From the IMG/VR virus record IMGVR_UViG_3300032313_001035: a stretch of 64,000 nucleotides of DNA; one strand, 5' to 3'. Made by a program: the position numbers and the translations under genes. The stretch is from a virus. Positions 1 through 64,000 of the stretch are shown here, piece by piece; position 1 is the stretch's first letter, and the number at the start of each line of letters is the position of its first letter. The notes beneath the pieces were generated by a model. That model did no database searches and was not told the DNA's origin. It saw only the letters and a program-made list of their open reading frames with translations.

Positions 1-57
1 GGTGGAATGTATTCCAGAGCAATACGAGAGGGCAACTGGCAGATTGTCAAGAGCTAA
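1..57 (+). CDS. 3' end of an upstream array gene (partial)
   Basis: Open frame GGMYSRAIREGNWQIVKS* ending TAA at 55-57, just before the motif copy at 60. Confidence 0.5.
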   Translation, partial: GGMYSRAIREGNWQIVKS

Positions 58-84
58 CGTAAAAACCACATTAGAATAATTTAT

Positions 85-160
85 GCGCTTGTAGCTCAGT
101 GGTTAGAGCAGGGGTCTCATAAACCCTTGGTCACTGGTTCAAGTCCAGTCGGGCGCACCA
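85..160 (+). tRNA. tRNA with CAT anticodon, probably tRNA-Ile2 (lysidine type) rather than Met
   Basis: 76-nt cloverleaf: GCGCTTG/CGGGCGC acceptor stem, TAGCTCAGTGGTTAGAGC D-arm, CTCATAA anticodon loop, TTCAAGT T-loop, encoded CCA; body resembles bacterial ileX; lacks initiator hallmarks. Confidence 0.9.
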
Positions 161-188
161 CTCATAAAAACCACATTAAACTACACCC

Positions 189-533
189 ATGGCAACCGAA
201 CAACAACTGAAGAAAGCGTTGGACACCGCATGCGAGAACATGTTTCTGGAATACGCTAACAACTGGCTAACACTGGAATGTATGGCAAGTGACAAGCACA
301 TGTCTGTCAACGCATTACGCGCTATGATAGAACATGGTAAGGCAATCAACAATGCTCGTTTATTCCCTACGCATGAGCAGATTTTTGAGCGTGTTCGCGA
401 ATTGTTCAATGGTAACATGAACCATGCGTCCATGCACAATAGGGAATCGTTGGATGATCTGATTGCTGATCTGGTGCAATATCGCGAGTCATTGCCAATG
501 ATCGCTGAATACATGAAGTTCAACCTACTGTAA
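189..533 (+). CDS. Array cassette, hypothetical protein (114 aa)
   Basis: ATG 6 nt after TAAACT of motif 165; stop is the TAA of motif 531. Confidence 0.85.
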   Translation: MATEQQLKKALDTACENMFLEYANNWLTLECMASDKHMSVNALRAMIEHGKAINNARLFPTHEQIFERVRELFNGNMNHASMHNRESLDDLIADLVQYRESLPMIAEYMKFNLL

Positions 534-554
534 AAACCACATTAAACTATTGCC

Positions 555-863
555 ATGATATTAAACTTAACACCACACTCAGTCACTGACACGGTGACTA
601 ACACGACATTTCCACCACACGGTTCTACTGTCCCTAGAGTAGCAACGACCTCTACTCAAGTGGGTGACATTGATGGAATACCATTGTTTGCCACGACATT
701 TGGTGACGTTCAAGATGCGCCACCGATTCAAGATGGTGTGTTCTACATCGTCAGTCTATTGGTAAAACAGGCATTACCGCATCGTAAGGACTTGCTATCA
801 CCGGGAACTCTCGTTAGAGATGACAAGGGCAACCCCATTGGATGCAAGGGATTCAACGCATAA
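555..863 (+). CDS. Array cassette, conserved phage hypothetical (NLTPH...VRDxxGxxIGC type)
   Basis: Motif-to-motif ORF; NLTPH N-terminus and VRDDKGNPIGC C-terminus seen in a widespread viral family of unknown function. Confidence 0.85.
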   Translation: MILNLTPHSVTDTVTNTTFPPHGSTVPRVATTSTQVGDIDGIPLFATTFGDVQDAPPIQDGVFYIVSLLVKQALPHRKDLLSPGTLVRDDKGNPIGCKGFNA

Positions 864-887
864 AAACCACATTAAACTGATTGCGCC

Positions 888-1076
888 ATGACACGCTACT
901 ACACAAACCAACTGTTGGAAATGATCGAAGAAGGTATCCTTGATAGGGATACTGTTATTAACGCCTGTCTCTCATACATGTCTGAGTCTGAAGTTCAGGA
1001 CATGATGGAGTCGAATGAGTTCATCGAAGAAGAGGAAGAGGAGGACGAAGAAGAGGAAGAGGAGGAAGAGGAATAA
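888..1076 (+). CDS. Array cassette, small very acidic protein with poly-Glu tail
   Basis: Motif-to-motif ORF ending EEEEEEDEEEEEEEEE. Confidence 0.8.
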   Translation: MTRYYTNQLLEMIEEGILDRDTVINACLSYMSESEVQDMMESNEFIEEEEEEDEEEEEEEEE

Positions 1077-1103
1077 AAACCACCTTAAACTATTGCCACA
1101 CCT

Positions 1104-1331
1104 ATGACTAACAGACAAAAATGCCGCCGTATCATTAACGCGATCTGCTTGAAAGAATCAGGATTGTCGCTTGATGAACTACCAGATCTGCCTTGCATCA
1201 TGTATGCCCTTGATGAAATGGAGGCACTGGTCGATGCTGATGGGAGCGATACTCTCATGTCAGAATTGCAGAACATTGCACAAGATGCTGTGTTTGAATT
1301 ACTGGAAGAAGAAAGGATTTTGTTGGACTGA
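1104..1331 (+). CDS. Array cassette, acidic hypothetical protein
   Basis: ATG follows motif 1074. Confidence 0.8.
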   Translation: MTNRQKCRRIINAICLKESGLSLDELPDLPCIMYALDEMEALVDADGSDTLMSELQNIAQDAVFELLEEERILLD

Positions 1332-1372
1332 AATCCCTGCGTAAAAACCACCTTAAACTACTGGCACACCAT

Positions 1373-1696
1373 ATGAAAAACAACTGGAAACCTGTTATCA
1401 AATCGTTCTTCACTATCGCACTTGCCCATGGGTTCACCATCCACACTGTAGACAACGGTGATGGTGAAGATGTTCTCATGAATAGCATCGAGGAAGCAGT
1501 GGAAGAAGTCACTGCCACAGATGAGTCCCACGTGGTTCTACTTGCTCCTGATGGCAAGCGTGTGTGGTTCTTTCTGGTTCTCGGTAATGAGCCATTTGAA
1601 ACGATCTGCAACTACTCTGTCTATGATCTGGCAGACAAGGTGCATGCGGAGTTCTCAGACGAGTGGGAAGGCAAACCCTGCCCACAGATCGCATAA
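1373..1696 (+). CDS. Array cassette, hypothetical protein
   Basis: ATG follows motif 1342; stop is the TAA of motif 1694. Confidence 0.85.
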   Translation: MKNNWKPVIKSFFTIALAHGFTIHTVDNGDGEDVLMNSIEEAVEEVTATDESHVVLLAPDGKRVWFFLVLGNEPFETICNYSVYDLADKVHAEFSDEWEGKPCPQIA

Positions 1697-1724
1697 AAAC
1701 CACCGCAAACTATTGCCGCACCTT

Positions 1725-1823
1725 ATGCTGATTCTGATATTACTAACAATGCTCACGTTAGATTCAAGGTCTGTGCTGATGTATGTCATTACGATCTGTT
1801 CATGGATTTACTATTGCATTTGA
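1725..1823 (+). CDS. Array cassette, 32-aa hydrophobic peptide MLILILLTMLTLDSRSVLMYVITICSWIYYCI
   Basis: Exactly fills the gap between motifs 1694 and 1824; 3' part of track ORF 1521..1823. Confidence 0.7.
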   Translation: MLILILLTMLTLDSRSVLMYVITICSWIYYCI

Positions 1824-1847
1824 TAAAAACCACCTTAAACTATTGCC

Positions 1848-2135
1848 ATGCCTGATATTCGAGACACACTGGTTCATGCTGTAACACAGTATGATTTGAA
1901 AGAAAGTAAAAAACCTACTTACAATAGCTATGCTCTGGCGCATTACATTGCTCGTATTGATGATATCATGCGAGACATTGAAGCAGGTGCAGATACCCGC
2001 GAAGCTATTGTTGCTGGCTTTACTGGTAGACTATTAAACACTTGTTTGCGTTCTCTGAAACTCCCGAAACCATCACAAGATGAGATGCAGGGAATGTGGA
2101 GTCTTGTCTATCATCCTGTGAAAAACCATTCGTAA
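1848..2135 (+). CDS. Array cassette, hypothetical protein
   Basis: Motif-to-motif ORF; stop is the TAA of motif 2133. Confidence 0.85.
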   Translation: MPDIRDTLVHAVTQYDLKESKKPTYNSYALAHYIARIDDIMRDIEAGADTREAIVAGFTGRLLNTCLRSLKLPKPSQDEMQGMWSLVYHPVKNHS

Positions 2136-2162
2136 AAACCACCTTAAACTACTGGCACACCT

Positions 2163-2429
2163 ATGACAAACACCGACATCATTACCAAGTTCCTCAATGG
2201 CGCAATCGCTGGCACGATTCGTCGCACTAACTCCTACACAGGGGGAAATCACACTCCCTTGTTCATCGAGGGTGCTACCCTCTTTTCCTATGGTCATCAC
2301 TATGAACTAGCAAAGCGTATGCCTGATGGTTCTGTGTGGGTGAACAATACACGCTACAGCGCAACCACAAGCAAACATGCTTCACTGGTTCGTTCCCTAG
2401 CGATTCGTAAGGGCATCACCCTTGCCTAA
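2163..2429 (+). CDS. Array cassette, conserved phage hypothetical (YSxTTSKH motif)
   Basis: ATG follows motif 2133; LFSYG...RYSATTSKH pattern common in phage early proteins. Confidence 0.85.
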   Translation: MTNTDIITKFLNGAIAGTIRRTNSYTGGNHTPLFIEGATLFSYGHHYELAKRMPDGSVWVNNTRYSATTSKHASLVRSLAIRKGITLA

Positions 2430-2431
2430 CT

Positions 2432-2490
2432 TTCTAGGTAGACATGGCAACGTCCCCCTCTCTGGTGGTCGGGGAGGGGGGCAACCCATG
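2432..2490 (+). other. Intergenic GC-rich hairpin element, copy 1
   Basis: TTCTAGGTAGACATGGCAA then CCCCCTCTCT/GGGGAGGGGG stem; no U-tract; related to 3069-3130. Confidence 0.7.
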
Positions 2491-2515
2491 ATAAAAACCA
2501 CATTAAGATATTGCC

Positions 2516-2758
2516 ATGCCCACTGCAACCATCAATCCTAAAGAGATCGCGGTAACTCACACCGTGCGTCCCGATGTCAACCGCGAGTTCCTCACCATCG
2601 AATGTCCTAACGGATGGGATGACGTGAAAAAACTTACGAAGAAAGTCCTGACTTTCGAGGGTCGTAAGTTCACCTTTGCTAGTTGGAACTCTGACTACAA
2701 CTACGCATCGTTCGTGTGTCCGTTGAATGGAAAACCATCTATCGCCACCATCTCCTGA
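2516..2758 (+). CDS. Array cassette, hypothetical protein
   Basis: ATG 6 nt after TAAGAT of motif 2492. Confidence 0.85.
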   Translation: MPTATINPKEIAVTHTVRPDVNREFLTIECPNGWDDVKKLTKKVLTFEGRKFTFASWNSDYNYASFVCPLNGKPSIATIS

Positions 2759-2790
2759 GATGGTAAAAACCACCTTAAACTAACTGTGCC

Positions 2791-3078
2791 ATGACAACCA
2801 TGCAACTACCCACGATAGGCGATCTCGCCAAAGCACTCACAAACATCAAAATGTTTATTGATGATGATATGCGTGAGACGAATGATGACCTTCCAAGCAT
2901 TCATGTCACTCTTGCCTGTGGCGAGAAAGGATATGCTTTGCAGATGAGTGACAACTCTTACACTGGTGCTGCCTATTCCTTTCCACACTGGGGTGTTGGC
3001 ACACTTTACCGCCGCACTAACTCTCGTGACCTTGCACGGGATTTGATTAACCAGTGCCGCGACCTTGCTTCTAGGTGA
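2791..3078 (+). CDS. Array cassette, hypothetical protein
   Basis: ATG follows motif 2764. Confidence 0.85.
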   Translation: MTTMQLPTIGDLAKALTNIKMFIDDDMRETNDDLPSIHVTLACGEKGYALQMSDNSYTGAAYSFPHWGVGTLYRRTNSRDLARDLINQCRDLASR

Positions 3079-3130
3079 ACATGGCAAGCCCTTCCCCCTC
3101 TCGTTTCATTAAAGGGGGGAGGGCAATTCA
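3069..3130 (+). other. Intergenic GC-rich hairpin element, copy 2
   Basis: TTCTAGGTGAACATGGCAA then GCCCTTCCCCCT/AGGGGGGAGGGC 12-bp stem; no U-tract. Confidence 0.7.
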
Positions 3131-3160
3131 TCGTAAAAACCACATTAAACTGACTGTGCT

Positions 3161-3370
3161 ATGATTACCATAACATCCACATTCGTTTCGCCACTTGATG
3201 AGAAAAACCGCTACACCGTTTGGAATGCCTTTTCAGATGGAAGCGCATCGTCTACTGAAGTTACTCGCCACACGGAACACCTTGGCAGTGCTAAGGTGAC
3301 ATGGAAGGAAAATCATGCTGCTGGTAGTTACATGGCAGAGATGATTCAGAAGATGGGACAACTCCAGTAA
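3161..3370 (+). CDS. Array cassette, hypothetical protein
   Basis: Motif-to-motif ORF; stop is the TAA of motif 3368. Confidence 0.85.
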   Translation: MITITSTFVSPLDEKNRYTVWNAFSDGSASSTEVTRHTEHLGSAKVTWKENHAAGSYMAEMIQKMGQLQ

Positions 3371-3394
3371 AAACCACATTAAACTGACTGCACC

Positions 3395-3949
3395 ATGACT
3401 ACCATGACCACCACCACTGCCTCCCCTCGTCAGACGTTTGCCCTTTTCTGCGCTACTGGAAAGGACTGGCGAAACGTCAATCTAACCCGCGAGCAAGTTT
3501 CTGCCATGCTTACAGCATGCCAAGGCGTTCGCGGCAACAAGACTGCTGCACTGGCAATCTGCGAAAGCGTATTGTCAGGCAATCCATTGCCAGCACCTGC
3601 ACCAGCAACCCCTTCATGGCAAGCTATCTATGATGAAGCGTGTGCTGCTGGCAATGCTGCTGCTGCTGCATGCAAGCCTGAGCCTATGCTCATCCAAGGC
3701 TATGCACCTGTCATGGGGGGCGTTTGTGGCTTCGCTGGGGTGAAGTTTCCCGATGCTCGCAAACCGTTTGCCAAATGGCTAGTGAAGGAAGGCATCGCTC
3801 GCAAGAACTATGGCACGGGTGTCTATGTCAATATGGGTTTCGAGATTGGTGGGCAATCCCTAACGATAAAAGAGCATTATGCCAGCGCGTTTGCTAGCGT
3901 ATGTGCAAAGCACGGTATCGAATGCCGTGTGGAAAGCCGCATAGACTGA
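3395..3949 (+). CDS. Array cassette, two-domain conserved phage hypothetical
   Basis: PAPAPA linker; C-domain GVCGFA...QSLTIKE.YA.AFA...SRID resembles a common phage family. Confidence 0.85.
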   Translation: MTTMTTTTASPRQTFALFCATGKDWRNVNLTREQVSAMLTACQGVRGNKTAALAICESVLSGNPLPAPAPATPSWQAIYDEACAAGNAAAAACKPEPMLIQGYAPVMGGVCGFAGVKFPDARKPFAKWLVKEGIARKNYGTGVYVNMGFEIGGQSLTIKEHYASAFASVCAKHGIECRVESRID

Positions 3950-4016
3950 TCGTAAAAACCACAGTAAGATCATGGCACGGCAAGTCACCTGCTTGTCGTG
4001 CCTAACTACTACCATT

Positions 4017-4283
4017 ATGAAAACACTTGTCCTTAAAACCGTTTGCCATAACTGCAAAGTCTTAGCGTTTGTATTGAATCGCTGCTACCATCACGTGGCA
4101 CGGGTGCTGCCTACCATCACATTGATTGTCACGGCACTGGCAATGCTCATCGCACCTACGTGCATTGTGCTGGCAATCATGCTGCTGCAACCTACTGGTG
4201 CGATGCTGGCACTGCTGCTGCTGTTGCTTTTCACGTCCTGTAGCTCATGCGCGTTCCTGATGAGCTATGTGCAACGTCGATAA
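4017..4283 (+). CDS. Array cassette, membrane protein (alternative start 3972)
   Basis: Two long hydrophobic stretches; stop is the TAA of motif 4281; hairpin 3974-4002 lies before ATG 4017. Confidence 0.7.
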   Translation: MKTLVLKTVCHNCKVLAFVLNRCYHHVARVLPTITLIVTALAMLIAPTCIVLAIMLLQPTGAMLALLLLLLFTSCSSCAFLMSYVQRR

Positions 4284-4307
4284 AAACCACCTTAAACTGT
4301 CACTGCC

Positions 4308-4538
4308 ATGATTGACTATGTCTCTACCAGCGAGGGTGAGGGTTACTTCACCGTGAACGGCAAGCGCGGGTTCTCCTGCGATTGCGTATTGAATCTGTAT
4401 CTGCGTGGAACTAACGCTACGCTAGCGGCAGTGCATGTTCTTTCCAAGTGGAAGGCTAAAGCGGATGCTGAAGCAGCACGTGCTGAAGCAGCATGGGAGC
4501 GTTTCGCAAACGACAACCCAGAGCTAAGTTACCTGTAA
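4308..4538 (+). CDS. Array cassette, hypothetical protein
   Basis: Motif-to-motif ORF. Confidence 0.85.
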   Translation: MIDYVSTSEGEGYFTVNGKRGFSCDCVLNLYLRGTNATLAAVHVLSKWKAKADAEAARAEAAWERFANDNPELSYL

Positions 4539-4562
4539 AAACTACCTTAAACTGACTGTGCC

Positions 4563-4793
4563 ATGAATAACATTCCTGCTGACACCACTGTGCGCGACAA
4601 TCGCGGTTGCACCATCATCACCACCTACAATAAGAAGGTGGCAGACATCTGCATTGCTAGCATGGGAAGGAGCGCACGTTCCTTCCAAAAGTCTGGTAAT
4701 GATGGGTTGCCCGATTGTTACACGATCACGATCAGTCCTTCGACTGGAAAGATTGTTGATGTCACCCGCGATTTCACTCCTATGTTCGGGTAG
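4563..4793 (+). CDS. Array cassette, hypothetical protein
   Basis: ATG follows motif 4536. Confidence 0.85.
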   Translation: MNNIPADTTVRDNRGCTIITTYNKKVADICIASMGRSARSFQKSGNDGLPDCYTITISPSTGKIVDVTRDFTPMFG

Positions 4794-4831
4794 GAGTGAC
4801 CTGATAAAAACCACCTTAAACTGACTGTGCC

Positions 4832-5125
4832 ATGACTATCGTCACCACCACCGCTACGTTCACCGCGCCTATGATTCAGGCTTTTCTCGACTTCATCGCC
4901 CCATCTGCGGGTCAGGTGATTGAGATGCCCAATGGCAAGGTATTGCTTAACTTCACAGAAGAAGGCGACAAACTTGTCGCATGGATTTCAGAGGGTGCGA
5001 CCCCTGCACCATGGAACGTGCAGAGCATGCGCTTGAAATGGCTAGAGCCTGAAGAACTTGCTGCTGTTCGCGAGCTTTGTGACAACCCCAGCAAAGCCAA
5101 AGTGCTGGGCTATGTCGGTATGTAA
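4832..5125 (+). CDS. Array cassette, hypothetical protein
   Basis: Motif-to-motif ORF. Confidence 0.85.
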   Translation: MTIVTTTATFTAPMIQAFLDFIAPSAGQVIEMPNGKVLLNFTEEGDKLVAWISEGATPAPWNVQSMRLKWLEPEELAAVRELCDNPSKAKVLGYVGM

Positions 5126-5149
5126 AAACCACCTTAAACTGTCCATACC

Positions 5150-5449
5150 ATGACTACCATGACACTCGCATCCATCGCACCCGCCGCCACCATCGCCTTC
5201 AACCTTGGTGGCTATTACAATGACAAAGGACAACAATGTGCTGCTGCTGACATCGGCAACGGTATGGTCTACTTCGTAGACATCGCACGTGGTCTTGACT
5301 ACTTCTTCGAATGTGGTCTGTCCGTATCGGAGATACGTTATCAGTATGTCAACAATCGTGGTGTGCATGTGCGCTTCGATGACTACGATTCAGTGAATCA
5401 GCTTCGTAGAGAGTTGGAAGCACTTGCTGCTACCGCACCTGCGATCTGA
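5150..5449 (+). CDS. Array cassette (last), hypothetical protein
   Basis: ATG follows motif 5123; TGA abuts motif 5450. Confidence 0.85.
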   Translation: MTTMTLASIAPAATIAFNLGGYYNDKGQQCAAADIGNGMVYFVDIARGLDYFFECGLSVSEIRYQYVNNRGVHVRFDDYDSVNQLRRELEALAATAPAI

Positions 5450-5469
5450 TAAAAACCACCGCGATTCTC

Positions 5470-5510
5470 AGCCCTCAGTGTCTTCGGACGCTGGGGGCTT
5501 TTTTTGTTTT
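5470..5510 (+). terminator. Intrinsic terminator closing the array
   Basis: AGCCCTCAGTGTC-TTCG-GACGCTGGGGGCT stem (cUUCGg loop) followed by a T tract. Confidence 0.92.
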
Positions 5511-5598
5511 TAGGCATAGGTGGTTTTTACGAGGGGGGGGTCTGTTAGGAATAGGATAAAAACTACATCGGGGGTGGTGGGTAGGGGGGTGCCATGGC

Positions 5599-5744
5599 TA
5601 AAAATTTTTTTAATATATTTTTCGAATTTTTCCCTATAGCGCTCCTATTTGATAAAAATTTTTTTATATATTTTTCGAATTTTCCTTTATAGCGCCTAAA
5701 ATCTAAAAAAATTTTTTTTATATATTTTTCGAATTTTTCCCTAT
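5599..5744. repeat. Three tandem ~44-bp AT-rich direct repeats
   Basis: TAAAAATTTTTTT(A)ATATATTTTTCGAATTTTyCCyTAT(AGCGC) at ~5599, ~5653, ~5704. Confidence 0.9.
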
Positions 5745-5765
5745 GGTCTCTGGCGTTATTGGGAA

Positions 5766-6173
5766 TTATTTAATTTTAGTGTCTTCGGGAATATCTTTTT
5801 CTGGTACTATATACACATCGATAACACTTTTATTTTCTATATCTTTGGCTTTTTTTAATCGGTTTAAACCATCGGCTACCGACAGACCATATGATTTGTC
5901 TTTAATGACTAACAATGGAAATGATGTATCTGCTTTCATCATACGAGCGTTTGATTTTTTTGGATCTTCCTTGTTTTGTTTATTCCACCATTTCAATTCG
6001 TGTTTGAGTTTTGAAATGGGATAATCCTTTTTAAAATATTTATCTTTATTTTTCTCGGCAAATTTTACTACTGCTTCTACAGATCTCTTAACACCTTTAT
6101 CATCCTCCATTACAGAATCTTTGAAGTTCTCTAGAATTTGTTTCGAATTAAAAAAGTTTTGGAAAGATATCAT
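5766..6173 (-). CDS. ParB/Srx-like domain protein
   Basis: ADTSFPLLV...VADGLNRL resembles the ParB-N DGxHR motif; start moved to 6173 because TATAAATA lies 5 nt upstream. Confidence 0.6.
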   Translation of the reverse strand: MISFQNFFNSKQILENFKDSVMEDDKGVKRSVEAVVKFAEKNKDKYFKKDYPISKLKHELKWWNKQNKEDPKKSNARMMKADTSFPLLVIKDKSYGLSVADGLNRLKKAKDIENKSVIDVYIVPEKDIPEDTKIK

Positions 6174-6187
6174 AAGATTATTTATAT

Positions 6188-7339
6188 TTATATTTGTTCT
6201 TGTCTCCATGAATAGTCTATTTTCTTTTCAGGTAGATCTTTTAATGGTATGTCTAGAAATGTCTTTTCTATATCTGCCATTTCTTTTCTCATGGTTTCTT
6301 TGACGCTTGAGAAGATTTGTTTTAATGAGTCCATATCTTTTCTACTCACTGTTCTATATAGGTTATAGTATGATTCATCTGTGCCATCTAGATACTGTTT
6401 GTTGAAATCCCATATTGGGTCATTTCCATAAGGATCTGTAGTTTGTCCATCTTCCATCATGTCTACGAATTTATTAAATGTTCGGTCTATATAATAAATT
6501 TCATTTTTATTTCTGAGCATCTTTTCATTTTGTGATATTCGTAGTTTGATCAAGTCATCTACGTTTTTTAATTTAAATCTTTTGATAAGTTTTGCTATTA
6601 TTCTTTTGGCATAGATAGCTGGTTTGCTATGGCTTCTGCGTATTTCATTATTGATTTTATGTCCTAGAGATAATCTTGCATTGTAATTGGCATACTCACG
6701 ATCAACATCTTTTAATTGGGTTAAAAATAATAATATATTTCTTATATCTCTTTTTTTGTAGAATTTGCCATATCGTTCGTATGGTTCTGTAATTTTTATT
6801 GTATCTGGAATATTTGGTTGGGGGTCTTTATTCGTGGAGAAATTTTTATAACTGGTGTAATAAACGAAGGGAATGTCATCTCTTTTGCAGATGTCTTCTA
6901 CTTCTTTTAAGGTGTTCATGTAGGAACTTTCTGGATTACACCATGTTATGACTTCCATTATATATTTTTTAGCGTTTGGTATGGTTGGTTGGTCTGAATA
7001 GATACGGTCTTCCATTTCGCTGATACCTTCGCCACGATTTTTGATATTTGAATTTGACCAGTAATCAAATGCCTTACCCTTGTATCTGCTGTTCAAAAGA
7101 TCACCATCTAATTTAAATATGACACCGCTGGGATTGTTTTCGGAATAATTGTTGTATTTGCTACGGGCGGTAGACATGTAGAATATTTTTCCACCTTTGG
7201 AGGTATCGACACCTGTTTCCATTCCCAACGAGAACATATTGGATTTCAATATTTTTAAGGGTTCTATGGTATAGTGCCAAACTATACCTGTGATGGATTC
7301 GCAATAGAGTTCGAAGTATCTTTTGAAGTTTGGCAGCAT
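6188..7339 (-). CDS. Putative ADP-ribosyltransferase-fold protein, probable internal virion protein
   Basis: WHYT...YMSTARS...EMEDRI matches the H/R-STS-ExE layout of ARTs; late promoter at 7346-7351. Confidence 0.5.
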   Translation of the reverse strand: MLPNFKRYFELYCESITGIVWHYTIEPLKILKSNMFSLGMETGVDTSKGGKIFYMSTARSKYNNYSENNPSGVIFKLDGDLLNSRYKGKAFDYWSNSNIKNRGEGISEMEDRIYSDQPTIPNAKKYIMEVITWCNPESSYMNTLKEVEDICKRDDIPFVYYTSYKNFSTNKDPQPNIPDTIKITEPYERYGKFYKKRDIRNILLFLTQLKDVDREYANYNARLSLGHKINNEIRRSHSKPAIYAKRIIAKLIKRFKLKNVDDLIKLRISQNEKMLRNKNEIYYIDRTFNKFVDMMEDGQTTDPYGNDPIWDFNKQYLDGTDESYYNLYRTVSRKDMDSLKQIFSSVKETMRKEMADIEKTFLDIPLKDLPEKKIDYSWRQEQI

Positions 7340-7398
7340 TTCTATTATTTAGTATTGTATTTTGGATTTGTTCATGTTATTAATAGTTAAATAATAAC

Positions 7399-9000
7399 AT
7401 GTTTAATGATATAAGAAACTTACAACTTATCATCGAGAGTATCTACAGTGAGTTACTTCTCGAAAATAGAATCAACCGATATCTTCCGATGTTTGCGAAG
7501 GTATCAGAAAAAGGCGATGGTTCTGAGTATTTAGAGGATGTCAAATCGATTATTGATGTCTTTAAAAAGGATAATCGAATCGTGTGGATGTTGAAACAAT
7601 ATAGAAACAATATTGTCAATTCTTCTCCTAGAAGAGCACACACCATGTTAAATGCACAGTTGGAGGAATTTAAACATTTCTATTCGATGAATATTCCCAA
7701 AATCGATAATTTCCAGAATTATGATAATATAAATGTTGATGACCTTCTTGCGAAATTTGACGAATACGAAAAGGAAAACAAAGTCGATGATGAATGGGTT
7801 CCTATCAGCGAGGACATCACACCAATCATCGATTACAAAAATGGGTGGATATGGTATTCTCTTAATAAAGAATATTGTAGGTTGGAAGGGGGTGCTATGG
7901 GTCACTGTGGAAATACCGCAGCATGGACGAGTGGCGACACTGTATTATCATTACGATTTGTGAAAAATGTCAATGGTGTTCTTTATGGTAGACCATCCCT
8001 GACATTCATTCGTCATGGTAATGGTTATCTCGGAGAAACCAAAGGTCGTGCCAACGAGAAGCCAAATAGCAAGTATCATGATATGATCGTGGATCTATTG
8101 TTGACCAAAAATGGTGGGGAGTTTTATATTCAAGGTATTGAAGGTGGGGGATATGCGCCTGAGAAAAATTTTGCTGTGAGCGATCTTTCTCCACAACTAA
8201 AACAAAAATTGCTTACCACTCGTCCTGAACTCAAATCTCTTAAAGATATCTATGATATGAACGGTAATCAGGTCACTGAAGAATTGGTAGAAGCTATCAA
8301 TAATATTTTAGATGAATATAGGAAAACACCAAAGGGTGTGTCATATAGTAACAATGGTAAACGAAATATCGCGATTGTTAAGATATGGGACGATTGGGAG
8401 GATATGTATTCCGATATATACAATTTCCCCGAAAATCTTGAAAATTATTCTGGTTATATTAAAGGAGATGAGTTTTTTGACATAGGAGATTACAACATCG
8501 ACAAATCAGAACTCGAAAATTTATATAACCGTATGGATGTCGATGAAGATGAATTGAGAACATACATAGCTGAAAACTATGGTGAGGACGCAGAGTTCCC
8601 GATAGATTTATTTGGATTTTTATATGATAGCGATGATCCGATTATTGGTGACATAAGAGAGGCGATTCATTCTGGTTATGAAAGCGGTGCTGAAAGAGAA
8701 CTATATAAATATTTCAGATTAGGTATCGATGATATGGTAATTCAATACGAAAACCCAAATGACCCTGAAGGTGATCATTTGGATGGTTATGTGACACTGG
8801 AAGATGAATCGATATTCAAACCCATTTCTTTAACTTTTGCTATGAATGAATTTTTAATCATGCTTGACGAAAGAATAAGATTCAGCGACAATGCTAGCAC
8901 TGAAGGTGATATGGATGTTCCTTATTATGGATTTGAGGGTTATGATGAATCAGCAGCGAAAGAAAAATTGAGAGAGATTCACCCACTTATTTTCAAATAA
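7399..9000 (+). CDS. PcfJ-like domain protein
   Basis: EGGAMGHCG...VLSLR...ETKGRANEKP motifs; late promoter at 7388-7393. Confidence 0.6.
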   Translation: MFNDIRNLQLIIESIYSELLLENRINRYLPMFAKVSEKGDGSEYLEDVKSIIDVFKKDNRIVWMLKQYRNNIVNSSPRRAHTMLNAQLEEFKHFYSMNIPKIDNFQNYDNINVDDLLAKFDEYEKENKVDDEWVPISEDITPIIDYKNGWIWYSLNKEYCRLEGGAMGHCGNTAAWTSGDTVLSLRFVKNVNGVLYGRPSLTFIRHGNGYLGETKGRANEKPNSKYHDMIVDLLLTKNGGEFYIQGIEGGGYAPEKNFAVSDLSPQLKQKLLTTRPELKSLKDIYDMNGNQVTEELVEAINNILDEYRKTPKGVSYSNNGKRNIAIVKIWDDWEDMYSDIYNFPENLENYSGYIKGDEFFDIGDYNIDKSELENLYNRMDVDEDELRTYIAENYGEDAEFPIDLFGFLYDSDDPIIGDIREAIHSGYESGAERELYKYFRLGIDDMVIQYENPNDPEGDHLDGYVTLEDESIFKPISLTFAMNEFLIMLDERIRFSDNASTEGDMDVPYYGFEGYDESAAKEKLREIHPLIFK

Positions 9001-9003
9001 TTT

Positions 9004-9480
9004 ATGAAGACATTTTTAGAATCATTTTATGATATACAGGAGTTAACTCCTCATACCAAGTTCTCAGATGTAAAAGGTATGGAATACCTGAAGGTCTATC
9101 GTTCTTCAGCAAGACCAAATAAACACAATTATACAGAGGGTTCACACGCTGGAACATTACAGCAAGCGTTGATCAGAGCGGATTATATGATCAACGATGA
9201 AGAAAAATACGATGAATATTATCTTTATGAATTGATTATTAGATTGGGTAGAGTATATCCATCTCTTTTAAAAGATGATGGCAGTGATCATGGATATGAC
9301 TACATATCCGATATGAAAGACTATGACACTGCTTTCTATAAAAATACTGGAGAAGGCGATATTAGAAACGAAAACCTTTCAATTATTATAATAAATCCCG
9401 ATAGTGTATTTAAATCCGAAATGGTAAAAGAGATTGATAGCGAATATTTGACCTCTATTCAAGATGATTTGTATAATTAA
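9004..9480 (+). CDS. ADP-ribosyltransferase-like protein (polyvalent-protein ART type)
   Basis: VYR...GSHAGTLQQA..R...YDTAFYKNTGEG...SIIIINPD pattern. Confidence 0.55.
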   Translation: MKTFLESFYDIQELTPHTKFSDVKGMEYLKVYRSSARPNKHNYTEGSHAGTLQQALIRADYMINDEEKYDEYYLYELIIRLGRVYPSLLKDDGSDHGYDYISDMKDYDTAFYKNTGEGDIRNENLSIIIINPDSVFKSEMVKEIDSEYLTSIQDDLYN

Positions 9481-9492
9481 TTAAATACATAC

Positions 9493-10647
9493 ATGAGCAA
9501 TTTTGATAAATTATTTAGCCAATTAATGGAGAGTGTTATTGTATCCGAGGCGTTTGATAGCGAAATGGGTAGTAGCCGAAAAATAGATTCTCAAGAATTA
9601 ATCGATTATATTAATCGTGTAATTAGTAGAAAAAATAATTCCAAATCAAAAGTAAAAGATAATAAGATGAAGATAAAAGATTATCTTCATATGCCGCATA
9701 TTCATGCCTCGATAGCGAATAGAATTAAAGTGACTACTAATGATGGTTACGAATTAGATTTAAATAAATTTTCCCAATTTATTAAAAAGCGTCCCCCCGC
9801 TTTACTTCGTCAAAATGAAAAAATGGTGAAAAGTGGGACGGATGATACTGTATTCTATAACACATCCCTTCCTGCTCTCAAGGGCTTAGTGATCGACGAA
9901 GATACAGGAGAATTTAGAATAGTAGATACATGCCCATCCGCTGGAAATTGTCAATTGATTTGTTATGCGAAACACGGGTCATATGTATTATTCCCTGATG
10001 TTTCCATTTCACAAAATAGAGCTTTAAATTATTTGTTTAATGATCCAGAAGGATTCCAAGATCAAATGGAAGCAGAAATTAGATTAGCCAGAGCTAAAAA
10101 CAGAACGAGCGGAAAACGAGTGCAAATTAGATGGAATGATTCGGGTGATTTACTTTCTCCCAAATTTTTCAAAATGGTTGTGGATATTGCCAATAATACC
10201 CCACTCGTGGATCATTACATTTATACCAAAGAAGTTGCGATGATTAAGCAATTTGCCAATCCACCCGAAAATATAATTTTCAATTTTTCATATGGTGGTA
10301 GAAAAGATCAAGAAAAATTAATTGATCCTTCTACAGATAAATTATCCCATATAGTCGATGTTAGAGACAAAGAAAAAGTTAAAAATAATTTGAGTGTTAT
10401 CAAAAAAATGAAATACATAGATTATGATAAGACATCTAAAGAATGGTATTATAATAATCCAGATGCTGTGAAACAATTGATAGCACAACACTATGGTATT
10501 GATCCAAAAACACTTTTAACAATTGATGAATTAGCAAAAACACCTAAAGGCGAAGCAAGACAATATAATGTTATTGTGTTGCCAGGAGAATCCGATCTTT
10601 CTGCTAGTAGAAGAGATGTTGGTGGGACTTTCTTAATTATACACTAA
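9493..10647 (+). CDS. GP88-family (radical-SAM-like Cys cluster) protein
   Basis: TCPSAGNCQLICYA and IRWNDSGD, YIYTK motifs; late promoter at 9482-9487. Confidence 0.7.
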   Translation: MSNFDKLFSQLMESVIVSEAFDSEMGSSRKIDSQELIDYINRVISRKNNSKSKVKDNKMKIKDYLHMPHIHASIANRIKVTTNDGYELDLNKFSQFIKKRPPALLRQNEKMVKSGTDDTVFYNTSLPALKGLVIDEDTGEFRIVDTCPSAGNCQLICYAKHGSYVLFPDVSISQNRALNYLFNDPEGFQDQMEAEIRLARAKNRTSGKRVQIRWNDSGDLLSPKFFKMVVDIANNTPLVDHYIYTKEVAMIKQFANPPENIIFNFSYGGRKDQEKLIDPSTDKLSHIVDVRDKEKVKNNLSVIKKMKYIDYDKTSKEWYYNNPDAVKQLIAQHYGIDPKTLLTIDELAKTPKGEARQYNVIVLPGESDLSASRRDVGGTFLIIH

Positions 10648-10657
10648 TCAGATACAA

Positions 10658-12526
10658 ATGTTTAGATTTGATAAATTATATAAAAAATTTTACATAGAAT
10701 CTTATGAAGAAGATTCTGGTTATAAAGAAATTGAATTTGTATGTGTCAACACTGAGCCAGAAAATATAAATACCGCATCTTCAAAAGAATCACAACGCCG
10801 ATTATATTTTGATTTAAAAAATATAGAAGGTGTTATACCACTATGGCAAGATTGGAGTGATTATAGCGGTGAAGATTATATACAATTAAGCCTTACAGCA
10901 ATATACAAAGATCCCAAATCTAAAAAAAATATCATTGCTGCCGCGAAAAGAAATGGTGTAAAGATAGATATGATTCAATCGGTGGATGATGAATATGTTG
11001 ATAGGGCAATTAGAGGTGATCATGAAGGGCAAATAAATGAATCTTACGAAGACGATTTTTCTTCCAATTGGCAGAAAGCAATTACCACATCGGAAGAACT
11101 TCGAGTAGCATTGGATTTGATGAAAAATATCAAGTCTAAAAATCAAGGAGATATTTATATTGTTGGCGGTGTTCCTAGAGATATTTTAATGGGTAATGAA
11201 ATTGATGATGTGGATATGGCAACCAATATTCCATTTGAAAAGATTGCCCAAGATTTTGACATCAGAAACATTTCGAAGAATGATTCTCAACCCGTATATA
11301 CTATTTTGTGGAAAGGTTATAATTTTGATCTGGCAAAATTTAGAGAAGATTCTGGTGATATTGGTAGACAAAATAATGTATCCACTGAAACAGACTCATT
11401 TGAAGCAGATACTCGTAGAAGAGACCTCACTATTAATTCTTTTGGACTTGATGAAAATGGTTCGATTGTCGATTATCAGGGCGGTCTAGAAGATCTCAAA
11501 AACAAGATTGTTCGTGCTGTAGGTGATCCTAAGAAAAGATTTTTGGAAGATGCTACCAGAATTTTGCGAGTGTTTCGTTTTGCTGCTAAGATGGATTTTG
11601 ATATTGAAGAGAATACCAAAAGAGCAGCCATCGAATTGAAGAAATTACTCCAAGATCCTAAAGCAATTTCTAAAGAAAGTATATCAAAAGAATTTTACAA
11701 GTCTGCGAAAAGCGGAAAAACACTTGCAAACTTTTTGAAAAAATTACAGGACACTGGTATTCTCCATGACATTCTACCAGAATTCACTTCTATGGAAGGA
11801 TATGATCATGATCCAGAACATCATCCAGAAGGAGATTCGCAAGTTCTTGGTCACATGTATGAGTGTTTGAATGTATCTCCTTACAAAGATCCTGTGATAA
11901 ATTTAGCTGTTCTTTTCCATGATTTCGGAAAAGCTACCACACGTGGAAGAAAACCAAATGGATTTAGTAGTTATCATGGACACGAAGCTGCTGGTGTCCC
12001 AATCGTGGAAAACATATTTGAGAGATTGCGTTTTGCAGAATTATCTGCCCAAGATAAAAAGAATATATTAGCAGCCGTCGATAAACACATGCACGTGCAT
12101 AATCTGGATAAATTGAATATTAAAACTCTCGCAAGATTAATTCAAAATCCAGCATGGGAAATTATCAAAGCTGTTGGATATTGCGATGAAGCATCAAGAG
12201 GAGATCAATTATTTAACAAACAAGAGTTTGAAGAGAAAATAAAAAGAGCCGAAGAAAAAGTTTCCAATATTGGAGCCAATCAAGACGATACTCGTAAGCG
12301 ATTAAAACAATATTTCGATGGTAAAAAATTAATGGAATGGTTTCCTGTTCTCAAAAATGACAAGACCAAATTCAAAGATATTGTGGAGGCATTGAACGAA
12401 TACGTATTGGAGACTCTTAATAAAGGTGATACGCCCAATGATGATGAGATGCGAGAAATTGCAGGTGATATATTAGGGACTGGTAGATTCAATGAATCTT
12501 TCAAAAGATATTTAAAGTCTCTATAA
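10658..12526 (+). CDS. cca: Class II tRNA nucleotidyltransferase (CCA-adding) with HD domain and extra N-terminal domain
   Basis: VGGVPRD, DVDMAT, RRDLTINS, EDATRILRVFRF, HHPEG, LFHDFGK. Confidence 0.9.
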   Translation: MFRFDKLYKKFYIESYEEDSGYKEIEFVCVNTEPENINTASSKESQRRLYFDLKNIEGVIPLWQDWSDYSGEDYIQLSLTAIYKDPKSKKNIIAAAKRNGVKIDMIQSVDDEYVDRAIRGDHEGQINESYEDDFSSNWQKAITTSEELRVALDLMKNIKSKNQGDIYIVGGVPRDILMGNEIDDVDMATNIPFEKIAQDFDIRNISKNDSQPVYTILWKGYNFDLAKFREDSGDIGRQNNVSTETDSFEADTRRRDLTINSFGLDENGSIVDYQGGLEDLKNKIVRAVGDPKKRFLEDATRILRVFRFAAKMDFDIEENTKRAAIELKKLLQDPKAISKESISKEFYKSAKSGKTLANFLKKLQDTGILHDILPEFTSMEGYDHDPEHHPEGDSQVLGHMYECLNVSPYKDPVINLAVLFHDFGKATTRGRKPNGFSSYHGHEAAGVPIVENIFERLRFAELSAQDKKNILAAVDKHMHVHNLDKLNIKTLARLIQNPAWEIIKAVGYCDEASRGDQLFNKQEFEEKIKRAEEKVSNIGANQDDTRKRLKQYFDGKKLMEWFPVLKNDKTKFKDIVEALNEYVLETLNKGDTPNDDEMREIAGDILGTGRFNESFKRYLKSL

Positions 12527-13396
12527 TTACATTATAGATACGGTTCCTATATGAGAACCAACATAATAATCGAATAATTGCTCTAGAATTGGTTTGAATT
12601 CGTATTCGATTAAATTGTTTGCGGTATCTTCGTCTTGTAATTTATACATTCGACCTGTGTCTCTACCCCATGCTTTTTTATTATCGCTCATTAGAATTTC
12701 GGGGGCTGGATTTAAATTTAATTCTCCATCATGTAACAACCAATATGCGAAACATTCGTGGTAAAATTCTGCGGGTCTGGGTAAAAGTTCCCTTCGAGCA
12801 CTTCTAAATTTACCGATTTTTTGGAATAAATCTCTGATCGAATACATATTAGAATATCTTAAATTAGTATATGCGGATGTGTTCATACCATAACATTCTA
12901 AAATTTCTTTTAGAATTCTTGATATTTCCCTATCATAATATTTGATACTGTTATCATTTTGTCTACCACGAAATGTAGCAGCAAATGCATGTCCAATCCT
13001 ATGAGTTATTGTCCAAGGTGTCAGTGGAACTTTCTCAGCGGCTGCATTATTGGTAAAAATAACAGTAACTTCGTTATCATCTGGAAGTGGGAAGTCATGT
13101 CCTGCTTTAACACCAATTAGTTCTTCCAATTGGTTGATATCCACAATTCCTCTTTCTGCTTGCTTCCAAGCATTTGGTAACTTAACAAAATATAAATTAA
13201 AATCCCAATTGCTTATATTGTTATATTTTTGTTCTAGTTTTTTCAAACCTGCGGGAGAAGACAAAATTCCTATAGAAGCTTTATCATAACCATGGCGATT
13301 TTTTTTATCATCCCATTTACCAATTTTTTTCAAATTGGTCAGAGCCATCTCATTATAGATAGCTTCGAAATTTTCGATATCTTTTTTAAATCCCAT
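12527..13396 (-). CDS. Zincin-like protein (HRIGH variant of HExxH)
   Basis: PWTITHRIGHAF...EFYHECFA; late promoter at 13402-13407. Confidence 0.5.
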   Translation of the reverse strand: MGFKKDIENFEAIYNEMALTNLKKIGKWDDKKNRHGYDKASIGILSSPAGLKKLEQKYNNISNWDFNLYFVKLPNAWKQAERGIVDINQLEELIGVKAGHDFPLPDDNEVTVIFTNNAAAEKVPLTPWTITHRIGHAFAATFRGRQNDNSIKYYDREISRILKEILECYGMNTSAYTNLRYSNMYSIRDLFQKIGKFRSARRELLPRPAEFYHECFAYWLLHDGELNLNPAPEILMSDNKKAWGRDTGRMYKLQDEDTANNLIEYEFKPILEQLFDYYVGSHIGTVSIM

Positions 13397-13417
13397 GTTA
13401 ATATTTAATGAATAAAA

Positions 13418-13642
13418 TCAATCCTTATGTTGTTTTTCCATTTTGGTGTAATACTTGGGATCTTCCTCGACGTGTTGCTTTGAAATAGTCCTAGCTATTT
13501 TTTTACCCTCTTTAGTGTTTCGTTTTTTAGGAGCGATGTGCTCTTGCTCGACTTCTTCACCTTTTTCGATTTCTTGTTCTGGTAAATCTTTTTTATTTAC
13601 TTTTTTCATGTATTCATCGAAGAATTTGTCGAATTTTTTCAT
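13418..13642 (-). CDS. DUF5661-like small protein
   Basis: KGEEVEQEH...IA.TI.KQHVEEDPKYYTKM; start set by TAAATA-N5-ATG. Confidence 0.7.
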   Translation of the reverse strand: MKKFDKFFDEYMKKVNKKDLPEQEIEKGEEVEQEHIAPKKRNTKEGKKIARTISKQHVEEDPKYYTKMEKQHKD

Positions 13643-13684
13643 AATAATATTTATCATTTATTTCAAATACGATTAAATATAAAT

Positions 13685-15472
13685 ATGCATGTTTCGGACG
13701 ATTTAGAATTGGTTTATTTATATGAACAAATTATTACAGAAGGATTGGAAGATAAAATTCCCAAATTGATAAATTTGGTTCCTAATAACATAGAAAATAA
13801 AGAAGAATATATTCGTTGGGCTGCTGAAACTTTTGACCCCACTAAAAATTCAGAATATATTACATGGGTTTTGCGAATGTTGAAAAGTGGTGTTATAAGC
13901 GGCGAAGAAGATAGTGATAAAGTTAAAGAACGTTTATTAAACTTCACTGAGCTTAAAAGAAAACCACAGTTTCCAAAAGATAAAAGAGATATTAATTCCT
14001 ATAAATCATATGGTGATTTAGCTGAAACATTGGATGAATTTCAGGGAATAAAGACCAAAGGCGAAGTGAAACGAGAATCTTTGGAAGAAGGTATTGAATT
14101 TATTGACTCATCTAGCGGCGAAGAAGGTGAGGGTACAAACTTATATATCGTAACAACTGAAGAGGCAGCTGCAAAATACTTTAGGCAAACTGAATGGTGT
14201 GTCAAAGATCCTAGATTTTTTAATAATTATGGACCACCATATTATTTCTTTACAGAAGATGGGGAACCAAAAACTTTATTACATTTAAATTCTAATCAAT
14301 GTATGGATGTGAGAGATCGCCCAACAGATTTAGATCGTGATGAGAAAGAATTGATGGAATCCGAAAAAATGACGAATTATGTCATGGAAAATGATAACTC
14401 TGATGCAGCGTTATCATTTTACACTGAGAAAGTTGGTGGGGGTTATGATGATGCAATTAGCAATATTTTTTGGGGAAAAATAGATAGTCTCATGAAAGAA
14501 GCTAATTCGGGATTAAAAATGTTTAGTATCAGCGAACCATATAGTGAAGATCTCGAATATTACGAACCAGAAGCTTATGGATACATCGAATATGATATGT
14601 CCCCTTACGAAGATTATATAAATGACCGAGATTTTCTTAGCGTTTTAGCTGATGTTTTATATAAATTTGATATATATCCTTCTGAATTTGCATATAGCGA
14701 ACCAATTTCAGAAGATTTGAATGGTATCAGTTTTAATATCAGAAATGAAAATGAATATTATAGAAGAGTATCAATAGTTGATAAATTAGAATCTTTTATA
14801 AGAGAATTAGAAGGTATCGAACGAAACTTCGATATTGACTCATTCGGAGAACATCTTCAAGAAGTAATGATTGATAAAGGATATCTGTCTTCGGATTGGA
14901 GTAATTTTAAAAATAAAGTATCTTTAAACGATATTCAGTTTAAAAATTTTGAAAGAAGTGGTTCTACTGATATTTTTAAAAGTAATCCAGTAGATGTGGG
15001 TTCCTTTGTGCAGGGCTCAAAAGATTTTACCATATCATCAGATTTGACCAAAAAATATAGACGGGATCAACACCCGTATGTTTTAGTATCAGAATTCTTA
15101 AAACCTTTCATTTCTCGTGGATTGGAAGTTAGAATTGCAGATGGGGCAACGAAGATGGGATTTAGTTACGAACCAATGTATGAAAAAGATAAAACTGGTA
15201 GGGAATATGTTCGAGGATTGAAAGCAATTAGAGATTTCGACACCCACTTTGAGTTTTATATGGATCAAATCAGAAACTTTTTTGAGAAGTATGTGACCCC
15301 ATATTTAGAAAATAAAGCCGATGGCAGTGATGATTATAATATACCATCAGATATAAAAATACCTCTAATAAAAATTAGAAGTAGAAAAGAAAGTGGTGAG
15401 CAGATGTCATTAGATCTACACGAAAAGAGAATACAAAATTATGTCGATTGCTTAAAATTAAAAAACTGGTAA
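13685..15472 (+). CDS. Large acidic hypothetical protein, probable internal virion protein
   Basis: 595-aa ORF, TEWCVK motif, late promoter at 13674-13679. Confidence 0.75.
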   Translation: MHVSDDLELVYLYEQIITEGLEDKIPKLINLVPNNIENKEEYIRWAAETFDPTKNSEYITWVLRMLKSGVISGEEDSDKVKERLLNFTELKRKPQFPKDKRDINSYKSYGDLAETLDEFQGIKTKGEVKRESLEEGIEFIDSSSGEEGEGTNLYIVTTEEAAAKYFRQTEWCVKDPRFFNNYGPPYYFFTEDGEPKTLLHLNSNQCMDVRDRPTDLDRDEKELMESEKMTNYVMENDNSDAALSFYTEKVGGGYDDAISNIFWGKIDSLMKEANSGLKMFSISEPYSEDLEYYEPEAYGYIEYDMSPYEDYINDRDFLSVLADVLYKFDIYPSEFAYSEPISEDLNGISFNIRNENEYYRRVSIVDKLESFIRELEGIERNFDIDSFGEHLQEVMIDKGYLSSDWSNFKNKVSLNDIQFKNFERSGSTDIFKSNPVDVGSFVQGSKDFTISSDLTKKYRRDQHPYVLVSEFLKPFISRGLEVRIADGATKMGFSYEPMYEKDKTGREYVRGLKAIRDFDTHFEFYMDQIRNFFEKYVTPYLENKADGSDDYNIPSDIKIPLIKIRSRKESGEQMSLDLHEKRIQNYVDCLKLKNW

Positions 15473-15497
15473 TTACATATTACCAGTTTTTTATCAA

Positions 15498-15824
15498 TTA
15501 TCTATTATCTCCCGAACCAGATATTTTATTCCTCTGTTGTCGAGAATATAATTTATCTAAATTTGCTTGGGCGACTTCCTCTAAGGTAAATCCGAGATCT
15601 CTAGAGAGAACCGCGCAATACCATAATACATCGCCGATTTCTTTAGCGATTTCTTTTTTGTGATCATCAGTAAATACGCCATTATTATCACGCAATACTT
15701 TTTTAACTTTATCCGATACTTCACCAGCCTCTCCAGTAAGTCCTAGTGTCGGATAAATGATGGATTGTCCTTCACCATAAATAGCAGTGCTTGAAGCATT
15801 TTTTTGATATTCATTTAAATTCAT
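15498..15824 (-). CDS. mazG: MazG-like nucleotide pyrophosphohydrolase
   Basis: LGLTGEAGEV...KEIGDVLWY...NLDKL. Confidence 0.9.
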   Translation of the reverse strand: MNLNEYQKNASSTAIYGEGQSIIYPTLGLTGEAGEVSDKVKKVLRDNNGVFTDDHKKEIAKEIGDVLWYCAVLSRDLGFTLEEVAQANLDKLYSRQQRNKISGSGDNR

Positions 15825-16114
15825 GAATCTATCTTATCATTGTTCAAATATTTGTCAAATAGCATTGTGATATAATCAGCAAACCAACACACTGAAGATG
15901 AATAAAATCCCCACAGTGTCATCATTGGAAAGGAACCACCCCAAAAAAAACCAAAAAAACAACCAACCCAAAATCCCAAACACATGCAACATTCGAAAAG
16001 TTTTTTGAAAAAATCTTTTCTAGATAAGAAATTTCTAATAGGGTCTAAAATAGATCCATATTTAAGAATAAAACAAAATCCTATTAATGCAAAAGTTTGG
16101 AAAAATAAATTCAT
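15821..16114 (-). CDS. Small membrane protein (DUF1360-like)
   Basis: LFECCMCLGFWVG plus hydrophobic segments. Confidence 0.6.
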   Translation of the reverse strand: MNLFFQTFALIGFCFILKYGSILDPIRNFLSRKDFFKKLFECCMCLGFWVGCFFGFFWGGSFPMMTLWGFYSSSVCWFADYITMLFDKYLNNDKIDS

Positions 16115-16115
16115 A

Positions 16116-16313
16116 TTAACCAAGAATAAGTTTTTTGTTTTCGATAGTTTTCACACCATCCGAAATCAGCAAAGCTTCATCTTTTTTTACTATAATTTTA
16201 TTACCAAAATCATCAGTGATTTCAACCATACCATCCTGTAATTCTGTAACTACAGGACATCCACGACCTTTGCAGCACAATTTAACACTATTATCATTTA
16301 TAATTTTAATCAT
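16116..16313 (-). CDS. Small hypothetical protein
   Basis: CCKGRGCP motif; in operon order. Confidence 0.7.
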   Translation of the reverse strand: MIKIINDNSVKLCCKGRGCPVVTELQDGMVEITDDFGNKIIVKKDEALLISDGVKTIENKKLILG

Positions 16314-16355
16314 AACAGTAATATTTAGTAGGGTTATATTCTTTTACAATAATAT

Positions 16356-16994
16356 TTATTGATATCCAAATGCTTCTAGTGAATATTTAAAAGGATTATT
16401 TGGTAATTGTCGGATTTGTTGTAACATTTCTTCAGCAACCATTCTGGTCTCAAGTTGGGTATCGGATTTCAATCTCAATCCCCAGAAATGAAAATAAGCT
16501 AGTAAACTACCTGTCCAAATAAATTGTGTTTCTAATGCTAGTGGAAGTATAATTCTAGCTTGTTCCTTAGCTACACCAGCTTCACACAACTCAGAATAAA
16601 GAGATGCACCGTCTTGAATATGTTGTTCTATTTTTTCTAAAAGATCTTGTCTTTCTAAAAATCCTTCACTTCCTTGTTTAGAAGATTTTGATTGTTTTCG
16701 AAGATGATCAATTTTCCAGTATTTGTCACTGAAATCAACATATCTACCACTAATACTATTCGCCGATAAACCTACCTGATGTTTAAACAATTGCCTTTCT
16801 ACGAAGATAGGACATTCGATTCTGAATTGTAATTGTGGATGTCTGAATGGGGCAGTATGCTTATGTTCAACAAGATATTTGATAAGTTTAGCATCTTTGT
16901 CATCAAATAGTTCTTTTATTTTACCGTAACTAACACGTGCAGCATTCACAACCATCAGGTCGTCTCCAAAGTAATTTATTAATTCAATTTTCAT
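16356..16994 (-). CDS. thyX: Flavin-dependent thymidylate synthase
   Basis: VNAARVSY, HTAPFRH, RQLFKH...NSISGRY, EQARIILP. Confidence 0.95.
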   Translation of the reverse strand: MKIELINYFGDDLMVVNAARVSYGKIKELFDDKDAKLIKYLVEHKHTAPFRHPQLQFRIECPIFVERQLFKHQVGLSANSISGRYVDFSDKYWKIDHLRKQSKSSKQGSEGFLERQDLLEKIEQHIQDGASLYSELCEAGVAKEQARIILPLALETQFIWTGSLLAYFHFWGLRLKSDTQLETRMVAEEMLQQIRQLPNNPFKYSLEAFGYQ

Positions 16995-17051
16995 TATTTT
17001 TATAGCAAATATAATAACATTATATCTATCGTTGTCAAGTTAAATAATAGT

Positions 17052-17459
17052 ATGTCCACTATTAATAAAAAAATATTTCCTGATGATGTCGAATTAAAAG
17101 ATATGGGTATCTACAATGGAACTAGAAAATTTAAACTTTTAAAAGATTTTCGTTGCTTTTATAATGATCATAAAATCATTGTTAAAAAAGGATTCATCAC
17201 AGATGGCGTATCTTCACCAAAATTTGCATGGCCCGTTGTAGGACCATTTGGAAACGCCTTCACTGCTGCATTAGTCCATGATTGGTGCTTCTCACCATAT
17301 AATAATAAATATTCTTGGAAAGAATCAAATTGGCTGTTTCTAGAACTAATGAAAGAATCGGGAGTTGGATTCGCCATGAGATGGGCTATTTACAGCGCTG
17401 TCGTGGCGGGATCGTTTCCAATGTGGCTAAACAGATTTGAAAAATATGGACTCAAATAA
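17052..17459 (+). CDS. DUF1353 family protein
   Basis: KGFITDGVSSP...AALVHDW. Confidence 0.8.
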   Translation: MSTINKKIFPDDVELKDMGIYNGTRKFKLLKDFRCFYNDHKIIVKKGFITDGVSSPKFAWPVVGPFGNAFTAALVHDWCFSPYNNKYSWKESNWLFLELMKESGVGFAMRWAIYSAVVAGSFPMWLNRFEKYGLK

Positions 17460-18222
17460 TAAAAAAGATTTGATAGAACGTGCTCAACGTTTACTAGGAG
17501 TCAGCGCAGATGGTGTCGCTGGAAACACAACATGGCGAGCAATTGAGGGTCGAATTACTGGCAATAACTTAGGCGTTAATAATAAACAACGCATAATTAA
17601 TGTTCAAAGATTTTTAAAATTAAAAGATGATGGTGTTGATGGTCTGATCACATGGAACGCTATTCTGAATGAATTATCTAATATTCCAGCATCTACTCCA
17701 GTGATTAAACAAAATGGTAATTATCCCGAAACGGTTCGATTTTCAAAACAAACTAATGGTCAAAATGCTCAACGCATAACACCATCTGCGATTGTGTTAC
17801 ATCATACCAGCGGTAACTATGAAGGTTCTATTGAATGGACAAATAGAATTTACAACGAGAAAGGCGGTAGATTATATGGTTCTTATCATTGCATCATCGC
17901 CAGAGACGGAAGAAGGACGATTACAAATTCAGACACAAACAGAGCGTATCATGCAGGACCTTCTAAATTTAAAGGCAAAACTAATTTAAATAATTGGTCT
18001 TTGGGTGTAGCATGGGAGCGTGATACTTACAGCGATCCTTTATCAGATGCCGCTATTGAAAGTGCCTTGGAATATATTTTACCAAGAATGAAAAAGTGGG
18101 GGATCAACCCCGATAGTGTTACTGATCATAGAACAGTTGCACCTAATCGAAAAGATGATTTAGCTCCTAAAGAATATGCGAAGTTTATGAAAATACTTCG
18201 TGAACGATGGAATAAATATTAA
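17446..18222 (+). CDS. Endolysin: N-acetylmuramoyl-L-alanine amidase with two PG-binding-like repeats
   Basis: ADGVAGNTTW / DDGVDGLITW repeats; IVLHHT, SYHCII, RAYHAG, DHRTVAPNRKDD. Confidence 0.9.
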   Translation: MDSNNKKDLIERAQRLLGVSADGVAGNTTWRAIEGRITGNNLGVNNKQRIINVQRFLKLKDDGVDGLITWNAILNELSNIPASTPVIKQNGNYPETVRFSKQTNGQNAQRITPSAIVLHHTSGNYEGSIEWTNRIYNEKGGRLYGSYHCIIARDGRRTITNSDTNRAYHAGPSKFKGKTNLNNWSLGVAWERDTYSDPLSDAAIESALEYILPRMKKWGINPDSVTDHRTVAPNRKDDLAPKEYAKFMKILRERWNKY

Positions 18223-18524
18223 TTTAATCTTTGTTTTATTTTTGATAAGGCTAAACGAACCGCATTATGTTCGGATGAGTCGCCCTCGAATTCTTTTTCC
18301 ACTTCCTCAATAATTTCGAGAATGTTTACGGGTTCTTCTTCCTGTTCGCCATATACATGAGATGTTACCATTGGTGGCGCGACACCTATAGTCTGTTTAT
18401 TGTAAGAAAGTTTGGTTCCAGCGCTTTGAGGGATTTCTTGATTTTTTACTCTTTGTGGAGCGTTAAAACCAGTTTGATATTCTAAAATTAAATCAGAATA
18501 TATGTTTTGTAAAAATTTATCCAT
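18219..18524 (-). CDS. Hypothetical late protein
   Basis: TAAATA-N5-ATG at 18524. Confidence 0.7.
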   Translation of the reverse strand: MDKFLQNIYSDLILEYQTGFNAPQRVKNQEIPQSAGTKLSYNKQTIGVAPPMVTSHVYGEQEEEPVNILEIIEEVEKEFEGDSSEHNAVRLALSKIKQRLN

Positions 18525-18572
18525 AATATTATTTAATTTGCAATTCAAAAAAATCATGTTATATAATATATT

Positions 18573-19181
18573 ATGAATGTTTTGTCCGACAAATATGCCG
18601 TTGGTATTTCTTTAGACGATAGTGAAGAAGTAGAAATCGATGGTGCTTTAACGATTGAAATTATATCGAATAAAATTTTATTCTATGGTGATATTACTGA
18701 ATCTAATATGCTCCAACTTAATAAAAATCTTTTTATATTGGATGCAAAACTCCAACGTCTTAAACATTCACTCGATGGTTATGAACCTGTTATAGAATTA
18801 CATTTGAATACTTTCGGTGGTTCAGTGTATGCAGCGTTGGCAACCGTTGACACCATTCGCAATTTAAAGACTAAGGTTCACACATATGTTGATGGTAGTG
18901 TTGCTTCTGCTGGAACATTGATAAGCATAATAGGTGAAAAAAGATTTATGGGTAGCCACGCCTACCTATTGATACATCAATTGAGTGATGGTATGTATGG
19001 TAAATTTCAAGAGATGGCTGATACAATGTATAATTGTACCAATCTCATGAACATGTTAAAAAATTATTATAAAAAATATACCAAAATCCCAATGAAAAAA
19101 TTTGATGATTTAATTAAAAAAGATATTTGGCTATCTGCTGAAGAATGTCTTCAATATGGTATTATCGACGAAATTATCTAA
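18573..19181 (+). CDS. clpP: ClpP-like protease subunit
   Basis: LNTFGGSV, VASAGT, LIHQLS, DIWLSAEECLQYGIID. Confidence 0.88.
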   Translation: MNVLSDKYAVGISLDDSEEVEIDGALTIEIISNKILFYGDITESNMLQLNKNLFILDAKLQRLKHSLDGYEPVIELHLNTFGGSVYAALATVDTIRNLKTKVHTYVDGSVASAGTLISIIGEKRFMGSHAYLLIHQLSDGMYGKFQEMADTMYNCTNLMNMLKNYYKKYTKIPMKKFDDLIKKDIWLSAEECLQYGIIDEII

Positions 19182-19287
19182 ACATTGTTCTTGCTTTTTT
19201 CGATCCAATATGCTAATATTTAGCACATCGAACAAGAAAACCAGAATATGACAAACATCATTTTCTGGGGCTAAATAATAGACGATT

Positions 19288-20262
19288 ATGAGTATTTACG
19301 ACGAACAAATTAGTAGAAAACCAAACAAATATCCTTGGACAGAACAATTCATTAAAGTTATGCATGATGGCTTTTGGACTGATAAAGAATTCAGTTTCAA
19401 AACAGACCTACACCAATTTAAAACCGCACTGAACGATAAAGAGCGCGAAATCATCGTCAGAACTTTATCCGCTATTGGGCAAATTGAAGTTGCTGTTAAG
19501 ACATTTTGGGCTAAACTAGGAGAGAATTTACCACATCCATCTTTGTCAGATCTCGGTTACGTGATGGCTAATGTTGAAGTCATACACAATAATGCATATG
19601 AGCGTCTATTGTCCGTTTTGGACATGGAAGATATTTTTGAAGAAAATCTTAAATTGGAGTGGATTCAAGGACGTGTAAAATATCTTAAAAAATATACTCA
19701 CCGTTTCTACAAAGATTCGAAGAAGCAATATCTCTATGCCCTTATTTTATTCACACTTTTTGTTGAAAACGTTTCACTATTTTCACAATTTTATATTATC
19801 AATTGGTTTGCTAAGAATAAAAATGTTTTGAAAGATACTGACCAACAAGTTCGTTATACGAGAAATGAAGAAGCTATTCATGCCATGGTTGGTATGAAAA
19901 TTATCAACACCATTCGCGAAGAACATCCTGAGTTATTTGACGAAGAATTGGAGGAGCGTATCGCACATGAATCAGAACAGGCGTTTTTAGCAGAAAGTAA
20001 AATCATTGATTGGATGGTCAATGGTATTGACGAGAATGGTTTATCTGCACCTATTCTTAAGGAATTTATAAAAAACCGAATAAATGAATCATTGGCGGGT
20101 ATCGGATTCAAAAAAGTATTCGATGTTGATCAGACTTTGTTGGACGAAACATTCTGGTTTGACGAGCAAGTATTAGCACCAAACATGACCGACTTCTTCA
20201 ATTCGCGTCCAGTTGAATACGCTAAGAACTCACAATCTTACGACGAAGACGAATTATTTTAA
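19288..20262 (+). CDS. nrdB: Ribonucleotide reductase class I beta subunit
   Basis: EVIHNNAY, VENVSLFSQF, NEEAIH, DFF. Confidence 0.95.
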   Translation: MSIYDEQISRKPNKYPWTEQFIKVMHDGFWTDKEFSFKTDLHQFKTALNDKEREIIVRTLSAIGQIEVAVKTFWAKLGENLPHPSLSDLGYVMANVEVIHNNAYERLLSVLDMEDIFEENLKLEWIQGRVKYLKKYTHRFYKDSKKQYLYALILFTLFVENVSLFSQFYIINWFAKNKNVLKDTDQQVRYTRNEEAIHAMVGMKIINTIREEHPELFDEELEERIAHESEQAFLAESKIIDWMVNGIDENGLSAPILKEFIKNRINESLAGIGFKKVFDVDQTLLDETFWFDEQVLAPNMTDFFNSRPVEYAKNSQSYDEDELF

Positions 20263-20265
20263 TAT

Positions 20266-21918
20266 ATGACAAGAGACAAATACTATTGGTTAAATGATGA
20301 CTCCATTAAATTTTTGGAGAGAGGATATCTAGAAGAAGGACAAACACCTTTATCTAGAATTGAGAAGATCGCGTTAACAGCGCAAAATATTTTAGGTATT
20401 GAGGGATTCGCTGATAAGTTTATGGACTACATGGCTCGTGGCTATTATAGTCTCGCGACACCTGTCTGGATGAACTTTGGTAATAAAAGAGGCAACCCAA
20501 TCTCCTGTTTTAATAGCCACGTTGGAGACAGTATAGAAGACTTCTTGATCAAACAGGCAGAAGTCGGTATGATGACAAAAGTTGGCGGTGGCACTTCTGG
20601 ATACTTTGGCGATATTAGACCACGTGGTTCTAAAATTAGCACAGGTGGAACAGCAGAGGGCGCAGTCCGCTGTATGGAGCTATTTGACACCGTTACTAGT
20701 ATTGTGAGCCAAGGTAGCGCTAGACGTGGCAGTTTCGCAGCTTATCTACCAATTGATCATGGTGACTTTGACGAATTTATGAAGATTCGTTCTGAGGGTC
20801 ATCCCATTCAAGAAATGTCTATCGGTGTAACAATTCCTGAAGGATGGATGCAATCGATGATTGAAGGTGATAAAGAAAAACGCCGCCGATGGGCAGCGGT
20901 AATTAAAAAGCGTTCCGAAACAGGATACCCATATATTTTCTTTACAGATAATGCTAATAATAATAAACCACAAGTTTATAAAGATAAAGGTTATCAACTC
21001 AACGCATCCAATTTGTGTTCAGAAATTTTCTTACCATCTACAAAAGACGAGTCGTTTGTTTGCTGCTTATCTTCGTTGAATTTATTGTGGTGGGATGAAA
21101 TCAAAGAAACAGATGCTGTCGAAACTTTGGTTATGTTCTTGGATGCTGTGATGTCAGAATTCATCGAGAAAACTAAAGACGATAGACTCATGGAAGCTGC
21201 TTATAGGTTTGCTAAGAACCACAGAGCATTGGGTATGGGCGTTTTGGGTTATCATAGTTATTTACAATCCAAAATGATCCCATGGGAAAGCGTGGATGCT
21301 CATTTCGAAAATATATCTATCTTTTCAACGATTCGTGAACGTGCTGATAAAGCTACTGAATTATTAGCCGAAAAATTTGGCGAACCTGAAGTTCTCAAAG
21401 GTTATGGTCGTAGAAACACTACAACTATTGCCATTGCACCTACTACATCAAGTAGTTTCATTTTGGGTCAAGTCAGCCCAAGTATTGAACCGTTGAATAG
21501 TAATTACTTCGTGAAAAATCTCGCCAAAGGAAACTTTACATATCGTAATCCAAAATTGGTTGAAGTGTTGAACGAAAAAGGTAAAGACAATAAAGAAGTC
21601 TGGAAAAGTATTCTGATTCATGGTGGTAGTGTGCAACATTTGGATTTCCTGACACAAAATGAAAAGGATGTTTTCAAAACATTCGCAGAACTTTCGCAGA
21701 AAGAAGTCGTTATTCATGCTGCACAAAGACAACAATTTATTGATCAAGGTCAATCACTGAATGTGATGATTCCTGCAAATACCAAGCCGAAAGAAATTAA
21801 TGAACTAATGATTTTTGCTTGGGAAAACGGAATCAAATCTTTGTATTATCAAAGAAGCTCCAACCCATCTCAAGATTTGGCTCGATCCATTCTGACGTGT
21901 AAATCATGTGAAGGATGA
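20266..21918 (+). CDS. nrdA: Ribonucleotide reductase class I alpha subunit (no ATP cone)
   Basis: PISCF, SNLCSEI, APTTSSS, KSLYYQR, C-terminal CKSC. Confidence 0.95.
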   Translation: MTRDKYYWLNDDSIKFLERGYLEEGQTPLSRIEKIALTAQNILGIEGFADKFMDYMARGYYSLATPVWMNFGNKRGNPISCFNSHVGDSIEDFLIKQAEVGMMTKVGGGTSGYFGDIRPRGSKISTGGTAEGAVRCMELFDTVTSIVSQGSARRGSFAAYLPIDHGDFDEFMKIRSEGHPIQEMSIGVTIPEGWMQSMIEGDKEKRRRWAAVIKKRSETGYPYIFFTDNANNNKPQVYKDKGYQLNASNLCSEIFLPSTKDESFVCCLSSLNLLWWDEIKETDAVETLVMFLDAVMSEFIEKTKDDRLMEAAYRFAKNHRALGMGVLGYHSYLQSKMIPWESVDAHFENISIFSTIRERADKATELLAEKFGEPEVLKGYGRRNTTTIAIAPTTSSSFILGQVSPSIEPLNSNYFVKNLAKGNFTYRNPKLVEVLNEKGKDNKEVWKSILIHGGSVQHLDFLTQNEKDVFKTFAELSQKEVVIHAAQRQQFIDQGQSLNVMIPANTKPKEINELMIFAWENGIKSLYYQRSSNPSQDLARSILTCKSCEG

Positions 21919-23691
21919 TTATGATCCTCTAGGATATTTCTTCTCATGAACTTGAGGATACGCAATGGCAACGGAATTATGTCTATTAATTCCGTTGTTT
22001 TGTGCCTCTTTTCTGACACCACTATTCGATTTTGTCAGGTTCAATGGTAAATTATTGAAATGATGTCCATGTGGAGGCGATTCAATAATATCAGGAGTAG
22101 GTAAAGCAAATACGGGCCAAATACCTGCACTACTACCGCTAGGGATAATACATTCACCGATCAATAATGTTCTAGGCACTAAAGTGTTAAATTTACTGAA
22201 AATAATGGTGTCCTCTGTTTGTTGGACTTCTAGAGGGGCTGTGACATGTTGTAGGTATGTTTCACCCTCTACAGATAATCCACCACCCACAATTAAATTA
22301 TTTTTAACACCGAGTGAAGATTCGACGTATACCTGCCTGTCAGTACGTAGTGTTATGGTTTTCAAAGATTGTATCTCAACGCCAGCTTCTGAACCAATAT
22401 GAATACCGTGGGATGCATTCATCATTAGTTGTTTGAATCCGACTCTCATTATAGTGCCACCCATTTCCATGGAACCAGAAGTTTTTAAGGATATGCCGCC
22501 AGAACCAACATTTCTTACGTAAGAATTTCCAACTATTTTAACATCTTTACCGCAGGGAAAATTAGAAGAATTATCAATTTCTTCTAACAGCGGAATATAA
22601 TCGTGATTTTTATATGCACCAGTATCAGAAACTAACATTTCAAATGGCTGACTTCTACCTTTTTCATCAATTTTTACAGATGGGTAGTCATTGAATATCG
22701 CACCGATTGTTTCCAATTTGTTTCTTTTCAAGATGACATGTTCATCGCCACCGTCTCCCATTTTAGATTCTATTTCTGTGAGAATTGGTTGCATTTCTTT
22801 GACGTAATCATCAATTTTTAAAGTATCTGTATCTGTTGCCCATTCACCATTTTCAGTAGCTGCTGAAACTTGAGCACCAAATTCCATAACGCCTGGTGCG
22901 GCAGAACCATTTGCTCCAGCACTTTTAGATATATCGTTTAGAGTTATTTTTTTAGCCGATGGCATCTGACCTATTCTTCTAGAAACAGATGAATAAGAAT
23001 TTACGTCATTATTTAAAAATCCAACCGTTGGTATTTTATCATATCCGCTAAAAATACTCTCAACCGTATATGTTTCTGAGCCTATAACAGGGTTATCAGC
23101 GCGTTTACCTTCGAGTGGTATAGTTTGACCATTCGGTATAGAAATGCCACCACGCTTAATTTTAAATTTAGCATTACCCGCTGCAATAACCGCAAATGCA
23201 TCTTTCCATTCATCATATGCTCTGAGTTCGGTTTCATCTTTAAAACCTTTAAAAATATATGATGTGCCACCAATTCTTTTATTATAATCACCTCCAATAT
23301 ATTCACTACAATCACCTTTGATTGTTTCAAATTTATCATTAGCCACTAATGTTTGTTTGTTGTTAGTGGCTAATTCGGAATTAACTAAATTATTGATGTT
23401 GAAGTTACTACCTGATCTTTGAGATATTTGTATCCCTTCATTATCAGAAGTGTTGTTTATGGTAATAGATGCTCCTCTTTGATTTATAACTAAACGATTA
23501 CGATATGTTTTAGATATTTTAGATAAATTTGAATTATTGGATGATGTTGTATCAGTGCTCGACACTGTATCAACATTTTGTAAATTAGTCGGACACTGAA
23601 TAACTACGCCAGTAGAATTCGAATTACATTTATCATCGAATCCTTTATTATTTTTATTGGTAGTATCTTTTTTGTATTTTTTTGTCGCCAT
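21919..23691 (-). CDS. Baseplate hub/spike protein, gp5 C-terminal-like
   Basis: Beta-helix-like repeats; C-terminal PHGHHF; directly downstream of the gp5 N-terminal gene. Confidence 0.6.
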   Translation of the reverse strand: MATKKYKKDTTNKNNKGFDDKCNSNSTGVVIQCPTNLQNVDTVSSTDTTSSNNSNLSKISKTYRNRLVINQRGASITINNTSDNEGIQISQRSGSNFNINNLVNSELATNNKQTLVANDKFETIKGDCSEYIGGDYNKRIGGTSYIFKGFKDETELRAYDEWKDAFAVIAAGNAKFKIKRGGISIPNGQTIPLEGKRADNPVIGSETYTVESIFSGYDKIPTVGFLNNDVNSYSSVSRRIGQMPSAKKITLNDISKSAGANGSAAPGVMEFGAQVSAATENGEWATDTDTLKIDDYVKEMQPILTEIESKMGDGGDEHVILKRNKLETIGAIFNDYPSVKIDEKGRSQPFEMLVSDTGAYKNHDYIPLLEEIDNSSNFPCGKDVKIVGNSYVRNVGSGGISLKTSGSMEMGGTIMRVGFKQLMMNASHGIHIGSEAGVEIQSLKTITLRTDRQVYVESSLGVKNNLIVGGGLSVEGETYLQHVTAPLEVQQTEDTIIFSKFNTLVPRTLLIGECIIPSGSSAGIWPVFALPTPDIIESPPHGHHFNNLPLNLTKSNSGVRKEAQNNGINRHNSVAIAYPQVHEKKYPRGS

Positions 23692-23693
23692 AA

Positions 23694-24926
23694 TTAGAAA
23701 TTTTCGAAATTATTGGGATAATAGGTTGATGATTTTATATCATTATCTGTTCTATTTATTAATGAAAGACCACGAGCATCTTGGGTGACTCCGAAATAAA
23801 CAGGGAAATTCAAATCTCCCATGTAATGGAAAACCCAAACTTTAGAACCAACTTCTGGTATACCCATAACTCCTTTTGGTTTATTGCCATGATTTTGAGG
23901 TGCGTATCCATAAGAATACGGATTAGCTTTCATACTGGAAGTATCATTTGGCATTCCAAATGCATCACCAACTGCCGTTTTATTAGATTCATATGCGTTG
24001 GCAGGTGATTGTGATAATACGCCGTCTCTACCAACACCATCCAGAGATGGTCGTTGCCATGTCGTTGGATCATTACTACCTCCATCTTTCGGCGGTAATA
24101 CTGATGGCGCATCACTTTCATACGCTGGTATTCCAGTTGTTGCTATTTTATCAGGCGGTGTTTTCTCTGGAATATCAGGAGATTTGCCTAATTTTTGAAA
24201 AGATGTTATCGTGCCGCCCCAAGAATTACTACCATTTTGTTTTCTATAAATGTCTATAGTTGGAGGTAAAGCACCAGTTCTTTTATCGTAAGAGGGGACG
24301 GTATCGGCATATTGCAATGTAAACGTCCCTTTGGTGGTAGTTATTCTGAACCAATCGTTATGTTGTAGTCCCAAAGACGTTGCTAAACTTTTGGTTATTG
24401 CTGCTGATCTTTCATCTGTTAAACGATTGCTGCGATGACCTATACCGTTACTACTATATGTATCGGGAGTGCTATCGGAAGCATATCCATAATTTGATAA
24501 TTTAATCGGTGGTTCAAATTGTGTAACACCACCAACATCTACTAAATTAAGATTATCAGGATTTTCAACATAGCCTTCAGCATAATTACCATCTGACAAT
24601 GTTGCGGTGATAGCCTCACCATCTCTAAATGATCTGGATGATCCCGATTCACCAATCAAAGGATAACAAGGCTCTGCCCATGGTATATTTTCAGCAATTT
24701 TATCTACAATTGCTGGATCACTCCAACTATCAACACCAGGTGCTTTGATATTAATTTCATCTAAAGTTCCTAACCATTCTTCAAACGGTTGATTGGATAG
24801 TTCTGGTACATAAACCTTGACCCTGTTTAATTTCAAAGGATCATCATTTTTTATAACGATACCCCTATAAAATGATTCATCGATTCTTCTAGACTCTACG
24901 CCTGAACCACCACCTCTATTAAACAT
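23694..24926 (-). CDS. gp5 N-terminal OB-fold protein with inserted 3D/DPBB-like domain
   Basis: YRGIVIKNDDPLKLNRVKV..PWAEP and C-terminal IPEVGSKVWVF..GDLNFPVYFG. Confidence 0.75.
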   Translation of the reverse strand: MFNRGGGSGVESRRIDESFYRGIVIKNDDPLKLNRVKVYVPELSNQPFEEWLGTLDEINIKAPGVDSWSDPAIVDKIAENIPWAEPCYPLIGESGSSRSFRDGEAITATLSDGNYAEGYVENPDNLNLVDVGGVTQFEPPIKLSNYGYASDSTPDTYSSNGIGHRSNRLTDERSAAITKSLATSLGLQHNDWFRITTTKGTFTLQYADTVPSYDKRTGALPPTIDIYRKQNGSNSWGGTITSFQKLGKSPDIPEKTPPDKIATTGIPAYESDAPSVLPPKDGGSNDPTTWQRPSLDGVGRDGVLSQSPANAYESNKTAVGDAFGMPNDTSSMKANPYSYGYAPQNHGNKPKGVMGIPEVGSKVWVFHYMGDLNFPVYFGVTQDARGLSLINRTDNDIKSSTYYPNNFENF

Positions 24927-25007
24927 ATAATATTATTTAATAGTAGAAAATATTATTCAACTATCATGTGTTATAGTATAAAAATATAGACGAAATATGT
25001 CTATAAA

Positions 25008-25460
25008 TTAATATCCCAGCAATCTTTTTCTACGAGTTTCGGGAATCGATACCGAAATAGTTTCCGAAAATGCCGAAGTAGGAACTGTAGTAACAGTGCT
25101 AAGGAATGGGAACAACGAAAAAGTATTATCATTATTCACAATAGCCATCGTGGTATTATGTAAAGAGGATGGAATATTGAATACAGAACCGAGCACATTC
25201 ACAGTGACATTAGGAAAACTAGCAAGCGAGAAGGAGGATGCTGTATTAACGGTGGTTCCAATTGAAACTTCAATTGGGGTGAAGGCTAACCCAATATCAG
25301 AAGTAGAGAGGGATACTGTTCCGAGTTGACGCGATGCAACAACAACAGAATCACCAGAAAGATAGGTAACACCAGTAGCTGATAGAACAGCATTTGTAAT
25401 GTTGGGAGTGCCTGTTTTTTGTGCGGAGAGAATATTGGAAGAGAATGTATAGATGCTCAT
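25008..25460 (-). CDS. Ser/Thr-rich late protein, possible capsid decoration
   Basis: Own late promoter at 25466-25471; downstream of gp23. Confidence 0.6.
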   Translation of the reverse strand: MSIYTFSSNILSAQKTGTPNITNAVLSATGVTYLSGDSVVVASRQLGTVSLSTSDIGLAFTPIEVSIGTTVNTASSFSLASFPNVTVNVLGSVFNIPSSLHNTTMAIVNNDNTFSLFPFLSTVTTVPTSAFSETISVSIPETRRKRLLGY

Positions 25461-25505
25461 GATATTATTTAGTATTTTTTTGCAAATTTATTTGTGTTGA
25501 TAATT

Positions 25506-25550
25506 AAAAACGAGGAAACCCGAGGTTCTTCGGCACCTCGGGTTTCAAAA
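25506..25550 (-). terminator. Terminator downstream of the major capsid gene
   Basis: Perfect 11-bp inverted repeat GAAACCCGAGG/CCTCGGGTTTC with a T-run downstream on the minus strand. Confidence 0.8.
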
Positions 25551-25581
25551 ATTGATGTAGCTAACTGCTTAGTTACTATGC

Positions 25582-27042
25582 TTACAGGTAGGTAGAAACC
25601 GAACCGGGTGTAAACGCAGTACCGAGACCTTTAACGATGATCAAGTGGTAGTAAAGATTAGCACCGAAAATGTTATTCACGATACCATAGCGGGTCATAA
25701 GACCAACGCGAGGCGCGAAATCATTCGGACCAATCGTTCTCTGCACCATAATGGGGATATATGGGCAGTAGATAATACCAGTGTCATAGTATTCAGAACC
25801 TTTGTAACCCAACAGAGCATACTCAACACCAGCACCACTGTTAGGTGAGTTAGTGTAGTAATTGTCTCTGTAAAGAGTAGTGTTCTGAACTTCAGTCCGA
25901 GTATCACGATAAACCGTCCAGCGGCTACCAACAGTACCAACTTTCGACACACCTACGCCAGCCGTGGAAACGGTTCCACCAACTTCAAATACTTTGAAGT
26001 CAGGAAGCATTTCAAGGATGCTGCAAACACGTGGGGTAGCGATAACAAAGTTAGCAGCACCTCTACGGTTACGAGCAGCCATACGACCACTTTCGATGAG
26101 CAAGCGTTGATAGAAGGTAAGATTTCTTTCAGCAGTCCAACGACCATCCGCACTAACAGGGCTCCAAATGGAGAAACCTGCACCAGCCCCAGCATTGAAG
26201 GCTGTTTGGATCATGCGCATCACAACTTCACGGTCGATTTCGGCTTGGATCTCATACGACATAGCATTCGTAAGTTCACCATCGATATCGATACCGTTCA
26301 TGTTTTTGATGTCTTGCTCCAGTTCAACCGACCAACGAGTAGCCAATCTACGTGTTCCAGCAACAACAGCGGATTTGTCGAACTTAAGCTCGATTTGAGG
26401 GATTTTGCCCGTCAATTCGTAATTGCTCAGAAGTTCAGCAATACCACGGTCTTGATCAGCGAACGTCCACTCGGCATGACCCGAAAGGAAGTCGGCAGAT
26501 GTGCCAGTAAAGCGTGTATCCAGAAGTTGATAACCAAGCTCGTCGCTAGGAAGATCAGCACCACCAGTGTAAGCACTGGAACCGTTCGCACGATTGGTGG
26601 AAGTGGTGGATTTACCATCAATACCATCAGCACCAAGGGTATCACCTTGATAAGCGTAACGAAGGGCAAAGGCAAGACCAACAGGTCCGCCCATAGGCTG
26701 AACACCAACGATTTCGTTGGAGATCAATTCAGGGAAAGTGCGTCGAATCATAGGAATCAGAATCTTGGGCAGACGAGCATCACCGCTAGCATAGCTATCG
26801 GTATTAGCGATACCATTACCAACGGGTTGCAACGATGCGCCAAACACGCCGTTAGTACCAGCGTTGTTAGACTCTTGAAAGCACCACTGTTCTTGGTTCT
26901 CCAGAAGCATAGCGGTAGTCTTATAAACGTGTTCGTTTTGGATAGCAGGAATCGAGTTCGAGCTATAGTCCAAAACTTTACGCCATTTATTGACTGCGTA
27001 TTGCATTTTTGAAGTGTTTATATCAGATTGTGGGATATTCAT
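25582..27042 (-). CDS. gp23: Major capsid protein
   Basis: TAMLLENQE, IVGVQPMGGPVGLAFALR, TRRL..RWSVELEQD, YCPYIP, GLMTRYG. Confidence 0.97.
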   Translation of the reverse strand: MNIPQSDINTSKMQYAVNKWRKVLDYSSNSIPAIQNEHVYKTTAMLLENQEQWCFQESNNAGTNGVFGASLQPVGNGIANTDSYASGDARLPKILIPMIRRTFPELISNEIVGVQPMGGPVGLAFALRYAYQGDTLGADGIDGKSTTSTNRANGSSAYTGGADLPSDELGYQLLDTRFTGTSADFLSGHAEWTFADQDRGIAELLSNYELTGKIPQIELKFDKSAVVAGTRRLATRWSVELEQDIKNMNGIDIDGELTNAMSYEIQAEIDREVVMRMIQTAFNAGAGAGFSIWSPVSADGRWTAERNLTFYQRLLIESGRMAARNRRGAANFVIATPRVCSILEMLPDFKVFEVGGTVSTAGVGVSKVGTVGSRWTVYRDTRTEVQNTTLYRDNYYTNSPNSGAGVEYALLGYKGSEYYDTGIIYCPYIPIMVQRTIGPNDFAPRVGLMTRYGIVNNIFGANLYYHLIIVKGLGTAFTPGSVSTYL

Positions 27043-27099
27043 AATTTGACTTTCTATTCACATTGTTCAGGATTTCTCCTCATAGTGCGGGTGAAAAAT

Positions 27100-27984
27100 T
27101 TACTTTCTAAACGTCATCGATTCGAGAGCGTTCAAATAAGGATCGTTTTCCTCTACTAATGTATTTACCTTTTCAGTGATAACTTTTTGAGTTTTCACGA
27201 AATCAGGCTTGTGTTTACGGTTTTGTAGAGCTTGTTCTTTGATAATTTCCAGTTGTTTCTTCTCTTGATTTTCGAAAAGACGCACGGTGTAATCAAAGTT
27301 TTCTTTGATAAATTTAAGGGATTTATCGGAAAGTGCTTTTTGAATGAAGTTTTTCTTCGACTCAGGGAACTTAGAAGTTTTGGCTTCAAGGAAAAGTTTA
27401 ACTTGTGCATTGTTCTTCTCTTCGGTAAGCAAATTCAGATTGCTTTTAAGTTCAGCATTTTCTTTACGAAGTTCATCAATTTCATTTTTACCTTCGATGA
27501 TTGCACCCGACAACGATTTGTCCATGAGTGCGTAATCAATCGAGAATACTTTACGAAGATTTTCCAGAACTTTGAAAGCGGTTTTATTCTTAACAGCAAT
27601 TTCCATGTCTTTTTTCGGAAAAGACTCTTCTAAGAATGCGTCAAGATATTCGCTAATTGATTCGGTGAGTTGTTTTTTGAACTTAGTAAGATCACCTTGT
27701 TGTTCTCTTTCATACTTTTTAACAACTTTAACAAGTTTAGCAGTCTTGTCTCTATCAAAAGCTTCCATGAGTTTTTTCATTTTCACAGTGCGGTCGTTAT
27801 CAAGCGTGACCATGAGAGTTTTCAATTTTTCAGCATAAACTTCATCCTGTTCTAAAAGTGCTGATTCTACTGCTAGATCAATTTTACTTTCTAACGACTC
27901 TTGGATGGCTTTGACCGACTCATCGCTCAGACCCAAATTTTTTTGAATTTCTTCAGAGAAAAGATTCTGTTTGTTTTTCTTCAT
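27100..27984 (-). CDS. gp22: Prohead core scaffold protein
   Basis: Charged coiled coil immediately upstream of gp23; ISEYLD motif. Confidence 0.8.
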   Translation of the reverse strand: MKKNKQNLFSEEIQKNLGLSDESVKAIQESLESKIDLAVESALLEQDEVYAEKLKTLMVTLDNDRTVKMKKLMEAFDRDKTAKLVKVVKKYEREQQGDLTKFKKQLTESISEYLDAFLEESFPKKDMEIAVKNKTAFKVLENLRKVFSIDYALMDKSLSGAIIEGKNEIDELRKENAELKSNLNLLTEEKNNAQVKLFLEAKTSKFPESKKNFIQKALSDKSLKFIKENFDYTVRLFENQEKKQLEIIKEQALQNRKHKPDFVKTQKVITEKVNTLVEENDPYLNALESMTFRK

Positions 27985-28020
27985 AATATTATTTATAGAT
28001 TTTATGATATTTTTTTCGAT

Positions 28021-28329
28021 TTAGAACAATGGTTTTTCAATTTCTTTCGAAATTAATTGTTGAAGTTTATTATCGATAATATTCGAGAGATGTTTTTGAG
28101 CATCCGCATGGTTTTCACCCAAAATACATTCAACGAATTTAAAAATTTCTGAGGATTCTGTCAACTTGGCATCATCCATTTCGCCATTTTTCTTACGTGC
28201 ATAAGAACCTTTGCCTTTTTTTGGTTTTTCAACTTTGGTTGCAGGTGCAAATTTTTTGCGCTCTTTTACTTTAGGAGCCTTGATAGTCACACTGCCTTTC
28301 TTTTTAAGATCTTTGTATTTATTACTCAT
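28021..28329 (-). CDS. Probable prohead core protein (gp67-like C-terminus) with ArfA-like N-terminal motif
   Basis: Between gp21 and gp22; KVEKPKKGKGSYARK; helical acidic C-half. Confidence 0.6.
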   Translation of the reverse strand: MSNKYKDLKKKGSVTIKAPKVKERKKFAPATKVEKPKKGKGSYARKKNGEMDDAKLTESSEIFKFVECILGENHADAQKHLSNIIDNKLQQLISKEIEKPLF

Positions 28330-28345
28330 AATATTATTTATCTTA

Positions 28346-29008
28346 TTAAATCGAATTTATGAAATTGATGATTTGTTGACGCAAGAAATGATCCATATCT
28401 TTTCTTGGAAGTTTGCTAATACCTTTTTCAAAATTCTCATATACTTCTTCAAAAGAACCATCATGCTCAACGACAAAAGTTTTAGATTCTAAAATGCCAT
28501 TCACAAATGCTTTTGGATAAGATGGATCTGCCACTGCATCGATGGCTACCAAGTGCATATTTTGCACGAGATTATAATCTCTATTTTCAGACAATTGACC
28601 AAGTGCTCTTGTTGACATACCAACTTTAACACCGTCATTAATAAGAGATCTTAAAATTTGTCCAGTGGGCGTGGATAAAACACGAGCTTTACCAACAAAA
28701 TAATCTTCCACTTCAGTCAATTCTGTTACCAAATGACAAGCTCTTTCGAGATTAACATCAGCACTAGCAGGGTGATTCAGTTCTCCCATGGCTCTGCCAG
28801 GAATAACCATTTCATTGATATATCGTTGAACTTCATTTCTGGTATCATCCAGTTTATACATCCGTTTATTTTTGTTCACGATATTGCAACCGATGAATGG
28901 TCCTTTAACGTAAAGATTAGATGCGCTATTTCTATTCGACTCTTCGCGAATAATTTCAAAGTTATCAAAAACGTCAGGTTTCTCTGCTATCAGCTTTAAT
29001 TTTAACAT
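28346..29008 (-). CDS. gp21: Prohead protease
   Basis: NKNKRMY, AMGELNHP, TPTGQI, GMSTRALG, DAVADPS. Confidence 0.95.
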   Translation of the reverse strand: MLKLKLIAEKPDVFDNFEIIREESNRNSASNLYVKGPFIGCNIVNKNKRMYKLDDTRNEVQRYINEMVIPGRAMGELNHPASADVNLERACHLVTELTEVEDYFVGKARVLSTPTGQILRSLINDGVKVGMSTRALGQLSENRDYNLVQNMHLVAIDAVADPSYPKAFVNGILESKTFVVEHDGSFEEVYENFEKGISKLPRKDMDHFLRQQIINFINSI

Positions 29009-29041
29009 ATTATTATTTAAGGTTACGTATGAAAAAATTCA

Positions 29042-29506
29042 CTAATTTAATTCTTTTTCGGTTATTATAATAAAATCCATACCGCTTTTTTTCGCAAATT
29101 CTTTAGCATATTTCCATTTATCACAGTTATTACGCCATGTTACTTGCTCATATAGAAGATTTGATTTCTTTTTACCACGTGTAGCCTTGGGTTCTTGCGT
29201 TTGTTTATATGGTTTTACTTCTATCAAATATTTTTTTATGTTAGAACCTTCTTTTATTTTAACGTAAGCATCTATAAAATATTTTCGATTTTTATTTTGA
29301 ACCGTATCGAAATAAGGAATAGCGATTTCTTCACTATTCCATTCCAAAACATTTGGGTTATTATCAGCCCACCTAAACAATTTTAGTTCTAAACCAGAAC
29401 GATAAATTATATTATCCAATTTACCCACATATTTTTGTGGGAATTTTGGATTATAATATCCCTGATAAAATTTTTTGTTTCTTTTAGATAGTCCTAAATT
29501 ACCCAT
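29042..29506 (-). CDS. gp4: Head completion nuclease
   Basis: PQKYVG...IYRSGLE, WNSEEIAIPY, YFID, IEVKP, IITEKEL. Confidence 0.9.
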   Translation of the reverse strand: MGNLGLSKRNKKFYQGYYNPKFPQKYVGKLDNIIYRSGLELKLFRWADNNPNVLEWNSEEIAIPYFDTVQNKNRKYFIDAYVKIKEGSNIKKYLIEVKPYKQTQEPKATRGKKKSNLLYEQVTWRNNCDKWKYAKEFAKKSGMDFIIITEKELN

Positions 29507-29535
29507 TTTATATTAGCTTCGATCTTAATAACTAA

Positions 29536-29919
29536 TTAAGGTTCGGTCATATCAGGCATTGGTGGTACAATGATATCAGGTGCTGGTGGTGCTATAATAG
29601 GCTGAGTAATAACTACTACACCGTTCTGAATTGTAAACTCTCTCAATGCACCAGTTGTACAAACAGGAGCCGCGCCATATCTTTGTAGAATAGAGTTAGT
29701 CGTGTTTGCATAGAACTCGTGGTCTTGAAACAGTGTTGTTAAATTACCTGAGTCTAAAAGTGCTTGTAAGAATGCTTGTAGTTCATCATCTGATTTAGCC
29801 CAAAAGTCTTTGTGAGCTCGATTTAGGCATTCTGCGAATGAGATCAGAGAACGAAGACATGTATCACCATGAGCTTCGACTGCTGCTAGTTGTCGTTGTG
29901 TTTGCGTTGTTAGGTTCAT
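29536..29919 (-). CDS. Hypothetical protein, possible fibre chaperone
   Basis: Follows the fibre gene. Confidence 0.6.
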   Translation of the reverse strand: MNLTTQTQRQLAAVEAHGDTCLRSLISFAECLNRAHKDFWAKSDDELQAFLQALLDSGNLTTLFQDHEFYANTTNSILQRYGAAPVCTTGALREFTIQNGVVVITQPIIAPPAPDIIVPPMPDMTEP

Positions 29920-29961
29920 AGTTAAAAACGATTGTTATTTTGTTAAGTTAAAAAACCAGTA

Positions 29962-31041
29962 TTATCTTTGTTGATCCCATATAACAGAAGCCCAATCAAC
30001 ATATGTAGTTTTAGCTACTCCTTCTAATGTTACTAGTGAGACAACTGGTATCGAGCATCCGAAGCCAAGACTAAGTGTGCCATGATTGACTGGATTATCA
30101 TATATTGTTGTCCATGTAGCTGAGTCAAATGGCGCACTAGCAAAATAGACTTCAGATTGCGTTGTACTTATGCATCTATAAAATAATCTATATCGTGTAC
30201 CGAATCCAAAATTTCCTGTATTAATTGTCAGACCTGAAAGTAAAACTACATTAGTTATACCTGGACCAGTTAATATTAATTGAGTAGCTCCAACTCCTAT
30301 CCCACTCAGTGATACTCCAGGACCAGCTCCACCACCAGTAAATCCATTAAAATATTGGAAGTTTGTTGCACTGAGCAATGAAAAGCAGGTTTGAAAGCTA
30401 GCACCAACACAGGTTGTTGCTACTTGACCACCACCAGGGCCGAGTGTCAATGATCTAGTGTTTCCGCTAGTAGCTCCTGTTGTAAAAAATTGCATTCCCC
30501 ACGCTCTTGTTGTAGTACTAGATGAGGATATAGTCCATTGACCGTTTGATCCAGTACCAGAAGATGTCCAGTTATTAGCTCCGATTGTAGATGAACCGTT
30601 ACCACCTTGGTGAAAGTCGTCAAAAATTTGAGGCACTGGAATAGTACCGTTTTTATATAGGGTTTGAGGAATCCAGTTACTATTAATTTTTGGTGTACCT
30701 GAGAAGTTTGGTGATGTTCCAAATACGAGACTACCAGTTCCAGTTTCATCAGATACTGCCGCCGCTAAGTTAGAACTTGTAGGTGTTGTTAGGAATGTAG
30801 CGACGTTTGCTCCAGGTGTTGTTGTAGCTAATGTTGTAAGACCTAATGCAGTTCTATGAGCTGTAGCGGCTCCTGAGCCATATGAGTATGTTGTTGCATT
30901 TATAATAACAGTAGAGCCAGCACTAAGTGTAAAATCCGCTACTGTTAGTGGTTTTGTGAATGTAATACTAGCGCCAGCATTCAGATTATTGAGTGCTGCG
31001 TTTGCTGCTAAGACTGATGATGTCGCTTGTGTTATTGCCAT
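29962..31041 (-). CDS. Tail-fibre/receptor-binding-like protein
   Basis: Gly/Ser/Thr-rich; SNLAAAVSDETGTGSLVFGTSP fibre motif. Confidence 0.65.
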   Translation of the reverse strand: MAITQATSSVLAANAALNNLNAGASITFTKPLTVADFTLSAGSTVIINATTYSYGSGAATAHRTALGLTTLATTTPGANVATFLTTPTSSNLAAAVSDETGTGSLVFGTSPNFSGTPKINSNWIPQTLYKNGTIPVPQIFDDFHQGGNGSSTIGANNWTSSGTGSNGQWTISSSSTTTRAWGMQFFTTGATSGNTRSLTLGPGGGQVATTCVGASFQTCFSLLSATNFQYFNGFTGGGAGPGVSLSGIGVGATQLILTGPGITNVVLLSGLTINTGNFGFGTRYRLFYRCISTTQSEVYFASAPFDSATWTTIYDNPVNHGTLSLGFGCSIPVVSLVTLEGVAKTTYVDWASVIWDQQR

Positions 31042-31044
31042 AAA

Positions 31045-33645
31045 TTATTGTAATAATGTTACCTCTAAAAAGCTTCCTTTGTATATTGTTATAGATGAAC
31101 CAACTGTTGCTCCAGATCCATTTCCACAAGAAAATATAAAAGATCCAGATGTAGATGGAGTGAAAACGCCTTCTAAGATTGCTAGTTGATTTGAAGTTCC
31201 TGTCGAATTAAAATAACCGAAACCTGCAAATGGGGTAGTAGCTAGCACTATGCTTGTTGTTTCAAATCCAGGTCTACGATACATCCCAACAACATCATTA
31301 TCGGTAATATTAAAAGTTCCAGCCACCTGTCCACTGTGAACAGAACCACTAGTTCCTCTTATTCTTACATATAGACGTATAAAATATTTTTTATTAGCTT
31401 CTAACGGTAATGAAAATCCAGGTAATGTTATTAAAAGAGATGATGTAGTAAAGTCATCTGTTAATACTACGCGCTGAATACCAGCTAAATTGAGGTGAGA
31501 ATAACCAGTGCTGCTTGATAAATTTGAAGATATTGTTCCACCTGTTATTACTGGTTCGCTTATCGAAACTCCTCCAGCAATCTTAGAACTAGTTACACTA
31601 CCGTCAGCAGGTATCATATTAGATACTTGTAGTGTGTTTGTTGGCGATATAATAACAGCTTTACTACCGTTTGGTAATGGACTAGTAAATGTAATACGAC
31701 TAGCACTTAAAGTATAGTCAACGCTTGGCTCCTGTAATACTCCATCAATAGCTACAATAAGTGCTGATGGATTTACCAATCCACTTGCCCCAGAGATTGA
31801 AAATGTAGATAGTGTTCCGTTACCAGTAAGTGTTGTTCTTACAGGATCAACTACAGTGGCTACTCTATTACCATTTGAATAGATATCACCAGCAGACAAG
31901 TTTCCAGCACTGACTGTACCATTAATAGTTACGTTACCAGTCACATTAAAACCTGATAGTTCGTATTGTTTAATATCAATTACTGTGATATTAGCAGATA
32001 GAGCATCAAGTTGATTAGTATAGATCCTATCAGTAGAAAGCTGCCCCGTTACTGTAACATTGCCAGTGACTGTGCCACCTGATAGAGGCAAATAGTTACC
32101 TGACGGTATAGACAGACCAAGATATTGACTAGCACTGATACTACCTACAACAGAAACGTTACCTGTAACAGTACCACCAGATAGAGGAAGGTAATCACCA
32201 CCTCCACCACTCGGAATAGATATACCTAGATATTGGCTTGCGCTAATCGCACCTACAATTGTAAGGTTGCCATTCATGGTTCCACCATCTTGGTATTGGG
32301 TAGCATTTGTTCCACCACCACTAGCATATACTGCAACGTATCTTCTTAAATCCGTTTTATAATTTTCAAACTTATCATGGATTTTTTTATTCCATTCCTT
32401 TTCAATAGTATCCCAGTCTTTTACAATCTTTTCACTATTTTTAGATTCAATTATATATTCAACAGGCTTTTCATTTTTAAGTTGTCGAATTTCTGATAGT
32501 AAATTGTCTCTGCTTTCTTGGAATAAATTTTGGAAATATGAACGTGTCTCATCGGTAATATCCAAAGTTTCTTCTTTGATATGTTGTATTTTATCATCGA
32601 AATAACCGATTACTTCTTGTTCAGTTTCAGCGATTTTCTTTTCTAAATTCTCATTTATTTCGATAATTTTCTTATCGATATTACCAACTCTAGATAATGC
32701 TTTTTGGACACCTTTGTTGATAGTGTTGTTTAATTCTATATTAGAATCTCTGATAGTATCGATCTCTCTATTGACTTGCTCAAGTAAAGATGCATCGGCT
32801 TTTCTATCTAATTTTTTATTTAAATTTTTATCAATTGACGATACTTTATTGGCAACATCTGACGCGATATTGTTGAGAGTTTCGTCCAACTTACGATTTA
32901 CATTTTTCTCGTAAAGTTCTTTTACCAATCTCTTAATCGTGGTATCGAATAATTTAGAAGAATTATCGAAATCATTTTTTAATGATTCGCTCAAAGAATT
33001 AGCAATGTCTTGAATTTTGAGATCAATACCGCTACGAATTTCATCAAATCTATCATCATTTTCAAAGATGATTTCTTTTTTAATCTTATTAGAAACCCTA
33101 ATAAATTCTTCGACTAAACTTTCGCGAGATTCATTTAATACTTTTTGAAGTGCTTTTTGCTTTCTAGCACTTTCATTTTTAATATCTTGAATCTTTTTTA
33201 ATTTATTTTGCTCTAAAATTTCCAAAGACTTTTTAGTAGCGTCTTTTTTAATTTTATTGATCTCTTCGAGAATTTGTTGTTTTTTATTATCTATAACAAC
33301 ATCATCAATTGATGATTCTTCGATTATAGCAATTATTTCATCTTCTTCAACACTTTCTTCAATATTGTTTATGATAGCGGAAGGATCGGAACTATGATTG
33401 AAATATATCTCTTGTTTTCCTTTTACAAGAACGAAAGAATGTTCGGCTGAAACCCCATCATTTTCAACAATAATGGAAACAATCGGGTTTCCATTATCTT
33501 CGGAAACCTTCTCTGCTACATATTTTCTACCGTTTATCTCGACCTCATAAACACCGAAGAAAATTTCATCAAAATTTTCAACTTGTAAGATGTTGAGAGG
33601 GGAGTTAGACGAGGTATAATTGACCTCTTCGCTAAACAATCTCAT
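31045..33645 (-). CDS. Coiled-coil plus fibre-domain structural protein (whisker/fibritin-like position)
   Basis: ~340-aa coiled coil, then repeated YLPLSGGTVTG and IDGVLQEP motifs; adjacent to gp13. Confidence 0.6.
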   Translation of the reverse strand: MRLFSEEVNYTSSNSPLNILQVENFDEIFFGVYEVEINGRKYVAEKVSEDNGNPIVSIIVENDGVSAEHSFVLVKGKQEIYFNHSSDPSAIINNIEESVEEDEIIAIIEESSIDDVVIDNKKQQILEEINKIKKDATKKSLEILEQNKLKKIQDIKNESARKQKALQKVLNESRESLVEEFIRVSNKIKKEIIFENDDRFDEIRSGIDLKIQDIANSLSESLKNDFDNSSKLFDTTIKRLVKELYEKNVNRKLDETLNNIASDVANKVSSIDKNLNKKLDRKADASLLEQVNREIDTIRDSNIELNNTINKGVQKALSRVGNIDKKIIEINENLEKKIAETEQEVIGYFDDKIQHIKEETLDITDETRSYFQNLFQESRDNLLSEIRQLKNEKPVEYIIESKNSEKIVKDWDTIEKEWNKKIHDKFENYKTDLRRYVAVYASGGGTNATQYQDGGTMNGNLTIVGAISASQYLGISIPSGGGGDYLPLSGGTVTGNVSVVGSISASQYLGLSIPSGNYLPLSGGTVTGNVTVTGQLSTDRIYTNQLDALSANITVIDIKQYELSGFNVTGNVTINGTVSAGNLSAGDIYSNGNRVATVVDPVRTTLTGNGTLSTFSISGASGLVNPSALIVAIDGVLQEPSVDYTLSASRITFTSPLPNGSKAVIISPTNTLQVSNMIPADGSVTSSKIAGGVSISEPVITGGTISSNLSSSTGYSHLNLAGIQRVVLTDDFTTSSLLITLPGFSLPLEANKKYFIRLYVRIRGTSGSVHSGQVAGTFNITDNDVVGMYRRPGFETTSIVLATTPFAGFGYFNSTGTSNQLAILEGVFTPSTSGSFIFSCGNGSGATVGSSITIYKGSFLEVTLLQ

Positions 33646-33686
33646 CTTTAGTATTTAGTAATATATTATAAATGTCAATATGTTTT

Positions 33687-34829
33687 TTACATTACCAACA
33701 TGAGAGGAGGATCATAGTCTCCGAAACCACCATCCATCAACATATCTTCTAATGTTTTTTTCTCTCCAATACCTTCAGATAATATTGTATCGCCATTCAA
33801 AGAGCCACCACCTGGTAAAGATACTCCTGTAATTTTGGTAAGAATACGTCCCCACATTACTTTGGAAAGTGCAGTTGCGTATTCCAATACCCATTTTTCC
33901 TTGATCAAATCCCTCAATGGTTTTTCAACATAACATGTCAGAAGACCATAGAATTGAGTATTTCTTGGTTGTGGTATCAATCGTAGATATTGTGTTCTGG
34001 GATCAAAATAAATATCCCTACGAGTGGCAAACATTTTTTCTCTCGTATCAATCCAGTCCTTAACAGTATGCCACGATAAAATGTCAAATCCGTAATTACC
34101 TAAAGAATAAGCATGGAAAGATTGTTGAGCCATCGTTTGTTCTACAGAGAACAAGGTGTTAACTCCAGTTGTCGATCCCTCTTCAAATGTGATAACGTCA
34201 ACTACTTTACGATAATCCATAACATCGTAGTCAAACATATTATTAAATGTCATAACATCTTCTTGTGGTTCACATTGCACAGTGAATGGTTTTTGATATG
34301 ATTCTTTAAAGTAGACCCTCAACGATGGATTGAAATTAATTAATAGATCATAAGTCGTTTTGTCTATGATTTCCATGGTAGATATACCTTCAGATGGGAC
34401 AATCGAACTCAAAGAAGACGAAGCACTAAAATAAGAATTAGGTATCGTCGATAGGGAAATATATAATGACTCTGGTCTAGTGATTTCAAAATCAGGTTGA
34501 GGTCCTTGACGTTTATTTTGTAATTTTTCAGATGGTGTATATCCAGAATTTGCAACAGTGAACAATGTATCCAATCGAATACCTTCATTTTTATTATAAA
34601 TTCTGCTATCAAAAATTAAATATTCTTTCGAATAACCAGCATATTTCGTATACATATCAAGAGCCATTGATATGGCTTCGTGTAACTGATCATAATGTAA
34701 CTCGACATTAATCATCGGATGTCCTAACATTCTAAGGATTCTTTCGCCCAATCTTTGATAACATTCTATCTTAGAATTAAGATTGGTTGACATGAAAGCT
34801 GAAATCGGCTCTATTTGGCATAAACTCAT
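33687..34829 (-). CDS. gp13: Neck protein
   Basis: LRMLGHPMINVEL..DQL; WVLEYATALSK..WG..L.K..GVSLPGG.SLNG; start set by TAAATA-N5-ATG. Confidence 0.88.
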   Translation of the reverse strand: MSLCQIEPISAFMSTNLNSKIECYQRLGERILRMLGHPMINVELHYDQLHEAISMALDMYTKYAGYSKEYLIFDSRIYNKNEGIRLDTLFTVANSGYTPSEKLQNKRQGPQPDFEITRPESLYISLSTIPNSYFSASSSLSSIVPSEGISTMEIIDKTTYDLLINFNPSLRVYFKESYQKPFTVQCEPQEDVMTFNNMFDYDVMDYRKVVDVITFEEGSTTGVNTLFSVEQTMAQQSFHAYSLGNYGFDILSWHTVKDWIDTREKMFATRRDIYFDPRTQYLRLIPQPRNTQFYGLLTCYVEKPLRDLIKEKWVLEYATALSKVMWGRILTKITGVSLPGGGSLNGDTILSEGIGEKKTLEDMLMDGGFGDYDPPLMLVM

Positions 34830-34870
34830 ACCATTATTTAGTGAAAATATCAAAATGGATAAATAATAAT

Positions 34871-35167
34871 ATGTCTTTTGATTCCAATAATGGTTCAGTT
34901 TATTATCAATTATCTTGTGGTGTTCCAACAGTTTCTGGATGGAGTGCCAATAATAACAACGGAACAAAATATTTATATCTGTCAGCCAACGACTTTATTC
35001 TTTGGGGTCAAAGCACCATCTTCACTCACCCAACCTCGAATAATATCAACAATTATTATTTTGTAGTGTGTCAAAAATCAACCGATACGAACTGGTCTCC
35101 TTTGTCTAACAACAGCACGAAATTTTATTACAATTCTGCATATAACTGCATTACATTCTGCGCTTAA
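34871..35167 (+). CDS. Hypothetical late protein
   Basis: TAAATA-N5-ATG at 34871. Confidence 0.65.
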   Translation: MSFDSNNGSVYYQLSCGVPTVSGWSANNNNGTKYLYLSANDFILWGQSTIFTHPTSNNINNYYFVVCQKSTDTNWSPLSNNSTKFYYNSAYNCITFCA

Positions 35168-35184
35168 ATTTTATAAATAATAAT

Positions 35185-35859
35185 ATGAGTTTTTGGAAAT
35201 TTATAACAGAAAATATGGAAGCAGTTGCAGGTATTTTCGGAGTCATGACAAGTGTTGCAGTATTTCTGGTCAAAAGTAAAAAATATATTATTGAAAAATA
35301 TAAAAAACACAAAGAATATTCTAAATCCAAATATTTAATTCCTGAAACTTTACAAGAAATAAAACAATGTGTCATCAATTTGGATGATCGTGTTAAAAGA
35401 GTTGAATATGAAATTTCTCCGAATGGTGGGGGTTCTATGAAAGACACCATGAATATTGTAAAGGCTGAAATCGAATCGATGTTCTGGTTAAATCCAAAAC
35501 CATCCTTTCGCACAACATCTAAAGGAATAAATATCCAAGTAAATGAATCATATTGTCATTTATGTTCTACTTCATCTGAAGAATTGTTAAAACAAAATTG
35601 GAAAAATTTCGTAGAAGATGAAGAACAATTGGACGATTTTATGAGACGATGGCAATATTCATCAAACACCATGTCTCAATATTCTGGTAAATTAAAATTT
35701 AAAAATTCCAGAGATGAAAGTTTGGGCGAATGGATTATAAAAATTAGACCATTAGGACCAATAGAAGGTGGTAAAGATTATTTATGGCACGGTTCGATAT
35801 TACCGTCAGATAACACCGCTAAAGAATACGCTAAGAGCTACCATATTCCGTATCATTAA
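35185..35859 (+). CDS. Membrane-anchored PAS-domain protein (holin-like architecture)
   Basis: N-terminal TM, coiled coil, then FRTTSKG.NIQVNESYCHL..EELLKQNWKNFV PAS pattern; TATAAATA at 35172. Confidence 0.65.
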   Translation: MSFWKFITENMEAVAGIFGVMTSVAVFLVKSKKYIIEKYKKHKEYSKSKYLIPETLQEIKQCVINLDDRVKRVEYEISPNGGGSMKDTMNIVKAEIESMFWLNPKPSFRTTSKGINIQVNESYCHLCSTSSEELLKQNWKNFVEDEEQLDDFMRRWQYSSNTMSQYSGKLKFKNSRDESLGEWIIKIRPLGPIEGGKDYLWHGSILPSDNTAKEYAKSYHIPYH

Positions 35860-37683
35860 TTACTCAGGAGCGGTTTCGCCAGCAGGTTCTTCAGGTGTTT
35901 CAGCAGGTTCTTCTCCAGCACCAGGTTCGCTACCAAGCGTAGCACCAGCACCACTAAAATCAGGAGGCATGCCGCCACCGCCACCGCCACCTAATTCGCC
36001 CATACCGCCACCCATACCGCCACCAGCTTCTCCACCAGCTTCAGAAGATTGGGCAAGCATTTCTTTCCATTTCGGTCCACTAGATTTGATTTGTTCAATT
36101 TCGAACATAAATTCAGCCTCGTTTCGCAAGAAGTGACGATTTGCCAGAATATCAGAATCTTTCCAATCGAGATATTTTTTCATAGCAAATGTAGTGGATA
36201 CCAACTCATTATTTGAGATATTGTTGAACGTATCTATTTTGAGATTGAGTTTTTGACTCTCCCTCATATCATAGAAATTTGTCGGAACATTAAATTCAAT
36301 TCTAAAATTATCGTCAAACAAATCATATTCGTCGAACATTTCTTTGAATTTTAAATGAGTGATGAATGCTCTTTTGATACCTTGCGCAAATCTTTGCTGT
36401 TGGCGAATAATCATTTTTGCAAATTTTAATTCTTCACGAAGCATTTCAGTTCCATCGCTATATCCAGTCTCATTATTCAAACGAGAAGTTGGGGTTTTCA
36501 AAGAACGGTAAAGCTTTTTGATAAACCAATCCAAAACATCGAGGTTTCCATCTGATGGTTGTCCACCAAAAGTTTCGACCGTTGTTCCGTCTTGTCCCTG
36601 TCTTTTAGCGAACCAAAACGAATCCAAAGTGGATTGTGGTGCATATTTTTTAACAATATCTCCTTGGTCAATATCAAAAGTTTTAGTAGACCAATATTGC
36701 GATTGTAGCTTGCGTAGGTATGCTTCTGCTTGTGGGACTGGAAGCTTGCCGACATCCACGTTAAATAAGAAACGCAAAGGGGCATGTACCATTCTATGAA
36801 TAACCACAGAATCTTCGATCATTGATAATTGTCTATATGCTCGTCGGCAATTCTCAACGAATGGAATTATGAAATCTTTTGTCTCGTTATATTGACCACT
36901 GTTGATATAAAGAATCTGATTTTTCTCAAAAGGAATATATTCATATTTTTCAACTTTTCTATTATCAACAGATGAGAATATTGGTTTTTTATAAATGAAA
37001 GCCTTGACCAACATGGTTTGTATGTTGTCATACACTGGATCAAATTGATCGGCAGGTAGATTTTTAATCGCTACCACTCCTTGTTTGATATAATCATCTT
37101 TCAGAATTAATTCGAAAAATAATTCACCTTCAACTAAAAATTGGCGAAAATAATGCCATCCATTATCGTCTAATTCCAACATCGATACAAATTTCGAGAA
37201 CTCTTTTTGTAAATCCTCTTTCTTTTCGGAATCCAATTCCGTATTTTTAAACTTGAGAGTTACGATTTCACTGTTTTCATCAACATTGATAGTTTCATCA
37301 CAGATTTCATCTAACGCATCAGAAACTTCAGAAAACGCCGCGATCATTCTGTAATCTCTCAGACGACCAGGTTTTTCTTCTGATGCTTGAGAATACATCA
37401 AATCGGTAAAAGTCTTGTCCTGATAGATCGCAGAAAATGCAGTATTGTTCCAATCATTATTGAGTGCTACAGAATTTCTTGCAATAGCTTCGGGTTTTCG
37501 CATCCCGATTTTCTGGAAATATTTATATTTCGAGTTTTTAGTTTCATCTAAATTTTGTTCAGTATAACCACCACGATTTTTGAGATAAGTTTGAACGTTT
37601 CTATCAAATGTAGATCCCCGCCCATCACTTCCGACGAATGATCTATTTTGAGATTGTGTAGATGAACTATCTGCTCCAGCCAT
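35860..37683 (-). CDS. gp20: Portal protein
   Basis: EVSDALDEI, QLSMIEDSVVIHRMVHAP.R..FNVDVG.LP, KLYRSLKTP.SRL, REELKFAK. Confidence 0.95.
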   Translation of the reverse strand: MAGADSSSTQSQNRSFVGSDGRGSTFDRNVQTYLKNRGGYTEQNLDETKNSKYKYFQKIGMRKPEAIARNSVALNNDWNNTAFSAIYQDKTFTDLMYSQASEEKPGRLRDYRMIAAFSEVSDALDEICDETINVDENSEIVTLKFKNTELDSEKKEDLQKEFSKFVSMLELDDNGWHYFRQFLVEGELFFELILKDDYIKQGVVAIKNLPADQFDPVYDNIQTMLVKAFIYKKPIFSSVDNRKVEKYEYIPFEKNQILYINSGQYNETKDFIIPFVENCRRAYRQLSMIEDSVVIHRMVHAPLRFLFNVDVGKLPVPQAEAYLRKLQSQYWSTKTFDIDQGDIVKKYAPQSTLDSFWFAKRQGQDGTTVETFGGQPSDGNLDVLDWFIKKLYRSLKTPTSRLNNETGYSDGTEMLREELKFAKMIIRQQQRFAQGIKRAFITHLKFKEMFDEYDLFDDNFRIEFNVPTNFYDMRESQKLNLKIDTFNNISNNELVSTTFAMKKYLDWKDSDILANRHFLRNEAEFMFEIEQIKSSGPKWKEMLAQSSEAGGEAGGGMGGGMGELGGGGGGGMPPDFSGAGATLGSEPGAGEEPAETPEEPAGETAPE

Positions 37684-37713
37684 ATTTATTATTTAAGGAC
37701 AATTACTAATATT

Positions 37714-38796
37714 TCAATAAGAACTTACCCATGCAACTTCATTCGCAGTGATAAATACGGCATTACCATTAAAACCACTAAGATAATCCGCGCTGAGAGA
37801 TATTGACGCTATATTATTATCTATAGTAGTGATCACATTATCAGGTAGTTTGTAGGCAGATATGGTTGGAGATTTTGCAGTATCGATTTTAACATAAGTT
37901 AATTTCGGTATCGATGTGTTAGCACTTAGATACCATGTATTATTATAATTAAGATTTTTACCATAGAATGCATAAAACTTATCATTCAAATCTGATACTA
38001 CCAATGAACCTTCATGAGGATTACCATTTATAAAATAATTTGTAAGTTGCGGGTAAGCACCGACTGAAAGAGATTCTGTTTGAACACCAATTGAACTGAT
38101 GGCATCAAATAGATTGTAATCACAAAATCTATCACTTACTGGAAGTGCGTGGAAATCTGCATTTATTCTATAAATTGAAGCTTGTTTTGGATTATTGTCA
38201 CTTTTAAATAACCAACCTTTGATAGTAAAACTAGTTTCAGCAGAAATTCTCCATTTCGTATCGGGTGATAAATCTTTTGGATTATTGTAACTCACATTAC
38301 CAGACCATTGAATTTCAGAACGGATTTCGTCTAAAAATGGTAAGCCAAATTTTTCTGGAAATTTCCAAGATACTATAATATACGGATTACAATTAACTAC
38401 AAAATTTTGAATAATTTGATCCAGATCTTCTTTGAAGTAACAAATTATATTGACCGATAATTCCAAATTAACTGGTATAGGGGTTGGTATTTTCGCCAAC
38501 CCGTTACTAGCGTCTAATTGTTTCCTATATAAAAATTGATCTTTATTCTGTATACGATTCGAATCCCTACTAAGACTTGTTTGTTCTATAGTAACAACAG
38601 GAAGTGTTAGGCTTTTAGCTCTATCACTCAAGTCGTGAAGCACTCTATGTTTCGGACCGTGGACATATCTCACTTCTATTTTTTCTTTATCGACCTTAGT
38701 TCTCGCATCATATCGATATACGAAAACATCATCGAAAGCTGATACGAAAAGATTAAGGAGTTGAGAATTTTCAAAAAAGTATGAGTAATCGTTCAC
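37714..38796 (-). CDS. gp15: Tail sheath stabiliser/completion protein
   Basis: GPKHR, TLP, PIPVNL, DLDQIIQNF..NPY, FTIKGWLF. Confidence 0.8.
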   Translation of the reverse strand: MNDYSYFFENSQLLNLFVSAFDDVFVYRYDARTKVDKEKIEVRYVHGPKHRVLHDLSDRAKSLTLPVVTIEQTSLSRDSNRIQNKDQFLYRKQLDASNGLAKIPTPIPVNLELSVNIICYFKEDLDQIIQNFVVNCNPYIIVSWKFPEKFGLPFLDEIRSEIQWSGNVSYNNPKDLSPDTKWRISAETSFTIKGWLFKSDNNPKQASIYRINADFHALPVSDRFCDYNLFDAISSIGVQTESLSVGAYPQLTNYFINGNPHEGSLVVSDLNDKFYAFYGKNLNYNNTWYLSANTSIPKLTYVKIDTAKSPTISAYKLPDNVITTIDNNIASISLSADYLSGFNGNAVFITANEVAWVSSY

Positions 38797-38819
38797 ATAA
38801 CTATTTAGTCGTATGTCAA

Positions 38820-39959
38820 TCAGAAGAATCCAATTTTACGCTCTTCGAATGAGTTAGCAACACTAGTCACTTTTTGATGATTGAATAATTCAGCCAATGT
38901 CATTTCGGTATCAACTTCAATATCCAGATTGCAATGATCTGCCAATCGTTGACATTCTGAAACAGTGAGTTTATCGAATTTATATTCCATGAATAATCTT
39001 CCTTTACGAAGGAGTGCTGGATCAATTTTCGTTAATTCGCAATTGAATGTGCAAATAACTTTCATTTTCATCGAGTCTTTCAAAAATCCATCGGTAATAC
39101 CAAGTATGTTCTGTGTGCCAGAATTTCTATCTACGGATAAGATTTCTTCAGCATCTTCAATCAATAACACACTACCTTGATTGTCCAACATGAATGAAAT
39201 AAAAGATGGCTGCGAGATCACAGAGACCATAGAGGGTGGAATATAGATAACATCATATTTACATTTCGTAATCAAATTTTTAATAAAATTGGATTTTCCA
39301 GTGCCTGGTAAACCGTGTAATAGTAGTAGATTTTCAGTATCATCTGATGTAACAAAGTTCAACATTTTATCATATGGAAACTTATCACCATAATACAAAT
39401 CGTATCTATCATCTAGAATTGGAATATCGTTGAATGATGTTTTTAATTTAGTCAACCCTTGGCTATTTTGCGAAATCATATAAAACTCTTTTTGAGTAGA
39501 ATATTCAAATATAATATCCAAATTTAAAAATTCATTCAAGAAATTTAAAATTTTATCTTTATTTTCCAATAGTGGAGTAAAGACAATAAGTATACCTTCT
39601 GAATCACGAGGAGTATCAAATTCAAAGGGTATAATAAGATTATCAGGGACAGGAGAAGGATTGATAGATATTGATATCAACATTGAAAAATCATCATTAA
39701 AATAATGTCCGAGTTCATATTCATGAATGTTATATTGTCGGACAGTATTAAACGCATGCTTTTTAAGAAACTCATGCAATCTGTGGATATACTTTTCAGA
39801 TATAGAATAATTTTTTATATGTATCGATGTCGATGATAAATTACCATACTTTTGTTCAAATAAGGATGGATATTCCGATTGAATAGTAAAGGGTTTTACA
39901 TCATCGACCCAATAAATGTTGTCGAGACATTTTAGTATTTCTTGTATATTATTAATCAT
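38820..39959 (-). CDS. AAA+ ATPase
   Basis: HGLPGTGKS, LLIEDAE, IDPALLRKGRL. Confidence 0.9.
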   Translation of the reverse strand: MINNIQEILKCLDNIYWVDDVKPFTIQSEYPSLFEQKYGNLSSTSIHIKNYSISEKYIHRLHEFLKKHAFNTVRQYNIHEYELGHYFNDDFSMLISISINPSPVPDNLIIPFEFDTPRDSEGILIVFTPLLENKDKILNFLNEFLNLDIIFEYSTQKEFYMISQNSQGLTKLKTSFNDIPILDDRYDLYYGDKFPYDKMLNFVTSDDTENLLLLHGLPGTGKSNFIKNLITKCKYDVIYIPPSMVSVISQPSFISFMLDNQGSVLLIEDAEEILSVDRNSGTQNILGITDGFLKDSMKMKVICTFNCELTKIDPALLRKGRLFMEYKFDKLTVSECQRLADHCNLDIEVDTEMTLAELFNHQKVTSVANSFEERKIGFF

Positions 39960-39963
39960 ATTT

Positions 39964-41589
39964 TTAATTGAATCGTTCGATAAAGAATTTAGGGAGATTT
40001 TTTCCGTTTCTAATCATAGCATCATAAATGCTACCGTCAAGGATATAAGTATCACAATAATCATTTTCATTTCTTACGCTTCTACCACACGCTTGAACAA
40101 GTGTCTTGAACATCGCATTTGAATACCAATTCTTATCAATTTTCATTAGTTTTTCAACCCGAACATCTTTAACAGGGGGCCATGGTGCTTTCAATATAAT
40201 TTGAAATCTCGATAAATCATCTTTTAAATCAACACCATACGTCATGGATGGTGAAACCAAAACAGTGGGGTGATCACTATTTTCATGCATTTCCAAAAGT
40301 TGTTCATTATTAACACCTGCTTCCCTGACGAGTAATCGATTAGATTTTATATTATCTCGGATATAATCAGTCAAATATTGAGTATGAGTATGGATAATAC
40401 CTTTTTCATTTGGATGATTGTCGAGAATACCACGAATCTGTTTCATCAATTTAGGCAACATGTCCTTAAGATTTTTATTATTCAATTTCTGTTCAGCCAT
40501 GATATAAATCGGCGATTTCTCAGGATTAAAATCAGATGGTATATGAATATATTCATAATCAGTAATACCTAAAGATTTACAATAAGCTGGAACATCGATA
40601 ATAGTAGCAGAAAGTATAACAACCTTTTCAGCATGTCGGAACAAATGTTTGGACAAAACATCGACTTTGAGCGGAATGAAACGAATTTTCGAATCCAATC
40701 TTTCTATAATATATTCACTTTCGTAAAATGTTTCATGTAAAAGACCTAAAGAATTTTGAAGGTTTGACAGTTTAGTATACTCACCTTTTTTCTTATTAAA
40801 CGTGATAATGTCTTTTTTGTGATCATTTTCAGAAAACCATGACTTATAACTTTCCACGGATTTATTAACATTGACTATCAGTCCTTCGATCCATGAAAGA
40901 ATTTTAATTTTGTTGGTAATATCATTTGGTAATGAAGATACTAAAGTCTGCGTCTTCATAAGAAATGTAATATCAATTTCTGAGGTAAATTGAGATACCA
41001 ATTGTTCTTCTAATTCAGATCCCTCATCACAAACCATGATTTCCCTTCTTTTCAAATGAGACGGTAATGAAAAGAACATGCTATAATTCAGTGTTGAGAA
41101 TTTGGAAGTCAGCATTCTATTACGTTCATTGTAATATGGACAACGGTTAACTGCCCAACATTCGTCGCGTTGTCGTTGACTATGAATGCAAGGCGCAACA
41201 TCAACAGATAATGTGTCATCGATACCACATTGATAATTACCCTTACCTTTCAATAAGCCACTATCATTGAATGTGTTTTGATATTGGTCTTGGAGAGACT
41301 TGGTAATCGTGAGGGCATAACACCCAAACGATTTAAAATTGGACATCAATTGTTCACCATTTTCACCGAATATGGTGTATCTGTTTACATAAGATACAAA
41401 ATCTTCAGGAATTTCTTTGGATGCATTACCAAGAGTTTTGGCAATATGTGTTTTTCCAGCACCTGTATCAGCGTGAACGATTACAAATTTTTTGCCATTA
41501 TTGAATGCTTTTTCAATTTCATTCAATGCATATGATTGTTTTTCTCGTGGTTGGTATCCCTCTGGAAATTTGAATATTAGATTGTTCAT
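39964..41589 (-). CDS. DinG/XPD-family helicase
   Basis: ADTGAGKT, LQDQY, Fe-S Cys, ILSATI, GVDL, QACGRSVR. Confidence 0.88.
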   Translation of the reverse strand: MNNLIFKFPEGYQPREKQSYALNEIEKAFNNGKKFVIVHADTGAGKTHIAKTLGNASKEIPEDFVSYVNRYTIFGENGEQLMSNFKSFGCYALTITKSLQDQYQNTFNDSGLLKGKGNYQCGIDDTLSVDVAPCIHSQRQRDECWAVNRCPYYNERNRMLTSKFSTLNYSMFFSLPSHLKRREIMVCDEGSELEEQLVSQFTSEIDITFLMKTQTLVSSLPNDITNKIKILSWIEGLIVNVNKSVESYKSWFSENDHKKDIITFNKKKGEYTKLSNLQNSLGLLHETFYESEYIIERLDSKIRFIPLKVDVLSKHLFRHAEKVVILSATIIDVPAYCKSLGITDYEYIHIPSDFNPEKSPIYIMAEQKLNNKNLKDMLPKLMKQIRGILDNHPNEKGIIHTHTQYLTDYIRDNIKSNRLLVREAGVNNEQLLEMHENSDHPTVLVSPSMTYGVDLKDDLSRFQIILKAPWPPVKDVRVEKLMKIDKNWYSNAMFKTLVQACGRSVRNENDYCDTYILDGSIYDAMIRNGKNLPKFFIERFN

Positions 41590-41642
41590 AGTTCTGCGTT
41601 GCGACTATATCATGTCGCTAAAGAGCAGCATACTATAATATT

Positions 41643-41972
41643 TCAAGATGTCAAGACAAATAAATAATTGTTGAAGAATTTTGAAGAATCGCTTTTTTTC
41701 ATGGTCATCATTTTCCAATAAGATTCCTCAGTTCTTGGGCAAAATGCGCTCAATGAATAATCAAAAATATAACCATTGTTTGTGTTTTTCACATTATATG
41801 GATACGAAATCTCCCATTCTTTCATTTCACCATCCATTTCTATTTTGAATTTGATGAAATTTTGTTTCACGTTAAACATATGTATTTTTCCTTGTTTTAT
41901 CGTTTTGTCATTTAAGACAAAAGATATTTCACGAAAAATCATATTTTTTAAATATTTTTCTACCCTATCCAT
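41643..41972 (-). CDS. Hypothetical protein
   Basis: ORF in operon. Confidence 0.65.
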   Translation of the reverse strand: MDRVEKYLKNMIFREISFVLNDKTIKQGKIHMFNVKQNFIKFKIEMDGEMKEWEISYPYNVKNTNNGYIFDYSLSAFCPRTEESYWKMMTMKKSDSSKFFNNYLFVLTS

Positions 41973-42376
41973 GTGTCAATTACGTTATCAAGATCCATAT
42001 ACCTCATTTTTTCTTGAGGGCTGAGTGTTAGTATCGATTCGTTAAAATACTCCCAAAATCTATCATCTGCGGGTATTTTTTGCATCAAGTAACATTCATC
42101 CATATTTACATTACGATAATCTTGCATCATGATGTCCCAAGTGACTAACAAATTATGTTTTCGATCATCAATTTTTTTAGGTACAAAAGAACCACGGTAG
42201 TTCAATACCCTTAATCCGTTTTCAGACCGAAGAATCTCTGGACTATTGGTACAGAGCATCTGCCGTAATAGTGGTCTATTCGGAGCGCGTTCTGGTCGTC
42301 TACGAACTATCAATATATCACATACGTTTCTATTGAGCATCCGTAGGAGACCCAATCTAGTTACCTTTTGAAGCAT
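41960..42376 (-). CDS. Hypothetical protein (WYL/SH3-like)
   Basis: RQMLCT...VTWDIMMQDYRNV pattern. Confidence 0.6.
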   Translation of the reverse strand: MLQKVTRLGLLRMLNRNVCDILIVRRRPERAPNRPLLRQMLCTNSPEILRSENGLRVLNYRGSFVPKKIDDRKHNLLVTWDIMMQDYRNVNMDECYLMQKIPADDRFWEYFNESILTLSPQEKMRYMDLDNVIDTWIG

Positions 42377-42776
42377 TTATTTCACAAACGCCAAACATGC
42401 GCTGCTCATTCAAGAACAAACCGTTCTTAATTCTACCATGATCTTTTACGTGCAGATTGGTAATAGGAATTCCCATATTATTAGGGAACACCACAATGTC
42501 GCCAATTTCAGTATAACGAACATTTGGACCTTTTAGGATGACTTTACCCTTGCGCCATGCGTTATGGATTTGAGACACTGGCACTGCGATACCACCCCTT
42601 AAAATATAATCACCACCTTCTTCACCAGTGTGAAGGTCACAATATTCAACCAATACGGCATCATCATATAATTTAGACAATACATAATCATCCAAACCAA
42701 AGTCACTCGGAAGTGAACCATCACTGAGATCAATATGTGATTTTTGAGGAGCTAATACATCAATAGATATAGACAT
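42357..42776 (-). CDS. GroES-like co-chaperonin
   Basis: RGGIAVP...GKVILKGPNV...GDIVVFP...FLNEQRMFG. Confidence 0.75.
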   Translation of the reverse strand: MSISIDVLAPQKSHIDLSDGSLPSDFGLDDYVLSKLYDDAVLVEYCDLHTGEEGGDYILRGGIAVPVSQIHNAWRKGKVILKGPNVRYTEIGDIVVFPNNMGIPITNLHVKDHGRIKNGLFLNEQRMFGVCEINASKGN

Positions 42777-42797
42777 GATAATATTTATTGATGTATT

Positions 42798-43070
42798 TTA
42801 AATGTCAACAGTTATTTTTTTCTTTTTAGAAATATATTTGATTTTTTTCTTCTTTAATTTGGGAATTATATTTCTATAGAATAAAAATTTATCATCGTCA
42901 TTATCAAATATTTGGGTATACTTATTCAAAGTGTTATTAGCATAATGTAATAGCTCAGGACTGTAGAAGCTCAAATAACGAGTTGTCATATAAGGTGAAA
43001 ATTCATCCAATAGTTCATTAGTGATTTCTCCTTTATCTTCGTATAATAAATTGTTGATAGTATTAAACAT
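42798..43070 (-). CDS. gp62: Clamp loader small subunit
   Basis: FSPYMTTRYLSF...YAN.LNKY...FYRNIIPK. Confidence 0.65.
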   Translation of the reverse strand: MFNTINNLLYEDKGEITNELLDEFSPYMTTRYLSFYSPELLHYANNTLNKYTQIFDNDDDKFLFYRNIIPKLKKKKIKYISKKKKITVDI

Positions 43071-43833
43071 AAAAAATATTCATATCACTACGATATATAT
43101 CTTGATAATATCGATGTGGTAAATCAGCAAACCATACTGATGGGAAGTAACATTCTTTTTTACCTATCAAAGATGCCCACCATGAGAATGTAGAATTGCT
43201 GCCAATAATAATATCACACATACTCATACGTGTCAACTCTTCAATATCTGTATTCAAAGAAATTATTTCGAAATTATATTCTGAAAATTCTTGTCTCACT
43301 GCTTGTTTACTATCAGTGAATACTTTAATATCACAATCTTTATATTTTTCAAAAAAATATCTAAAGTATGCAGTATTACAGACATGTAATCTTTCAGTAA
43401 AATTCATATAATCACCTCGTCTGATATGTATACCAACTTCGATTTTGCCAAAATTTTTATTATCAATGGGAACATTTGGTAGACATAATTGTGATATAAA
43501 GTCGTCTTTATATTCTTCAAAATACTTCATTGTTTGAAAGTATCCATTTAAATTGATATTACCACCAAATTCAGGAATTTCATCGTATCCAAATCTTTTT
43601 TCGCGATAAATTGGTGTGTCATAGGATGCCAAACCATATTTAAAATTTTTGAATAAACCATCCATATATGTCAATGGGTGATTTCCTTGGTCGGCATGCC
43701 ATCTCGAAATATTTAAAATCAAATCCTTATCATATTTTTTGGAATATGCATATCCAACCGCAGATTGAAAGATTTGATTGGCAACACCGCCCATCAAATC
43801 AATATAACATTTTTCATTTTTAATAGTATTCAT
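43063..43833 (-). CDS. GT11 alpha-1,2-fucosyltransferase-like
   Basis: GGVANQIFQ, GYFQ, HIRRGDY, NSTFSWWA. Confidence 0.9.
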   Translation of the reverse strand: MNTIKNEKCYIDLMGGVANQIFQSAVGYAYSKKYDKDLILNISRWHADQGNHPLTYMDGLFKNFKYGLASYDTPIYREKRFGYDEIPEFGGNINLNGYFQTMKYFEEYKDDFISQLCLPNVPIDNKNFGKIEVGIHIRRGDYMNFTERLHVCNTAYFRYFFEKYKDCDIKVFTDSKQAVRQEFSEYNFEIISLNTDIEELTRMSMCDIIIGSNSTFSWWASLIGKKECYFPSVWFADLPHRYYQDIYRSDMNIFYV

Positions 43834-44576
43834 GATTGTAATGCCGATATAATTGTCATGTCGGGTCTATATATATCTGAAACATTTCGTCCTTTTAACC
43901 ATACATCAGGAACGATAATTTCTTTCTTTTTTGGACCTAGTAAACTCGCCCACCACGAAAATGAGGAGTTACTACAAATAATTTTATCGTATTGTGATAT
44001 TAGCGCAAGATCTTCTAATTCTGTATTGCCAGTTATAATGTTCAACTCACGATGTTGGAATTCATCTCGAACATAATCGGGTGAGTCCGTAAACACGTCA
44101 ACATATTTTAATTTAAAACGCTTAAATTGTTTTTCGAAATATGTTGTATCGCAAACATAATGTATATGATCATTGATCAAATAATCACCTCTTCTAATAT
44201 GAAAAGCGATTTTATCCATAATCGGTGATATTTTTGGAAGTTCTAATAAATTTATAAATTCATCTTTACAATCTTCAAAATATTTTAATGATTGAAAATA
44301 ACCAGACAATACGACATCACCATCAACATATGGCAATTCATCATAATCCTCTCGTTTTTCGGCAATAAGAGTCGGGGTGGATTGAATTCTACCAAATTCA
44401 AAATTTTTAAAAATTGTGGATTTATACATCGAGGGAGGATTTCCCTGTGCAGCGCTCCAGTCTAGATCGTTAATAATCAATTTTTTTCCATGCCGTTTAG
44501 CATATGCATATCCCGCAGCAATCATAAAAATTTGATTACCTAAACCACCTGCAACATTCACATAACAATTATTCAT
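43830..44576 (-). CDS. GT11 alpha-1,2-fucosyltransferase-like
   Basis: GGLGNQIF, GYFQS, HIRRGDY, NSSFSWWA. Confidence 0.9.
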   Translation of the reverse strand: MNNCYVNVAGGLGNQIFMIAAGYAYAKRHGKKLIINDLDWSAAQGNPPSMYKSTIFKNFEFGRIQSTPTLIAEKREDYDELPYVDGDVVLSGYFQSLKYFEDCKDEFINLLELPKISPIMDKIAFHIRRGDYLINDHIHYVCDTTYFEKQFKRFKLKYVDVFTDSPDYVRDEFQHRELNIITGNTELEDLALISQYDKIICSNSSFSWWASLLGPKKKEIIVPDVWLKGRNVSDIYRPDMTIISALQS

Positions 44577-44599
44577 ATTCAAAATTTCTTTCAATGTTT

Positions 44600-45415
44600 T
44601 TATAATAATTTATCCACGATATCATTCATGTTATTTTTTGTTTGGAATCCCATATTTTTTATTTTTGATGTATCTAAATACATGGATTCGACTTGAACTA
44701 TTTTATGGAAATCTGTCGGTTCCATATTTCCTATTTCACTGGAAGAATCGAGTGCTTTGTATGCGTAATCTATAATATTTCTGAATAAAATTGGTTTTCC
44801 ACTTGATAAATTATAGGTTTCCCCATTCTCCCCTTTATCCATTAAAAATTCAATGCCTGATACGACATCATCTATATGAATATAATCTCTATAAAAATTG
44901 CCATTATTATAGAGATTGATGGGACGATTTTCTTTCATCTCATTTATCAAATATTGTAGAGCATTTTTCTTTTTTGAAATTTTAGAATCAGAATTACCGA
45001 CCACATTACCCAATCTAATTATTTTATAATTAATACCGAAAGTTTTGCAATAAGAATGAATTAATAATTCTGCTGCATATTTTGTTATCGAATAGAATCC
45101 TCTTGGGTTACAAATTGAATCTTCTTTGGCTGGTAAAGTTGTATCGCCATATACGAACCAAGAACTTATAAAAGTAAATTCGATATTTTTTATTTTTTTA
45201 CATTCATCCAACACGTTCATCAAATGAATAAGATTCGTGTTTATATCTATTTTAGAATCTGTCAATACATTATAATTATCAACAGTGCTTATTAGATATA
45301 GAACTTTTTCACTTAGAGGAGTAAAAGAATTTCTATCTATAATTATAACATCGGACTCTTTTTTATTACAAAAAGCCTGACCCACAAAACCGCTACCACC
45401 AAATACAGATATCAT
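44600..45415 (-). CDS. NAD-dependent epimerase/reductase
   Basis: GGSGFVG, YSITK, RDYIHIDD. Confidence 0.9.
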   Translation of the reverse strand: MISVFGGSGFVGQAFCNKKESDVIIIDRNSFTPLSEKVLYLISTVDNYNVLTDSKIDINTNLIHLMNVLDECKKIKNIEFTFISSWFVYGDTTLPAKEDSICNPRGFYSITKYAAELLIHSYCKTFGINYKIIRLGNVVGNSDSKISKKKNALQYLINEMKENRPINLYNNGNFYRDYIHIDDVVSGIEFLMDKGENGETYNLSSGKPILFRNIIDYAYKALDSSSEIGNMEPTDFHKIVQVESMYLDTSKIKNMGFQTKNNMNDIVDKLL

Positions 45416-46698
45416 TGGAATTTTGAAATTACGTCTTCAATATAATCAAACACTGGCTGCGTGTAATGCGGTGCAGCCCCGACAAAAAATACAGAATTCA
45501 ACACTTTGTTAGCTTCTGGGTATTTTCTAAAATCGTCCAAGTCTTTATATCCAGGATGTAATAGAATATTTCCAGCAAAATAATTTCTTGTTTGAATTTT
45601 GTTATCTTCCAAATATTTCACGAGTCTATGTTTAAGACCGATATCTTCACAAATAAAAGGTGTTCCAAACCAACAAGGATCAGCTTTTCCCAAAACTTTT
45701 GGACTTCTAATATTAGCAATATGTTTGTTGAATATTTCTGATATTTTATGATTGGAAATTCTTCTGTTGGATTCAATTTCATCTAATTTTTCAAGCTGAA
45801 CTAGCCCAATAGCACCTTGCAAATCCAAAGGTTTTAAATTATACCCCATTTCAGAAAAAACATATTTATGATCTATAACACCATCAAAATTTTCCAACCA
45901 ATTATCAAATCTATTACCACATGTTCCACATGGGAGTAGATTTGCCGCACCAACACAATAACAATCCCTACCCCACCAACTCAAACTAACAAACAATTTT
46001 TTAAGTTCGATGTCATTTGAACACACCATACCACCTTCTCCTGTTGAGATGTGGTGAGCAGGATAAAAAGAATTAGAATACGCTACATAATATTCATTGA
46101 GATATTTCCCATTCCACTTACTTCCTAAACTATCACAATTATCCCCCACTAAAAGAATGCCATGTTTTTCACTGATAGCAATCAATTTATCCATGTCTGG
46201 GGGATTTCCCAAAACAGGAGAAACGAAAATAGCTTTTGTTTTATTTGTTATTTTGGATTCGATTTGATCAATATCAAAATTTAAAGTATTCCATTCAATA
46301 TCGACAAATACAGGAGTTAATTTATTTTGATGAATGACTGAGACAGTAGTAGCAAAACCAACAGGTGACACGATTATCTCATCACCATCTTGCCAATTGA
46401 ATCGTCGTTTTAATGCTGCAATTAAAATAAGATTCGCGGAACTTCCAGAATTTACCATGTGTCCATATTTGGTATTAAATCTTTTAGAAAATTGACTTTC
46501 AAATTTATGAACCTTTTCTCCAGCAGTGATCCATTTACCATTTAAAAATGAATCTAATGCTGCTTCGGTCTCTCGATTATCCCAGTATGGACCAGAATAA
46601 TATATTGGAGTTTTACCAGCTTTAAATTCATTTGCATTGTAGATATACGGTGAAACGTGATTACCTACTAATGTTTTAATATCTTCTTTTAAGATCAT
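45412..46698 (-). CDS. rfbH: RfbH/DdhC-type NDP-4-keto-6-deoxyhexose 3-dehydrase
   Basis: VNSGSSANL, SFYPAHHI.TGEGG (His, not Lys), GRDCYC...TC Fe-S motif. Confidence 0.85.
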   Translation of the reverse strand: MILKEDIKTLVGNHVSPYIYNANEFKAGKTPIYYSGPYWDNRETEAALDSFLNGKWITAGEKVHKFESQFSKRFNTKYGHMVNSGSSANLILIAALKRRFNWQDGDEIIVSPVGFATTVSVIHQNKLTPVFVDIEWNTLNFDIDQIESKITNKTKAIFVSPVLGNPPDMDKLIAISEKHGILLVGDNCDSLGSKWNGKYLNEYYVAYSNSFYPAHHISTGEGGMVCSNDIELKKLFVSLSWWGRDCYCVGAANLLPCGTCGNRFDNWLENFDGVIDHKYVFSEMGYNLKPLDLQGAIGLVQLEKLDEIESNRRISNHKISEIFNKHIANIRSPKVLGKADPCWFGTPFICEDIGLKHRLVKYLEDNKIQTRNYFAGNILLHPGYKDLDDFRKYPEANKVLNSVFFVGAAPHYTQPVFDYIEDVISKFQ

Positions 46699-46704
46699 AT
46701 AATG

Positions 46705-46732
46705 AATTTAACATATTTTTTTGAAATGTCAA
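46705..46732 (-). promoter_or_regulatory. Sigma70-like promoter with near-zero leader
   Basis: TTGACA-N16 (ending TGT)-TAAATT-N6-ATG of rfbH. Confidence 0.6.
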
Positions 46733-46736
46733 ATCA

Positions 46737-47411
46737 TTAAATAGTCAAATATTTTGGATTAAAAATATAACATTCCAATCTTTCAATAATCCACGGCGCG
46801 ATTTCTTCTTCTAATAAGAAATCAACAATTTTTTTATAAAATTCTTTACTTCTAATTTTAACATGCTCTTTTGTTATCGCAAAATGTCCACCGGGAATAA
46901 ATTCGTAACGATCTGGAAGGGTTGATTTGAAAAATAAATACCAATATTTATCAATATCAATTAATGGATTTGAATCTTGTGGCATACCATCACTATCACA
47001 ATATAATATATTACCATCTCCATGATGAGTGGATGGATATAATTTCCACATAATACCACCATTTGAAGAGGGTACTTGGATAGTATTCCAATGATACCCA
47101 TAATAACCTCCTATTTTCAATTGTTCATTTTGTGTGGTGGGAGTATCATTCACAATTTCGATTATATTTTCCCAATGATCAAAAGGATAATCCTGTGCGA
47201 AATATGTTATGTCAGAAAGATTATTATAATTTTCGAAAATATGATTAAAAAATGTGTGTACACATCTTCCTTTATTATTATCGATATAAATTTCATTTAT
47301 ATCATTATTTTTATTACCTTTTCGATATATAGTTTTTTTCACATTCGAATTTAATCCATTCAACCAATTCAAATCTTTATCATATGCAGCTATTACTATT
47401 TCTTTTTTCAT
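46737..47411 (-). CDS. DUF3431-like protein
   Basis: NKGRCVHTFFNHI..NY..L, FAQDYPFDH, PWIIERL. Confidence 0.7.
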   Translation of the reverse strand: MKKEIVIAAYDKDLNWLNGLNSNVKKTIYRKGNKNNDINEIYIDNNKGRCVHTFFNHIFENYNNLSDITYFAQDYPFDHWENIIEIVNDTPTTQNEQLKIGGYYGYHWNTIQVPSSNGGIMWKLYPSTHHGDGNILYCDSDGMPQDSNPLIDIDKYWYLFFKSTLPDRYEFIPGGHFAITKEHVKIRSKEFYKKIVDFLLEEEIAPWIIERLECYIFNPKYLTI

Positions 47412-47463
47412 TTAAAAATACGTATATTCTTTTTATTTAAAACTAATAATTTTATTGTTGGGG

Positions 47464-48249
47464 TTAATTGACAAAATATTTTTTTAGGTTTTTTTTATTT
47501 TTAATAATGTATTCAGGTAATCCCGTTTCATCTATTCTATAACCATTTTTTCTCATCTCCATATAATTTTCGTGATAAACGGGGTGTGAAAAATCTGCTA
47601 TTTTTTTATCTACACCCCCCAGTGCATTGAAATGCCATCCACCATTTTCGATAAAAATATATTTATGATCCATAAATCTACGAGTTCTTAAATGGTTCAA
47701 ACATTCATTTTTGATATTTTTATACTTGGTTATAATTGGTCCTGTGAAATAAGTCCAGTTTTCATTTGTTCTCACATTTAAATATTCGATATAACAATTA
47801 TTGATCATGGGCTTATATACACCATCTTGAATATCGATGTTTAAATCATAATTCCATATTTCATCGACATCACAAACATAACAAACATCATTATCATTCA
47901 AATCGACTAATGCTTTTTTAATACATTCTTTTTGGTAAAATTCTATTAACCAACAATAATGTTCTCTTGTAACATTAGGACTGTTCAATGCCATGTTAAA
48001 ATATTCTTCGTCACATCCATTGCTATCTTCAAATGTTTTCGGTGATCTATCTATTTTATAATGAATAATTTTATCATGAAATTTTTCAAATTGTTTTTTA
48101 TTTTCTTCATAATAAAAAGGTTTATCAACACCACTAAATGTTGTGTTCGCTTCCACTAACACAAATTTATCAACATGTGGATTGAGAATATTCAATCTCA
48201 ATTCCAACATGTCGAGTTCGTTATTAAAACTAAAAATATCGTAAATCAT
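47464..48249 (-). CDS. GT17-family glycosyltransferase
   Basis: FNNELDMLELRL, VEANTTFSG, DVDEI, GGWHF. Confidence 0.85.
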   Translation of the reverse strand: MIYDIFSFNNELDMLELRLNILNPHVDKFVLVEANTTFSGVDKPFYYEENKKQFEKFHDKIIHYKIDRSPKTFEDSNGCDEEYFNMALNSPNVTREHYCWLIEFYQKECIKKALVDLNDNDVCYVCDVDEIWNYDLNIDIQDGVYKPMINNCYIEYLNVRTNENWTYFTGPIITKYKNIKNECLNHLRTRRFMDHKYIFIENGGWHFNALGGVDKKIADFSHPVYHENYMEMRKNGYRIDETGLPEYIIKNKKNLKKYFVN

Positions 48250-48983
48250 TTTGCGTAGTTAATATTTCTTCCCCACGTTGATGTGAAATCTTGATCCAAT
48301 GTTTCTAAATATGTGTTTAACTTTTCATAATCTTTTTCTATTTCTTCAGCCCATCCTTCCTTGGATGTGCCTACTCCTAATCTACCTTCAGTATAGGTAT
48401 TATCATGATTATTTCCTGTTAAATCGTGCCTATCATGTTGTATACTAATTTCTCCAACATTATGTAATAATCCCAATCTCTTACTCAAGATGTCAATCCA
48501 TGAATCGGCTGCTTGAACATATGATAATCTACCTGTCAGATCGAACCATTTACAGGGTATTATTGGGAATAACACTCCCTGCGTGTTCCAGTAACGTTCC
48601 ATATTACTAACTTTAGGACTTATCACACAAAATTTTTCATGTTCCTTAATTATAATATCATCCCACCCACTGCTCTCCATAATAGCATCATCATTCCACA
48701 AAAATAAAGAATTTCCAATCGATTTTTCCGACAGATCGTTATAATAATTGTTAAGATTTAAATAATGATGTCTTTCGCATAAAAATAACCGTATATTATT
48801 TTTAGATTTGATATATTCTTCCGTATCACGAACGGTCTCTATATCATCGTTATCCATTGCAAGTAATATCTCAAAATTATTTACATCATTAGAAGTATCT
48901 ATTAGTGATTCCACGGATTTTTTAAATGCCGCGAATCTACCTCTTGTTGGTAACAACACACTGATTTTAATTCCGTTATTCAT
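48246..48983 (-). CDS. GT2/GT-A glycosyltransferase
   Basis: SVLLPTRGR, WNDD. Confidence 0.8.
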   Translation of the reverse strand: MNNGIKISVLLPTRGRFAAFKKSVESLIDTSNDVNNFEILLAMDNDDIETVRDTEEYIKSKNNIRLFLCERHHYLNLNNYYNDLSEKSIGNSLFLWNDDAIMESSGWDDIIIKEHEKFCVISPKVSNMERYWNTQGVLFPIIPCKWFDLTGRLSYVQAADSWIDILSKRLGLLHNVGEISIQHDRHDLTGNNHDNTYTEGRLGVGTSKEGWAEEIEKDYEKLNTYLETLDQDFTSTWGRNINYAK

Positions 48984-48984
48984 T

Positions 48985-50199
48985 TTAAATTATTTCAAAT
49001 TTGGGACACGGCACAATAAATTTACCACCTTTATTAACAAATTCTTTTTCCCTTTCAACAAATTCATTTATAAAATGCCAAGGTAATACTAGTAAGAAAT
49101 CTGGATTTGCTTTTCTCATTTCGTCTTCGGAATATATGGGAATATTTGTTCCCACGGTATATAATCCCCACTTATCACGATTTCTTTCAGCGATTCCATC
49201 GATCATTGTATTATCAAGTCCGAAATATTGTAATAAAGTATTACCTTTAGTGGACGCACCATATCCCCATATAGTCTTACCTTTGGCTTTCTGTTCCGTG
49301 ATAAATGAAACAGTTTTCATTTTCAATTCATTTATACGTTTGTAAAAATTAATCCAAATGTCAACTTTATCCAACTCTAAAGATTTTTCATAAGCTAATA
49401 TAGAATTCACCCTATATTTGGCAACATCTCTATACGGTTGAGTGCCAAAAGTTCTCAAGTCGGCATCATCTTTCATCACATAAATTCTGAAAGATCCTCC
49501 ATTGACATCGTTTAATTGACAATCAACTACTTGAAATCCATTTTTCTCTAAAATATTCTTGATATTGAATAGTGAGTAGTAATGCATATGTTCGTGACAT
49601 ATATTATCAAAAGCTAATTGCTCGATCATTAATGGGGTGTAACTCATCTGTAACACCCACAGACCGTCATCCTCTATTATATCATAGACATCTTTAATGA
49701 ATGGTGTCGGATTTTCCAAATCGTAAAACATTGCGATTGTAGTCACAACTTTAGCCTTCAAATGTCCAAATTTACTTTTCTTGAGTAATGATGCATTGAA
49801 GTAATCTTGTATAATCAAATCCGCATGTTTTTCAGATTCTTTTTTATATGTATCATCTACTGGATCGATACCAATCCTAATTAAATTTTTAGGTAGGTAA
49901 CTGAGCAATGTTCCATCATTACATGCAATATCAACCCACATATCATTTTCTTTGAGTTTTGTGACATCATGTATAGAGTTTACGATTCCCTCCAACTCTC
50001 TTTTCATTGTATGATTTATACCTGAACGATACCAATACTTGCCAAACATATCACCTAGTGGCGTTTGTTTTTGTAATCTAACAGCGCCAGTCTCTTCATC
50101 TAGCATCATTTTTAATTCTACCTTTCCGCCTCTAGATTCCGCTCCCTTGATTAAAAAATCTGAAACGTGTAGTTCGCCTAATGTGAATAATTCTTTCAT
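48985..50199 (-). CDS. NDP-sugar C-methyltransferase-like SAM enzyme
   Basis: DIACNDGTLL, FDNICHEH, GYGASTKGNTLL, LPWHF. Confidence 0.85.
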   Translation of the reverse strand: MKELFTLGELHVSDFLIKGAESRGGKVELKMMLDEETGAVRLQKQTPLGDMFGKYWYRSGINHTMKRELEGIVNSIHDVTKLKENDMWVDIACNDGTLLSYLPKNLIRIGIDPVDDTYKKESEKHADLIIQDYFNASLLKKSKFGHLKAKVVTTIAMFYDLENPTPFIKDVYDIIEDDGLWVLQMSYTPLMIEQLAFDNICHEHMHYYSLFNIKNILEKNGFQVVDCQLNDVNGGSFRIYVMKDDADLRTFGTQPYRDVAKYRVNSILAYEKSLELDKVDIWINFYKRINELKMKTVSFITEQKAKGKTIWGYGASTKGNTLLQYFGLDNTMIDGIAERNRDKWGLYTVGTNIPIYSEDEMRKANPDFLLVLPWHFINEFVEREKEFVNKGGKFIVPCPKFEII

Positions 50200-51098
50200 A
50201 ATCTAATTGTATCGTAATTTTCAATAAAATGTTTTATAGTTTCTTCTAAACCAACTCGTAATGTAGTAAATTCGTAATCTCCTATTATAGATTTTAAATA
50301 TGAATTATCAGATGGTTTCCTGAATTGTCCATCAGGTTTAGAGGTGTCGAATATTACATCATTTTTAAAATCCATAATATCGCATATCATTTCTACAACT
50401 TCTCTAATAGAAACTTCATTAGAAGTTGATAATATAATTGGAGATGTTCCGTCATATTTATCCATCAATAATTTTATTATATTTGCAACGTCTTTCGCAT
50501 AAATAAATTCTCTTAATGCATTACCACTTCCCCAAACATGTAAATTGGTATTATTTAGTTTAGCCAAATAAACCTTATGTATTAAAGCGGGTATGACATG
50601 AGTATTTTCTAAATTATAATTATCATTAAGCCCATACATATTACATGGTATAACGGCAAAATATTTCGTGCCATATTGTTGATTATACGCTCTAAGTTGC
50701 ACATCTACCATTCTCTTAGAGTAACCATATCCATAATTAGTTTCATGCGGTGGACCTAGATGGATCTTATCTTCTGTTAATGGATATTCAACGTCTGCGG
50801 GGAACACACATGTAGAGAGAAATACTACTAGTTTTTCGACATTATTTATTCTACACGATTCGATAATGTTAGTATTGATCATCAAATTATCGTAGAAATA
50901 TTCTCCCATAGCTGACATATTACCACCTATACCACCAACTTTAGCAGCACAATGTATAACATGTGTTGGCTTATAAGTTTCAATCAATCTATTCGATTCT
51001 TCAGGTATTCTTAAATCAAATTCTCTACCAACTTTAACATCAGCTTCTATCACAGACCCTACCAATCCATGTCCTCCAGTGACTAATACTTTATCCAT
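50196..51098 (-). CDS. fcl: GDP-L-fucose synthase
   Basis: GGHGLVG, HCAAKVGGI, STCVFP, YGYSKR, HVIPALI, KPDGQ.RK. Confidence 0.92.
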   Translation of the reverse strand: MDKVLVTGGHGLVGSVIEADVKVGREFDLRIPEESNRLIETYKPTHVIHCAAKVGGIGGNMSAMGEYFYDNLMINTNIIESCRINNVEKLVVFLSTCVFPADVEYPLTEDKIHLGPPHETNYGYGYSKRMVDVQLRAYNQQYGTKYFAVIPCNMYGLNDNYNLENTHVIPALIHKVYLAKLNNTNLHVWGSGNALREFIYAKDVANIIKLLMDKYDGTSPIILSTSNEVSIREVVEMICDIMDFKNDVIFDTSKPDGQFRKPSDNSYLKSIIGDYEFTTLRVGLEETIKHFIENYDTIRL

Positions 51099-51981
51099 AA
51101 ATTCCTGTTCTTTTTTTATATTCATCATGTTCAGCGACACACTCTTCCCACGAGAATAAGTTCCCTTCTCGATCTAAATAATTGTGATTTCTAAAAATAT
51201 TATACCCACATGACCAATAACCATTAGAGATATTGTAACGACCCCAATATTTAGGTGCTAGTATATATTTCACGGTGTCACTTAGCAAAGTGGCAAAATA
51301 TGGGAAACTAGAATTTGATAAAATCAAATAATGGGCATTTTTAATAATGGTAAAATCGGTTGCAATATCGAAATGATTCACTTCAAAATCGGGAAATTGT
51401 CCTCTTGCTCGTTCCACATCATCAGTTATAACTACAAATCTAAAATTCGGGTTAATTTTTCTCATTCTGCCAATTGCATCGTCCCAATACTTCCCATTCA
51501 AATGAAAATGAATAACACCTGCATATTCACCACCGCGATAATTAATGATGCAAATATTCGGATCAGAATAATCATAGCAATCTTTTTCTGGTTTGATTTT
51601 TAACCATTGTCTAATTTCATCTTTACGATGAATAATGCGATCTTCTGATTGGAATAGTCCGTCAAGTTTGGTATTATCTTGAATCAATTCTAAATCTGGA
51701 TCATCGATTGTTACATTGGAACCGTTGGGAAGATACCACCATTTTTCTTTAAAATAGTTTGTAATCCCATTAGGAAGTGCGTGTGGTGGTCCACCTTCTG
51801 GTCCAGAACCTCCATCGACGGGTAATCCAAAATCTAAATCCATAAAATCCAAACATTTGAATTTATGAGGATTCATAATCCCAAAATCAAATCCTTTATC
51901 CTTGGCAACTACTCTCGTTGTTACATAACAAGCTAGTTGATTACCTAATCCCTGTCCATTGTAAATTTCAGTTACTATCAT
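51091..51981 (-). CDS. GT11-like glycosyltransferase
   Basis: GQGLGNQ, RGGEY, SNSSF. Confidence 0.8.
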   Translation of the reverse strand: MIVTEIYNGQGLGNQLACYVTTRVVAKDKGFDFGIMNPHKFKCLDFMDLDFGLPVDGGSGPEGGPPHALPNGITNYFKEKWWYLPNGSNVTIDDPDLELIQDNTKLDGLFQSEDRIIHRKDEIRQWLKIKPEKDCYDYSDPNICIINYRGGEYAGVIHFHLNGKYWDDAIGRMRKINPNFRFVVITDDVERARGQFPDFEVNHFDIATDFTIIKNAHYLILSNSSFPYFATLLSDTVKYILAPKYWGRYNISNGYWSCGYNIFRNHNYLDREGNLFSWEECVAEHDEYKKRTGIYG

Positions 51982-52037
51982 ATTTTTATTTGTGAATTTT
52001 ATTTATTAATCCAATATTTCCTGTTAATTTATTATAA

Positions 52038-52739
52038 TCATTTATTATATTTTGATTTAATATAAAGGTGTTCATTGTCAATCATACAACTGGTAGTAGA
52101 TTGAGTCGTTTGACCATCCCAAGTCCTCACTACTCCCAAAGGAATGTCGCTTCCTAGAATAGTCGGCGGCCCATATTTTTCAACCATTCTATGATAGAAT
52201 TCTGTATCCATCATATATGAAAGTTTCTCATCGAAAAAATTATCATCATTAATAAAATATATCACACTTGGTGGTCCCAACGAGTTAATTCCGTCAATAA
52301 AATCACTATTGGTATATGGAGTTCTTTGATTATAATATGTATTCGTATCACCATTTAAATGTGTGTATTCGTAAGCATACCAAGGATCAACTAAATTATT
52401 TAAAATGTGTTCCAATGATTTTGCACAATAAAAAAGATCATCTTGAAACAATGGTTTGATATATTTTCCAGAGCTATGTTTGATGCAGTTATTTAAATTT
52501 GCTGACATTGATCCACGCCCGTATGAATTTTTCAAAAATTTAATATTAAGATCTTTAAAATTATTACAACATTTCTCAATTTCATCATCAAGAGAATGGT
52601 CGGATACTACGATTTCAACATTAGATAAATCACATTCCTGTGCTCTTATGATTGATAACGATTCGCTTAAATATTTCGCCCCAACCCCACTCATTTCATA
52701 GCAAGGAATACATAATGATATTTCTGGTCTATTCATCAT
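52038..52739 (-). CDS. GT2 glycosyltransferase
   Basis: SLCIPCY, VSDHS, LFQDD. Confidence 0.85.
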   Translation of the reverse strand: MMNRPEISLCIPCYEMSGVGAKYLSESLSIIRAQECDLSNVEIVVSDHSLDDEIEKCCNNFKDLNIKFLKNSYGRGSMSANLNNCIKHSSGKYIKPLFQDDLFYCAKSLEHILNNLVDPWYAYEYTHLNGDTNTYYNQRTPYTNSDFIDGINSLGPPSVIYFINDDNFFDEKLSYMMDTEFYHRMVEKYGPPTILGSDIPLGVVRTWDGQTTQSTTSCMIDNEHLYIKSKYNK

Positions 52740-52761
52740 ATTTTTTTAATTATATTTTATG

Positions 52762-53379
52762 TCACTTCAACCAAGTATAGTCACATTCAGATTCGTCAAT
52801 ATCACTGTAATCTTCTTTTTGCCAAGTGATAGATTTATCACCATTCTTAATCACATAAGATGGTAAAAGTCTATGTAATTGGGCGTAGTATATATCAATA
52901 GGGTATTGGGGTTCTCTGATAAATTCTAATATTGTGGGTATAATCTCTGTTCTCAACCCATAAGCGTGGGTAGCCAAAGAGCTCACCATTCGATAAATGT
53001 TATCATTGATTTTTGACAAGCCGTTCAGGTGATTACCACCCAAATATAAAAATTTCCAATCATTTGGCACGTTATCGACATTATCGGCAAAAAATTTATC
53101 CAATCCATTTTCAAATACGACATCATCTTCAAGAATCAAAATTTTATCATATTTGTTGTTGATAGCATCAATCATTATAGCACGGTGGCTTGACATACAA
53201 GCTAATTGACCGCTGGTGATTGCGCCATTGCCACTGATATCATTTTTATCAATAGCAGTGAATCGCTGCACATTTAATCCTTCTCTAGCAAACAGATCAG
53301 CACAATGCTTCCATCTGTCAGGTCGTCGATCTAAATTTATACAATAAATTTTATCAAAATATTCATTCAATCTTCCCAT
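52762..53379 (-). CDS. GT25 glycosyltransferase
   Basis: INLDRRPDRW, CMSSH, ILEDD, LYLG. Confidence 0.9.
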   Translation of the reverse strand: MGRLNEYFDKIYCINLDRRPDRWKHCADLFAREGLNVQRFTAIDKNDISGNGAITSGQLACMSSHRAIMIDAINNKYDKILILEDDVVFENGLDKFFADNVDNVPNDWKFLYLGGNHLNGLSKINDNIYRMVSSLATHAYGLRTEIIPTILEFIREPQYPIDIYYAQLHRLLPSYVIKNGDKSITWQKEDYSDIDESECDYTWLK

Positions 53380-54092
53380 AAATTAGTAGTATCCCTATCG
53401 TATTGTTCTTTTATTTGTAAACCATATTTATATAGTGCATGATTATTATGCGTCCCTCCAACATCAATATTAGTATCAACATCATTAGGATTATACTTCT
53501 GTACTCTCCATGACATACCTTCGTAATGTTTGAAATATTTATTTTCAGCATTGAAATTTGCAATCGATAAATTTGCATTCAAAACATCTTCAAACATTGT
53601 AGAACCAACATCATAAATTCGATCACTATTTCGACTATTCACGGTTCTTTCAGCATCAAAAAATTTTATGTTGTTATCAACAAGATGTCGTCTATTGATA
53701 AAACAAAACCAAGGATCGACTCTTGGATACAACGCTTTACCCCCTCGATCACCGCTTATATTTCCCAGCAAAGTGAAATCGCCTTCTTTAAATTTTTGAT
53801 ATATTGGTGCAATGTCTTTGTAGAAGATCACATCCGAATCAATTAACAAAATGTGGTCATTTTTAATCGAATTCAATGCGTGATTAACAGCTTCGCCATG
53901 CGAATAATTCGGTAGATCTTCTATCACAACATCCAATGGTAAATGATGACACAATTGATTACTTGTTGGTGATGTGTCCATCACATAATAACGATCAATA
54001 AGACATGTTGAGCTTCTATTTAAAGACCTCAACATATTCTTAGTAATTACGGGAGTATCATAATTACATGTTAATATTGATAATCCGCTCAT
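53367..54092 (-). CDS. GT2/GT-A glycosyltransferase
   Basis: HGEAVN, LIDSD. Confidence 0.75.
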   Translation of the reverse strand: MSGLSILTCNYDTPVITKNMLRSLNRSSTCLIDRYYVMDTSPTSNQLCHHLPLDVVIEDLPNYSHGEAVNHALNSIKNDHILLIDSDVIFYKDIAPIYQKFKEGDFTLLGNISGDRGGKALYPRVDPWFCFINRRHLVDNNIKFFDAERTVNSRNSDRIYDVGSTMFEDVLNANLSIANFNAENKYFKHYEGMSWRVQKYNPNDVDTNIDVGGTHNNHALYKYGLQIKEQYDRDTTNLWED

Positions 54093-54892
54093 ACTACATC
54101 GACTTTGGGTCGCAATTTCTTCAAAGATTGTATTACAGTATTATAATCTGATTGTGGTATTTGTAGTGGCAACATACCGTGCTTTGCAAGAAAAACAGTG
54201 TCTGCCCTATTAACAATTTCATTATGTTTTGGGGACGATGAAATTGTGGATTGGTATATACTCCATTCTTCATCACCTAGATATTCCCAAGAATTTGCAA
54301 TATCTGCAAAATTCCAAAAAGGAGGGTGTATATCAGACTTGATTATACGATACGTATGTTCAACATGTTCACACGCATTGTAGAAATCTTCATCCAAAAG
54401 ACCAACCATTTCTAGACACTTTTTAGAATAATAAGAAAAAGCACCTACACAATGTTGATACAAACTAATACCAACATCATCGTATTGGATGGTTATTTTT
54501 GGGTTAGCTTCTCTAGTATGGGGATTTTTGTTCATTACTCCGTGTTGAGAATAATTAAAATGTTGAATACCACTCTTTTTAGATGCTTTGATATAAGCGT
54601 CAAAAACATTTTTATCTTTGATGTAAATGTCATCTTCAATCAAAAAGATATGCTCGCAGCCTGAATCCAAAAGATGTTTGAGAGCAATATTTTTAGAAAC
54701 ACCGACACCAACATTACGTTCATTTTTAATAACGTATGTATTCCAACCATCTACATCAACATCGTCACCATCATTAATAACGACTAATTTAGACCAATCA
54801 CAATCGCCAACACTATCTAGCAATTTTTTTAATTGCTTTGGTCTATTGTAAGTGACAACACCTATTCCAATTTTACCCTCTTTCATTTTCAA
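54089..54892 (-). CDS. GT2 glycosyltransferase
   Basis: VVTYNR, INDG, LIEDD, GLLDE. Confidence 0.85.
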   Translation of the reverse strand: MKMKEGKIGIGVVTYNRPKQLKKLLDSVGDCDWSKLVVINDGDDVDVDGWNTYVIKNERNVGVGVSKNIALKHLLDSGCEHIFLIEDDIYIKDKNVFDAYIKASKKSGIQHFNYSQHGVMNKNPHTREANPKITIQYDDVGISLYQHCVGAFSYYSKKCLEMVGLLDEDFYNACEHVEHTYRIIKSDIHPPFWNFADIANSWEYLGDEEWSIYQSTISSSPKHNEIVNRADTVFLAKHGMLPLQIPQSDYNTVIQSLKKLRPKVDVV

Positions 54893-55626
54893 TATTTTAA
54901 ATTTTTAATATCGTTAGTAACTTTTTTAAATTGATTATCTTTATCGTTCCATTGCCCTTGTTCTTTAAGCATTTGCTCCATAAGTTCCAAGTTTTTGGGA
55001 TCTAGAACACTACTTTCAGTTTCAATCAAATTGCCGTTTCTGTCGATGAATTCTCCGATCCAAGCAATTCTATCATCAATCGATGGAATATTTTCAATCG
55101 GGATAATAGCAGGGCAATTATCAGCAATAAAAAATGGAGTATTTTCCAAATGATTGGAATATTGCTCATATAGACCAGCAAAAATATCATCGATTTCTCG
55201 GATATAATTCAAATTAGTATCACGCAATCCATCATCTACAATTTTAATAGTTGGATCATATTTGATCCAAAATATGATGTCCAAATGTTTTAAAGAACGA
55301 CGAACAACATCTACAGTGACCCCCAAAATATCTTCACTGATCAAATCTTTTTCAGCGGCATGTAATGTATATGCCATATTATCCAATGGGCAACGATCAT
55401 AGACGACATATTTTTCATCTTTATTAGCGTCCATTACTTGAGTCATCCAATCCAAAATGGTAAGCTGTGTTTCAGCGTTTGTTTTGGATGAATGTTGTAA
55501 TCCTTTTTCCTTGAGAATATCACGATAAGTGATCTGAGGCGTTTTATACATCGACCACTTACGTAAAAAGGATTTTATCAATGTTGATTTTCCAACATTT
55601 CCACTACCGCTGAATGCAATTCTCAT
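54889..55626 (-). CDS. P-loop nucleotide kinase-like (AAA_28 type)
   Basis: IAFSGSGNVGKST, DRCPLD, DDGLR. Confidence 0.75.
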   Translation of the reverse strand: MRIAFSGSGNVGKSTLIKSFLRKWSMYKTPQITYRDILKEKGLQHSSKTNAETQLTILDWMTQVMDANKDEKYVVYDRCPLDNMAYTLHAAEKDLISEDILGVTVDVVRRSLKHLDIIFWIKYDPTIKIVDDGLRDTNLNYIREIDDIFAGLYEQYSNHLENTPFFIADNCPAIIPIENIPSIDDRIAWIGEFIDRNGNLIETESSVLDPKNLELMEQMLKEQGQWNDKDNQFKKVTNDIKNLKY

Positions 55627-55668
55627 ATAAGAGAATTTACCAAAATTTTGTCAAAAATCAAGCAATAA

Positions 55669-56415
55669 TTATTGCAAATTCTTAAATTTCTTAACGATAA
55701 ATTTTAAAATTTCAGATCTTACGATATCACTTTCATCAAATTCGAACGTTACTATACCATTATCGATAGATTCTTGATCATCAAAAACGTTATATACACC
55801 TTCAAAACCACTGAATTTAATATCTGGTTGCATGCGGTCTCCTGCCAATATCAATTTACTATTTTCACCGATTCGACTCATTACCGTTAGAATTTCTTTA
55901 GTTTCCATTTGTTGCGTTTCATCAACTAATACAAACATATTATCCCACGTGTGACCACGCGCATGGTTGACAGGCATAGTATCTACTATGCCAGCTTTTT
56001 TAATTTTAGGCAAGTCAGATTCTTCGACGATCTTATTAATCAGTTCGTAAGCTACAGCATTAAAAGGTTGACTCTTTTCAGCTTCAGAACCTGGTAAATA
56101 CCCCATCGATCTAGAAGCACTTTCGACCATTGCTCTGACATAGAGTAATTTATCATACAGTTTATCTTTAATCATGCTTAATCCACAATATACAGATGTC
56201 CATGATTTACCAGTTCCTGCTGGTCCTTGTATGATGACCACTTTAACATTGGGGTCTTTTATAATAGAGACCAACTTTTGTTGTTTATCGGTTAATTTGA
56301 AACCTCTTTTTTTGAATTTAAAATCTAGCTTGTTATAATTATTAATTATAGCTTCTTCAATCTCAGGGATTCTGGCTTCCTTACGCTTTTCTTTCGAAAT
56401 TTTTTTAATCGCCAT
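55669..56415 (-). CDS. phoH: PhoH-family ATPase
   Basis: GPAGTGKS, GYLPG, RGHTW, DETQ, SRIGENSK, DIVRS. Confidence 0.92.
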   Translation of the reverse strand: MAIKKISKEKRKEARIPEIEEAIINNYNKLDFKFKKRGFKLTDKQQKLVSIIKDPNVKVVIIQGPAGTGKSWTSVYCGLSMIKDKLYDKLLYVRAMVESASRSMGYLPGSEAEKSQPFNAVAYELINKIVEESDLPKIKKAGIVDTMPVNHARGHTWDNMFVLVDETQQMETKEILTVMSRIGENSKLILAGDRMQPDIKFSGFEGVYNVFDDQESIDNGIVTFEFDESDIVRSEILKFIVKKFKNLQ

Positions 56416-56466
56416 GTTAATATTACTTAGTCTAAAATTAACATTTTGCAATTGTATTGGTATTAA

Positions 56467-56655
56467 TTAAGCACCCCATGGTGTTCCATCAAGCCATGGA
56501 TGACCTTTTAGATTTTCTAAACTTGGTTTGTATTTATCAACCACAATTTCTTCAGGGGGTGTAATTACTGCGGCAGTTTCACCAGTTGGTTCTTGGTCTT
56601 CGTCTGTAACGAATTTAAAAAATTCGTCTTCGTTTACTAAAATTTCAATTTCCAT
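56467..56655 (-). CDS. Small acidic hypothetical protein
   Basis: ORF in operon; probable ATG at 56655. Confidence 0.55.
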   Translation of the reverse strand: MEIEILVNEDEFFKFVTDEDQEPTGETAAVITPPEEIVVDKYKPSLENLKGHPWLDGTPWGA

Positions 56656-56688
56656 ATCTTGATTTAATAATAAGTTGTTTAATGTCAA

Positions 56689-57351
56689 TTATGGAGTTCG
56701 TCTAGCAGCTTTTTTAGCAGCTTTCCTTGCGGTAGGTGTCGGGGTGGGTGTTGGGGTAGCAGTTTTTCTCGCAGCTTTTTTAGCAGCTTTTTTAGCAGCT
56801 TTCCTCGCAATAGGTATTGGGGTAGCAATTTTTCTCGCAGTTTTTCTTGCGGTAGGTGTTGCGGTAGGTGTTGCGGTAGGTGGTAGATAAATACCATCAT
56901 CAACATCATACATTCTTCTTCTATCTGGTCTTAAAACAAATTTAATTTGTTGTTCCACATCATCATATTGCACAATTGCTCTTGGCTCATCGAATCTTCT
57001 AATAATTATAGGTTCACCATCATCAGTAACCCCTTTTACACCAACATCTAACGCCCAGTGTGTTTTACCGCCGCCAAAATTTCTAATTTTTTTGGGTTTG
57101 GAGTTTTCGGTTGGAATGAAACCCATTTCATCGATCCAATCAAGAATAATTTCTTCCGTTGTCTTACCCGCTTGTTTTATTGCACCACTGGCAAGTTTAA
57201 TATTTTTTCTAATATTACTAACGTTTTGGTAAGTTTGAGGTAAAGCTACTTTGGATAATTCTATAGCACCTTGTAATGCTTGTTTTCCAACCTTCTTAAA
57301 TGGATCCCAAAATCCTTCATCAAGTAATTCTTTTTGTGTGTGTTTATGCAT
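56689..57351 (-). CDS. Protein with histone-H1-like basic repeat tail
   Basis: C-terminal PTATPT / ARKAAKKAAKKAARK repeats. Confidence 0.75.
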   Translation of the reverse strand: MHKHTQKELLDEGFWDPFKKVGKQALQGAIELSKVALPQTYQNVSNIRKNIKLASGAIKQAGKTTEEIILDWIDEMGFIPTENSKPKKIRNFGGGKTHWALDVGVKGVTDDGEPIIIRRFDEPRAIVQYDDVEQQIKFVLRPDRRRMYDVDDGIYLPPTATPTATPTARKTARKIATPIPIARKAAKKAAKKAARKTATPTPTPTPTARKAAKKAARRTP

Positions 57352-57802
57352 TGGCTTGTAAATTTTGGTCTGCTACGTTATTTAATGCTACATCGATAAG
57401 AGCATTGAGTTCATCTTTGATAAAACTTTTTCCTATTAAAACTTTATGATCATTGGTGGCGCGATTCCCAATAGAAAATGGGACACTTTTAAATTTTTTA
57501 CCACCAATCATACAATCAAAAAGACAAACAGGTCTTTCTACGGTATTATTTTCACCAATATTTATGGTGATCATATCTTCTACATCTTTTTCTAAACGAA
57601 TTGAGTTCACGGTAGTAAATCTTAGTATTTTTTTATGTGTATTTTTATCTTCACCCATTTCTAAATCTTCTCCATGTAAAACATTGTATGCGCCGTTACC
57701 TGTATCTAATTTAGCTGGAATATTACCGACACCATCGATGTTGATATCTTCAACCAACCCTAGAATATTCTTTTCAACGAAATATTGTTTGAAACTTATC
57801 AT
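57344..57802 (-). CDS. Retropepsin-like (RimK-associated type) protease
   Basis: PAKLDTG, ERPV, FSIGNR, VLIGK. Confidence 0.8.
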   Translation of the reverse strand: MISFKQYFVEKNILGLVEDINIDGVGNIPAKLDTGNGAYNVLHGEDLEMGEDKNTHKKILRFTTVNSIRLEKDVEDMITINIGENNTVERPVCLFDCMIGGKKFKSVPFSIGNRATNDHKVLIGKSFIKDELNALIDVALNNVADQNLQANA

Positions 57803-57805
57803 CCA

Positions 57806-58267
57806 TTAACTAAGAGGGTTAAAATCGTCTGATTGTTCAAATCCAGTATTTGCGAAATCTGCCTTAGCATCTAAACGATGCCACACATCCGATGCATATG
57901 TAGATGCGACAGTAATTGCCGAAACCATCCAGTCATCAAATTCAGTATGGGAGCATATATCATAAAGTCTTTTAGAATATTCTGCCAACTTCTTCAATTC
58001 AGATAGGAGAACTTCATTAACTTCTACACTATGGACTGGTCCCATCGGTTCAACTTCCATAACAATATTTTGCATGGATTCTGGTTCGAAATCATCATCT
58101 TCAAATTCGTCACCATATTCGTCATCGTCGCCGTATTCGTCGCCCATGTCGTCCATGTCGTCCATGTCATCGTCTTCGATCATACCATTCAGTCTTTCGT
58201 TCAAGACTTTTTTATTATCACGAAATGATTCCCAAATTAATGTGTTTTCTTCTCCTTTGAATTTCAT
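57806..58267 (-). CDS. Acidic hypothetical late protein
   Basis: TAAATA-N5-ATG; D/E-rich tract. Confidence 0.75.
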   Translation of the reverse strand: MKFKGEENTLIWESFRDNKKVLNERLNGMIEDDDMDDMDDMGDEYGDDDEYGDEFEDDDFEPESMQNIVMEVEPMGPVHSVEVNEVLLSELKKLAEYSKRLYDICSHTEFDDWMVSAITVASTYASDVWHRLDAKADFANTGFEQSDDFNPLS

Positions 58268-58275
58268 ATTATTAT

Positions 58276-58686
58276 TTAGCTCATTTGATCAGAAATGTTT
58301 CTAACTTCCTGTTCTTGTTGAGCAGGACGAATAATTGGAAGAATTTCATTTTGATATAAATCCTTTGCGGTTTTACCAGAACTTTGGATCATATCGACAG
58401 CATCAGGTCTATTAAGCATATCTAAAAAGTTTTCCAATGTAATTTTATCGTTACCTGTAGGTCTTGGCTCCATCAATGCTGCGAGTACAACATCTTGAAT
58501 ATAACGAATTTCTCCTTGTGAACTCAAAGGGATAGTATTTTGTTCTGATTCTGATGCAGCTGCTGCCATGTCAGCTTCAGGATTGGCTTGAGACGGATCA
58601 CCTTGTTCAGGTGGTAACATATCTTGCTCATCTTGTTCTACCAATCTTTGGTAATAATTCAATAATTGTAAAGTTTTAAATTTCAT
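58276..58686 (-). CDS. Hypothetical protein
   Basis: ORF in late operon. Confidence 0.7.
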   Translation of the reverse strand: MKFKTLQLLNYYQRLVEQDEQDMLPPEQGDPSQANPEADMAAAASESEQNTIPLSSQGEIRYIQDVVLAALMEPRPTGNDKITLENFLDMLNRPDAVDMIQSSGKTAKDLYQNEILPIIRPAQQEQEVRNISDQMS

Positions 58687-58690
58687 ATAA

Positions 58691-59104
58691 TTATCTGGAA
58701 ATTGTAGCTTTTAAATTTTGAGTTGCTTGATCAACAGCTTTCAACGATTCTTCGTTGCGTTTTTTCATATAGTTAGTGAGTTTGGGTATTATTTTTTTGT
58801 CACCTTCTTCTTTGGTTTTTTTGAGCACTCCTTTAGCTCTATTACTGGGAGTGACTTTTTTATAAAACGGTAATTGATCGTAACTATCAATAACTTCATC
58901 AGCCGCCTTATCGATATTTAATTTGTAAGGTTTAACTGCTTCTAGAGCAATTTCTGTATCATCAATATTCAATATGATTTTTTTACCATTACTAGTGAAT
59001 GGTATTTTTTTCTCATTCAAAAACATTTTCACTTTCAATAAAGCATCGATCTTATCTTCATTGACGGGATCATATTCTTCGAGAACATCTAAAAATTTAC
59101 TCAT
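58691..59104 (-). CDS. Hypothetical late protein
   Basis: TAAATA-N5-ATG at 59104. Confidence 0.7.
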   Translation of the reverse strand: MSKFLDVLEEYDPVNEDKIDALLKVKMFLNEKKIPFTSNGKKIILNIDDTEIALEAVKPYKLNIDKAADEVIDSYDQLPFYKKVTPSNRAKGVLKKTKEEGDKKIIPKLTNYMKKRNEESLKAVDQATQNLKATISR

Positions 59105-59118
59105 ATGATTATTTATCA

Positions 59119-59661
59119 TTAATGATTGAAAATCACCATTTTGTTGGCGATGTTTTGGAAATACGATTCGTTCAAAAAGGTCAATCCTTCTTTCTCCAAA
59201 TACTTGGATATCTTTTTAAAAGATGGTATTTTATTAGATTGAAATATGAGATCCAATCCCGAAAGTATTTTCGCATCTTTTTCATTTATTCTTTTGCGAA
59301 ACTCATCATAATCGTAATTTTCTTTCCACACTTTAACTTTGAAAATGCGTTCTACCTTGGATAAAAGTTGATTTCTAAACTTATCCTTCGTTAGATTATT
59401 AGAAAAAAATACAATGTTCAGATGATTTCTTGATTTCAAAAACTCGCAAAATGTCTTGATGAACTCATGAGTATAGAACTTTTTGTTGTTTTTATTGGAA
59501 AAATTAAAATCTACCAATAGCCCCATTTGCTCCAATAATAGAGCGAAATTTCGATTAGTTTCCATAAAAACTGTATCGATATCGATCACTAAATCATCGC
59601 ATTGCTCAATCATTGTTTGTTTTATCTGAACAATTAATACCACACGGAACAGATTTGTCAA
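59119..59661 (-). CDS. Hypothetical protein (start uncertain)
   Basis: 180-aa ORF. Confidence 0.6.
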   Translation of the reverse strand: MTNLFRVVLIVQIKQTMIEQCDDLVIDIDTVFMETNRNFALLLEQMGLLVDFNFSNKNNKKFYTHEFIKTFCEFLKSRNHLNIVFFSNNLTKDKFRNQLLSKVERIFKVKVWKENYDYDEFRKRINEKDAKILSGLDLIFQSNKIPSFKKISKYLEKEGLTFLNESYFQNIANKMVIFNH

Positions 59662-59662
59662 C

Positions 59663-60106
59663 TCACATTGAATATTTTGAACTTAAATCAACATTCTTCG
59701 GTGGATTATTCAGCCGAACATTGATGATCTCATTGTAGTAGTCGTCACGGAAAATGACATTCTCTTTCATTTGGTAGTAGAGTTCTGCATATGCGACTTC
59801 CCATTTGCTGCCACAGATTGCGAGTATTTGCCTCGTAAAGCTCTGCTTGCCGTATTTCTCGATGTCCTCCTTCAGTTTGTTGGAAGAGCCGTAGTAGGTC
59901 TCGTAATCGCTCTTAACGTGGTCGATACGATTCCGTTTCTTGCCTTTGAGTGGTTTGCGTTTGATTCTAGACCAGAACTGCTTCTTGCCGATATACTTCT
60001 TCCCTGTGACGGTGTTGGTTATCAGGTAGACAAAAGCGTAATGAGTATCTTTGTCCAGATTTTCTGGAAGATTTTGCCACGGTGGGTCGATGATAGTGTC
60101 ACTCAT
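59663..60106 (-). CDS. GIY-YIG endonuclease-family protein
   Basis: AFVYLITN.VTGKKYIGKK, YYGSS, YYN. Confidence 0.8.
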   Translation of the reverse strand: MSDTIIDPPWQNLPENLDKDTHYAFVYLITNTVTGKKYIGKKQFWSRIKRKPLKGKKRNRIDHVKSDYETYYGSSNKLKEDIEKYGKQSFTRQILAICGSKWEVAYAELYYQMKENVIFRDDYYNEIINVRLNNPPKNVDLSSKYSM

Positions 60107-60124
60107 TTGCGGTTACTTAGCTGA

Positions 60125-60490
60125 TGGAAGCTGAAAAATCCATTTTTTTGCGATTTTTTGCTTGCTTTTTCGATTTTTGCATTTATATTTAATTATAATT
60201 AACTATAACATAATCTATAAACTATAACTTATATATTATAATATTAATAAAATAATAATATAATATTAATGAAAAATGCATTGTTTTTATATATTTGTTC
60301 TGTTGTTATATTTTATTATGTTAACAACTATTAATTATAACAATATCTAATTTATATTAAAATAATAAGAAAATTAATTATCGCTATTGACAAATCGAAA
60401 ATCCATGTTAAATTATGGGTGGGGGGTGGGAATAGATTATTAATATATAATAATATATAGTTAAATTTAAACGCGAAAAAAATGAAAACG
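60125..60490. other. Extremely AT-rich non-coding region with an embedded G-tract; origin candidate
   Basis: ~365 bp without an ORF; GGGTGGGGGGTGGG at 60417-60430; TTGACA at 60387. Confidence 0.5.
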
Positions 60491-60727
60491 TCAACCAATC
60501 GAGCCGTCCCAAGTGGACAATCTTCTCTTTTTACCAGATTTCTTGCCAGTCTTCAACCTACCTTTTCGAGTGGTGATGCCGAGACCATATGGATTTCTCA
60601 TGTCACCTGGTGCGTATGAATCTTTATTTTCGATTCCTACTGGCGTAGGAACATCACCATATACATCACCAGCAGTCATTTCCTCGTAAATTTTCAAAAT
60701 TTCAATTTCGTCACTTGACTTTCTCAT
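60491..60727 (-). CDS. Small hypothetical late protein
   Basis: TAAATA-N5-ATG at 60727; DSYAPGDMRNP. Confidence 0.7.
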   Translation of the reverse strand: MRKSSDEIEILKIYEEMTAGDVYGDVPTPVGIENKDSYAPGDMRNPYGLGITTRKGRLKTGKKSGKKRRLSTWDGSIG

Positions 60728-60753
60728 AATAGTATTTATCATAATAAGACAGT

Positions 60754-61149
60754 ATGGAACAGCTTAAAAAGTATCAACAACAGTATCAAGAGTTTTGCGG
60801 CATTGATGATTTTAATCTCGAAGATAGAGCTAAACGTGTTCCAGCCGAAAAACATTTTTGGGTATGTCGATTGATTGATGCCAAAATCGAAATGGATAAT
60901 CTCAATAAAATGAAAACGACCCATCGTAATGTTCTCAAACAAAAGATTATCACCGAATCACCAATAGCATTGAATGAACAGGTTTTGAGCACACAGGTTG
61001 ATAAATCACCTTCGATGGACACTATCAATCAAAAAATCAAAGAACAAGCGTTTATTATTGAGTATTTGGAAAAGCTAGTGAATCAAATAACTTTTATTGG
61101 TAATGATATTAAAAATATTATCGCTGTTAAAACTCTGCAAGAACAATGA
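60754..61149 (+). CDS. uvsY: Recombination mediator
   Basis: Helical 131 aa with C-terminal IEYLE...DIKNII; directly upstream of uvsW. Confidence 0.75.
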   Translation: MEQLKKYQQQYQEFCGIDDFNLEDRAKRVPAEKHFWVCRLIDAKIEMDNLNKMKTTHRNVLKQKIITESPIALNEQVLSTQVDKSPSMDTINQKIKEQAFIIEYLEKLVNQITFIGNDIKNIIAVKTLQEQ

Positions 61150-62555
61150 TAACATTGGATTACAAACCTTCTCGACGAATGGGTCAAGTTATCACTGATA
61201 GTGATACACTTGGAATTTTACGTAACCATTTTTCTGTAAAAAATGACGGCGCAGTATTTGCCAAACGTAAAGGTCAGAGATTTGTAAAAGATAGGAAGTA
61301 TGTCATAACACCAACTGGATTGTTCGATTTTGGCTTCTATGGTGAAATTATGAAATACCTTAGAGACCAACAGATCACCGATATTCAAATGACAGATGAC
61401 TTTAAAAAAAGATTAATCTGTGGAAAGAAAGTTGAATTTTGGGATGATCTCAAATACACTGCACGATACTATCAAAAAGATTCTATTTTGGATGGTTTGA
61501 AAAGAGGTTATGGTATTTTTCTACTCGCCACAGGTGCTGGTAAATCACTGGCACAGGCACTGTTAATTGAGAATTATTTGAGAAATTTTGATCGTCCCAA
61601 CTTTAAATGTTTGGTGATTGTTCCGGGTTTATCACTAGTGGAACAGTTGCAAAAAGATTTCAAAGAGTATGAAGTGACGTTCACATATTCTGGATGGACG
61701 GGTGATAACCCTTTGCAGGATACACAAGTTGTTATTTGCAATACACAGAATTTGAATAGTAAATTTTTGGAAAACGATTGGTTGATCGATGTTGATCTTT
61801 TGATTACTGATGAAGCACATGGAGTTAATAGTGATTCCAATCTTTCTAAAATTATTAACAAAATCCATACACCAAATAAATTTGGATTTACTGGAACTTT
61901 ATCAGATAAATTGATAGATAGATGGAAAACCATCGGTATATTTGGTCCTGTTATTTATGAAAAATCTTCTAAAGAGTTGAGAGATGAGAATTTCTTATCA
62001 AATGTTGAAGTTCATGTGATCAAACTACTACACCAAAACCCTCATAAATTTAAATATAAGCAAGAATTGGAATATTTATATGAAAACGAAAAAAGGAACC
62101 AACTTATTGGTAAACTTGTTGACAAACTTGAGAACAATATTCTTATCATGGTTAATCATCTTAATCATGGAGATAATTTACTATCTGTATTGTCTGATAG
62201 ATTTTGTGGACGTGTATTTTTTGTCAAAGGTGAAATGGCGGTCGAAGAAAGATTGAAAATCATACAGATGATGGAAGATCGAAATGATATCATTTGCATT
62301 GCAATGTCTTCTATATTTTCCACGGGTATTAACATCAAAAATCTCCCTAATATTTTATTTGTAGGGTTGGGTAAAAGTTATATCAGAGTGGTGCAATCAA
62401 TCGGTAGGGGTCTTCGTCTACACGAAAATAAACACAAACTTAGAATTTTCGATGTTTGTGACAACACGAGATACTCAACCTCTCATGCGGAATATCGTCA
62501 AAATATTTACAGTGATGAAGAAATCCAATGGAAGGAGAAAACTATTAATTTATGA
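61146..62555 (+). CDS. uvsW: SF2 DNA helicase
   Basis: ATGAGKS, DEAH, GFTGT, FSTGINI.NL, QSIGRGLR. Confidence 0.93.
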   Translation: MITLDYKPSRRMGQVITDSDTLGILRNHFSVKNDGAVFAKRKGQRFVKDRKYVITPTGLFDFGFYGEIMKYLRDQQITDIQMTDDFKKRLICGKKVEFWDDLKYTARYYQKDSILDGLKRGYGIFLLATGAGKSLAQALLIENYLRNFDRPNFKCLVIVPGLSLVEQLQKDFKEYEVTFTYSGWTGDNPLQDTQVVICNTQNLNSKFLENDWLIDVDLLITDEAHGVNSDSNLSKIINKIHTPNKFGFTGTLSDKLIDRWKTIGIFGPVIYEKSSKELRDENFLSNVEVHVIKLLHQNPHKFKYKQELEYLYENEKRNQLIGKLVDKLENNILIMVNHLNHGDNLLSVLSDRFCGRVFFVKGEMAVEERLKIIQMMEDRNDIICIAMSSIFSTGINIKNLPNILFVGLGKSYIRVVQSIGRGLRLHENKHKLRIFDVCDNTRYSTSHAEYRQNIYSDEEIQWKEKTINL

Positions 62556-62998
62556 ATAAAGAATTGAAAGAACGTTATTATGTGAGCTCGAAAGAGTTTC
62601 GGAAATTATTGACCGAATATTATGGAAATGATAAAATGACAAATGACTTGGCGATGAATATTGTCAAAATCGCTGAAGGATTATCATATAATCATCGCTT
62701 CATTAGATATTCTAAAAGCTGGAAAGAAGAAATGGTCGGTGATGCTATAGTCAAAATGTATCATGCTTTAGAGAAAAAGTTATATAACATTGAATCTGAT
62801 TTCAACCCATTCTCATATTTTAATAGAATTGCATGGAACGCATTTACCAATAGAATTAATAAAGAAAAAGGTCAACACGATGGCTTGAACGAGTATAGAG
62901 ACATGGTTTATATGGACACTATGTCTGGTCCTGACTCTATGGGACACGTTTACGTCAAACCGATTATCGAAGGTGACGAATATGACGATGAATTTTGA
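62552..62998 (+). CDS. gp55: Late-transcription sigma factor
   Basis: YYVS.KEF, KIAEGLS...F..Y, EEMVGDA, NPFSYF.RIAWNAF..RI.KEK. Confidence 0.9.
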   Translation: MNKELKERYYVSSKEFRKLLTEYYGNDKMTNDLAMNIVKIAEGLSYNHRFIRYSKSWKEEMVGDAIVKMYHALEKKLYNIESDFNPFSYFNRIAWNAFTNRINKEKGQHDGLNEYRDMVYMDTMSGPDSMGHVYVKPIIEGDEYDDEF

Positions 62999-63143
62999 GC
63001 ATATAGTAATTTCTATAGCAGCGGTATTGTATTTTACAGTCGGTGTGGTATACTGTCTCAAACAACAATGGGCATGGGGACTCACATGGTTCTGTTATGC
63101 GTTCGCCAATGTTGGTTTAATCCTAGCATCTAAACACATTTAA
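62988..63143 (+). CDS. Small membrane protein (51 aa)
   Basis: MNFEHIVISIAAVLYFTVGVVY...WFCYAFANVGLILASKHI; read manually, below track cutoff. Confidence 0.65.
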   Translation: MNFEHIVISIAAVLYFTVGVVYCLKQQWAWGLTWFCYAFANVGLILASKHI

Positions 63144-63186
63144 TTGAATGTGTTGAAACAATAACATACAAATCCTTACACAACAC

Positions 63187-64000
63187 ATGATAAAAAAAAC
63201 AAAGACTGCAATATTCTCAGACCTTCATCTAGGACTGTATGGTAACTCCTCGGATTGGCATACGGTCGCATTAAATTGGGCAGACTGGATTGTATCTGAT
63301 TTGAAAAGTAAAAAAATTCAAGATGTATTTTTTCTTGGTGATTTTTTCCACAATCGAAGCGAAATCTCGGTTCAAACTATTCATGTTGCATCAGAATTGA
63401 TTTCCAAATTCAAAGATTTTAATATGTTCATGATCGTGGGTAATCACGATGCATATTACAAAAATCGTTCTGATGTGCATAGTTTGGGGTTTCTAAAAGG
63501 ACATGACAACATTACAATTGTTGATGAGAACTTAACGGTCGATGCATTTGGTAAAAAATTATTATTTGTTCCTTGGAATCACGAATTACCAGATGGTAAA
63601 TTTGATTATATCTTCGGTCATTTTGAGATACAAACATTCAAAATGAATAACTTCAAAGTATGCGATCACGGTTTGCAAGTTATAGATTTATTGGGCGCTA
63701 GAACCAACACCGTGTTTTCAGGACACTTTCATCTTAAAAGCACTAAGAAATATAATGAGGGTTGTATTCATTATGTTGGCAACACATTTCATCATGATTT
63801 CAATGACTCTGGTGATGCCAAAGGATATCATATTCTAAACTTAGAGACTGGTGATTTAGAATTTGTCGAGAACACTGTATCCCCACGGTTTGTCAAAATC
63901 TTATTATCCAAAATTAAAAATTACAAAGCCGAAGATATCAAAGGTAACATTGTCAAACTAATCATTGACAAAGATATTGATGATGATAAAGTAAACAAAT
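63187..64000 (+). CDS. gp47: Recombination nuclease, Mre11/SbcD-like (partial)
   Basis: FSDLHLG, LGDFFH, VGNHD, FGHFE, SGHFH; runs off the window end. Confidence 0.92.
   Translation, partial: MIKKTKTAIFSDLHLGLYGNSSDWHTVALNWADWIVSDLKSKKIQDVFFLGDFFHNRSEISVQTIHVASELISKFKDFNMFMIVGNHDAYYKNRSDVHSLGFLKGHDNITIVDENLTVDAFGKKLLFVPWNHELPDGKFDYIFGHFEIQTFKMNNFKVCDHGLQVIDLLGARTNTVFSGHFHLKSTKKYNEGCIHYVGNTFHHDFNDSGDAKGYHILNLETGDLEFVENTVSPRFVKILLSKIKNYKAEDIKGNIVKLIIDKDIDDDKVNK

Follow-up and report, generated by a model that had tools for sequence, protein, structure and literature searches.

In an uncultured T4-like phage, nearly every small accessory gene, plus a tRNA gene, is fused to what appears from its sequence to be the same 18-base promoter. 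The genes form an array at the left end of the stretch we analyzed (64,000 nt of IMG/VR virus record IMGVR_UViG_3300032313_001035, hereafter "the window"). We consider, with a probability of about 0.7, that the array is jointly explained by one promoter per gene and by use of the repeated promoter as a recombination patch. T4-type phages are already known to have shuffling cassettes, and the array is a leaderless variant of these.

Organization of the array

The motif, TAAAAACCAC(A/C)T followed by TAnnnT, occurs as 19 direct copies between positions 60 and 5461, one per gene (17 ORFs and a tRNA-Met), as an earlier sequence-only reading had described. A search for TAAAAACCACMT with at most one mismatch returned 21 matches, compared with 1.35 expected from shuffled sequences (0 of 100 shuffles reached 21). 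The 19 matches on the + strand begin at 60, 165, 531, 861, 1074, 1342, 1694, 1824, 2133, 2492, 2764, 3134, 3368, 3953, 4281, 4536, 4805, 5123, and 5450; of the other two, one (5557) is degenerate and one (5518–5529, − strand) is an inverted half copy. The full motif is present at these sites as claimed, except at 5450, where there is only the 12-nt box and no −10. The claim that the motif is limited to the array stands for the window (no matches in 5570–64000) but not for relatives, in which the promoter class extends over ~60 kb. The array does continue past the left edge, given that strain L254 (97% identical) carries 39 copies.

Units range from 105 to 585 bp, and each holds one + strand gene, either the tRNA-Met (85–160) or an ORF of 32–184 aa. 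All nine sites listed in the sequence-only reading (531, 861, 1074, 1694, 2133, 3368, 4281, 4536, and 5123), and no others, have the motif's own TAA serving as stop codon for the ORF before it; at 1824 and 5450, a TGA immediately precedes the motif. At junctions with no hairpin or terminator, the gap from stop codon to motif is 0–11 nt. Hairpins precede the next motif at only two of the 18 unit ends (units 9 and 11).

Unit 1 (60–160) consists of a motif at 60–77 (TAAAAACCACAT followed by TAGAAT) and the tRNA-Met(CAT), the 5′ end of which is the eighth nucleotide past the −10. Unit 2 (165–533; motif 165–182, 6-nt spacer, ORF 189–533, 114 aa) is missing in the relative G002. Unit 3 (531–863; motif 531–548, 6-nt spacer) encodes a 102-aa protein (555–863) assigned to phrog_30542 (function unknown), with homologues in Bacillus, Paenibacillus, and Microcystis phages. 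Unit 4 (861–1076; motif 861–878, 9-nt spacer) has an ORF at 888–1076 (62 aa, with a poly-Glu tail). Unit 5 (1074–1331; motif 1074–1091, 12-nt spacer, ORF 1104–1331, 75 aa) is also missing in G002, and it is followed by unit 6 (1342–1696; motif 1342–1359, 13-nt spacer, ORF 1373–1696, 107 aa). The motif of unit 7 (1694–1823; motif 1694–1711) has a weakened −10 (CAAACT) ahead of a 32-aa hydrophobic ORF (1725–1823). Unit 8 (1824–2135; motif 1824–1841, 6-nt spacer, ORF 1848–2135, 95 aa) is missing in G002 and occupies a different position in L129. Unit 9 (2133–2481; motif 2133–2150, ORF 2163–2429, 88 aa) ends in a 13-bp G+C hairpin with no T tail (2452–2481).

Directly 5′ of unit 10 (2492–2758; motif 2492–2509 with −10 TAAGAT, ORF 2516–2758, 80 aa), strains L252, L254, and L257 have an extra unit, "S". 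Unit 11 (2764–3124; motif 2764–2781, ORF 2791–3078, 95 aa, 12-bp G+C hairpin 3088–3124) is swapped for another unit in L256. Unit 12 (3134–3370; motif 3134–3151), with an ORFan at 3161–3370 (69 aa), is missing in L252 and L253 (97.5% identical) and also in G002 and L129; the junction of the deletion falls within ~47 bp of motif-plus-start homology. The ORF of unit 13 (3368–3949; motif 3368–3385, ORF 3395–3949, 184 aa) has thirty homologues, so far all within similar arrays, and its AlphaFold model (pLDDT 90) has no PDB match. In unit 14 (3953–4283; motif 3953–3970, −10 TAAGAT), a 12-bp leader hairpin (3974–4002) precedes a membrane-like ORF at 4017–4283 (88 aa, or 103 aa with a start at 3972). 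Units 15 (4281–4538; motif 4281–4298, ORF 4308–4538) and 16 (4536–4793; motif 4536–4553, a TAAAAACTAC variant, ORF 4563–4793) both encode 76 aa, and the latter is missing in L256 and G002. Unit 17 (4805–5125; motif 4805–4822, ORF 4832–5125, 97 aa) is missing in G002 and L254, and unit 18 (5123–5449; motif 5123–5140, ORF 5150–5449, 99 aa) was seen only in this phage (the window and L255).

The array ends in a module (5450–5529, + strand) comprising the box-only half motif (5450–5461), the only strong intrinsic terminator of the array (stem 5470–5499, T run to 5509), and the inverted half motif. This module is 93%–95% conserved in G002, L254, and L129. The possibility that this region is an assembly chimera can be set aside: L255 is 100% identical over window positions 1–13370, and the same junction occurs in G002, L254, and L129. 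The degenerate box at 5557–5568 (+ strand; TAAAAACTACAT), which has no −10 and lies within a G-rich tract, is the final trace of the motif, after which GC drops to ~31%.

The cassettes are under purifying selection. For the seven array ORFs common to one relative, pN/pS is 0.25 overall (0.05–0.22 in five of the seven), and thus the array ORFs are real genes. They have no Pfam matches, and their PHROG matches are solely to families of unknown function, so the suggested role in host takeover or anti-defence found no support. GC3 is 0.51 in the array and 0.27 elsewhere, a gap that is not accounted for by the promoter and recombination model.

The motif as a probable promoter

The 18-nt motif is best read, from its sequence, as a promoter. 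Its layout is a sigma70-type −10 (TAnnnT, −12 to −7) joined to a fixed box at −24 to −13, which is made up of TAAAAAC (−24 to −18) and five lineage-specific bases (N5), with no −35. When 50 copies were aligned, T12, A13, and T17 were near-invariant, with a variable middle, and there was no conservation upstream of T0 (information content ≤0.3 bits at −2 to −20 before the motif). Thus, no base is conserved upstream of −24, and the −35 hexamer of a sigma70-like early promoter was not found. A generic sigma70 scan yielded 20 sites versus 16.5 expected, which is no excess.

The class TAAAAAC-N5-TAnnnT is represented by 360 distinct copies from 19 sequences of uncultured T4-like phages (the window, G002, G003, and 16 loci). 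In 351 of the 360, the sixth base past the −10 is a pyrimidine, and in 349 the seventh is a purine; we infer that this conserved pair is the start site, 7 nt past the −10. An ATG lies 6 nt past the −10 in 165/360 copies and 9 nt past it in 108/360 (at random positions, the two spacings together account for 4.5%). Within the array, start codons are 6, 9, or 12–13 nt past the −10, so leaders would be only 0–6 nt, with no Shine-Dalgarno sequence. Direct reading of the motif-to-ATG spacers of the array revealed no GGAG, GAGG, or AGGA.

Motif copies are oriented with the genes (forward/reverse, 70/1 in G003, a complete 207-kb relative, 68/0 in G004, and 37/2 in G002). The phage has a T4-type portal, T4-type recombination genes that are UvsY-like (60754–61149, + strand; weak Pfam match) and UvsW-like (a helicase gene, 61146–62555, + strand), and a gene for a gp55-like small sigma (62552–62998, + strand; weak Sigma70_r2 match), the type used in late transcription. 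The portal shares ≤29% identity with those of cultured phages; judged by sequence, the lineage is very distant from cultured phages.

Gain, loss, and reordering of units

Comparison with seven relatives (80%–97.6% identity) showed that whole units are gained, lost, replaced, or reordered, and that the junctions fall in the motif, as a breakpoint comparison proposed in the sequence-only reading had anticipated. Unit maps of the window, L252–L257, G002, and L129 vary unit by unit. Even strains that are 96%–97.6% identical differ in whole units (S, T, L, K/j, O, P, and Q/R/X), and L129 has a different unit order. The ends of homology blocks lie within −3 to +45 of a motif start in 15 of 16 cases for the window and G002 and in 17 of 20 for the window and L129; these zones make up 17% of the array. 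The proposal that one short element provides the stop codon, the promoter, and the point of gene gain, loss, and reordering is supported.

It is important to weigh the explanation that the motif is a promoter only, with no recombination role. Illegitimate insertions and deletions would then occur anywhere, and the survivors would be those that leave genes intact. As the motif is the entire intergenic region, gene and motif boundaries are inseparable, and selection that keeps genes intact would by itself concentrate the surviving breakpoints there; the purifying selection on cassettes fits as well. Against this, a single intact 18-mer remains at every junction examined, where there are neither scars nor partial genes nor duplicated fragments, and all eight window–G002 blocks have their left end at motif position −1 or 0. 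Further, N5 is homogenized within arrays whatever gene follows: it is CACCG on 16 units of L129, the orthologues of which elsewhere have CACAT or CACCT, and this indicates concerted evolution of the repeat. Across orthologous unit pairs, the −10 is identical in 204/234 and N5 in 115/234. In 118 pairs from strains that are 97.1% identical, motif position 10 differs in 18% and position 11 in 9%, and the other 16 positions show no differences; positions 10 and 11 thus toggle 3–6 times faster than flanking divergence. Finally, tandem copies of promoter-early stem-loops (PeSLs; see below) have been shown to lose the intervening DNA as mini-circles (summarized in PMC4122927). We therefore regard a promoter without a recombination role as unlikely, albeit deserving of serious consideration.

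Proposed mechanism and other explanations

If the motif is both promoter and recombination patch, the 18-nt repeat would be the promoter of an early/accessory gene class (the temporal class is suggested by sequence). It would be read by the multisubunit RNA polymerase of the host together with a sigma70-type factor recognizing TAnnnT at −12 to −7, and the fixed upstream box would replace the missing −35. Classical TTGACA-N17-TAnAAT promoters are also present in the phage, which argues for a sigma70-type sigma in the host. The box is probably read by a phage-supplied or host factor, by analogy with sigma appropriation by T4 MotA/AsiA and sigma adaptation by mycobacterial PafBC. Searches for MotCF and AsiA (PF09158, PF09010) gave no match in G002, G003, or G004 and none in control genomes either, and no WYL-domain (PafBC-like) protein was found in relatives. 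Transcription from 7 nt past the −10 would result in an mRNA leader of 0, 3, or 6 nt, with no Shine-Dalgarno sequence, and the tRNA would be transcribed with almost no 5′ leader.

Because the promoter is approximately the whole of the intergenic DNA, and units lie head to tail, it would double as a homology patch. General T4-type homologous recombination at this patch would delete, insert, replace, and reorder single-gene units, with co-infecting relatives as the partners; the UvsY- and UvsW-like genes of the window fit this proposal. With crossovers located in the 12-nt box, each downstream gene would bring along its own −10 and spacer. A patch of 18–30 bp is short for efficient homologous recombination, and this counts against the model.

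The motif could instead act at the RNA level, as an enhancer of translation start or re-initiation on a long polycistronic transcript, in the manner of mycobacteriophage start-associated sequences. The genes lack Shine-Dalgarno sequences, and the motif is always just 5′ of the ATG, often with the previous stop codon. Further, with a single terminator closing the array, read-through transcripts are also likely, and internal genes would need a ribosome entry signal. However, five arrays have tRNA genes preceded by the motif at the spacing seen for other genes, so it is not purely a translational signal. The TAnnnT and the pyrimidine-purine pair 7 nt on, independent of ATG distance, are a sigma70 pattern, and the terminator, in a gene-free stretch, has box-only copies on both sides. 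An RNA-level signal in place of a promoter is thus improbable, although the motif may have both roles.

Much the same unit-level gain, loss, and reordering of co-oriented single-gene units is seen in integrons, and the repeat might be the site of a dedicated integron-like recombinase encoded elsewhere in the phage. This likeness, raised in the sequence-only reading, does not hold up. Integrons require IntI, a hairpin attC, and a single Pc, and the array has none of them. Phage_integrase (PF00589) and Resolvase (PF00239) are absent in G002, G004, and the complete G003 (controls matched). Direct reading showed that the 18-mer is not self-complementary, with neither dyad symmetry nor a hairpin of the attC kind; each unit carries a promoter of its own, and in G003 the motif also heads ordinary operons over ~60 kb of one-strand genes. 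We give such a site-specific system very little credence. A promoter for a T7-like single-subunit RNA polymerase (the AT-rich 5′ part, specific core, and TA-rich 3′ part recall T3/T7 promoters) is just as hard to sustain: the conserved block is contiguous, ~18 nt long, and sharp-edged, and may loosely resemble the T3 promoter, but PF00940 is absent in G001, G002, G004, and the complete G003 (T7 control, 360 bits), the last hexamer varies as TAnnnT rather than being a fixed melting region, and the start-site signal is 7 nt past the block, not at its edge.

Comparison with known systems

The PeSLs, named earlier as a precedent, are an apt one. PeSLs and PmSLs (promoter-early and promoter-middle stem-loops) are mobile regulatory cassettes of T4-type phages, reported for RB49/phi1, T4/PST, and KVP40/nt-1 (Arbiol et al. 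2010, PMC2839356; Comeau et al. 2014, PMC4122927). As in the array, the small accessory ORFs of a hyperplastic region in a T4-like phage are separated by repeated promoter modules, and close relatives show indels, replacements, and displacements with junctions in the repeats, with no dedicated recombinase. There are several differences. PeSLs have −35 and −10 hexamers ~17 bp apart, whereas the array motif has no −35 and its box is fused to the −10. PeSLs end 3′ in a Shine-Dalgarno sequence and a start codon, whereas the array lacks Shine-Dalgarno sequences (ATG 6–13 nt past the −10), and hairpins are confined to two of 18 units, whereas a PeSL has its stem-loop just 5′ of the promoter. The array is also far denser, in that every gene and the tRNA has a motif, often supplying the stop codon. 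Its GC3 is almost twice the value for the remainder of the genome, and the phage lineage is very distant.

T4 middle promoters, which serve a temporal gene class, are similarly hybrids, in which the −10 is canonical, the −35 is missing, and a phage-specific box lies upstream. Their MotA box (TGCTT) is near −30, 11–13 bp from TAnnnT, whereas TAAAAAC is at −24 to −18, 5 bp away, and the motif copies show no conservation at −30. In PafBC "sigma adaptation" in mycobacteria, promoters with a −26 element, a canonical −10, and no −35 are read by the housekeeping sigma, helped by an inserted activator (Muller et al. 2021, PMC8635444). The motif has a similar geometry, with its box at −24 to −18 (−23 to −28 for the PafBC element) just 5′ of a normal −10 and no −35, but the box is unrelated in sequence and ~3 nt nearer the −10, and the context is a phage rather than a host regulon. 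The likeness is one of mechanism only.

Leaderless genes of Actinobacteria and Deinococcus-Thermus have a −10 (TAnnnT) directly 5′ of the ORF and no Shine-Dalgarno sequence, with +1 on or a few bases from the start codon. The array differs from these in its long invariant box, its tandem copy per gene, and the use of copies as putative recombination patches. Start-associated sequences in mycobacteriophages are also short conserved motifs just 5′ of many start codons. They are thought to be translational, whereas the motif described here is found ahead of tRNA genes too and includes both a −10 and the signature of a start site.

Repeats and genes of the array

A scan of the 64-kb window for TAAAAACCACMT, allowing at most one mismatch, returned 21 occurrences against 1.35 expected, and none of 100 shuffles reached 21. 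Nineteen of the copies are on the + strand, all between 60 and 5461; beyond them are a degenerate copy (5557) and, at 5518-5529, a half copy in inverted orientation. The same scan found no copy in the remaining 58 kb, confirming the sequence-only reading in this respect, and the overlaps that it had proposed between the motif and the stop codons of preceding genes proved correct at every position. The 12-mer (the box) leads straight into a hexamer on its 3' side in 18 of the 19 copies; the hexamer is TAnnnT except at 1694 (CAAACT), and TAAACT is its commonest form, with TAGAAT and TAAGAT also occurring. The copy at 5450 is a box without the hexamer.

Each interval holds one + strand gene, either a tRNA-Met (85-160) or one of 17 ORFs of 32-184 aa, and the tRNA was the sole Rfam match. 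Judged by their divergence, the ORFs are real genes, because differences in the seven that are common to the window and one relative are mainly at third positions (pN/pS 0.25 overall). The array is closed off by a single strong terminator (5470-5509), on either side of which lie box-only copies that are mutually inverted; this arrangement suggests that the box alone can be bound. G+C hairpins lacking T tails follow two of the units.

In two cassette families, a leader hairpin (GGCACGG...CCGTGCC) lies directly 3' of the promoter: at 3974-4002 in the window (unit 14, where it is conserved), at about 1448-1475 in L001 (a piece of the related genome G002), and at about 7621-7650 in contig L129. 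Its stem is preserved across differing inner sequences, and it may be a regulatory 5' structure.

Promoter anatomy

When 50 copies are aligned, conservation begins only at the first T, and a -35 is missing. The near-invariance of T12, A13, and T17 around a variable middle is characteristic of a sigma70-type -10. We compiled a census of 360 distinct copies of TAAAAAC-N5-TAnnnT (where N5 is the 5-nt block before the -10) from 19 sequences. Of these, 351 have a pyrimidine as the sixth base after the -10 and 349 a purine as the seventh. The ATG lies 6 nt from the -10 in 165 copies and 9 nt from it in 108, 13 nt being the next commonest class. Given this fixed pyrimidine-purine position, +1 is predicted to lie 7 nt after the -10 irrespective of the spacer, leaving predicted leaders of 0, 3, or 6 nt. 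No Shine-Dalgarno sequence was found in any spacer. The element might instead be read as a purely translational signal, but tRNA genes are also preceded by it (with mature 5' ends 8-9 nt after the -10, in five arrays), which disfavors that reading and favors a promoter. Classical TTGACA-N17-TAnAAT promoters also occur in the phage, and a search of relatives that detected the T7 positive control found no single-subunit RNA polymerase.

Outside the array (5700-64000, both strands), almost no gene has a Shine-Dalgarno sequence, and about 25 genes carry (C/T)TAAATAAT ending 3-5 nt before the ATG (e.g., for gene starts at 7339-, 7399+, 13685+, 24926-, 28329-, 35185+, 37683-, and 58267-, the sign giving the strand). 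This sequence resembles the T4 late box (TATAAATA), placed so that +1 would be the start codon. From these gene starts, the whole phage seems to use leaderless mRNAs. A literature search on leaderless late promoters in T4-like phages returned nothing on this clade.

Distribution of the element

Similar arrays in other contigs were reached through homologues of the 184-aa cassette protein, and an IMG/VR scan with a family variant identified at least 10 further arrays. The element common to the family is TAAAAAC-N5-TAnnnT. G003, a complete 207-kb genome of a related phage, carries 70 forward copies of the element and a single reverse copy. The element is spaced every 1-3 kb across 7.5-57 kb, before accessory genes such as RNA ligases, and is dense in a small-gene array at 57-67 kb. 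The related genome G004 has 68 forward copies and none in reverse. Thus, the element is a promoter class and is not private to the array of the window.

The exact 18-mer (box plus -10 hexamer) occurs in IMG/VR in several copies in G002 only. Among the metagenome contigs listed, it gave single chance matches, except in L050/L057, a possible distant relative with two copies and one weak tblastx match. A scan of 185,579 prokaryote genomes with a family variant yielded only single matches in unrelated taxa and no clue to the host, and a literature search on the box sequence found only unrelated papers.

Exchange of units between relatives

The sequence-only reading had proposed testing whether breakpoints between relatives fall in the motif, and the outcome was positive. 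Aligned to G002 (92% identity in shared units), the array forms eight blocks with unit-sized gaps and replacements between them, and on their left side all of the blocks start at -1 or 0 of a motif. Block ends lie within -3 to +45 of a motif start (zones that make up 17% of the array) in 15 of 16 cases for G002 and in 17 of 20 for L129 (80% identity, with a different unit order), a pattern to which selection for intact genes also adds, not fully separably, because the motif is the whole intergenic space.

Closer strains differ by whole units. Relative to the order A B C D E F G H I J K L M N O P Q R in the window, contig L254 (97.3% identity) has an extra unit after C, S after I, and T after N, and its end ". 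X" replaces Q R. Contig L256 (96.3% identity) has an extra unit after E, j in place of K, and an added T, and is missing O and P; L252 and L253 (97.5% identity) are missing L. One intact motif is left at each junction in these strain-level contigs, and the deletion of L sits in about 47 bp of homology made up of the motif and first codons. The conserved unit families are C, F, I, J, M, and N.

Exchange would take place within the 12-nt box, so that the -10, spacer, and gene move as one. Three observations are as predicted by such exchange. The -10 is identical in 204 of 234 orthologous unit pairs and the preceding 5-nt block in 115 of 234; L129 has CACCG on 16 units whose orthologues elsewhere have CACAT or CACCT; and in 118 pairs from 97%-identical strains, motif positions 10 and 11 differ in 18% and 9%, respectively, and the other 16 never. 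As no tyrosine or serine recombinase was found in G002, G004, or the complete G003, general recombination of the T4 type is the economical agent of the shuffling.

Some unrelated cassette proteins have common first codons (MTTM… or MNTM…; starts at 2791, 3395, and 5150 in the window, and G002 units at 19232, 19844, and 20466), so that homology between units extends beyond the ATG, either as a footprint of recombination or because leaderless translation favors such a 5' coding sequence.

Base composition

The array has a GC content of 44-51%, compared with about 33% for the rest of the window. Array genes (189-5449) have a GC3 of 0.51 versus 0.27 in the other 69 genes (5766-64000), and the proteins that they encode are richer in Ala (9.5% versus 4.6% elsewhere) and poorer in Lys (4.4% versus 8.1%). 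In each relative examined (L254, G002, and G003), GC increases along the array toward its 3' end. Candidate explanations for the GC3 excess are an early-gene codon match to the host and import of cassettes from higher-GC phages.

What may read the box

Sigma70 alone is not known to read a box at -24 to -18 without a -35. The nearest mechanistic precedents for a -35-less box promoter are T4 MotA/AsiA and the "sigma adaptation" of mycobacterial PafBC (PMC8635444). Searches of relatives for MotA (MotCF) and AsiA gave no homologue, and control genomes gave no match either; no WYL homologue was found in the relatives. The genes upstream of the G002 array (a LAGLIDADG endonuclease, PTH2, RNA ligase, and DUF6847) include no obvious activator. 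A LAGLIDADG homing endonuclease with N-terminal HTH domains is encoded near the start of the G002 early region (768-1808, - strand, of L006, another piece of that genome).

The most novel combined reading, to which we give a probability of about one in three, is that TAAAAAC-N5-TAnnnT may be a new promoter class of a widespread uncultured T4-like clade. A factor would retarget the host sigma70 holoenzyme to the box centered at -21, giving leaderless mRNAs as well as tRNAs; the element would double as a recombinase-free exchange point for cassettes, and new genes would enter at the GC-rich 3' end of the array. If so, the retargeting would join appropriation by MotA/AsiA and adaptation by PafBC as a third solution, and the array would be a promoter-based functional analogue of the integron.

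Comparison with PeSL cassettes

The closest known system is that of the PeSL and PmSL (promoter-early and promoter-middle stem-loop) regulatory cassettes of T4-type phages, promoter repeats located in hyperplastic regions (PMC2839356, PMC4122927). In both systems, promoter repeats mediate modular gain, loss, and replacement. PeSLs therefore stand as the precedent that had been suggested for the modular biology, although the array lacks three of the four sequence features that define them (the -35, the stem-loop, and the Shine-Dalgarno) and is thus classed as a variant rather than a member. New here are the -35-less box promoter, the family-wide census, the tRNA evidence, and the polymorphism of units at the population level.

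The arrays offer a natural experiment on modular phage evolution, in that 97%-identical strains are already several single-gene units apart, with every junction in an 18-nt promoter and no recombinase found in relatives. The promoter class is testable (it lacks a -35, has its box joined to the -10, and is predicted to give leaders of 0-6 nt), and the 360 distinct copies make the search for a box-reading factor well defined. Genome-wide leaderless expression in a T4-like phage would bear on early-gene translation and on the identity of the hosts of these abundant uncultured phages. In metagenomic contigs of this clade, the motif can also serve to locate the accessory-gene region, and the small early proteins of unassigned function that it delimits, dozens in number, are ready candidates for host-takeover or counter-defense screens.

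The "host-takeover/anti-defence" label attached to the array by the sequence-only reading is a guess, because none of the 17 cassette proteins has a Pfam match, the six of 16 with PHROGs matches fall in unknown-function families (with scattered homologues in unrelated phages), and the 184-aa protein, whose fold is confidently predicted, matches nothing in the PDB by sequence or fold. The unit 12 protein has no homologue outside its own phage.

Phage context

By gene content, the remainder of the window belongs to a T4-like phage that is very distant; its genes include those for a T4-type portal (PF07230), ribonucleotide reductase, a CCA-adding enzyme, and a UvsW-like helicase, with weaker matches to UvsY and a gp55-like small sigma. 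The best identity of the portal to cultured phages is 27-29%, and a 37-nt promoter-plus-start unit had no blastn match in cultured phages. The suspected assembly chimera at 5450-5770 is refuted by L255, an ENA scaffold of the same phage that is gapless and 100% identical over window 1-13370, and by the array end module and junction, which recur in L254 (JGI), G002 (IMG/VR), and L129; the GC drop after the array is also present in L254 and G002.

The CCA-adding enzyme (10658-12526, +) has a PolyA_pol head and an HD domain. Several array tRNAs of relatives have no encoded CCA and abut the next promoter (3385-3458 in contig L125; 5443-5516 in L128). Past the array terminator, the convergent gap is occupied by an AT-rich tandem repeat (5599-5744; 2.7 copies of 54 bp, core TTTTCGAATTTT), with a G-run tract ahead of it (5570-5592). 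The stretch has no aligning counterpart in G002, and L254 has an extra 441-aa gene there; its possible roles are those of an origin, packaging site, or terminator region. Finally, a second repeat-plus-gene array is located just upstream of the main array in G002 (L006, 3700-4900), where six tandem paralogous mini-genes of ~65-80 aa each have in common an upstream block of ~45 nt (…AGTGTCAAAGAATATAAATTTTAATAAATT-ATG).
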